The notes under the pieces were generated by a model. The model was given only the letters and a program-made list of their open reading frames with translations, was not told where the DNA came from and did not search any database. This document shows, one piece after another, positions 1 through 50,301 of a DNA stretch of 50,301 nucleotides (its first letter is position 1; each line of letters begins with the position of its first letter). Where the stretch lies: positions 1 to 50,301 of the forward strand of contig JAUCBJ010000076.1 in the NCBI GenBank assembly GCA_032718475.1, written 5' to 3'. Made by a program: the position numbers and the translations under genes. The stretch comes from Nemertoderma westbladi. Its lineage: Eukaryota; Animalia; Xenacoelomorpha.

Positions 1-1079
1 TATCAGTTATCCCACAAAAGCTTTTACAGAAGCCTCCCCAAATAGTTGATATACAATTATATTTATAATTATTTCCATGGTCATGGTCATTCACCCGTCT
101 TTAGTTAGAAATTTGTTTGCATGAAAGACAGTTTAGTTTAGTTTTTACTGATTTATTATCTCTTATCTGACTGGGGTAATAATAAAGGATAGGATAAATG
201 GAAGCAAAGTGTGACAGTAACAAATATTTCCCCGTCACCCTAGCATGTCTTAAGTATATGATATATCAAAGGGGAAGTTTGGATTCACTGCATAAATGCA
301 GTTCACCAAACTTCCCCCGAATGCACACTGTAACTTCCCCCTTCCCCCAAATATCCACTGTTGAATTAATTTGAAGCGATATAATAAGTACAATATTGTG
401 CGAGTTTTTAATTGTGTGGTCCAATTGTTATTTGATTTCTATTTATTATTTAAAGTGCATTTAATATCACACTGGTTTTTAGAATATTATACTATACAAC
501 CTTATGTTTTATTAATTTACCCAATCGAAGCCTCATAAGGGCCGGTTATTTGTACGCATATCCCCTAATGCGCTCAGTAAGGTTCAAACAACATATTAAT
601 ATGAAAATAAAGTATCTGCAAAGAAAATAACCCAATACTATATAATTTGACCTTATTAAAAAATTTGCACTTTTGCACACTTATTTGTACAAATGCACTT
701 TAGCAGATCGTAATGGTGGCTCTTATTTAACAAACTTATGTTTATCCTCTACCGATCTACGATGGTGTATGATCAAGTGTCAGTCGCTAAAAGTGTCAAA
801 AATCCAATTTAATAAATCTGGATTTGCGATTTTGGACCATATTCATGGACATTTTAAGTCACTTTATAGACATAAAAAGTTAAACAAATGTTACGATTAT
901 AGTTAGAAATCATTCCAAACTACATTTTAATCCAAAAAATAACATTCTACGATGAATAGAAAAAGAAATAATAGTGTTTGAAATATCGAAAAAATGTTCA
1001 CTATTTAAGTGCATTTTGCACTAAGTGCACATAAGTCTTTTCCCAAGTTTTATCCTATTTCACACACTACGATCTATTT

Positions 1080-2520
1080 TCTATCCAATGAAAAAAGTTT
1101 CAGATTAAACGGCCCTGTAGAACCGAAGTTATTTATTAGTTAGTTATTTAAACCTAAGTCCGCGGGTTCGAAACCCAATATTGACCTGACCATTCTTAAT
1201 TTTTTTGCAAAAAAATTATTTTTATTTTTTCACTAAAATCGCTCTAACTTCGGTTCTGGTGGTCCAAATTCAATAAAATTGGTATATTCTTTGCCGTAAT
1301 TTTTTTCTTAATCTTTTGAGAAGGGGTTATTTTTGGCCCCAAAAAAATTAAAAAAAAGGGCCAAAATAACGCGATATTTTTCGACCCTTAAAATTCGTAA
1401 TATTAATTATATATGTTAAGATACAAGATAGCGGAGTTAATTTGATACTTTTTACAGGTACTTTTGGCGCAATACGCTAAATTATAATGGAATAGCGATT
1501 TGTTAAAAAAAAAAACTTTTCGTCCTTTTTTATAAATATTATATTTCACACGATCGCCTGCCGCTCCAGTTTTATAATACCTCCGGCGCTGTGATTAACG
1601 CTGTTAGATAGATAATTTAACGCACTATAAGTCTGTGTAAACAAATCTCCCGTAAGTTAAGTAGTTTTCGAGCTAGACGATTTCCCGCGAAGCAAGTTTG
1701 AAGCGCGAAATTATAATTTTGGCCCTCATTTTTTTAATATCATCCTTGGAGCAAAACCGATAGCATATTTGAATTCCCCGTATAGATATTGATTGTATAG
1801 AATGTACCTTAACCAACTAAAGTTAAAAATAAAAAATTATTCGATAAAAACTACTTTACAAATTCTGGCCCTTTTTGGCCCCTATTGCCGACATATTTTT
1901 TGTACCCCCATTCGATAGGAACGTAGCCCCTATGGTCTTCTACGAGTTTCATAAAAGAATTTGTGGATTCCTACCCGCGTTGTGAATTAAACTTTTCCAA
2001 AATAATAAGTTTTCCAAAAAAGACGGACAAAAACGTACAAATTTACAGCCCCTTTTTCCACCCGAAATTTTAATAAATATCTTACCCCCATTCGATACGA
2101 AGGTAGTACCACTCTTCCCCTTTCCAACCGCGTTACTTTTGTCCCCGTACGATTAATATTAGCCGAGTTATAGCGGATCCCGCAAAGTCAATTTGTCCGT
2201 TTTTTCAACTTTGACGGACATTTTCGGAAAAAAGGCGTGGTAATCTTTTTTGAAAAAAAAAACGAATTCACTAATTAATCCCTTCTATCGTATCCCGGCG
2301 TCGGCTAAGCAATAACCTAGGGTTTTTTCGAGCCACTGTAGAGCGCCTTTCAAAAAAATTTTAAAATTGTCGAAAAAATGACGGTTTTTTGTCCGCCGTG
2401 TCCGTCAAAGGGTTAGATTTAATAATGTTAGAGTTGCTAATATCTTAGAATTCCGAGCCGCTCCCCTGGTGAGAAAATAAAAAAATTTGGTCAGTTCCTT
2501 CATCGAAAAGTCCCCCAGAA
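1080..2520. mobile_element. Putative non-autonomous DNA-element body with dispersed internal repeat boxes (family uncertain)
   Basis: Non-coding. It has a 13-bp inverted repeat (AGAACCGAAGTTA 1119-1131 / TAACTTCGGTTCT 1245-1257) and a duplicated box TACCCCCATTCGATA at ~1903 and ~2083, each preceded by TACAAATT...GCCCCTTTTT-like sequence. Boundaries are not defined. Confidence 0.3.
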
Positions 2521-2731
2521 TCCCAAGTTAACCTATATAGTTAGCGATGGCCTGCGGCTTTAGGAGCGGCCGCGGTATTCACCTCCCTCATAGCGGCCGC
2601 GGCGGTGTTGCGTCAAATGGAGAAATATTTATCCCACCAAGCCCCCTAAGTTAGTATGTCGGTACATTCAATTCAAGCAAGCAAACAGTCGGCCGAAGCC
2701 GGAGGCGACCCGAAGGCTCATCTTTCGATAG

Positions 2732-3753
2732 CTGCTACCCGAGGGTAGGGGTGGGCGCTACTCCTATCTGCCACCCGAAGGTAGGGGTGGGTGCTACTCC
2801 TATCTGCTACCTGAAGGTAGGGGTGGGCGCTACTCCTATCTGCTACCCGAGAGTGGGGGTGGGCGCTACTCCTATCTGCTACCCGAGGGTAGTGGTGGGC
2901 GCTACTCCTATCTGCTACCCGAGGGTAGGGGTGGGCGCTACTCCTATCTGCTATCCGAGGGTAGGGGTGGGTGCTACTCCTATCTGCTACCCGAGAGTGG
3001 GGGGTGGGTGCTACTCCTATCTGCTACCCGAAGGTAGGGGTGGGCACTACTCCTATCTGCTATCCGAGGGTAGGGGTGGGTGCTACTCCTATCTGCTACC
3101 CGAGGGTAGTGGTGGGCGCTACTCCTATCTGCTACCCGAGGGTAGGGGTGGGCGCTACTCCTATCTGCTATCCGAGGGTAGGGGTGGGTGCTACTCCTAT
3201 CTGCTACCCGAGAGTGGGGGTGGGCGCTACTCCTATCTGCTATCCGAGGGTAGGGGTGGGTGCTACTCCTATCTGCTACCCGAAGGTAGGGGTGGGCGCT
3301 ACTCCTATCTGCTATCCGAGGGTAAGGGTGGATGCTACTCCTATCTGCTACCCGAGGGTGTAGGGGTGGACGCTACTCCTATCTGCTACCCGAAGGTAGG
3401 GGTGGGCGCTACTCCTATCTGCTATCCGATGGTAGGGGTGGGCGCTACTCCTATCTGCTACCCGAGGGTGTAGGGGTGGACGCTACTCCTACCTGCTACC
3501 CGAAGGCAGGGGTGGGCGCTACTCCTATCTGCTACCCGAAGGTAGGGGTGGGCGCTACTCCTTTCTGCTACCCGGGGGTGTAGGGGTGGACGCTACTCCT
3601 ATCTGCTACCCGAACCCGAAGGTAGGGGTGGGTGCTACTCCTATCTGCTACCCGAAGGTAGGGGTGGGCGCTACTCCTATCTGCTACCCGAGGGTAGGGT
3701 TGGGCGCTACTCCTATCTGCTACCCGAAGATAGGGGTGGGCGCTACTCATATC
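2732..3753. repeat. 36-bp minisatellite, ~28 copies (CTGCTACCCGAGGGTAGGGGTGGGCGCTACTCCTAT)
   Basis: Direct tandem periodicity; the ORF track shows the 12-aa repeat GATPICYPRVGV. It lies wholly inside the SINE. Confidence 0.97.
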
Positions 3754-3823
3754 CCATGATGATTTGCTCCCAGTTATTTAACTGGTACTCATTTTATCGA
3801 CCCCAGTGGATGAAAGGCTGAGC

Positions 3824-3895
3824 GGACCCAGGCGGGGTTGAACCTACAACCAATAGATTGCAGGCCCAGCGCTCTACCCACTGAGCTACCCCGCC
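3824..3895 (-). pseudogene. tRNA-like SINE head (anticodon-loop position reads TGC, Ala-like); not a functional tRNA
   Basis: GGCGGGG TAGCTCAGTGGGTAGAGCG CTGGG CCTGCAA TCTAT TGGTT GTAGG TTCAACC CCGC. Pol III boxes are present, but the anticodon, T and acceptor stems pair poorly and the sequence runs on into the SINE core. Confidence 0.75.
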
Positions 3896-4499
3896 ATATA
3901 ATACATTCAATTATCATATTATATATGTCAGGCGATTTTCCTTTGTGAAGAGTTCAAGTTTAGCATCACGTAATAATTGATCCTCCTGGTGTTACCAGAA
4001 TGAACCTCGACTCCATGCCGGATGTACATGTTGCACATCTACATATTGTTAGTTATTATAGTTGGGCTCGGAACTCCATTTTAAGGATTAAGTCAAGTGG
4101 TCTGTAAGATTAGTTGGTTGTTAGTCCGGTTGATCATGTGTCAATCACCTGTTAGAGATTTATCAGCAATGATTCCCACTAGCTACCTGAAGGAAGGAAT
4201 ATATTCTGAGTAGTACCGTACCGTGTAGGCCAAGTGAGTGAGCGATGAACCGTACTGTATGTACCCATACTAAAGTTATTATATAACCGAATCCTTCATT
4301 TTATAAACCAATGAATATGAGTCTGGTAATTTTTTGCGTAGTAATTGATTTTGGGGATTTTTAATACCAAATAATGCATCGTTTTATGTGCATATAATTA
4401 ACTAGGGTCATATAGAAAGCGATGCCTCAATCCATTTCTTTCATCTTTATTGGCATGTCGTTCTCATAAAGGGAAGGAGGTACTACATTAATTACTCAC

Positions 4500-4560
4500 A
4501 TATAGTCTTGGTCTTGGACACCTGTCGCCATGGTGTAGAATGTGGTGTATGGGATGAAGT
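4500..4560 (-). CDS. Candidate penultimate coding exon of an unidentified host gene ((D)FIPYTTFYTMATGVQDQDY)
   Basis: Minus strand ...ttacctAG|ACTTCATC...GACTATAT|GTGAGT gives a 61-nt open exon. Splicing to the acceptor ttccttccttcAG|G at 4186 completes ATG then TAG (4185-4183). No homology recognised. Confidence 0.35.
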
Positions 4561-5911
4561 CTAGGTAACATTCCGGCATTTATTATGTAAATTAAAGATC
4601 CATTTACTTATTTAAGATTATTTTCAGGTCTACCTTGTTCTAGTAAATAATTATTGTTTGAGGCGGTTAAGATGCCAATAGGGCTCATACCAAATTACAT
4701 AGTTTAATGTTTAGGAGTGGGAAATTCTGTTGCAATTTGAACTTTAAAAAATTACAAAAAAAAACAATACAATGTAAGTTTACTTACTCCCTGTTTATTT
4801 AATATTTAAATATTTGTAAGGGAAACAAGTAAGGTTATAATTAATAAAATATTATTAATATTAGTAAAATAATGTTGAATAATTCTAGCCCAGTTTTAAG
4901 TATAGACAAAAGAAGTAATTAAAAAAAATCGCCGCTGAAAGTGGGGTGTACTTTCTAATCCTATTGTTATACGTACTTTATAACATTCTACGTATATCAT
5001 ATTGTTATACGTACTTTATAACATTAACATTCTTCTACGTATATCATATCTCAATAATAATGTTATTTCAGACTATGTAATACCATTCTAATGGTACAAA
5101 GTAGAGAAACTCTGCTGTAAGTAGCCGGTTATTCTAACCAAACTACTTATTTGCGTCGATTTTCCCCTGGAGAGGGATTAATTAGAGTCACCCAGATAGT
5201 TTTTTTAAGTTCTTAAATTACGTCGCAAAGTAATATTAAATTATTAGCCTTGTAGTTGTTATGAGGTATAGAAACAAACTTCGATTTCATTATAAAAATA
5301 TCCCAGGTGCTGAAGAGCTGTTAGCTCAAAAATATGTTATTACAAAACATAATCCTCACTCAGGATTAAAGGCAGTCTGTATGGTAGGGTTTCCCCATGG
5401 ATTCTCCTCTCACTAGTCTGTCTAGCCTAAAATAGCTCCAACACTCTCTGTCCTATTCGGTAAGTCAAGTATCGCTGGCCACCTACGTAACGAAGCTCCA
5501 TGTCCAAATACAAAACCCGCATTGCGGCATGGTTTATCAGGTACTGTTAAGTTTCTATTTATAATCCAAAGTCTAGTCTATCTGTCTCTGCAGCCAACAA
5601 TTCCTAGACTTATTCTCAATAAGAAACATTAACCATATTCCAGGATTATAATAATACACAAGCTCGATTTCTTAGTTAATTCAATTTACTCAACTTTTTG
5701 AAGATTGTCATTCTATTGCTCATAGCCATATTAATTATAATTTAATTTTTAAGGTAGAATTATTGTAGTTAACTAATAATTTAACTGTAAAATAAGTTTC
5801 TTGTAGTAAAACAAGTATAAATTACAGGTAAAAAATAAAATACCAAATTTTGTTGAAATAATTATTGGTATATTGGGTGAATAAATGGTTTCATCGCCCA
5901 AGTGAAGAACA

Positions 5912-5968
5912 GAATAATACCGGGGTTTCGGAAAAATACCGGGGTTTCGGAATAATACCGGGAGTTTC
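5912..5968. repeat. 19-bp tandem repeat x3 (GAATAATACCGGGGTTTCG)
   Basis: Three adjacent near-identical units. Confidence 0.85.
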
Positions 5969-6465
5969 ATTTGTCGGTCGAAATTTTATTAGCATTTTAT
6001 ATATGAAGGATTTAGTAATTTTAAATTTATCTTTATAAAGTTAAATTACAGATTTAAAACAATCATAATAGTTAATTGTTGAGAATAAATATTCTATTTG
6101 AAAATTGAAGTAATATATAACTCCATAAATATTAAGTAATTGACTCGTACTATATAGAAAATATTATTATCAGACACCCGTGACAATCCTGACTTCATGT
6201 ATATACATACCGGTACATACCATATACCAAACCGATTAACTGAATCTTTTAAAGAAATATAACAAACGCAATTTCTGTATTGATGATAAAAACGGTTTCT
6301 TATTCTATAAAATTCAAGGGTGATACAGGGATATAAGATAATAATATGGTTTCGTCAATAGTATTCCATAAGTATGCTTACAGAATAAATTTATATCAGT
6401 TATTAATAACTTCTGTATTATTTACTATATCTATTTAATAATATAAATAAATATAATACGGTTTA

Positions 6466-6594
6466 TTCTACCCGAATTTCGAGTAGCAGCTATTGTAAGA
6501 GGAGCGATCGGATTCGCCTCCTGTTTCGGCCGGCTGAACGGCTTCGGCCGACTGACCGGCTTCGGCCGACTGACCGGCTTCGGCCGACTGACTG
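6466..6594 (+). mobile_element. Isolated 3' tail of the same SINE family, with the terminal 18-bp hairpin unit repeated x4
   Basis: TCGAGTAGCAGCTATTGTAAGAGGAGCGATCGGATTCGCCTCCTGTTTCGGCCGGCTG aligns with the reverse complement of 2686-2742. It is followed by CGGCTTCGGCCGACTGAC at 6539, 6557 and 6575. Confidence 0.75.
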
Positions 6595-7989
6595 TGGCGT
6601 CGACTCTTTACGCCATCACTATTCATCCCATACCAGTGGAAAATCCGATTACTCCCAAAATTAATACCGGTACTGTAACCTGTTCTATTGACTTTAGTTT
6701 ATTGTTTTGGTTAGAATAATGTACCATTGTAACCTGCTCATTTACCTTAATAATTTATTCACCGAGATGTACCTCAGGTTCCCAATGTCTCATACAGATA
6801 GATAGATATATGCCGTTATGTTTAAAAATAACTACGGTATTTAATTCAAGACTTATAATCTTGCTGTTGCACTTTATAAGACTACAGTCCGAGTCCGAGT
6901 ATATTAATAGGCCTACATGTAGCACCGAGAATTGTAATCTTATAAAGTTCCAGATTACAACTCGGAGTATGTTATGTTATTCGTAATTTAGTAATTTTGT
7001 AATTAAGTAATGTAATTTTATTCTGAACATAATTTGAATCAAATTTACTTTAGGTTGTTTGGCAACAAGAAAATTAATACATTTTATTGAACTCTAACAA
7101 CAAAATCTAAGGATCAATTTTGTATCTATTTTTCAATTCTACTCTATCGTAACATTCATGTACCGTATCGTGCTGAGAGCATAATCCTGGTATATATTCG
7201 AGGTACACCCAAAACCACCACCACAGTTAGTATAAATTCAAAATCCAATTATTGGCTGGCCTAATTAGCTTGTTCTTGTAACGAAATACTCTGGTAATTA
7301 TTATCACAGATAGATGCATTTTTAACACCGTTGAATGCATTGCATTGCCACGAACAAAGCATACTAAAGGATAGGCCCTCTAGCGCTCTAGGCCTTACAT
7401 AATAAGCTATATAGAAGACATATACTGTACGTACTTACATACACTAAAAATATTACACAAATTTATCTACATTTTCAGATTTGGTTGATTTTATTATCTA
7501 GATATTCATACAATTAATTCAATACAATTTAACGGTAACGGTAATTTACTTACATGTTGATTGTTATTTGACTTCATTTAATGTGCATTATATACCAGAT
7601 TGTAGTATATAATATACCCATTATACAGTACAGCCAAAACATATTCCACAGCAAAAAGTTTATATATTCCTAGCCCATCTGAAATATCACATGCCCACAA
7701 ATATATTCAGCCTCTATTACAATATATCTTTTCGGCGAATTATAAGTAAATAATTAAATATTATCCTAGCATTTCCAGCATTTCGTATAAATTGTTCCTG
7801 GTTCTGTAAATAAAATATTAATTTTATGTATTTATATTTAATATTTATTTATTACATTAATATTTAAACTATACTGTATTTGTAATTTTTATTTAATTTA
7901 GTATAAAACTCGACTCATCAACTCACTAAACCACACCTGTTGTACAGTATGTTATACTCCCATCAGTCCCATCCCATAGGGTTTATTTT

Positions 7990-9800
7990 TATACAACCTA
8001 CGTAACTGTATGTAGTCAGATCAGGGTACTCCGTCCCCAGGTTCTGATACCTCTATGGCAGTAATGGGGTAGCTGTCAGCCCAGTAGTGCAACCCGATCA
8101 GCACCAGTAGCCTATTCATTATTTAGTTGATCACAGTTGGTTCATAAGCCCCGTCAATTAAAGAAGTCATCGAAGCCTACAGTGCCTAGGACACCATTGA
8201 AGACAAAGGCTTGGGTATGCATCTATGAAATAGTAATGCACGCCCCTCTGTCTATACTGGACTCTTCCAGTGTTAGGTAACCTAACCCAGGAGACACAAT
8301 TGGTCCGGGGTGTAACAAAAGGACACTTACTGTCGGCAGCAGGGCTGTAGGCCATGGATAGGCGGAAGGTAATCAACCAACGGCTAGACATGCTGACAAG
8401 GTCGGCTGAAGGTAATCAACCAACGGCGACCTACTGCGAAGACGCTTGTAGGAGTTGCGACCACAAGTGGTTAAGATATGAGTATGAGAACCCTCCAGAA
8501 GAAATTCTGACTTGGTCGTTGCCCGGGTCAACAAGATACTCTCAGTGGTACACTAACACTAGAGTTGGAATCGAAAAATCGGCTACTAGAACAGAAGATA
8601 GAGAAGAAAGAAGAACCAACCTGTTGGAATGTAAAATTAAACTAATATTGCTACAATGAACGCACGAACAGTGAAAGCTCACACAAAACAGGGTGACATG
8701 TAGCTCTAGCAATGGAATATAACATAAGACAATCAACATCATCTGTATCCAAGAACACCGGGTTTGTCATAATGGCAACGACAACACATCCAATACGTCT
8801 AGCTATATGGTTAAATACCACCTGTATCAACCACAGAGACAGATCCATTCGAAGCCTTATCGGGAGTCCATCAGGGTGACACACTTAAACCATTCTTATT
8901 CATAATTGTAGTTGTTGAACAATTATTGCGGGAAAAACAACACTCTGCTAATGATGTCTACGTTGAGTTGTTTATGTTATACACATGTCCTTAGACCATC
9001 TTAATATAGACAGGGTGATGGTAACACCCCCTACTGGCACAAAAGGTAGAGGAAATCCAGCAACGTACCTCACTGATCTAGACTTTGCTGATGACTTAGG
9101 GGTACTGTCAGAAGTCAGAATCACTAGAGGGAGCCCAAAGGCTCACCAGCTCATTGTAGCAGGTTGCTTCTAGTGTTGGCCTTTTTGTTAACTCCAAGAC
9201 GTGAACCTTGACATCCCCCAAGAAATGTATAATCGTAAGGGCATATGCTCTGGGAATGGCTTGCTTGAGCATGTGGATGACTTCTGCAACTTGGGATCAT
9301 GGATCTGGAGGTCAGGTAAAATTTTAAAAGTCCCATAGAATAAAACGGAACCTCACGTTTCGAATATTTAAGGCAGCAGTGGTACCAGAACTCTTATATG
9401 GGAGTCCATGTTGGGCTCTAACTGCAGAGGATACCAAATCTCTTGATGGCACATTCTAGAATGCTACGACGGGTTCACTGTGTTAAGCGCAATGAACACA
9501 TGTCCAGCGCTTACAACATTGCAGGTGTTCCATTAGTCTCCCCTAACTTGACACTTGAACAGAACCGCCTCCGCTCTGCAGGACATTGATTTTGACGTGA
9601 GGACCAGCCAGTGCATAATCTTGTGCTTTAACGGCCTCATGGAGTGAATAAGCATGGTGGATAGACCATGACTTTCATGAGATGCATCTTAAAGAACACT
9701 GGCCTTGAAGATGCGGATGATCTAGCAAATATCATGGGTGATAGGGAGTTGTGGTGGCGAAATTTTCTCAACAAGCCGGCACAGCATTCTTAATGTAAAT
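7990..9800 (+). mobile_element. Decayed RTE-clade LINE (5' UTR, APE endonuclease start, large internal deletion, RT C-terminal half)
   Basis: APE motifs NIATMNART (~8644) and IICIQEHR (~8737). RT motif TDLDFADDL (~9072), then LGSWI, LLYGSPCWALT, LDGT, RLRSAGH and a MGDRELW C-terminus. Many stops and frameshifts; the 5' boundary is approximate. Confidence 0.85.
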
Positions 9801-9816
9801 AATATAATATATTTAA

Positions 9817-9859
9817 TATCGGCATGCTGCAATGCAGCATGCCGATAGTAGGGCCTAGT
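9817..9859 (+). other. Perfect 15-bp-arm palindrome followed by CTAG-T (Helitron 3'-terminus-like)
   Basis: TATCGGCATGCTGCA-A-TGCAGCATGCCGATA, then GTAGGGC CTAG T. Confidence 0.45.
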
Positions 9860-9869
9860 AGTAGTGGTA

Positions 9870-10085
9870 TCAACCAACCTTTCTCCTCCATGAACGCAGA
9901 TTAAGATTCAGTGGGCACTGTTGGAGAATTAAACATGAGGTCATACCTGATCTACTTCTCTGGCAACCAACACAAGGAAAGCGTATCGGTGGTTGACCGG
10001 CTTTGGCATATATATATATATCAACTTGAAAAGGATATTGGATTTGGGAGAAACGAAATTGCGTCATCTATGGAAAATCGGGAGG
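9870..10085 (+). mobile_element. Second RTE-clade LINE fragment (C-terminal end), different from the first copy
   Basis: Translates as ERRLRFSGHCWR.KHEVIPDLLLWQPTQGKR.GG*P..AYI / QLEKDIG......SSMENRE, the typical RTE C-terminus, with a stop and a frameshift. Confidence 0.75.
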
Positions 10086-10335
10086 CTCATTTCTACTGTC
10101 CGAGTTCACTCGACCTAGTAGTAATACATAACTGTATACGTTAAACCTACAATATACATTTAATAGGTATAGTGTAGGCCTGTGTTTTAACATCTATTAA
10201 ATTTCCTTACATTCAGTGGATTCGTATACTAACTGTTTATAAGTTAAATTATATCACGCATCATCTAGCAGAGCACGAGATTATTGGTCAGATTATATAA
10301 GGGACAAATAAAACTCAACAACAAATCAAACAACA

Positions 10336-10458
10336 ATGCCAAAAAAGGATAAAGAGAAAAAGGATAAGAAGTCAAAAGGTGGTGCTGTGCCTGTCTATCA
10401 GCCACCCCCTCCCCCAATAGAAAAGCCAGATGAAAGCTACACAGTGTACGGAGAAGAG
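10336..10458 (+). CDS. First coding exon of an unidentified host gene: MPKKDKEKKDKKSKGGAVPVYQPPPPPIEKPDESYTVYGEE (phase 0)
   Basis: ATG in an A-rich initiation context (CAACAATGCCA), 41 open codons with a Lys-rich then Pro-rich N-terminus, ending at the consensus donor GAG|GTAAGT (10459). Too short for the ORF track. Confidence 0.7.
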
Positions 10459-10641
10459 GTAAGTACACAATTATAGTACAGTGTTCGGATAAGAGGTAAG
10501 TACACAATTATAGTACAGTGTATGGAGAAGAGGTAAGTACACAATTATAGTACAGTGTTTGGAGAAGAGGTAAGTACACAATTATAGTAGTGTACGGAGA
10601 AGAGGAAAGTACACAAGTACAGTAGGAAAGAAGACAAGTAT
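10438..10641 (+). repeat. 37-bp splice-donor satellite, block A (TACAGTGTACGGAGAAGAG|GTAAGTACACAATTATAG)
   Basis: GTAAGT at 10459, 10496, 10533 and 10570 (period 37). The fifth unit has GAAAGT. The first unit overlaps the exon end. Confidence 0.95.
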
Positions 10642-11220
10642 CTTGGAAAATCTCTTAGTGTTAGTTGGCCAGTGGGGTCTTTCACCATGAACATTGGTTT
10701 GTCTATCAGTTTCTATCTTAGGTTGAGAATCTCTACTTGTACCATGTCCGGACTGAATTGCATTGTCGGTACACACATTGCTGTAATTTTCGTTTGTTAA
10801 AGCATCATAATAGTTAACACAAGGGGTAGTTACATAATCACGACTTTAAGGTACCACCTATATTTCCATGTCTGTATGTAGTTGTAGTATTACAGTAGTA
10901 CAGTAGTAGAGTTGGTCATTCCTGCTTGCACATGCTTATCCAGGTTTCTTGCACTCAAAATTTCACTGGTTTCAGCATTAGTGTTCTGTAAATTAGACGT
11001 TTCACTCGACGCTCCACTCTTGCTTGTTTGTAAGTTAGTCTCATTATTCCATCCATGGTGCCTGATGCTGGTGCTGGTTTTTGGTAGCATACGGTCTCCC
11101 CTTGTTAATGACATTCTCAGTTGCTGCTATTTCAATATCAGTTTGTCTATGCTGCTCACTATTCCTGTGTCCTCTGGCTTTATTGGAAGACCTGTCCACA
11201 ATGTCAGTGGCGTCACCAGA
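10642..11220 (-). pseudogene. Frameshifted coding-like remnant, possibly CR1/L2-type LINE ORF1
   Basis: Hydrophilic reading frames join across frameshifts and end ...TPCVNYYDALTNE...GERPHWPTNT. This resembles the NRF(E/D)xL and HxWPxxT motifs that precede the SGNH-esterase domain of some LINE ORF1s; the esterase motif itself is absent. Confidence 0.3.
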
Positions 11221-11559
11221 TCATGGCGAGCCGGGGCGACCGCATGGGCCGGAACGAAACACATGAAACCCCATCCAGACCACCACAAATTAATGATATT
11301 TTTCAACACCGTATTGTAAATGATATTAACGGGACAACTAACTGGCTCAGAGAAATTAATAAGATTGGGTAGTGCAATATACAGTAGGGAACAGTACTAT
11401 TAAATCTAGCAAATCATTTTTATCTTGCGAAATTTAGATACTACCGTCTGAGTGTAGGTTGGAGGGAAATTTGAAATAGGAATTGCTGGTAACTTACTGT
11501 TGTAGCGTTGTTGGCTATTTTAGTACTCGTAATTGGTTTACATCCGACTGACCGACTGT

Positions 11560-11675
11560 TACTGTATCTCTTCGAATAAGAGCCCACCCCCTCGAATAAA
11601 CGCTCCCTGACCATCCTCATCCAAACATCTTAATTAAACGCCTTCCTCGAATAAACGCCACGGCGTTTATCAATA
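11560..11675. mobile_element. Short Tc1/mariner (Tc2/pogo-like) MITE remnant
   Basis: TA+CTGTATCTCTTCGAATAAGAGCCC terminus, repeated TCGAATAAACGC boxes and the hairpin ATAAACGCC-AC-GGCGTTTAT (11651-11670). The right end is degraded. Confidence 0.45.
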
Positions 11676-12239
11676 TGTATTTCACCATGGACTGGAATAT
11701 AAGGTCAAAAAATGCCCCCCCCCCCCCCCCCCCCAACAATAAAAAAAATTCGACAAATCTTCAGTGATAATTAGTGATTAATTTTTTTTTTGTTTTCTTA
11801 CATTTTTATACTGTACATCTGTAATAATTTAAAATCCAATTACAGTAGTTAGCATATTGATGTAATTATAATTAAAGCGCAACATCTTTACTTTCAAGAA
11901 CATATGTAATAATGTTATAATTTTTTAATAAAAGTAGGTAAGGCAGACAGGTTATTATCACCTTCGCTAAGATAAAGGATCGTAAAGTTGCCATTTTAAA
12001 TATTCAATTTTTGCGCTTCTTATTGTTAACGGGAGGGGGGGTGGTGGGTGGGGGGCGGCTTAACAAAAGTTTACACAAACGGAAAGTTTACACTCAATTG
12101 CATCCCTTTTTAGGGGTCAATTTGTTTGGCTAAAACGTTTATCACATAAATGAGACAGTTGCGTTAATTCTATACTCGATACTTCATTTTCTTTTTACAG
12201 TTTAATATTTTTATGGTTTTGATCGAGACAGGGGGGGAT

Positions 12240-12922
12240 AGTTCTTTTTAAAGAACACAAGTGAACACACAAGAACACACCCGAACACTCTACAAAAACT
12301 GCCGAACACAATCGAACACAGTCGAAAATAGACAGAGCACAAAAAATTAATACCGGGTACCAACTTTTAGATAAAATTAGCCACGCGTATTAGCTAATAG
12401 GCCTGTTTGCCTGTGTACTGGAATAGCTTGGTCTGGGAATGATTGCTGAGGATATGAATTAGGAAATTACTGTAGGCCCGTTACCGTACGTACTGAACAC
12501 AACGTACGGTACAACATAGGTACCGGTACTTACCTGCCTTCTACTGCACTGGAATATAAAGAGCTGGGTCCCGGTTATGTGCCTACCCTGACAGGTACCG
12601 GTAGGGATCTCTGTCCCGGTGCTAACCACACTTAACTTAAGGCTACTACGTTGTTAAATTATTATTAGTTGTCGGTTTACTGTAGGCTAGGCCTGATCTG
12701 ACAAGAAATGAATATTTAATTTCGCGACAATTTTATTCAATAATTTCGGGAATTTTCTCATAGAAAAGCAACGCGTGGCTAATTTTATCTAAAAGTTGGT
12801 ACCCGGTGTTATTTTTTTGTGCTCTTTATATTTTCGACTGTGTTCGATTGTGTTCGGCAGTTTTTGGAGTGTGTTCGGGTGTGTTCTACTGTGTTCGCTT
12901 GTGTTCTGTAAAAAGGGAAACT
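12240..12922. mobile_element. Foldback/MITE element with ~150-bp inverted arms
   Basis: 12240-12388 is the near reverse complement of 12771-12922. The arms carry tandem GAACAC boxes and enclose a ~380-bp non-coding spacer. No clear TSD. Confidence 0.85.
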
Positions 12923-13377
12923 GGACGCCGTTAAATTCTCAATTTAGGGAAAGGAGCAGGTTACAGTGGCACGTTATTCCAACCAAAACAATAAACAAAA
13001 GTTAATACAATAGGTTACAGTTTTATTTTTAGAGATAATCATCTGTTATTTGCGTCGAATTTCCCCTGGAAAGGGATGAATTTTGTTTGCGTCGAAAGTC
13101 CCCCTCCCCCTCCCCCTATCTGTTTTGATCGTAATTAACTCTAGTAATGAATCAACCAGTAAATTTTGGATGGAGTGTTTTTAAGAAAGAGGCAGCACTC
13201 TTCCACAGCTTGTTGCATCCTGGTACAACGTACCAATTTACAAAGAAACGAAGCGTGATGGTAATTACATAATAAATGTTAAGTAGATGGGGTATAGAAT
13301 GAAATCCTGACAGTAATATTAAATATCCCGCCCAAATGTTTCAAGTAAAATATATTTTGTAGTCAAAAAATAATTAC

Positions 13378-16300
13378 TGCGAGCTAAAAATACTCACGGG
13401 CTAAGGAGACTCGTGGGCTAAGAATACCCACTGTGTGCGGGCTAAGAATACTCGTGGGCTAAGAATACCCACTCCGTGCGGGCTAAGAATACTCGTGGGC
13501 TAAGAATACCCACTGTGTGCGGGATAAGAATACTCACGGGCTAAGAATATCCACTCCGTGCGGGCTAAGAATACTCGCGGGCTAAGAATACCCACTGTGT
13601 GCGGGCTAAGAATACTCGTGGGCTAAGAATACCCACTGTGTGCGGGCTAAGAATACTCGTGGGCTAAGAATACCCACTGTGTGCGGGCAAAGAATACTCG
13701 TGGTCTAAGAATACCCACTGTGTGCGGGATAAGAATACTCACGGGCTAAGAATATCCACTCCGTGCGGGCTAAGAATACTCGCGGGCTAAGAATACCCAC
13801 TGTGTGCGGGCTAAGAATACTCGCGGGCTAAGAATACCCACTGTGTGCGGGATAAGAATACTCACGGGCTAAGAATATCCACTCCGTGCGGGCTAAGAAT
13901 ACTCGCGGGCTAAGAATACCCACTGTGTGCGGGCAAAGAATACTCGTGGGCTAAGAATACCCACTGTGTGCGGGCTAAGAATACTCGTGGGCTAAGAATA
14001 CCCACTGTGTGCGGGCAAAGAATACTCGTGGTCTAAGAATACCCACTGTGTGCGGGATAAGAATACTCGCGGGCTAAGAATACCCACTGTGTGCGGGCTA
14101 AGAATACTCGCGGGCTAAGAATACCCACTGTGTGCGGGCTAAGAATACTCGTGGGCTAAGAATATCCACTCCGTGCGGGCTAAGAATACTCGCGGGCTAA
14201 GAATACCCACTGTGTGCGGGCAAAGAATACTCGTGGGCTAAGAATACCCACTCTGTGCGGGCTAAGAATACTCACGGGCTAAGAATATCCACTCCGTGCG
14301 GGCTAAGAATACTCGCGGGCTAAGAATACCCACTGTGTGCGGGCTAAGAATACTCGCGGGCTAAGAATACCCACTGTGTGCGGGCTAAGAATACTCGTGG
14401 TCTAAGAATACCCACTGTGTGCGGGCTAAGAATACTCGTGGGCTAAGAATACCCACTGTGTGCGGGCAAAGAATACTCGTGGTCTAAGAATACCCACTGT
14501 GTGCGGGATAAGAATACTCACGGGCTAAGAATATCCACTCCGTGCGGGCTAAGAATACTCGCGGGCTAAGAATACCCACTGTGTGCGGGCTAAGAATACT
14601 CGTGGGCTAAGAATACCCACTGTGTGCGGGCAAAGAATACTCGTGGGCTAAGAATACCCACTGGGTGCGGGCTAAGAATACTCGTGGGCTAAGAATATCC
14701 ACTCCGTGCGGGCTAAGAATACTCGTGGTCTAAGAATACCCACTGTGTGCGGGATAAGAATACTCACGGGCTAAGAATATCCACTCCGTGCGGGCTAAGA
14801 ATACTCGCGGGCTAAGAATACCCACTGTGTGCGGGCTAAGAATACTCGTGGGCTAAGAATACCCACTGTGTGCGGGCTAAGAATACTCGTGGGCTAAGAA
14901 TACCCACTGTGTGCGGGCAAAGAATACTCGTGGTCTAAGAATACCCACTGTGTGCGGGATAAGAATACTCGCGGGCTAAGAATACCCACTGTGTGCGGGC
15001 AAAGAATACTCGTGGGCTAAGAATACCCACTGTGTGCGGGCTAAGAATACTCGTGGGCTAAGAATACCCACTGTGTGCGGGCTAAGAATACTCGTGGGCT
15101 AAGAATACCCACTGTGTGCGGGCAAAGAATACTCGTGGGCTAAGAATACCCACTGTGTGCGGGCTAAGAATACTCGTGGGCTAAGAATATCCACTGTGTG
15201 CGGGCTAAGAATACCCACTGTGTGCGGGCAAAGAATACTCGTGGGCTAAGAATACCCACTGTGTGCGGGCTAAGAATACTCGTGGGCTAAGAATACCCAC
15301 TGTGTGCGGGCTAAGAATACTCGTGGGCTAAGAATACCCACTGTGTGCGGGCAAAGAATACTCGCGGGCTAAGAATACCCACTGTGTGCGGGCTAAGAAT
15401 ACTCGTGGTCTAAGAATACCCACTGTGTGCGGGATAAGAATACTCGCGGGCTAAGAATATCCACTCCGTGCGGGCAAAGAATACTCGCGGGCTAAGAATA
15501 CCCACTGTGTGCGGGCAAAGAATACTCGTGGTCTAAGAATACCCACTGTGTGCGGGATAAGAATATCCACTCCGTGCGGGCTAAGAATACTCGCGGGCTA
15601 AGAATACCCACTGTGTGCGGGCTAAGAATACTCGTGGGCTAAGAATACCCACTGTGTGCGGGCAAAGAATACTCGCGGGCTAAGAATACCCACTGTGTGC
15701 GGGCAAAGAATACTCGTGGGCTAAGAATACCCACTGTGTGCGGGCTAAGAATACTCGTGGGCTAAGAATACCCACTGTGTGCGGGCAAAGAATACTCGTG
15801 GGCTAAGAATACCCACTGTGTGCGGGCTAAGAATATCCACTCCGTGCGGGCTAAGAATACTCGCGGGCTAAGAATACCCACTGTGTGCGGGCTAAGAATA
15901 CTCGTGGGCTAAGAATACCCACTGTGTGCGGGCAAAGAATACTCGTGGGCTAAGAATACCCACTGGGTGCGGGCTAAGAATACTCGTGGGCTAAGAATAT
16001 CCACTCCGTGCGGGCTAAGAATACTCGTGGTCTAAGAATACCCACTGTGTGCGGGATAAGAATACTCACGGGCTAAGAATATCCACTCCGTGCGGGCTAA
16101 GAATACTCGCGGGCTAAGAATACCCACTGTGTGCGGGCTAAGAATACTCGTGGGCTAAGAATACCCACTGTGTGCGGGCTAAGAATACTCGTGGGCCAAG
16201 AATACCCACTGTGTGCGGGCTAAGAATACTCGTGGGCTAAGAATACCCACTCCGTGCGGGCTAAGAATACCCACTGTGTGCGGGCTAAGAATACTCGTGG

Positions 16301-19300
16301 GCTAAGAATACCCACTGTGTGCGGGCTAAGAATACTCGTGGGCTAAAAATATCCACTCCGTGCGGGCTAAGAATACTCGCGGGCTAAGAATACCCACTGT
16401 GTGCGGGCTAAGAATACTCGTGGGCTAAGAATACCCACTGTGTGCGGGCAAAGAATACTCGTGGGCTAAGAATACCCACTGTGTGCGGGCTAAGAATACC
16501 CACTCCGTGCGGGCTAAGAATACCCACTCCGTGCGGGCTAAGAATACCCACTGTGTGCGGGCTAAGAATACTCGTGGGCTAAGAATACCCACTGTGTGCG
16601 GGCAAAGAATACTCGTGGGCTAAGAATACCCACTGTGTGCGGGCTAAGAATACCCACTCCGTGCGGGCTAAGAATACCCACTGTGTGCGGGCTAAGAATA
16701 CCCACTCCGTGCGGGCTAAGAATACCCACTCCGTGCGGGCTAAGAATACCCACTGTGTGCGGGCTAAGAATACTCGTGGGCTAAGAATACCCACTGTGTG
16801 CGGGCTAAGAATACTCGTGGGCTAAGAATACCCACTGTGTGCGGGCAAAGAATACTCGTGGGCTAAGAATACCCACTGTGTGCGGGCTAAGAATACTCGT
16901 GGGCTAAGAATACCCACTGTGTGCGGGCAAAGAATACTCGTGGGCTAAGAATACCCACTGTGTGCGGGCTAAGAATACTCGTGGGCTAAGAATACCCACT
17001 GTGTGCGGGCTAAGAATACTCGTGGGCTAAGAATACCCACTGTGTGCGGGCTAAGAATACTCGCGGGCTAAGAATACCCACTGTGTGCGGGCTAAGAATA
17101 CTCGTGGGCTAAGAATACCCACTGTGTGCGGGCAAAGAATACTCGTGGGCTAAGAATACCCACTGTGTGCGGGCTAAGAATACTCGTGGGCTAAGAATAC
17201 CCACTGTGTGCGGGCTAAGAATACTCGTGGGCTAAGAATACCCACTGTGTGCGGGCTAAGAATACTCGTGGGCTAAGAATACCCACTGTGTGCGGGCTAA
17301 GAATACTCGTGGGCTAAGAATACCCACTGTGTGCGGGCAAAGAATACTCGCGGGCTAAGAATACCCACTGTGTGCGGGCAAAGAATACTCGTGGGCTAAG
17401 AATACCCACTGTGTGCGGGCAAAGAATACTCGTGGTCTAAGAATACCCACTGTGTGCGGGATAAGAATACTCACGGGCTAAGAATATCCACTCCGTGCGG
17501 GCTAAGAATACTCGCGGGCTAAGAATACCCACTGTGTGCGGGCTAAGAATACTCGTGGGCTAAGAATACCCACTGTGTGCGGGCAAAGAATACTCGTGGG
17601 CTAAGAATACCCACTGGGTGCGGGCTAAGAATACTCGTGGGCTAAGAATATCCACTCCGTGCGGGCTAAGAATACTCGTGGTCTAAGAATACCCACTGTG
17701 TGCGGGATAAGAATACTCACGGGCTAAGAATATCCACTCCGTGCGGGCTAAGAATACTCGCGGGCTAAGAATACCCACTGTGTGCGGGCTAAGAATACTC
17801 GTGGGCTAAGAATACCCACTGTGTGCGGGCTAAGAATACTCGTGGGCTAAGAATACCCACTGTGTGCGGGCAAAGAATACTCGTGGTCTAAGAATACCCA
17901 CTGTGTGCGGGATAAGAATACTCGTGGGCTAAAAATATCCACTCCGTGCGGGCTAAGAATACTCGCGGGCTAAGAATACCCACTGTGTGCGGGCTAAGAA
18001 TACTCGTGGGCTAAGAATACCCACTGTGTGCGGGCAAAGAATACTCGCGGGCTAAGAATACCCACTGTGTGCGGGCAAAGAATACTCGTGGTCTAAGAAT
18101 ACCCACTGTGTGCGGGATAAGAATACTCGTGGGCTAAAAATATCCACTCCGTGCGGGCTAAGAATACTCGCGGGCTAAGAATACCCACTGTGTGCGGGCT
18201 AAGAATACTCGTGGGCTAAGAATACCCACTGTGTGCGGGCAAAGAATACTCGCGGGCTAAGAATACCCACTGTGTGCGGGCAAAGAATACTCGTGGGCTA
18301 AGAATACCCACTGTGTGCGGGCTAAGAATACTCGTGGTCTAAGAATACCCACTGTGTGCGGGATAAGAATACTCACGGGCTAAGAATATCCACTCCGTGC
18401 GGGCTAAGAATACTCGCGGGCTAAGAATACCCACTGTGTGCGGGCTAAGAATACTCGTGGGCTAAGAATACCCACTGTGTGCGGGCTAAGAATACTCGTG
18501 GGCTAAGAATACCCACTGTGTGCGGGCAAAGAATACTCGTGGTCTAAGAATACCCACTGGGTGCGGGCTAAGAATACTCGTGGGCTAAGAATACCCACTG
18601 TGTGCGGGCTAAGAATACTCGTGGGCTAAGAATACCCACTGTGTGCGGGCAAAGAATACTCGTGGTCTAAGAATACCCACTCCGTGCGGGCTAAGAATAC
18701 TCGTGGTCTAAGAATACCCACTGTGTGCGGGATAAGAATACTCGTGGGCTAAAAATATCCACTCCGTGCGGGCTAAGAATACTCGCGGGCTAAGAATACC
18801 CACTGTGTGCGGGCTAAGAATACTCGTGGGCTAAGAATACCCACTGTGTGCGGGCTAAGAATACTCGCGGGCTAAGAATACCCACTGTGTGCGGGCAAAG
18901 AATACTCGTGGGCTAAGAATATCCACTCCGTGCGGGCAAAGAATACTCGTGGTCTAAGAATACCCACTGTGTGCGGGCTAAGAATACTCGTGGTCTAAGA
19001 ATATCCACTGTGTGCGGGATAAGAATACCCACTGGGTGCGGGCTAAGAATACTCGCGGGCTAAGAATACCCACTGTGTGCGGGCTAAGAATACTCGTGGG
19101 CTAAGAATACCCACTGTGTGCGGGCTAAGAATACTCGTGGTCTAAGAATATCCACTGTGTGCGGGATAAGAATACCCACTGGGTGCGGGCTAAGAATACT
19201 CGTGGTCTAAGAATATCCACTGTGTGCGGGATAAGAATACCCACTGGGTGCGGGCTAAGAATACTCGCGGGCTAAGAATACCCACTGTGTGCGGGCTAAG

Positions 19301-22300
19301 AATACTCGCGGGCTAAGAATACCCACTGTGTGCGGGCAAAGAATACTCGCGGGCTAAGAATACCCACTGTGTGCGGGCAAAGAATACTCGTGGGCTAAGA
19401 ATACCCACTGGGTGCGGGCTAAGAATACTCGTGGGCTAAGAATATCCACTCCGTGCGGGCTAAGAATACTCGTGGTCTAAGAATACCCACTGTGTGCGGG
19501 ATAAGAATACTCACGGGCTAAGAATATCCACTCCGTGCGGGCTAAGAATACTCGCGGGCTAAGAATACCCACTGTGTGCGGGCTAAGAATACTCGTGGGC
19601 TAAGAATACCCACTGTGTGCGGGCTAAGAATACTCGTGGGCTAAGAATACCCACTGTGTGCGGGCTAAGAATACTCGTGGGCTAAGAATACCCACTCAGT
19701 GCGGGCTAAGAATACCCACTGTGTGCGGGCTAAGAATACTCGTGGGCTAAGAATACCCACTGTGTGCGGGCTAAGAATACTCGTGGGCTAAGAATATCCA
19801 CTCCGTGCGGGCTAAGAATACTCGCGGGCTAAGAATACCCACTGTGTGCGGGCTAAGAATACTCGTGGGCTAAGAATACCCACTGTGTGCGGGCAAAGAA
19901 TACTCGTGGGCTAAGAATACCCACTGTGTGCGGGCTAAGAATACTCGTGGGCTAAGAATACCCACTGTGTGCGGGCTAAGAATACTCGTGGGCTAAGAAT
20001 ACCCACTGTGTGCGGGCAAAGAATACTCGTGGGCTAAGAATACCCACTGTGTGCGGGCTAAGAATACTCGTGGGCTAAGAATACCCACTGTGTGCGGGCT
20101 AAGAATACTCGTGGGCTAAGAATACCCACTGTGTGCGGGCTAAGAATACTCGTGGGCTAAGAATACCCACTGTGTGCGGGCTAAGAATACTCGCGGGCTA
20201 AGAATACCCACTGTGTGCGGGCTAAGAATACTCGTGGGCTAAGAATACCCACTGTGTGCGGGCAAAGAATACTCGTGGGCTAAGAATACCCACTGTGTGC
20301 GGGCAAAGAATACTCGTGGGCTAAGAATACCCACTGTGTGCGGGCTAAGAATACTCGTGGTCTAAGAATACCCACTGTGTGCGGGCTAAGAATACTCGCG
20401 GGCTAAGAATACCCACTGTGTGCGGGCAAAGAATACTCGCGGTCTAAGAATACCCACTGTGTGCGGGCTAAGAATACTCGTGGGCTAAGAATACCCACTG
20501 TGTGCGGGCAAAGAATACTCGTGGTCTAAGAATACCCACTGTGTGCGGGCTAAGAATACCCACTGTGTGCGGGCTAAGAATACTCGCGGGCTAAGAATAC
20601 CCACTGTGTGCGGGCAAAGAATACTCGCGGTCTAAGAATACCCACTGTGTGCGGGCTAAGAATACTCGTGGGCTAAGAATACCCACTGTGTGCGGGCAAA
20701 GAATACTCGTGGTCTAAGAATACCCACTGTGTGCGGGATAAGAATACTCACGGGCTAAGAATATCCACTCCGTGCGGGCTAAGAATACTCGCGGGCTAAG
20801 AATACCCACTGTGTGCGGGCTAAGAATACTCGTGGGCTAAGAATACCCACTGTGTGCGGGCAAAGAATACTCGTGGGCTAAGAATACCCACTGGGTGCGG
20901 GCTAAGAATACTCGTGGGCTAAGAATATCCACTCCGTGCGGGCTAAGAATACTCGTGGTCTAAGAATACCCACTGTGTGCGGGATAAGAATACTCACGGG
21001 CTAAGAATATCCACTCCGTGCGGGCTAAGAATACTCGCGGGCTAAGAATACCCACTGTGTGCGGGCTAAGAATACTCGCGGGCTAAGAATACCCACTGTG
21101 TGCGGGCTAAGAATACTCGTGGGCTAAGAATACCCACTGTGTGCGGGCAAAGAATACTCGAGGTCTAAGAATACCCACTGTGTGCGGGATAAGAATACTC
21201 GTGGGCTAAAAATATCCACTCCGTGCGGGCTAAGAATACTCGCGGGCTAAGAATACCCACTGTGTGCGGGCTAAGAATACTCGTGGGCTAAGAATACCCA
21301 CTGTGTGCGGGCAAAGAATACTCGCGGGCTAAGAATACCCACTGTGTGCGGGCAAAGAATACTCGTGGGCTAAGAATACCCACTGTGTGCGGGCTAAGAA
21401 TACTCGTGGGCTAAGAATACCCACTGTGTGCGGGCAAAGAATACTCGCGGGCTAAGAATACCCACTGTGTGCGGGCAAAGAATACTCGTGGGCTAAGAAT
21501 ATCCACTCCGTGCGGGCAAAGAATACTCGTGGTCTAAGAATATCCACTGTGTGCGGGCTAAGAATACTCGTGGTCTAAGAATACCCACTGTGTGCGGGCT
21601 AAGAATACTCGTGGTCTAAGAATATCCACTGTGTGCGGGATAAGAATACCCACTGGGTGCGGGCTAAGAATACTCGTGGTCTAAGAATATCCACTGTGTG
21701 CGGGATAAGAATACCCACTGGGTGCGGGCTAAGAATACTCGCGGGCTAAGAATACCCACTGTGTGCGGGCTAAGAATACTCGTGGGCTAAGAATACCCAC
21801 TGTGTGCGGGCTAAGAATACTCGTGGTCTAAGAATATCCACTGTGTGCGGGATAAGAATACCCACTGGGTGCGGGCTAAGAATACTCGTGGTCTAAGAAT
21901 ATCCACTGTGTGCGGGATAAGAATACCCACTGGGTGCGGGCTAAGAATACTCGCGGGCTAAGAATACCCACTGTGTGCGGGCTAAGAATACTCGCGGGCT
22001 AAGAATACCCACTGTGTGCGGGCAAAGAATACTCGCGGGCTAAGAATACCCACTGTGTGCGGGCAAAGAATACTCGCGGGCTAAGAATACCCACTGTGTG
22101 CGGGATAAGAATACTCGTGGGCTAAGAATACCCACTGTGTGCGGGCTAAGAATACCCACTGGGTGCGGGCTAAGAATACTCGCGGGCTAAGAATACCCAC
22201 TGTGTGCGGGCTAAGAATACTCGTGGGCTAAGAATACCCACTGTGTGCGGGCTAAGAATACTCGTGGGCTAAGAATACCCACTGTGTGCGGGCAAAGAAT

Positions 22301-25300
22301 ACTCGTGGGCTAAGAATACCCACTGTGTGCGGGCTAAGAATACTCGTGGGCTAAGAATACCCACTGTGTGCGGGCTAAGAATACTCGTGGGCTAAGAATA
22401 CCCACTGTGTGCGGGCAAAGAATACTCGTGGGCTAAGAATACCCACTGTGTGCGGGCTAAGAATACTCGTGGTCTAAGAATACCCACTGTGTGCGGGCTA
22501 AGAATACTCGTGGTCTAAGAATATCCACTGTGTGCGGGATAAGAATACCCACTGGGTGCGGGCTAAGAATACTCGCGGGCTAAGAATACCCACTGTGTGC
22601 GGGCTAAGAATACTCGCGGGCTAAGAATACCCACTGTGTGCGGGCAAAGAATACTCGCGGGCTAAGAATACCCACTGTGTGCGGGCAAAGAATACTCGCG
22701 GGCTAAGAATACCCACTGTGTGCGGGATAAGAATACTCGTGGGCTAAGAATACCCACTGTGTGCGGGCTAAGAATACCCACTGGGTGCGGGCTAAGAATA
22801 CTCGCGGGCTAAGAATACCCACTGTGTGCGGGCTAAGAATACTCGTGGGCTAAGAATACCCACTGTGTGCGGGCTAAGAATACTCGTGGGCTAAGAATAC
22901 CCACTGTGTGCGGGCAAAGAATACTCGTGGGCTAAGAATACCCACTGTGTGCGGGCTAAGAATACTCGTGGGCTAAGAATACCCACTGTGTGCGGGCTAA
23001 GAATACTCGTGGGCTAAGAATACCCACTGTGTGCGGGCAAAGAATACTCGCGGGCTAAGAATACCCACTGTGTGCGGGCTAAGAATACTCGTGGGCTAAG
23101 AATACCCACTGTGTGCGGGCAAAGAATACTCGCGGGCTAAGAATACCCACTGTGTGCGGGCTAAGAATACTCGTGGGCTAAGAATACCCACTGTGTGCGG
23201 GCAAAGAATACTCGTGGGCTAAGAATACCCACTGTGTGCGGGCTAAGAATACTCGTGGGCTAAGAATATCCACTCCGTGCGGGATAAGAATACTCACGGG
23301 CTAAGAATATCCACTCCGTGCGGGCAAAGAATACTCGCGGGCTAAGAATACCCACTGTGTGCGGGCTAAGAATACTCGCGGGCTAAGAATACCCACTGTG
23401 TGCGGGATAAGAATACTCGTGGTCTAAGAATACCCACTGTGTGCGGGCTAAGAATACTCGTGGGCTAAGAATACCCACTGTGTGTGGGCTAAGAATATCC
23501 ACTCCGTGCGGGCTAAGAATACTCGTGGGCTAAGAATACCCACTGTGTGCGGGATAAGAATACTCGTGGGCTAAGAATACCCACTCCGTGCGGGCTAAGA
23601 ATACTCGTGGGCTAAGAATACCCACTGTGTGCGGGATAAGAATACTCGTGGGCTAAGAATACCCACTCCGTGCGGGCTAAGAATACTCGTGGGCTAAGAA
23701 TACCCACTGTGTGCGGGCAAAGAATACTCGCGGGCTAAGAATACCCACTGTGTGCGGGCTAAGAATACTCGTGGGCTAAGAATACCCACTGTGTGCGGGC
23801 AAAGAATACTCGTGGGCTAAGAATACCCACTGTGTGCGGGCAAAGAATACTCGTGGTCTAAGAATACCCACTGTGTGCGGGATAAGAATACTCACGGACT
23901 AAGAATACCCACTCCGTGCGGGCTAAGAATACTCGTGGGCTAAGAATACCCACTGTGTGCGGGCTAAGAATACTCGTGGTCTAAGAATACCCACTGTGTG
24001 CGGGATAAGAATACTCACGGGCTAAGAATATCCACTCCGTGCGGGCTAAGAATACTCGTGGGCTAAGAATACCCACTGTGTGCGGGCAAAGAATACTCGT
24101 GGTCTAAGAATACCCACTGTGTGCGGGATAAGAATACTCACGGGCTAAGAATATCCACTCCGTGCGGGCTAAGAATACTCGTGGGCTAAGAATACCCACT
24201 CCGTGCGGGCTAAGAATACTCGTGGGCTAAAAATACCCACTGTGTGCGGGATAAGAATACTCATGGGCTAAGAATATCCACTCCGTGCGGGCTAAGAATA
24301 CTCGCGGGCTAAGAATATCCACTCCGTGCGGGCTAAGAATACTCACGGGCTAAGAATATCCACTCCGTGCGGGCTAAGAATACTCGCGGGCTAAGAATAC
24401 CCACTGTGTGCGGGCTAAGAATACTCGTGGGCTAAGAATACCCACTGTGTGCGGGCTAAGAATACTCGTGGGCTAAGAATACCCACTGTGTGCGGGCAAA
24501 GAATACTCGTGGGCTAAGAATACCCACTGTGTGCGGGCTAAGAATACTCGTGGGCTAAGAATACCCACTGTGTGCGGGCAAAGAATACTCGTGGGCTAAG
24601 AATACCCACTGTGTGCGGGCTAAGAATACTCGTGGGCTAAGAATACCCACTGTGTGCGGGCTAAGAATACTCATGGGCTAAGAATATCCACTGTGTGCGG
24701 GCTAAGAATACTCGTGGGCTAAGAATACCCACTGTGTGCGGGCAAAGAATACTCGTGGGCTAAGAATACCCACTGTGTGCGGGCTAAGAATACTCGTGGG
24801 CTAAGAATACCCACTGTGTGCGGGCAAAGAATACTCGTGGGCTAAGAATACCCACTGTGTGCGGGCTAAGAATACTCGTGGGCTAAGAATACCCACTCCG
24901 TGCGGGCTAAGAATACTCGTGGGCTAAGAATACCCACTGTGTGCGGGATAAGAATACTCACGGGCTAAGAATATCCACTCCGTGCGGGCTAAGAATACTC
25001 GCGGGCTAAGAATACCCACTGTGTGCGGGCTAAGAATACTCGTGGGCTAAGAATACCCACTGTGTGCGGGCTAAGAATACTCGTGGGCTAAGAATACCCA
25101 CTGTGTGCGGGCAAATAATACTCGTGGTCTAAGAATACCCACTGTGTGCGGGCAAAGAATACTCGTGGGCTAAGAATACCCACTGTGTGCGGGCAAAGAA
25201 TACTCGTGGGCTAAGAATACCCACTGTGTGCGGGCTAAGAATACTCGTGGGCTAAGAATACCCACTCCGTGCGGGCTAAGAATACTCGCGGGCTAAGAAT

Positions 25301-26372
25301 ACCCACTGTGTGCGGGCTAAGAATACTCGTGGGCTAAGAATACCCACTGTGTGCGGGCAAAGAATACTCGTGGGCTAAGAATACCCACTGTGTGCGGGCT
25401 AAGAATATCCACTCCGTGCGGGCTAAGAATACCCACTGTGTGCGGGATAAGAATACTCACGGGCTAAGAATATCCACTCCGTGCGGGCTAAGAATACTCG
25501 TGGTCTAAGAATACCCACTGTGTGCGGGATAAGAATACTCACGGGCTAAGAATATCCACTCCGTGCGGGCTAAGAATACTCGCGGGCTAAGAATACCCAC
25601 TGTGTGCGGGCTAAGAATACTCGTGGTCTAAGAATACCCACTGTGTGCGGGATAAGAATACTCACGGGCTAAGAATATCCACTCCGTGCGGGCTAAGAAT
25701 ACTCGCGGGCTAAGAATACCCACTGTGTGCGGGCTAAGAATACTCGTGGTCTAAGAATACCCACTGTGTGCGGGATAAGAATACTCACGGGCTAAGAATA
25801 TCCACTCCGTGCGGGCTAAGAATACTCGCGGGCTAAGAATACCCACTGTGTGCGGGCTAAGAATACTCGTGGTCTAAGAATACCCACTGTGTGCGGGATA
25901 AGAATACTCACGGGCTAAGAATACCCACTGTGTGCGGGCTAAGAATACTCGTGGGCTAAGAATACCCACTGTGTGCGGGATAAGAATACTCACGGGCTAA
26001 GAATATCCACTCCGTGCGGGCTAAGAATACTCGTGGTCTAAGAATACCCACTGTGTGCGGGATAAGAATACTCACGGGCTAAGAATATCCACTCCGTGCG
26101 GGCTAAGAATACTCGCGGGCTAAGAATACCCACTGTGTGCGGGCAAAGAATACTCGTGGTCTAAGAATACCCACTGTGTGCGGGATAAGAATACTCACGG
26201 GCTAAGAATACCCACTGTGTGCGGGCAAAGAATACTCATGGGCTAAGAATACCCACTGTGTGCGGGCTAAGAATACCCACTCCGTGCGGGCTAAGAATAC
26301 TCGCAGATTTCGGGCTAAGAATACTCGCGGGCTAAGGATACTCACGGGTTAAGAATACCCGCGGGCTAAGAA
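13378..26372. repeat. 41-bp satellite, ~13 kb; dimer of 17-bp GGGCTAAGAATACTCGT and 24-bp GGGCTAAGAATACCCACTGTGTGC
   Basis: Continuous tandem array of roughly 315 units with recurrent variants (GGGCAAAG, GGTCTAAG, GGGATAAG, TATCCACTCCG, CTGGG). Confidence 0.99.
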
Positions 26373-26573
26373 TTCACCCAATCCTCATCAGCCACAGTTC
26401 TCTATTCTGCATTCCTAATGTCTTTACCTGGAGTTCCATTGAGGTTAATCGTGTCCAGATATCACCTAGCACAACTACAATTTCATGTCTCTGAAGGAGG
26501 TTTCGTGGGGTCAAATTCCCCCCGCTTTAGCCTCTTCTTGCAAGATGCAGTTATCACACCATTTTCGTATGAC

Positions 26574-27480
26574 GTACAGTGTACCGAGAAGAGGAAAGTA
26601 AACAAGTATATTGTACAATAGGAAAGTACACAAGTATTTTTTTTTTAAGTACACAAGTATAGTACAGTGTACGGAGAAGAGGAAAGTACACAAGTATAGT
26701 ACAGTAGGAAAGTACACAAGTATAGTACAGTAGGAAAGTACACAAGTATAGTACAGTGTACTGTACAGAGAAGAGGAAAGTACACAAGTATAGTACAGTG
26801 TACGGAGAAGAGGAAAGTACACAAGTATAGTACAGTAGGAAAGTACACAAGTATAGTACAGTAGGAAAGTACACAAGTATAGTACAGTAGGAAAGTACAC
26901 AAGTATAGTACAGTAGGAAAGTACACAAGTATAGTACAGTAGGAACGTACACAAGTATAGTACAGTAGGAAAGTACACAAGTATAGTACAGTAGGAAAGT
27001 ACACAAGTATAGTACAGTAGGAAAGTACACAAGTATAGTACAGTAGGAACGTACACAAGTATAGTACAGTAGGAAAGTACACAAGTAGTACAGTGTACAG
27101 AGAAGAGGAAAGTACACAAGTATAGTACAGTACGAGAGTACACAAGTATAGTACAGTAGGAAAGTACACAAGTATAGTACAGTAGGAAAGTACACAAGTA
27201 TAGTACAGTAGGAAAGTACACAAGTATAGTACAGTAGGAAAGTACACAAGTAGTACAGTGTACAGAGAAGAGGAAAGTACACAAGTATAGTACAGTACGA
27301 GAGTACACAAGTATAGTACAGTAGGAAAGTACACAAGTATAGTACAGTAGGAAAGTACACAAGTATAGTACAGTAGGAAAGTACACAAGTATAGTACAAT
27401 GAACAGAGAAGAGGAAAGTACACAAGTATAGTACAGTAGGAAAGTACACAGGTATAGTACAGCAGGGAAGTACACAAATA
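26574..27480 (+). repeat. Splice-donor satellite block B (37-bp units mixed with the 26-bp deletion derivative AGTACAGTAGGAAAGTACACAAGTAT)
   Basis: Same family as 10438-10641. The donor GT is not retained (mostly GAAAGT). Confidence 0.97.
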
Positions 27481-30400
27481 TTTTTTTTTTTAGACTGCTT
27501 AGTGCTTTTTTTTTAATGACAAACTAGACAAATATAAATATAAAAGTTATAAAAAATAAGAAAAACCTCACCCACCACCAGGCTACTATACAATGTTGCT
27601 TGGCTAAGAATTGTGGTTAATTGTAGTGCGCGCAGGAATTTCAAAATTAGTTTATGCTTGTATCAGCATTTGCCAACCGGATAGAGGCTTGAGCGATGTC
27701 CTGATATATGCCTGCAGGGCCTTTACGGGCGGACCTAGAGCCGCGGACGCACATGAGCGAGGCCCTCAACAAGGCGACAACTCAACCAGTTGCCGTCGCA
27801 CCCAGTTCACACATTCACTATATGGCGTCTCGCGCCTTTCCGCCAACTTGGAAGCGAGATGCTTCACAAACAGCGTTGTAGTGGGCGAGTGCAAGATACC
27901 GAAGCGTGTGCGAAAATATGAGGGGTGTAAACATCGCAAGTTCGCCCTCCCTGATCCGTTCCTGATATTTATTCCATTTCCGGTTCTCGTTGAACAGATG
28001 GGTGGCGTCAGGTTCCATAGCTGTGTTCATTGGGGTGAGGGGATTGAAAACTGAGACGTCAATAAACGTCTTCTGGAATTGACTCCCCCAGAAACCGGAA
28101 ACTGAGACATCCAGCCGGGCTTGTTGGTCAACAGAGGTGGACGCGCGGTTAAACTGCTCGCTGGTAATTGGCAGCAGGTGCGGCTCGATGGTGACGTTGT
28201 GGACAACTTCCGTTAGGGTGGAGGCAACGAAATCTCGCAATTCAGGGAGCGAATCGACAGATAACCGCTGGTGGGACAGGACAAGAAATGGTTGGTTGAA
28301 AATCTTGTCCCACAGGCACAATGGGCGGGAAGCGATCAGGTTGCCACCCATAACGTAGACACAAGGCGTCACGAAACTCCTCCTTACTGAAAGGGCGTCG
28401 AGGAGGGTTATTGGACACGCGTTTAGCCAGGCCAAGGCGCCAGTGGGTTCAGCAACCAACACCATCAACTTCTGTTGATGTACAGGTAAGTGGCTGCTGG
28501 CTGTTTCTACTTTAATTTTGATTTGTTCCACGGCGCTGGCCTTTATTCTGGTTGCGATCTGTCGCTGCGACTCCTTTATGGCTCCCAGTGTTTCGAGGTT
28601 GGTGTACGGTTCACATATCCACCTAGAATTATTATGTTCACTTTCTAGCTCTGTAGGTGTTGGGATGGTCAATCCTCCATGGCGTACCGGTAGCGAGAAC
28701 AGTTTGCGCTCCGAGGGCGATATACTGGGGTGGTTTGTAAATCCATGTAGGAACTGGATAACAGATTCTTCGAGTTTATAAAGAACTCCATTGCTCCAGG
28801 GACAACTCATGCAACAAACCTCCATCGTGCGACCAATCTGACAGCCAGTCCCACATATGCGCAGTGTGGGTCGATTGTCGCCACCTCGCTGAGTCGCTGT
28901 ATCTGGGCAACAAACTCATCAACTTTTGACTGGACAGAGTCCTCCCGGAACTCATCTGTCCCGATTACCCCACCGGAACATCCATCGAGCCTCCTCCCAC
29001 CTCTCCGGCTTCACCAACAGATGGCACTTCTTCGGATTATATCCGTATAGTGGCCCCCGCCGCGCCAGGCACTCCCAGAACTTCCTGAGATCCACCAGTA
29101 AACTCGCTGCATTCGCATCTTCGGCGTACCACTTCTGCAGGGCTCTGGATGCGTTGACCAACTCACCGATTAACGGGAGCATCCTCATAGCATACATGGG
29201 CATAGCAATGGAGTCACCCTGGGTCGATCCTTCCACCGATAGGATATACTCTCCACCGATATAAAGCTTTGTTGGCAGAGAGTAACAGTTCGACACGATA
29301 GTGTGGAGGGATGGACAGACACGGCGGATGTTGTGGATGGCAGCTGCTCGGTTGAACGAATTGAACGCATTATTTGCATCCACCTGGAGCACAGCCTCGC
29401 AGTCATCAGTAGCGAACACGTTGTTGAGGCTGTGTATGGCATGCTCAATTCCCGCCTTCTGGCTGCAGCAGAGCTGGGTGGTACCGGCGACAGTCTGGAG
29501 ATTATCAGAGATACACTGGACTATCGATTTTCCGATGACCCTCCATAACACCTCACCGATCCCGATTGGGTGGACCCCTGGACATTTATCGATTGCGATC
29601 AATCAGGCCGATAGCAGAGATGACAGTTCAACTGGGTTGATCTCAGACTGAGCCATCTTCTTAGCCGTATTGGCGATACCGAGTTATGATATGTTTCCAC
29701 CCTTGTACATCAAGTCCCGATGGTCCCACTGTGGTACCCTGAAAACGCAGGAACATCAACTGGATTAGCTGTGCGTCAATTCGCTTGAAGATGACGTTCT
29801 GGAATTCAGGGGCGTGGTCGAAAAAGTCCAGTAGAGTCGAATTATCAGCCGGAGTTGGTGCCAGGTGTTTATCCAGCAGAAACTCACGAACTGATTTCTT
29901 GACCACATGTTTATCTCTCATAATCTCGTCGAGGTTGAAGATATGTAGGAGTCGGGCCATCTCCTGGACGACCTCTCTTCCGACAGCGCCGAGGGGTAGG
30001 AGGAATAAATTGGGACGCCAATGTACTATCGCCTCATGGACCCTGTGGAGTGTGGATGGTCTGTGTAAACTGTTCCAGTTGAAAGTTAACCCCATACCAG
30101 GTTATTGATGTTGGTCTGTGTCCTGTGGAGACACCAGTTGGTGGTGCCCCGGAATGTGGTGACCCTGTTTCTGGTGACCCCGCGTGTGGTGCCCCCATCT
30201 GTGGTGCCTCTGGCTGTGGTGCCCCCAAATGTGGAGCCCCGGACTGTGGTGATGGTGACCCCACCTGTGTTGCCCTGGGCTGTGGTGACCCTGCCTGTGT
30301 TGCCCCAGGCTTTGGTGCCCCCATCTGTGGTGACCCCGTGTGTGGTGCCCCCACCTGTGGTGCCTCTGGGTGTGGTCACCCCATCTGTGGTGCCCCCAAC

Positions 30401-31250
30401 TGTGGTACCCCGGACAGTGGTGCCCCAGACTGTGGTGACCCCTGCTGTGGTGCTCCCATATGTGGTGCCCCTGTGTGTGGTGCACCCGTCTGTAGAGTAC
30501 CCGACTGTTGTGCCCCCGTATGTGGTGCCCCAGACTGTGGTGCCCTGGACTGTGGTGACCCAGACTGTGTTGCCCACGACTGTGGTGCCCCCCTGTGTGG
30601 TACACCCGACTGTAGGGCACCGAAAGTGGCAGTATGAAAGATAACGCCCTCAGCCAACGACTCCGCAGCAGAGATTGTCTCGGGACTCAAGTGCAAACTC
30701 TTGAAAGGATAGCATTGGCCCTCTCTCGCGCCGCACCCAGAGACCAAACTGAAGAGTTCCACATTCCTGACGGACTGGCGGTAAGCGGAGACACACTGGC
30801 GATCGGAGGTCCACCCAATAAAATTTCGTCCAGTAAAGTTTCGTCAGCTAGACTTTCTGATGCGACGCATGGGTTAACCGGCTGAGAGGCTGACCTTGGG
30901 GAAAAAGTGGATTCATTGTGGCGATCCGGTAAAGGTTGAGAGTAAGGGTGCCGGCAGTTCTCACAATTACCATTTCTTCCTGGGGCACACGTTATGCAGT
31001 GTACATCATTCCTGATGCATACACATTTTTTGCAGCGCCTGGACTTTCCGTTGCAGCCGCAGCAAGCAGCCATCCTAAAGCCTTCAAAAGCGACGTGTAA
31101 ACTCGCAGAGGGAAGCGAGACAACCCGGAATCAACAATAAGGCGCCACGCAGTCTGGCAGTTATCAATAGGGTGAATGTATTGTCAGTCAGGCCTTTGCT
31201 AGCGAAGTCACAAAGGCATACATGTTGTAATTGTACTCCTGTTACATTAC
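27481..31250 (-). mobile_element. CRE-clade non-LTR retrotransposon (RT + restriction-like endonuclease), near full length, degenerate
   Basis: ORF starts at 31073 with a Cys-rich motif, then IVHWRPNLFLLP and GPSGLD. RT motifs IAIDKCPGVHPIGIGEVLWR, DANNAFN, EGSTQGD, WYAED, GPLYGY; then SLPVRHGGL; RLE region ARLDVSVSGFW...FIDVSVFNP...ENRKWNKY...FTPLIFS. The poly(A) tail appears as T11 at 27481-27491. Several frameshifts and stops. Confidence 0.92.
30138..30630 (-). repeat. 15-bp coding tandem repeat inside the CRE ORF (GAPQS/GSPQS pentapeptides)
   Basis: Plus-strand unit TGTGGTGCCCCNNNC, about 30 degenerate copies, between the Cys-rich N-terminus and the pre-RT region. Confidence 0.9.
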
Positions 31251-31603
31251 AGTGCACAAGTATAGTACAGTAGGAAAGTACATAAGTATAGTACAGTGTA
31301 CAGAGAAGAGGAAAGTACACAAGTATAGTACAGTGTACAGAGAAGAGGAAAGTACACAAGTATAGTACAGTGTATGGAGAAGAGGAAAGTACACAAGTAT
31401 AGTACAGTAGGAAAGTACACAAGTATAGTACAGTGTACAGAGAAGAGGAAAGTACACAAGAATAGTACAGTGTATGGAGAAGAGGAAAGTACACAAGTAT
31501 AGTACAGTGTATGCAGAATAGGAAAGTTCACAAGTATAGTACAGTCGGGAAGTACACAAGTATATTACAGTGTACAGAGAAGAGGAAAGTACACAAGTAT
31601 AGT
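31251..31603 (+). repeat. Splice-donor satellite block C (between the two CRE copies)
   Basis: 37/26-bp units AGTACAGTGTACAGAGAAGAGGAAAGTACACAAGTAT. Confidence 0.97.
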
Positions 31604-33252
31604 TTGTCGAACTCCAGAAGATCTGGGACATTGACTCCGTTAGGGGGCCTCTCACGGTTACTATCCGACAAAATGCTCCCTTGTTGTAAAACCGGAAAAC
31701 TCCAGGAAGCGAAGGTAATGTTCGCGGACACCAATTTTTCAGTCGACTCGGTTGGAAACAAACTCCTGGGAGGTGTTATCGGCACCGAGGTGTTCCGTAA
31801 CAACTTCATCGAACAAAAAGCCGAGGAGTTCGTCGTAGATGTGGATCGACTCGCTACCATCGCCGCTGTTGATCCACATTGCGCATATGCCAGACTGGCA
31901 TTCGGTCTGTCCTGTCGGTGGCGGTTTCTGGTGCGTGTTGTCCCTGGAGCCACTGACAGATTTGGTGGTCTGGAGGAGTCCATAGGGAGGTGTCTGTGCC
32001 GGATATTTGACTGCCCAGCAATAACACCAGTAGAACCGCAACTGATGTCGCTTCCGGTTCGCGATGGTGGGCTAGGGATTCCTGTACCAGCTGATCTACA
32101 GCCCCAGTACGAATATTCCTGGAGGATTTGCGAACCGTTTGCCTCCTTAGAAGGTGAGTATATGGCAGTGGTGAGAGAGGGGCAGACACACATACCCAAG
32201 TTAGTAGCCACCTATTCATCAGTTGTAGCGAAAGCTAAAAAGTTTTGACCAACATAATTTGGTTATATTAACTACCGAAAAAGGTGCATCTGCATGGTTA
32301 AACACCAAACCACTCACACTGCACGACACTCACCTGTCCAAAGGAGAGTTTAGGGATGCTGTTTGTCTCCGCTATGGTTGGTCGCTGAAGAACCTACCAT
32401 CTCGTTGTGTTTGCGGGTCCCGATTTTCTGCAACCCACGTTCTGTCGTGTCCCACTGGAGGTTTCACCTCCATCAGATACTACAAGATCCGCGATTTTGT
32501 CACCGACACCCTAACCAAGGTGGCACACAATGTGGCAGTCGAACCGATGCTCCAACCACTAACGGGGGAGTCCTTCTCCCTCCGCACCACCTCGACGGAC
32601 CAGCAGGTGAGCGGATTCTGGGGCAATCGCTACCAGAATATTTTCATCGACGTGTCGGTGTTCAACCCGCTGGCGGACACCAACGCGGCGATGTCGATTG
32701 AAGCCGCTCATCTCCACCACGAGGCGAGGAAGTGCTGGAAATATGAGGAGATATTACGCGAGGTGGAACACTCCACCTTCACTCCCTTAATCTTCTCTGC
32801 TTTCGGCGGAAAGGCACCAGCTGCCCATCAGTTTGTCAAACGACTGGCGGTGAAGTTATACGACAAACGGCAGGTTCCCTATCCAATGTGTGCCTCACGG
32901 GTACGTCGGCGAATCAGTTTCTCCCTCCTCAGGTCGTCCTTAATGTGTTTATGCGGGTACCTTTCAGCTGCTAGGCGACTGGTGTGGGAGGCAGTCATCA
33001 ACTCATCGATCTGGTTGGCTAATGCGGACTCAGACCCTGGGGTGGTGGCGCAGTTCGGTAGGGTGGGGTAACAGTAGTATGCTCCATACACCATAGAGAC
33101 TGTTTCTGTGTTGGGGGCGGGCAAAGGAATTCATTTTAAATTTCCCTTGTACATTGGTTGCTTAGTAACGTCAGCTGGTGATGGGTATTGTTTAACATTA
33201 ACGTTTTATTATCTATGTGAATAAATGAGACTTATGAGGTTTATTGAAAAAA
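31604..33252 (+). mobile_element. Second CRE-clade retrotransposon, 5'-truncated (RT thumb to RLE, 3' UTR), diverged from the first copy
   Basis: LLGGVIG, DPHCAYA, SLPVRDGGLGIP, EKGASAWL, EFRDAVCLRYGW, zinc knuckle CVCG...HVLSCPTGG, VEPMLQPL, GFWG...FIDVSVFNP, EARKCWKYEE, FTPLIFS. Short A-tail at 33247-33252. Confidence 0.92.
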
Positions 33253-33312
33253 GAATAGTACAGTGTATGGAGAAGAGGAAAGAGTATAGTATAGTATAAG
33301 AGGTAAGTACAT
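33251..33312 (+). repeat. Splice-donor satellite block D (terminal; last unit retains AAGAG|GTAAGTAC)
   Basis: ATAGTACAGTGTATGGAGAAGAGGAAAG... then TAAGAG GTAAGTACA (GT at 33303), running into unique AT-rich sequence. Confidence 0.8.
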
Positions 33313-33734
33313 ATTTTTAACGTTCGTATATGAATGAATATACGTACTATTATTTTTAGTATTATTTCAATCCGGTATAAGGCTCTTGCAGATTTACTTA
33401 GTAAAAGTGATGGATGTACTAGTAATTGCACTTGCACATTAATAAACATATGCATAGGTATGTAATAATTTAACAAATCTAATATACATATTGAGGTAAA
33501 ATAGCATACTTTAAAAAAATATATAAATAGGGCCCGACTTAGCCATAAAAACAGATGCATCTGCTAACATATTATCTGATATAATAATACGTAGTTTATA
33601 TGCCATTTAATATGTGTTATTTAAATAATCAAAAAGTGCGATATAAAATTTAAGTTTATTCTTGGTGTTAAAGAAGGCGAAGTACTGTACGTTTGGGCAC
33701 AGTGGCAGCATATGATGGGTCTATCTTTTTACCT

Positions 33735-33806
33735 GAGCCGCTAGCTGAATGGTTAGAGCGTTAGACTTCCAACCCGGAGGTCACAAATTCGATCCCGCAT
33801 GGACGT
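33735..33806 (+). pseudogene. tRNA-like sequence (anticodon-loop position TCC, Gly-like); pseudogene or SINE head
   Basis: A box TAGCTGAATGG, loop CTTCCAA, variable region AGGTC, degenerate B box AATTCGATCCC. Stems are poorly paired. Confidence 0.6.
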
Positions 33807-33922
33807 CTTTGCCGACTTTGCAAAGCTGTGCCCAACAAAAGTTATAATAAAATTTAAGTGGCTTATTGTAGTTAGTTAGTTGTTTTATTGACCAATCCGG
33901 GTTGAGAATTATACAAAAATAG

Positions 33923-34787
33923 TAAACAATATATGGTTGCACGGATTAGTCCAACTTAGCACAAATACCAAATACATTCCATAAACACAATATATGGTTG
34001 CACGGATTAGTCCAACTTAGCACAAATACCAAATACATTCAATAAACACAATATATGGTTGCACGGATTAGTCCAACTTAGCACGAATACCAAATACATT
34101 CAATAAACACAATATATGGTTGCACGGATTAGTCCAACTTAGCACGAATACCAAATACATTCAATAAACACAATATATGGTTGCACGGATTAGTCCAACT
34201 TAGCACGAATACCAAATACATTCAATAAACACAATATACGGTTGCACGGATTAGTCCAACTTAGCACGAATACCAAATACATTCAATAAACACAATATAT
34301 GGTTGCACGAATTAGTCCAACTTAGCACGAATACTAAATACATTCAATAAACACAATATATGGTTGCACGGATTAGTCCAACTTAGCACAAATACCAAAT
34401 ACATTCAATAAACACAATATATGGTTGCACGGATTAGTCCAACTTAGCACAAATACCAAATACATTCAATAAACACAATATATGGTTGCACGGATTAGTC
34501 CAACTTAGCACAAATACCAAATACATTCAATAAACACAATATATGGTTGCATGGATTAGTCCAACTTAGCACAAATACCAAATACATTCAATAAACACAA
34601 TATATGGTTGCACGGATTAGTCCAACTTAGCACAAATACCAAATACATTCAATAAACACAATATATGGTTGCACGGATTAGTCCAACTTAGCACAAATAC
34701 CAAATACATTCAATAAACACAATATATGGTTGCATGGATTAGTCCAACTTAGCACAAATACTAAATACTTTCAATAAACACAATATA
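33923..34787. repeat. 61-bp minisatellite, ~14 copies (TAAACACAATATATGGTTGCACGGATTAGTCCAACTTAGCACAAATACCAAATACATTCAA)
   Basis: ATATGGTTGC recurs at 33931, 33992, 34053 and onward (period 61); units are nearly identical. Confidence 0.97.
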
Positions 34788-36812
34788 TTTCTGTATTTGT
34801 CTGTAAGCAATACACAATACAATAAAACTTTTACTTTTACGATATTAATATATTACTTGTTATTCATATTATATTATAATATACATCATATTATAATATG
34901 CATATAACCGCTACAATATACTTCAATTTAACTTTTACAATAAACTTTCACTTTTACATAAGGAATATAAATAAGATATATAAAACCAACTGCGTATGAT
35001 GGTAACTAACTACCCGACCCGCATTATAAACAATGTTCAATTGTCTAATGTCTTGAATTTAGTTCCTAGAACCGACCTACCGAATCCCTTCGGATAATGA
35101 AATTAACTAAATATTTTTCGGAAATAATCCCGACTTAAACATGAGATACACCAACGCCATCTAGCGGTTTTAACAATTATTGTTAAAACCTATTGTAAAA
35201 TACATTTTCTTCCACGGTGTAGCAGTATGAATGGCTGGTGATAGCAAATAGAAATATCTACTGTAGATACACTTCGTGGTGTGTACTGTTGTTATATTTC
35301 ACAAGATTACAGGCCGAGTTCTGTGTAACATTTTATTATGCATTATTAAACCATATGGGGTATGTATTATATTTATAAAGGAAGGCATCAACCCTCAACT
35401 ACTTTATCTACATCGGAAGTAGAGAAATATCATAGAATATCTTATGAACCTTTTGAATTTGAAAGCCAATACAATAAAACCTGGAAAAAACATTTAAAAG
35501 CTGGAAATAATTAACAAATAGTTTTTCATTAATTTAGAACATTTAGCGGGAAATTTGAATTTTGACATAAATATAACAAAAGTTTAAAAAAACTGGGGAC
35601 GGAAAGGCTCTATTTCGGAATAACATTGAAATCTTACATCGTTATAAAATATAATTTCCGTGACATCTGATCCACCCTCATTAATAAAATAATATTTCAC
35701 AAGCTTTTATAAAATTTGTTCTAGAACATAACATATGTTTAATTCTAATTAATAGCTAACATGTTCTAGAACATGTTCCTGAGAAGAAATAGCAAAAATT
35801 AGATAGTATACAATTTTGAAAGGGTTATACCTATAACACACCTACGTACCGACCGTTCCTACCTATCGTTGTCTATAACACACCTGTACCCAATCTTCCT
35901 TAAAATGTCTCTAACTTATTTGTCTTCCTTTTAATTTTTCTGATTTGTAATTATTTGATTGGATGTTTGTTGATATAGAAACCACTCCAGACAATTACAT
36001 TTGTTTCCCTGAGTTTTGTAAAGTCGTTCGAACTAGTTTGCAAAAGTCGGGGAAACAAAAAAAGATTACAAAACTGGCTGCTCAGAGTTACCATAAGTAA
36101 TAGTAAGCCTAGGTTGATTCTGTTCTAGTCTCTACAGTACTCTCCACTGTAAACACAATGAATTAAAATAAACCAAACTTGGTACGTGTGTAGTCCGTCA
36201 AAAGTTTAATAAGAGTCTGAAGATTGGTCAAAAATGAGACAGACTTTCAGTCGGTACTGGTAGTTTCAGACTTTGAATGAAAACCTAAATTAGTCGGTCA
36301 ATTATTGATGAAATCAAACCAAACTTTGTACGTAATGCAGTCTCATGCTGCGCGAAAGCCCCACGAACGTGTAACAACGCCGAAAGTCCCATGTATTGTC
36401 CTCATCCCTTAAATCTCATCTCATATGCATTATCATAGAGTAAAACATTAGTAAGTTCTTTGTCTAAACGAAATGACTCGTCAATTATTGAAGATTGATA
36501 GTAGGAGGCAACAGGTACTACCCGGCATCAGGTAATACGATAGTACTAAGTGCCTAGGCACCAGGTACTGTTGCCTAGACAACGGGAACTACCCTCAGGC
36601 ACCAGGTACTACCCTAAATGTATGACTTAAACTAAACTTTTGCACTGCATGTAAGGCATCGTCTTGGCGGGAAATTTAAATACAAGCTTTGATATGTTTA
36701 CTTATTCATTCATCAGTCATTACCGGTGAAAAACTTATACGTTCCGTTATTCTATTGTAGTTTTAACTAAAACAAAACAACTGTCAGTATATAATGGTTA
36801 TTGACGACAAAT

Positions 36813-39800
36813 TGGAGCGAAGTGTGACTGGTGGAGCGACGGGTGAGTGGAGTGGTGGAGCGACGGGTGAGTGGAGTGGTGGAGCGAAGGGTGAGTAGAT
36901 TGGTGGACCGATGGGTGAGTGGAGTGGTGGAGCGAAGGGTGAGTGGAGTGGTGGAGGGAAGGGTGAGTGGAGTGGTGGAGCGACGGGTGAGTGGAATGGT
37001 GGAGGGAAGGGTGAGTGGAGTGGTGGAGGGAAGGGTGAGTGGAGTGGTGGAGCGAAGGGTGAGTGGAGTGATGGAGGGAAGGGTGAGTGGAGTGGTGGAG
37101 CGAAGGGTGAGTAGATTGGTGGACCGATGGGTGAGTGGAGTGGTGGACCGATGGGTGAGTGGAGTGGTGGAGCGAAGGGTGAGTGGAGTGGTGGAGGGAA
37201 GGGTGAGTGGAGTGGTGGAGCGAAGGGTGAGTGGAGTGGTGGAGCGAAGGGTGAGTGGAGTGGTGGAGCGAAGGGTGAGTGGAGTGGTGGAGCGAAGGGT
37301 GAGTGGAGTGGTGGAGCGACGGGTGAGTGGAATGGTGGAGGGAAGGGTGAGTGGAGTGGTGGAGGGAAGGGTGAGTGGAGTGGTGGAGCGAAGGGTGAGT
37401 GGAGTGGTGGAGCGAAGGGTGAGTGGAGTGGTGGAGCGAAGGGTGAGTGGAGTGGTGGAGCGACGGGTGAGTGGAATGGTGGAGGGAAGGGTGAGTGGAG
37501 TGGTGGACCAAAGGTTGAGTGGAGTGGTGGAGCGAAGGGTGAGTGGAGTGGTGGAGGGAAGGGTGAGTGGAGTGGTGGAGCGAAGGGTGAGTGGAGTGAT
37601 GGAGCGAAGGGTGAGTGGAGTGGTGGAGCGAAGGGTGAGTGGAGTGGTGGAGCGAAGGGTGAGTGGAGTGGTGGAGCGACGGGTGAGTGGAATGGTGGAG
37701 GGAAGGGTGAGTGGAGTGGTGGACCAAAGGTTGAGTGGAGTGGTGGAGCGAAGGGTGAGTGGAGTGGTGGAGGGAAGGGTGAGTGGAGTGGTGGAGGGAA
37801 GGGAAGTGGGGTGGTGGAGCGAAGGGTGAGTGGAGTGGTGGAGCGAAGGGTGAGTGGAGTGGTGGAGCGAAGGGTGAGTGGAGTGGTGGAGCGAAGGGTG
37901 AGTGGAGTGGTGGAGCGAAGGGTGAGTGGAGTGGTGGAGCGAAGGGTGAGTGGAGTGGTGGAGCGAAGGGTGAGTGGAGTGGTGGAGCGACGGGTGAGTG
38001 GAATGGTGGAGGGAAGGGTGAGTGGAGTGGTGGAGCGACGGGTGAGTGGAATGGTGGAGGGAAGGGTGAGTGGAGTGGTGGACCAAAGGTTGAGTGGAGT
38101 GGTGGAGCGAAGGGTGAGTGGAGTGGTGGAGGGAAGGGTGAGTGGAGTGGTGGATCGAAGGGTGAGTGGAGTGATGGAGCGAAGGGTGAGTGGAGTGGTG
38201 GAGCGAAGGGTGAGTGGAGTGGTGGAGGGAAGGGTGAGTGGAGTGGTGGAGCGAAGGGTTAGTGGAGTGGTGGAGGGAAGGGTGAGTGGAGTGGTGGAGC
38301 GAAGGGTGAGTAGATTGGTGGACCGATGGGTGAGTGGAGTGGTGGAGCGAAGGGTGAGTGGAGTGATGGAGCGAAGGGTGAGTGGAGTGGTGGAGCGAAG
38401 GGTGAGTGGAGTGGTGGAGCGAAGGGTGAGTGGAGTGGTGGAGCGACGGGTGAGTGGAGTGGTGGAGGGAAGGGTGAGTGGAGTGGTGGAGGGAAGGGTG
38501 AGTGGAGTGGTGGAGCGAAGGGTGAGTAGATTGGTGGACCGATGGGTGAGTGGAGTGGTGGAGCGAAGGGTGAGTGGAGTGATGGAGGGAAGGGTGAGTG
38601 GAGTGGTGGAGCGAAGGGTGAGTAGATTGGTGGACCGATGGGTGAGTGGAGTGGTGGAGCGAAGGGTGAGTGGAGTGGTGGACCAAAGGTTGAGTGGAGT
38701 GGTGGAGCGAAGGGTGAGTGGAGTGGTGGAGGGAAGGGTGAGTGGAGTGGTGGAGCGAAGGGTGAGTAGATTGGTGGACCGATGGGTGAGTGGAGTGGTG
38801 GAGCGAAGGGTGAGTGGAGTGATGGAGCGAAGGGTGAGTGGAGTGGTGGAGCGAAGGGTGAGTGGAGTGGTGGAGCGAAGGGTGAGTGGAGTGGTGGAGC
38901 GACGGGTGAGTGGAATGGTGGAGGGAAGGGTGAGTGGAGTGGTGGACCAAAGGTTGAGTGGAGTGGTGGAGCGAAGGGTGAGTGGAGTGGTGGAGGGAAG
39001 GGTGAGTGGAGTGGTGGAGGGAAGGGTGAGTGGAGTGGTGGAGCGAAGGGTTAGTGGAGTGGTGGAGGGAAGGGTGAGTGGAGTGGTGGAGCGATGGGTG
39101 AGTGGAGTGGTGGAGCGAAGGGTGAGTAGATTGGTGGACCGATGGGTGAGTGGAGTGGTGGACCGATGGGTTAGTGGAGTGATGGATCCAACGGTTAGCG
39201 GAGTGATGGAGCCAAGGGTTAGTGGAGTGATGGAGCGAAGGGTGAGTGGAGTGGTGGAGCGAAGGGTGAGTGGAGTGGTGGAGGGAAGGGTAAGTGGAGT
39301 GGTGGAGCGAAGGGTGAGTGTAGTGGTGGACCAAAGGGTGAGTGGAGTGGTGGACCAAAGGGTGAGTGGAGTGGTGGAGGGAAGGGTGAGTGGAATGGTG
39401 GAGCGAAGGGTGAGTGGAGTGGTGGAGCGACGGGTGAGTGGAGTGGTGGAGCGAAGGGTGAGTGGAGTGGTGGAGCGAAGGGTGAGTGTAGTGGTGGACC
39501 AAAGGGTGAGTGGAGTGGTGGACCAAAGGGTGAGTGGAGTGGTGGAGGGAAGGGTGAGTGGAATGGTGGAGCGAAGGGTGAGTGGAGTGGTGGAGCGACG
39601 GGTGAGTGGAATGGTGGAGCGAAGGGTGAGTGGAGTGGTGGAGGGAAGGGTGAGTGGAGTGGTGGAGCGACGGGTGAGTGGAATGGTGGAGCGAAGGGTG
39701 AGTGGAGTGGTGGAGGGAAGGGTGAGTGGAGTGGTGGAGCGAAGGGTGTGTGGAATGGTGGAGCGAAGGGTGAGTGGAGTGGTGGAGCGAAGGGTGAGTG

Positions 39801-42800
39801 GAGTGGTGGAGCGAAGGGTGAGTGGAGTGATGGAGCGAAGGGTGAGTGGAGTGGTGGAGCGAAGGGTGAGTGGAGTGGTGGAGCGAAGGGTGAGTGGAGT
39901 GGTGGAGCGAAGGGTGAGTGGAGTGGTGGAGCGATGGGTGAGTGGAGTGGTGGAGCGAAGGTTGAGTGGAGTGGTGGACCAAAGGGTGAGTGGAGTGGTG
40001 GAGCGATGGGTGAGTGGAGTGGTGGAGCGAAGGGTGAGTGGAGTGGTGGACCAAAGGGTGAGTGGAGTGGTGGAGCGATGGGTGAGTGGAGTGGTGGAGC
40101 GAAGGGTGAGTAGAGTGGTGGAGCGAAGGGTGAGTGGAGTGGTGGAGCGAAGGGTGAGTGGAGTGGTGGAGCGAAGGGAAGTGGGGTGGTGGAGCGAAGG
40201 GTGAGTGGAGTGGTGGAGGGAAGGGTGAGTGGAGTGGTGGAGCGAAGGGTGAGTGGAGTGGTGGAGCGAAGGGTGAGTGGAGTGGTGGAGCGAAGGGTGA
40301 GTGGAGTGGTGGAGCGAAGGGTGAGTGGAGTGGTGGAGCGAAGGGAGAGTGGAGTGGTGGAGCGAAGGGTGAGTGGAGTGGTGGAGCCAAGGGTGAGTGG
40401 AGTGGTGGAGCGAAGGGTGAGTGTAGTGGTGGAGCGAAGGGTGAGTGGAGTGGTGGACCAAAGGGTGAGTGGAGTGGTGGAGGGAAGGGAAGTGGGGTGG
40501 TGGAGCGAAGGGTGAGTGGAGTGGTGGAGGGAAGGGTGAGTGGAGTGGTGGAGCGAAGGGTGAGTGGAGTGGTGGAGCGAAGGGTGAGTGGAGTGGTGGA
40601 GCGAAGGGTGAGTGGAGTGGTGGAGGGAAGGGTGAGTGGAGTGGTGGAGCGAAGGGTGAGTGGAGTGGTGGAGGGAAGGGTGAGTGGAGTGGTGGAGCGA
40701 AGGGTGAGTGGAGTGGTGGAGCGAAGGGTGAGTGGAGTGGTGGAGCGAAGGGTGAGTGGAGTGGTGGAGCGAAGGGTGAGTGGAGTGGTGGAGCGAAGGG
40801 TGAGTGGAGTGGTGGAGGGAAGGGTGAGTGGAGTGGTGGAGCGAAGGGTGAGTGGAGTGGTGGAGCGAAGGGAAGTGGGGTGGTGGAGCGAAGGGTGAGT
40901 GGAGTGGTGGAGGGAAGGGTGAGTGGAGTGGTGGAGCGAAGGGTGAGTGGAGTGGTGGAGCGAAGGGTGAGTGGAGTGGTGGAGGGAAGGGTGAGTGGAG
41001 TGGTGGAGGGAAGGGTGAGTGGAGTGGTGGAGGGAAGGGTGAGTGGAGTGGTGGAGCGATGGGTGAGTGGAGTGGTGGAGCGAAGGGTGAGTGGAGTGGT
41101 GGACCGAAGGGTGAGTGGAGTGGTGAAGCGAAGGGTGAGTGGAGTGGTGGAGCGATGGGTGAGTGGAGTGGTGGAGCGAAGGGTGAGTGGAGTGGTGGAG
41201 CGAAGGGTGAGTGGAGTGGTGGAGGGAAGGGTGAGTGGAGTGGTGGAGCGAAGGGTGAGTGGAGTGGTGGAGCGAAGGGTGAGTGGAGTGGTGGAGCGAA
41301 GGGTGAGTGGAGTGGTGGAGCGAAGGGTGAGTGGAGTGGTGGAGCGAAGGGTGAGTGGAGTGGTGGAGCGAAGGGTGAGTGGAGTGGTGGAGGGAAGGGT
41401 GAGTGGAGTGGTGGAGGGAAGGGTGAGTGGAGTGGTGGAGCGAAGGGTGAGTGGAGTGGTGGAGCGAAGGGTGAGTGGAGTGGTGGAGCGAAGGGTGAGT
41501 GGAGTGGTGGAGGGAAGGGTGAGTGGAGTGGTGGAGCGAAGGGTGAGTGGAGTGGTGGAGCGAAGGGTGAGTGGAGTGGTGGAGCGAAGGGTGAGTGGAG
41601 TGGTGGAGGGAAGGGTGAGTGGAGTGGTGGAGCGAAGGGTGAGTGGAGTGGTGGAGCGAAGGGTGAGTGGAGTGGTGGAGCGAAGGGTGAGTGGAGTGGT
41701 GGAGCGAAGGGTGAGTGGAGTGGTGGAGCGAAGGGTGAGTGGAGTGGTGGAGGGAAGGGTGAGTGGAGTGGTGGAGGGAAGGGTGAGTGGAGTGGTGGAG
41801 GGAAGGGTGAGTGGAGTGGTGGAGCGAAGGGTGAGTGGAGTGGTGGAGCGAAGGGTGAGTGGAGTGGTGGAGCGAAGGGTGAGTGGAGTGGTGGAGCGAA
41901 GGGTGAGTGGAGTGGTGGAGGGAAGGGTGAGTGGAGTGGTGGAGGGAAGGGTGAGTGGAGTGGTGGAGGGAAGGGTGAGTGGAGTGGTGGAGCGAAGGGT
42001 GAGTGGAGTGGTGGAGCGAAGGGTGAGTGGAGTGGTGGAGCGAAGGGTGAGTGGAGTGGTGGAGCGAAGGGTGAGTGGAGTGGTGGAGCGAAGGGTGAGT
42101 GGAGTGGTGGAGCGAAGGGTGAGTGGAGTGGTGGAGGGAAGGGTGAGTGGAGTGGTGGAGCGAAGGGTGAGTGGAGTGGTGGAGCGAAGGGTGAGTGGAG
42201 TGGTGGAGCGAAGGGTGAGTGGAGTGGTGGAGCGAAGGGTGAGTGGAGTGGTGGAGGGAAGGGTGAGTGGAGTGGTGGAGGGAAGGGTGAGTGGAGTGGT
42301 GGAGGGAAGGGTGAGTGGAGTGGTGGAGCGATGGGTGAGTGGAGTGGTGGAGCGAAGGGTGAGTGGAGTGGTGGACCGAAGGGTGAGTGGAGTGGTGGAG
42401 CGAAGGGTGAGTGGAGTGGTGGAGGGAAGGGTGAGTGGAGTGGTGGAGCGAAGGGTGAGTGGAGTGGTGGAGCGAAGGGTGAGTGGAGTGGTGGAGCGAA
42501 GGGTGAGTGGAGTGGTGGAGCGAAGGGTGAGTGGAGTGGTGGAGCGAAGGGTGAGTGGAGTGGTGGAGCGAAGGGTGAGTGGAGTGGTGGAGGGAAGGGT
42601 GAGTGGAGTGGTGGAGCGAAGGGTGAGTGGAGTGGTGGAGCGAAGGGTGAGTGGAGTGGTGGAGCGAAGGGTGAGTGGAGTGGTGGAGGGAAGGGTGAGT
42701 GGAGTGGTGGAGGGAAGGGTGAGTGGAGTGGTGGAGCGAAGGGTGAGTGGAGTGGTGGAGCGAAGGGTGAGTGGAGTGGTGGACCGAAGGGTGAGTGGAG

Positions 42801-45800
42801 TGGTGGAGCGAAGGGTGAGTGGAGTGGTGGAGCGAAGGGTGAGTGGAGTGGTGGAGCGAAGGGTGAGTGGAGTGGTGGAGCGAAGGGTGAGTGGAGTGGT
42901 GGAGCGAAGGGTGAGTGGAGTGGTGGAGCGAAGGGTGAGTGGAGTGGTGGAGCGAAGGGTGAGTGGAGTGGTGGAGCGAAGGGTGAGTGGAGTGGTGGAG
43001 CGAAGGGTGAGTGGAGTGGTGGAGCGAAGGGTGAGTGGAGTGGTGGAGCGAAGGGTGAGTGGAGTGGTGGAGCGAAGGGTGAGTGGAGTGGTGGAGCGAA
43101 GGGTGAGTGGAGTGGTGGAGGGAAGGGTGAGTGGAGTGGTGGAGCGAAGGGTGAGTGGAGTGGTGGAGCGAAGGGTGAGTGGAGTGGTGGAGCGAAGGGT
43201 GAGTGGAGTGGTGGAGCGAAGGGTGAGTGGAGTGGTGGAGGGAAGGGTGAGTGGAGTGGTGGAGGGAAGGGTGAGTGGAGTGGTGGAGCGAAGGGTGAGT
43301 GGAGTGGTGGAGCGAAGGGTGAGTGGAGTGGTGGAGCGAAGGGTGAGTGGAGTGGTGGAGCGAAGGGTGAGTGGAGTGGTGGAGCGAAGGGTGAGTGGAG
43401 TGGTGGAGCGAAGGGTGAGTGGAGTGGTGGAGGGAAGGGTGAGTGGAGTGGTGGAGCGAAGGGTGAGTGGAGTGGTGGAGCGAAGGGTGAGTGGAGTGGT
43501 GGAGGGAAGGGTGAGTGGAGTGGTGGAGGGAAGGGTGAGTGGAGTGGTGGAGCGAAGGGTGAGTGGAGTGGTGGAGCGAAGGGTGAGTGGAGTGGTGGAG
43601 GGAAGGGTGAGTGGAGTGGTGGAGCGAAGGGTGAGTGGAGTGGTGGAGCGAAGGGTGAGTGGAGTGGTGGAGCGAAGGGTGAGTGGAGTGGTGGAGCGAA
43701 GGGTGAGTGGAGTGGTGGAGCGAAGGGTGAGTGGAGTGGTGGAGGGAAGGGTGAGTGGAGTGGTGGAGGGAAGGGTGAGTGGAGTGGTGGAGCGAAGGGT
43801 GAGTGGAGTGGTGGAGCGAAGGGTGAGTGGAGTGGTGGAGCGAAGGGTGAGTGGAGTGGTGGAGCGAAGGGTGAGTGGAGTGGTGGAGCGAAGGGTGAGT
43901 GGAGTGGTGGAGCGAAGGGTGAGTGGAGTGGTGGAGCGAAGGGTGAGTGGAGTGGTGGAGCGAAGGGTGAGTGGAGTGGTGGAGCGAAGGGTGAGTGGAG
44001 TGGTGGAGCGAAGGGTGAGTGGAGTGGTGGAGCGAAGGGTGAGTGGAGTGGTGGAGCGAAGGGTGAGTGGAGTGGTGGAGCGAAGGGTGAGTGGAGTGGT
44101 GGAGCGAAGGGTGAGTGGAGTGGTGGAGCGAAGGGTGAGTGGAGTGGTGGACCGAAGGGTGAGTGGAGTGGTGGAGCGAAGGGTGAGTGGAGTGGTGGAG
44201 CGAAGGGTGAGTGGAGTGGTGGAGCGAAGGGTGAGTGGAGTGGTGGAGCGAAGGGTGAGTGGAGTGGTGGAGCGAAGGGTGAGTGGAGTGGTGGAGCGAA
44301 GGGTGAGTGGAGTGGTGGAGCGAAGGGTGAGTGGAGTGGTGGAGCGAAGGGTGAGTGGAGTGGTGGAGCGAAGGGTGAGTGGAGTGGTGGAGCGAAGGGT
44401 GAGTGGAGTGGTGGAGCGAAGGGTGAGTGGAGTGGTGGAGCGAAGGGTGAGTGGAGTGGTGGAGCGAAGGGTGAGTGGAGTGGTGGAGCGAAGGGTGAGT
44501 GGAGTGGTGGAGCGAAGGGTGAGTGGAGTGGTGGAGCGAAGGGTGAGTGGAGTGGTGGAGCGAAGGGTGAGTGGAGTGGTGGAGCGAAGGGTGAGTGGAG
44601 TGGTGGAGCGAAGGGTGAGTGGAGTGGTGGAGCGAAGGGTGAGTGGAGTGGTGGAGCGAAGGGTGAGTGGAGTGGTGGAGCGAAGGGTGAGTGGAGTGGT
44701 GGAGCGAAGGGTGAGTGGAGTGGTGGAGCGAAGGGTGAGTGGAGTGGTGGAGCGAAGGGTGAGTGGAGTGGTGGAGCGAAGGGTGAGTGGAGTGGTGGAG
44801 CGAAGGGTGAGTGGAGTGGTGGAGGGAAGGGTGAGTGGAGTGGTGGAGCGAAGGGTGAGTGGAGTGGTGGAGCGAAGGGTGAGTGGAGTGGTGGAGCGAA
44901 GGGTGAGTGGAGTGGTGGAGCGAAGGGTGAGTGGAGTGGTGGAGCGAAGGGTGAGTGGAGTGGTGGAGCGAAGGGTGAGTGGAGTGGTGGAGCGAAGGGT
45001 GAGTGGAGTGGTGGAGCGAAGGGTGAGTGGAGTGGTGGAGCGAAGGGTGAGTGGAGTGGTGGAGCGAAGGGTGAGTGGAGTGGTGGAGCGAAGGGTGAGT
45101 GGAGTGGTGGAGCGAAGGGTGAGTGGAGTGGTGGAGCGAAGGGTGAGTGGAGTGGTGGAGCGAAGGGTGAGTGGAGTGGTGGAGCGAAGGGTGAGTGGAG
45201 TGGTGGAGCGAAGGGTGAGTGGAGTGGTGGAGCGAAGGGTGAGTGGAGTGGTGGAGCGAAGGGTGAGTGGAGTGGTGGAGCGAAGGGTGAGTGGAGTGGT
45301 GGAGCGAAGGGTGAGTGGAGTGGTGGAGCGAAGGGTGAGTGGAGTGGTGGAGCGAAGGGTGAGTGGAGTGGTGGAGCGAAGGGTGAGTGGAGTGGTGGAG
45401 CCAAAGGGTGAGTGGAGTGGTGGAGCGAAGGGTGAGTGGAGTGGTGGAGCGAAGGGTGAGTGGAGTGGTGGAGCGAAGGGTGAGTGGAGTGGTGGAGCGA
45501 AGGGTGAGTGGAGTGGTGGAGGGAAGGGTGAGTGGAGTGGTGGAGCGAAGGGTGAGTGGAGTGGTGGAGCGAAGGGTGAGTGGAGTGGTGGAGCGAAGGG
45601 TGAGTGGAGTGGTGGAGCGAAGGGTGAGTGGAGTGGTGGAGCGAAGGGTGAGTGGAGTGGTGGAGCGAAGGGTGAGTGGAGTGGTGGAGCGACGGGTGAG
45701 TGGAGTGGTGGAGCGAAGGGTGAGTGGAGTGGTGGAGCGAAGGGTGAGTGGAGTGGTGGAGCGAAGGGTGAGTGGAGTGGTGGAGGGAAGGGTGAGTGGA

Positions 45801-48800
45801 GTGGTGGAGCGAAGGGTGAGTGGAGTGGTGGAGCGAAGGGTGAGTGGAGTGGTGGAGCGAAGGGTGAGTGGAGTGGTGGAGCGAAGGGTGAGTGGAGTGG
45901 TGGAGCGACGGGTGAGTGGAATGGTGGAGCGAAGGGTGAGTGGAGTGGTGGAGGGAAGGGTGAGTGGAGTGGTGGAGCGAAGGGTGAGTGGAGTGGTGGA
46001 GCGAAGGGTGAGTGGAGTGGTGGAGCGAAGGGTGAGTGGAGTGGTGGAGCGAAGGGTGAGTGGAGTGGTGGAGCGAAGGGTGAGTGGAGTGGTGGAGCGA
46101 AGGGTGAGTGGAGTGGTGGAGCGAAGGGTGAGTGGAGTGGTGGAGCGAAGGGTGAGTGGAGTGGTGGAGCGAAGGGTGAGTGGAGTGGTGGAGCGAAGGG
46201 TGAGTGGAATGGTGGAGCGAAGGGTGAGTGGAGTGGTGGAGCGAAGGGTGAGTGGAGTGGTGGAGCGAAGGGTGAGTGGAGTGGTGGAGGGAAGGGTGAG
46301 TGGAGTGGTGGAGCGAAGGGTGAGTGGAGTGGTGGAGCGAAGGGTGAGTGGAGTGGTGGAGCGAAGGGTGAGTGGAGTGGTGGAGCGAAGGGTGAGTGGA
46401 GTGGTGGAGCGAAGGGTGAGTGGAGTGGTGGAGCGAAGGGTGAGTGGAGTGGTGGAGCGAAGGGTGAGTGGAGTGGTGGAGCGAAGGGTGAGTGGAGTGG
46501 TGGAGCGAAGGGTGAGTGGAGTGGTGGAGCGAAGGGTGAGTGGAGTGGTGGAGCGAAGGGTGAGTGGAGTGGTGGAGCGAAGGGTGAGTGGAGTGGTGGA
46601 GCGAAGGGTGAGTGGAGTGGTGGAGCGAAGGGTGAGTGGAGTGGTGGAGCGAAGGGTGAGTGGAGTGGTGGAGCGAAGGGTGAGTGGAGTGGTGGAGCGA
46701 AGGGTGAGTGGAGTGGTGGAGCGAAGGGTGAGTGGAGTGGTGGAGGGAAGGGTGAGTGGAGTGGTGGAGCGAAGGGTGAGTGGAGTGGTGGAGCGAAGGG
46801 TGAGTGGAGTGGTGGAGCGAAGGGTGAGTGGAGTGGTGGAGCGAAGGGTGAGTGGAGTGGTGGAGCGAAGGGTGAGTGGAGTGGTGGAGCGACGGGTGAG
46901 TGGAGTGGTGGAGCGAAGGGTGAGTGGAGTGGTGGAGCGAAGGGTGAGTGGAGTGGTGGAGCGAAGGGTGAGTGGAGTGGTGGAGCGACGGGTGAGTGGA
47001 GTGGTGGAGGGAAGGGTGAGTGGAGTGGTGGAGGGAAGGGTGAGTGGAGTGGTGGACCGATGGGTGAGTGGAGTGGTGGAGCGAAGGGTGAGTGGAGTGG
47101 TGGAGCGAAGGGTGAGTGGAGTGGTGGAGCGACGGGTGAGTGGAGTGGTGGAGGGAAGGGTGAGTGGAGTGGTGGAGCGAAGGGTGAGTGGAGTGGTGGA
47201 GCGAAGGGTGAGTGGAGTGGTGGAGCGAAGGGTGAGTGGAGTGGTGGAGCGAAGGGTGAGTGGAGTGGTGGAGGGAAGGGTGAGTGGAGTGGTGGAGCGA
47301 AGGGTGAGTGGAGTGGTGGAGCGAAGGGTGAGTGGAGTGGTGGACCGATGGGTGAGTGGAGTGGTGGAGCGAAGGGTGAGTGGAGTGGTGGAGCGAAGGG
47401 TGAGTGGAGTGGTGGAGCGACGGGTGAGTGGAATGGTGGAGCGAAGGGTGAGTGGAGTGGTGGAGCGAAGGGTGAGTGGAGTGGTGGAGCGAAGGGTGAG
47501 TGGAGTGGTGGAGGGAAGGGTGAGTGGAGTGGTGGAGCGAAGGGTGAGTGGAGTGGTGGAGCGAAGGGTGAGTGTAGTGGTGGAGCGAAGGGAAGGGTGA
47601 GTGGAGTGGTGGAGCGAAGGGTGAGTGGAGTGGTGGAGCGAAGGGTGAGTGGAGTGGTGGAGGAAGGGTGAGTGGAGTGGTGGAGCGAAGGGTGAGTGGA
47701 GTGGTGGAGCGAAGGGTGAGTGGAGTGGTGGAGCGAAGGGTGAGTGGAGTGGTGGAGCGAAGGGTGAGTGGAGTGGTGGAGCGAAGGGTGAGTGGAGTGG
47801 TGGAGCGAAGGGTGAGTGGAGTGGTGGAGCGAAGGGTGAGTGGAGTGGTGGAGCGAAGGGTGAGTGGAGTGGTGGAGCGAAGGGTGAGTGGAGTGGTGGA
47901 GCGAAGGGTGAGTGGAGTGGTGGAGCGAAGGGTGAGTGGAGTGGTGGAGCGAAGGGTGAGTGGAGTGGTGGAGCGAAGGGTGAGTGGAGTGGTGGAGCGA
48001 AGGGTGAGTGGAGTGGTGGACCGATGGGTGAGTGGAGTGGTGGAGCGAAGGGTGAGTGGAGTGGTGGACCGATGGGTGAGTGGAGTGGTGGAGCGAAGGG
48101 TGAGTGGAGTGGTGGAGCGAAGGGTGAGTGGAGTGGTGGAGCGAAGGGTGAGTGGAGTGGTGGACCGATGGGTGTGTGGAGTGGTGGACCGATGGGTGAG
48201 TGGAGTGGTGGAGCGAAGGGTGAGTGGAGTGGTGGAGCGAAGGGTGAGTGGAGTGGTGGAGCGAAGGGTGAGTGGAGTGGTGGAGCGAAGGGTGAGTGGA
48301 GTGGTGGAGCGAAGGGTGAGTGGAGTGGTGGAGGGAAGGGTGAGTGGAGTGGTGGAGCGAAGGGTGAGTGGAGTGGTGGAGCGAAGGGTGAGTGGAGTGG
48401 TGGAGCGAAGGGTGAGTGGAGTGGTGGAGCGAAGGGTGAGTGGAGTGGTGGAGCGAAGGGTGAGTGGAGTGGTGGAGCGAAGGGTGAGTGGAGTGGTGGA
48501 GCGAAGGGTGAGTGGAGTGGTGGAGCGAAGGGTGAGTGGAGTGGTGGAGCGAAGGGTGAGTGGAGTGGTGGAGCGAAGGGTGAGTGGAGTGGTGGAGCGA
48601 AGGGTGAGTGGAGTGGTGGAGCGAAGGGTGAGTGGAGTGGTGGAGCGAAGGGTGAGTGGAGTGGTGGAGCGAAGGGTGAGTGGAGTGGTGGAGCGAAGGG
48701 TGAGTGGAGTGGTGGAGCGAAGGGTGAGTGGAGTGGTGGAGCGAAGGGTGAGTGGAGTGGTGGAGCGAAGGGTGAGTGGAGTGGTGGAGCGAAGGGTGAG

Positions 48801-49520
48801 TGGAGTGGTGGAGCGAAGGGTGAGTGGAGTGGTGGAGCGAAGGGTGAGTGGAGTGGTGGAGCGAAGGGTGAGTGGAGTGGTGGAGCGAAGGGTGAGTGGA
48901 GTGGTGGAGCGAAGGGTGAGTGGAGTGGTGGAGCGAAGGGTGAGTGGAGTGGTGGAGCGAAGGGTGAGTGGAGTGGTGGAGCGAAGGGTGAGTGGAGTGG
49001 TGGAGCGAAGGGTGAGTGGAGTGGTGGAGCGAAGGGTGAGTGGAGTGGTGGAGCGAAGGGTGAGTGGAGTGGTGGAGCGAAGGGTGAGTGGAGTGGTGGA
49101 GCGAAGGGTGAGTGGAGTGGTGGAGCGAAGGGTGAGTGGAGTGGTGGAGCGAAGGGTGAGTGGAGTGGTGGAGCGAAGGGTGAGTGGAGTGGTGGAGCGA
49201 AGGGTGAGTGGAGTGGTGGAGCGAAGGGTGAGTGGAGTGGTGGAGCGAAGGGTGAGTGGAGTGGTGGAGCGAAGGGTGAGTGGAGTGGTGGAGCGAAGGG
49301 TGAGTGGAGTGGTGGAGCGAAGGGTGAGTGGAGTGGTGGAGCGAAGGGTGAGTGGAGTGGTGGAGCGAAGGGTGAGTGGAGTGGTGGAGCGAAGGGAAGT
49401 GGAGTGGTGGAGCGAAGGGTGAGTTGAGTGGTGGAGCGAAGGGTGAGTGAAGTGGTGGAGCGAAGGGTGAGTGGAGTGGTGGAGCGAAGGGTGAGTGGAG
49501 TGGTGGAGCGAAGGGTGAGT
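36813..49520. repeat. 24-bp G-rich satellite, ~12.7 kb (GGTGAGTGGAGTGGTGGAGCGAAG)
   Basis: Continuous tandem array of roughly 530 units; it produces the 8-aa repeat ORFs (GEWSGGAK, SGVVERRV, FAPPLHSP). Confidence 0.99.
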
Positions 49521-50301
49521 CCTTTGCTCCTATCTTGCCTCCTATCCGCACTTCCACCGATCAGACTCTTCCGTCCTCGTCAGGGTAAGTGTCTACCACT
49601 CTCGCTAGCCTCCACTGGTTGTTGATGATTGTGTCGACAGTTACGATCACCAAGTCACCTTTCTTCAACTCCCTAGTGGTGTTTCTCCACTTACTCCTCC
49701 TGTGTAATGTGGGTAGGTATTCCTCGACCCACCTCCTCCAATACTCGGCATTTATCGCCTTGGCGACTTTCCAACTCTGTTGGGAGTGTATGTCATCTGG
49801 GTCTACACCCCGCATGTCGATGGTCGCCGGCCTCTCCATCAGAAAGTGTCCCGGTGTTAGCACATCTAGTGATTCTGGGTCGTCATTCTCGGATATAGCG
49901 GTCTGCTATTGATGATTAGCTAGCACCGTTCTTAGTATGTCCTCTGTGACCATGTGGGTGTTCATCAACTTCGTCATGAGATGCTTAGAACTACCCACAA
50001 GTCTCTCTACACATCCTAGGGTATGTGACGCATACGGCGTCCTCCTTTCCCATTTCACCTGCCGCCTCCTCATGGCTGCCCTGACATCGTCTCCCTCTAG
50101 GATGTCAAGGACGTCTGCCAACTCGTTCTCCGCTCCCACGAAGTTGGTCCCGTTGTCTGAATAAATCACCGTGATTGTTCCACCTTTGCGGTCTCTAAAT
50201 CTCTCTAAGGCATTAATGAATGCCGATGCCATAGCGTCCTGCGCGGGTTCTATTCCTACCACCCTCGTGTTGTTGTATACGAAGATGATGCCGTAGCGTT
50301 C
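49521..50301 (-). mobile_element. Bel/Pao LTR retrotransposon pol fragment (integrase core + C-terminal DUF5641-type region), degenerate, continues past the window edge
   Basis: FINALERF, IYSDNGTNFVGA, GCVERLV, LTPGHFL, YWRRWVEEYLPTLHRRSKW, LKKGDLVIV, WRLARVVDTYPDEDGRV. In-frame stops are present, and the sequence is cut off at the satellite junction. Confidence 0.93.

What the first reader, a model, noticed from the sequence alone, without database searches (positions are those of the whole stretch)
26574..33312. CRE retrotransposons repeatedly insert at one position of a splice-donor-derived satellite: candidate new target-specific retroelement system
Seen: copy 1 (minus) has its poly(A) junction right after AAGTACACAAATA (27480) and resumes at AGTGCACAAGTA (31251-31262), a ~12-bp duplication in unit register. 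A poly(T)-only insertion at 26637-26646 has the same junction. Copy 2 (plus, a diverged relative) starts after ACACAAGTATAGT (31603) and ends at AAGAATAGTACAG (33251). All three sit within ~10 bp of the same point in the unit, and no CRE sequence is seen elsewhere in the window, including 26 kb of other satellites. Known: RLE-bearing elements (CRE1/SLACS/CZAR in trypanosomatid spliced-leader arrays, NeSL, R2) are often sequence-specific for multicopy targets. Inference: this family recognises the GTACACAAGTATAGTAC region (GTAC lies ~9-12 nt 5' of the inferred priming end on either strand), and the host satellite acts as a landing pad.
Basis: partly seen in the sequence, partly recalled or inferred. 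Interest (0 to 1): 0.85.

Follow-up and report, generated by a model that had tools for sequence, protein, structure and literature searches.

The report
Retrotransposon pile-up in a splice-site minisatellite
Three jumping-gene insertions sit within a few bases of the same spot in a short tandem repeat, but other copies of the best-sampled family are flanked by unrelated DNA, so this is likely a local hot spot of a loosely selective element and not a dedicated landing pad.

Summary
The three insertions are real. A poly(T)-only tract, a near-full-length decayed element (minus) and a 5'-truncated sister element (plus, 51% amino-acid identity) carry 13-, 12- and 9-bp target duplications. They lie in a 26/37-bp minisatellite that makes up 3.3% of the window without them. 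All fit a first nick 7 nt after GTAC, but random sites in this array do so 3-7% of the time. The landing-pad claim fails for family 1. In four public runs none of 33 contigs on its 3' end continued into the satellite, and at least five unrelated flanks appeared, none with GTAC-N7. The window's own junction was also missed, so satellite copies cannot be counted. Family 2 was not tested. Relatives from other genomes sit in unique DNA, in (TAG)n or (TTA)n runs, and once in another GTAC minisatellite with the same spacing. Best reading: CRE-like LINEs with relaxed targeting and a soft liking for GTA-rich simple repeats. Side result: this lineage has a nine-cysteine CXC-like N-terminal domain.

The parts
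26574..27480 (+). Minisatellite, left block: mixed 26-bp and 37-bp units, homogeneous in the middle and decayed at the edges
26637..26646 (-). Poly(A)-only insertion (T10 on +) with a perfect 13-bp target duplication (26624-26636 / 26647-26659); likely an aborted reverse transcription, donor family unknown
27469..27480 (+). Copy 1 target duplication, 3'-junction side (12 bp)
27481..31250 (-). Copy 1: near-full-length decayed CRE-like LINE with many stops and frameshifts, RT motif reading YAED, and about 105 residues missing before the RT
27481..27514 (-). Double tail of copy 1: A9, 14 nt, A11; shared by other copies of the family; likely a flank captured by 3' read-through
27650..28400 (-). 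Copy 1 CCHC knuckle and restriction-like endonuclease region (approximate limits, spread over three frames)
28955..29602 (-). Copy 1 reverse transcriptase core (RVT_1, E 0.001, below the curated cut-off; 7,702 relatives at E<=0.001)
30126..30630 (-). Internal 15-bp tandem repeat (about 31 copies) in the linker between the Cys-rich domain and the RT
30945..31073 (-). N-terminal nine-cysteine, CxN-ending domain (CXC/pre-SET-like), the likely DNA-binding module
31251..31603 (+). Minisatellite, middle block; starts with the second copy-1 duplication (31251-31262) and ends with the first copy-2 duplication (31595-31603)
31604..33250 (+). Copy 2: 5'-truncated decayed sister element (end of RT, thumb, CCHC knuckle, endonuclease with a 6-residue gap at the first catalytic motif, 3' UTR, AATAAA, short A tail)
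33251..33312 (+). Minisatellite, right block; starts with the second copy-2 duplication (33251-33259) and ends in an intact AG/GTAAGT donor-like site
10336..10458 (+). Candidate first exon (ATG, 41 codons, phase-0 GT donor) whose 3' end is the first half of the repeat unit; no homolog found
10441..10624 (+). Five-copy 37-bp array spanning that exon end and donor; same unit family as the array with the insertions; no insertion

Best explanation
Two sister families of CRE-like LINE retrotransposons, and likely a third aborted event, inserted independently into one GTA-rich minisatellite, likely because their endonuclease has only a soft preference for short GTA/GTAC-rich simple repeats, while most copies of the sampled family land elsewhere. 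Shown: three inserts with A-tails and 9-13-bp duplications, two related but distinct proteins with RT, CCHC knuckle and restriction-like endonuclease, and non-satellite flanks for other family-1 ends. Inferred from R2/CRE biochemistry: the protein nicks one strand, the 3' end (beside a T) primes on the RNA's poly(A), and a second nick 9-13 nt away makes the duplication. Inferred: the nine-cysteine N-terminal domain binds DNA and gives the soft preference; this array offers GTA/TAC about five times and GTAC about 14 times more densely than the non-satellite part of the window. Inferred: insertions persist because the array lies in an unconstrained, probably intronic repeat region, and the array kept turning over after they arrived.
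For:: family-1 3' ends continue into three flanks read directly, two decoded from mixed rows and one on a diverged end; none is the satellite, none of the four readable ones has GTAC-N7, and one is a (GTA)n-rich repeat. The 14 nt between the two A-tracts are also unlike the satellite. GTAC 72.5 per kb and GTA+TAC 201 per kb in the array, against 5.1 and 43 per kb in bases 1-13300, and no GTAC in the four other satellites, which hold no insert; relatives end in unique DNA, or have (TAG)n or (TTA)n at both ends (L003, L014, L039, L104), or lie in a 27-bp GTAC minisatellite (L010). L084 has a 13-bp duplication in unique DNA, so this duplication length is ordinary for the lineage; the nearest relatives of both copies are (TTA)n-associated (L035, L039; support 0.997). 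Microsatellite-targeting and non-specific members are known in this group (PMC4640811 and PMC3636483, passages).
Against: No positive motif was recovered from the family-1 flanks: only one of the non-window flanks ends in GTA, so the soft preference rests on the local cluster, one (GTA)n flank and relatives. The flank test missed the window's own junction although exact interior pieces of copy 1 are in run X1 (records 4 and 8), so satellite-flanked copies may be hidden. Window copy 1 differs by 6-12% from the deeper contigs, so the flanks may belong to younger subfamilies with another preference. Family 2 has no flank data. (TAG)n tracts seen only at 3' ends could be tails rather than targets.
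Confidence: 0.55

Rival explanations
1. No sequence preference at all: the elements insert broadly, and the cluster reflects tolerance of insertions in a repeat-filled region plus the fact that such a window was picked out of very many.
For: Family-1 flanks share no motif. The in-unit coincidence has a chance of 3-16% depending on the test. Relatives with clear poly(A) ends mostly abut unique DNA.
Against: Three events fall in 3.3% of the window and none in about 27 kb of other satellites. Two share the same first nick and nearly the same second nick. L010 repeats the pattern in another genome.
Confidence: 0.25
2. One reading: the older subfamilies that made these copies recognised GTAC and nicked 7 nt downstream on either strand, so that GTAC-dense minisatellites were true targets; younger subfamilies have since drifted.
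For: N7 is the only spacing that fits all three junctions (7-8, 7-8, 5-7). In all three, and in L010, the duplication begins within 2 nt of the GTAC. L010 is a full-length relative with an 11-12-bp duplication in a 27-bp GTAC minisatellite and the same spacing. Satellite-flanked contigs may be invisible.
Against: 0 of the non-window family-1 flanks fit. 14-19% of sites in the window array and 12% in the L010 array fit GTAC-N7 by chance. L010 was picked after the fact from 55 loci, has 9 extra bases between tail and duplication, and is not sister to the window copies. The array appears to derive from one gene's exon border, a poor target for a family to specialise on (inference).
Confidence: 0.15
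3. The cluster has fewer independent events than it seems: the poly(T) tract is the remnant of a duplicated copy-1-type junction that lost the element body, or the work of another LINE.
For: The tract has the same first and nearly the same second break as copy 1. Minisatellites recombine unequally (PMC3087553, passages). A decayed LINE of another type lies at about 8350-9790.
Against: Its duplication is perfect while that of copy 1 carries two changes. The bases after the T run are target, not the element's end. Copies 1 and 2 remain two independent events.
Confidence: 0.05

Closest known systems
CRE clade of trypanosomatids (CRE1, CRE2, SLACS, CZAR); PMC12278014 and PMC3636483, passages
   Same: One ORF with RT then restriction-like endonuclease, poly(A) tail, internal repeat region, target-site duplication.
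   Different: Those insert at one position in spliced-leader RNA genes and carry 1-2 zinc-finger-like motifs. These lie in a minisatellite and in unrelated DNA and carry a nine-cysteine domain. No tree with CRE references was built.
Telomere-repeat CRE relatives MoTeR, FoTeR, Cnl1; PMC12857005, passages
   Same: Insertion into short tandem repeats, internal VNTRs, similar CCHC-RH(D/N)-E-RxD-D endonuclease motif order.
   Different: Those are confined to telomeric repeats; family 1 here is not confined to one repeat.
Microsatellite-targeting and non-specific RLE LINEs (Dong, some HERO, Togen; EhRLE3, YURE); PMC4640811 and PMC3636483, passages
   Same: The best behavioural match: simple-repeat preference or relaxed targeting with the same enzyme type.
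   Different: Other clades; a GTAC-rich 26/37-bp unit is not listed as a target in the passages read.
R2 proteins (PDB 9nl3, 9dou, 9nl2, 8gh6)
   Same: Nearest solved structures by profile search (E 4e-11 to 0.005), RT and endonuclease regions.
   Different: Strict 28S rDNA targeting through zinc fingers and Myb; distant in sequence.
'Mirage' minisatellites of amphioxus; PMC3087553, passages
   Same: Tandem copies of an exon-intron border, decayed edge units, homogenised core.
   Different: Here the donor is mutated in the large array, the gene is unconfirmed, and the array holds retrotransposon insertions.
CXC / pre-SET zinc-cluster domains (MSL2, tesmin/TSO1, SET2 pre-SET); PMC3447885, passages
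   Same: Nine invariant Cys in about 40 residues and the terminal C-x-N signature.
   Different: Cys spacing departs from the printed consensus; it sits on a retrotransposon protein; DNA binding untested.

Membership tests
CRE clade (RLE non-LTR retrotransposons) | Single ORF with RT followed by CCHC knuckle and restriction-like endonuclease | tested here: met
   Order seen across the broken frames of copy 1 and in copy 2; 39 of 82 sequences had an open frame of 850 aa or more.
CRE clade (RLE non-LTR retrotransposons) | Poly(A) tail and target-site duplication | tested here: met
   12-bp and 9-bp duplications with A tails; the copy 2 tail is only 4-6 A.
CRE clade (RLE non-LTR retrotransposons) | Endonuclease motif spacing printed for SLACS/CRE1/2 (PMC12857005) | tested here: inconclusive
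   The intact relative L039 has all motifs in order, with three spacers 1-2 residues off and RVD for R/KPD (counted by eye); both window copies are decayed there.
CRE clade (RLE non-LTR retrotransposons) | RT groups with CRE1/SLACS/CZAR/MoTeR in a tree | not tested
The label CRE-like rests on architecture and on motifs recalled from memory.
Trypanosomatid CRE elements | Insertion in spliced-leader RNA genes | tested here: not met
   The window targets are a minisatellite. One deep 20-nt family-1 flank is unidentified.
Sequence-specific retrotransposon family (R2/CRE1/NeSL type) | Nearly all copies at one position of one repeated target: family 1 | tested here: not met
   At least five unrelated flanks; the share of satellite-flanked copies could not be measured.
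Sequence-specific retrotransposon family (R2/CRE1/NeSL type) | Nearly all copies at one position of one repeated target: family 2 | not tested
CXC domain superfamily | Nine invariant Cys and terminal C-x-N | tested here: met
   9 Cys and the Asn are invariant in 27 of 27 aligned sequences, which were chosen by a Cys pattern.
CXC domain superfamily | Printed Cys spacing and Zn3Cys9 fold | tested here: inconclusive
   Spacing differs from the consensus. Model pLDDT 69; Foldseek nothing; 2 of 48,161 chains at Z>=2, SETD2 (Z 2.4, rmsd 2.7, 38 aligned) and NSD3 (Z 2.0, rmsd 2.9, 40 aligned), in ranges I recall as the pre-SET/AWS part; Pfam MSL2-CXC E 0.47 in 1 of 27.
Mirage minisatellite | Unit spans a real exon-intron border of the host gene | tested here: inconclusive
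   The first unit is continuous with an ATG-led 41-codon frame ending at AG/GTAAGT; no homolog and no transcript test.

The most novel reading that the evidence does not exclude
An animal lineage of CRE-like LINEs uses a CXC-type zinc-cluster domain as a small, retunable DNA reader, and some of its families act as offset cutters that read the palindrome GTAC and nick 7 nt away on either strand, so that GTAC-dense minisatellites born from splice junctions become safe harbours; sister families retuned to (TAG)n or (TTA)n.
Probability: 0.15. Interest if true: 0.65.

Novelty: new member of a known kind. Interest (0 to 1): 0.33.

Why it matters
As it stands, this is a clear example of repeated LINE insertion in one minisatellite by a loosely selective family, a behaviour known in this enzyme group. 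The more useful lead is lineage-wide: intact relatives with one small nine-cysteine domain sit in (TAG)n, (TTA)n, a GTAC minisatellite or unique DNA. If that domain sets the preference, these elements offer a natural series for asking how target choice is gained and lost in restriction-like-endonuclease retrotransposons, the class now used for gene insertion.

Tried and rejected
No whole genome is held for the window, so copies could not be collected directly. The satellite unit has no exact match in metagenome contigs or in the first 79 fetched loci. Viral contigs gave no relatives. No RNA holder was listed. Segmental duplication of one insertion was rejected. GTAC-N7 as a lineage-wide rule was rejected: 0 of 19 poly(A) flanks at N5-N8 by automatic junction (L021 and L065 are one locus, and the rule misplaces L010), and 0 of 7 distinct clear poly(A) flanks read by eye among the 37 further loci. 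Automatic duplication search passed its score in only 4 loci; only L084 and L104 are convincing. The first tree had a noisy copy-1 row and was replaced; IQ-TREE bootstrap did not run, so supports are FastTree values. The candidate exon found no homolog (41 residues, weak test). The Cys-rich domain gave no Pfam, PDB-sequence, Foldseek or named Atlas hit. The CxC mentioned for R2 in PMC12247875 (passages) is a zinc-finger spacing variant, not this domain. PMC5029228 and PMC5678591 (passages) added nothing on animal CRE targets. Paper searches showed no description of a CXC-bearing or minisatellite-targeting animal CRE family. Fell et al. 2025, a survey that includes CRE elements according to PMC13580325 (passages), could not be read, and Repbase entries are not searchable here; either may already list these targets.
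Full report
Observation. The window is AT-rich and largely satellite. Between 26574 and 33312 a minisatellite of mixed 26- and 37-bp units is broken three times. A T10 tract at 26637-26646 lies between two perfect 13-bp copies of the target; it is the only one of 10 long A/T runs in the window with such a flanking repeat. Copy 1 (minus, 27481-31250) has a 12-bp duplication with one change on each side. Copy 2 (plus, 31604-33250) has a 9-bp duplication with one change, an AATAAA and a short A tail. No other piece of this family is in the window.

The elements. Both encode decayed proteins of the RT + CCHC + restriction-like endonuclease type; the nearest solved structures are R2 proteins, and the RT has 7,702 relatives at E<=0.001. 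The copies are 50.7% identical over 379 residues and are each other's closest relative. In a FastTree tree of 61 of 82 sequences (those with 300 or more residues in the region copy 2 covers; midpoint root, no named references) they are sisters (0.999), next to L035 and L039 (0.997). They are therefore two independent insertions. Copy 1 keeps about 175 nt ahead of an ATG, then a nine-cysteine domain, then a 15-bp internal repeat. I call them CRE-like from architecture (PMC12278014, PMC12857005, passages) and from motifs recalled from memory; clade membership by tree was not tested.

Is the position more than chance? The satellite family is 3.3% of the window once the inserts are removed, and about 27 kb of other satellites have no insert, so the local cluster is real. 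On the strand that primes reverse transcription, the distance from GTAC to the primer end is 7-8, 7-8 and 5-7 nt, so 7 fits all three. But GTAC is dense here (72.5 per kb against 5.1 in bases 1-13300). 14-19% of sites fit GTAC-N7, three random sites share a GTAC offset in 3-7% of draws, and some 4-mer plus offset in 3.5-16%. This is suggestive, not strong.

Test on other copies in the same species. Six coded runs were listed and four were laid; all are contigs, from at most three samples. Run X1 holds 320- and 324-nt pieces identical to copy 1 at depth 24-29, beside deeper pieces 6-12% different, and summed depth rises steeply at the 3' end, as expected for many truncated copies; the tool warns that depth is no copy number. 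On a 90-nt stretch over the 3' junction, 33 contigs were laid (11, 14, 6, 2; 24 listed) and depth on the satellite side was zero in all four runs. Of 15 loose-end rows, 11 lie on the target side. They give three flanks directly (a GTA-rich repeat, a 20-nt flank on contigs of depth 242 and 449, and an AT-rich one), one more on a diverged end, and two decoded from mixed rows, assuming that ties go to the alphabetically first base, which reproduced one mixed row exactly. None is the satellite, and none of the four readable flanks has GTAC in its last 20 bases. The 14 nt between the two A tracts of copy 1, shared by other copies and likely a captured older flank, do not resemble it either. Against this result: the window's own junction was not recovered, so satellite-flanked contigs may be missing, and the flanks may belong to younger subfamilies. 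The test shows that family 1 is not confined to the satellite; it cannot say how often it lands there. Family 2 was not tested.

Test on relatives. Of the 79, 55 include the 3' end of the ORF: 19 have poly(A) with a flank, 5 poly(A) at a contig end, 11 a trinucleotide run and 20 neither. GTAC at N5-N8 occurred in 0 of 19, and in 0 of 7 distinct clear poly(A) flanks among the 37 (by eye). L003, L014, L039 and L104 have (TAG)n or (TTA)n on both sides, which points to microsatellite targeting in parts of the lineage. L084 has a 13-bp duplication in unique DNA. L010 is the one parallel: a full-length element in a 27-bp GTAC minisatellite with an 11-12-bp duplication and GTAC 7 nt from the primer end. 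It was picked after the fact, 12% of sites in its array would fit, 9 extra bases separate tail and duplication, and it is not sister to the window copies.

The satellite. A five-copy array of the same unit at 10441-10624 starts inside an ATG-led 41-codon frame and spans AG/GTAAGT. In the large array the donor reads GAAAGT, except at its right end. This matches the 'mirage' repeats of amphioxus (PMC3087553, passages), a lead taken from four earlier scan notes on this genome. The exon is unconfirmed. If the unit comes from one gene's exon border it is a local product, which makes a family specialised on it unlikely (inference).

The N-terminal domain. 28 of 82 sequences match a nine-cysteine pattern (many of the rest lack the 5' end). 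In 27 aligned, nine Cys and a final Asn are invariant. The terminal C-x-N is the signature of the CXC superfamily, whose MSL2 and LIN54 members bind DNA, but the spacing departs from the printed consensus (PMC3447885, passages). A model (pLDDT 69) matched only SETD2 and NSD3 segments at Z 2.4 and 2.0 among 48,161 chains, which is weak. I found no description of such a domain in this group in the paper searches; Fell et al. 2025 and Repbase could not be read.

Mechanism and verdict. Most likely (0.55) these are loosely selective CRE-like LINEs that nick, prime on poly(A), make a second nick 9-13 nt away and favour GTA-rich simple repeats, so that this array became a hot spot. Chance plus tolerance follows (0.25), then true GTAC-N7 targeting by older subfamilies (0.15), then a non-independent origin of the poly(T) tract (0.05). 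Microsatellite-specific and non-specific members are already known among restriction-like-endonuclease LINEs (PMC4640811, PMC3636483, passages). The finding is a new member of a known kind; interest 0.33. The offset-cutter reading stays open at 0.15 and is testable with an intact relative.

Noticed in passing
window 30945-31073 (-); L001, L004, L010, L014 and others: Nine-cysteine CXC-like domain at the N-terminus of this LINE lineage (28 of 82 sequences); some relatives have a PHD-like finger instead (P0001, weak Pfam hit).
   Followed up: partly
L001, L003, L014, L022, L023, L056; L035, L039, L066, L071, L104: Relatives that end in (TAG)n/(CTA)n or (TTA)n, four with the run on both sides; L003 holds two diverged elements head to tail separated by (AGT)n. 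Candidate microsatellite-targeting families.
   Followed up: partly
L010:511-594 and 3971-4241: Intact relative inside a 27-bp GTAC-rich minisatellite with an 11-12-bp duplication and the same GTAC spacing.
   Followed up: partly
window 27482-27483 (runs X1-X3): One 20-nt flank of the family-1 3' end lies on very deep contigs; it may be a multicopy target or a second captured tail.
   Followed up: no
window 27699 (runs X2, X3): Several contigs leave the element at the same base about 220 nt from its 3' end, hinting at a short non-autonomous derivative.
   Followed up: no
window 8350-9790 (+): Decayed LINE of another type (DLDFADD motif; RTE-like by recall) in several frames.
   Followed up: no
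window 49561-49905 (-): Fragment with Pfam DUF5641 (E 8e-21), a domain I recall from BEL/Pao LTR elements.
   Followed up: no
window 13378-26373, 36821-49520, 33926-34788, 2732-3753: Four other satellites (41/123-bp, 24-bp, 61-bp, 36-bp units); none holds GTAC or an insert of this family.
   Followed up: partly
window about 12250-12400 and 12770-12910: A pair of long inverted repeats seen by eye, like the ends of a small DNA transposon.
   Followed up: no
L080-L116: Prokaryotic genome bins hold contigs of up to 2.5 Mb with these LINEs, likely host DNA binned with symbionts.
   Followed up: no
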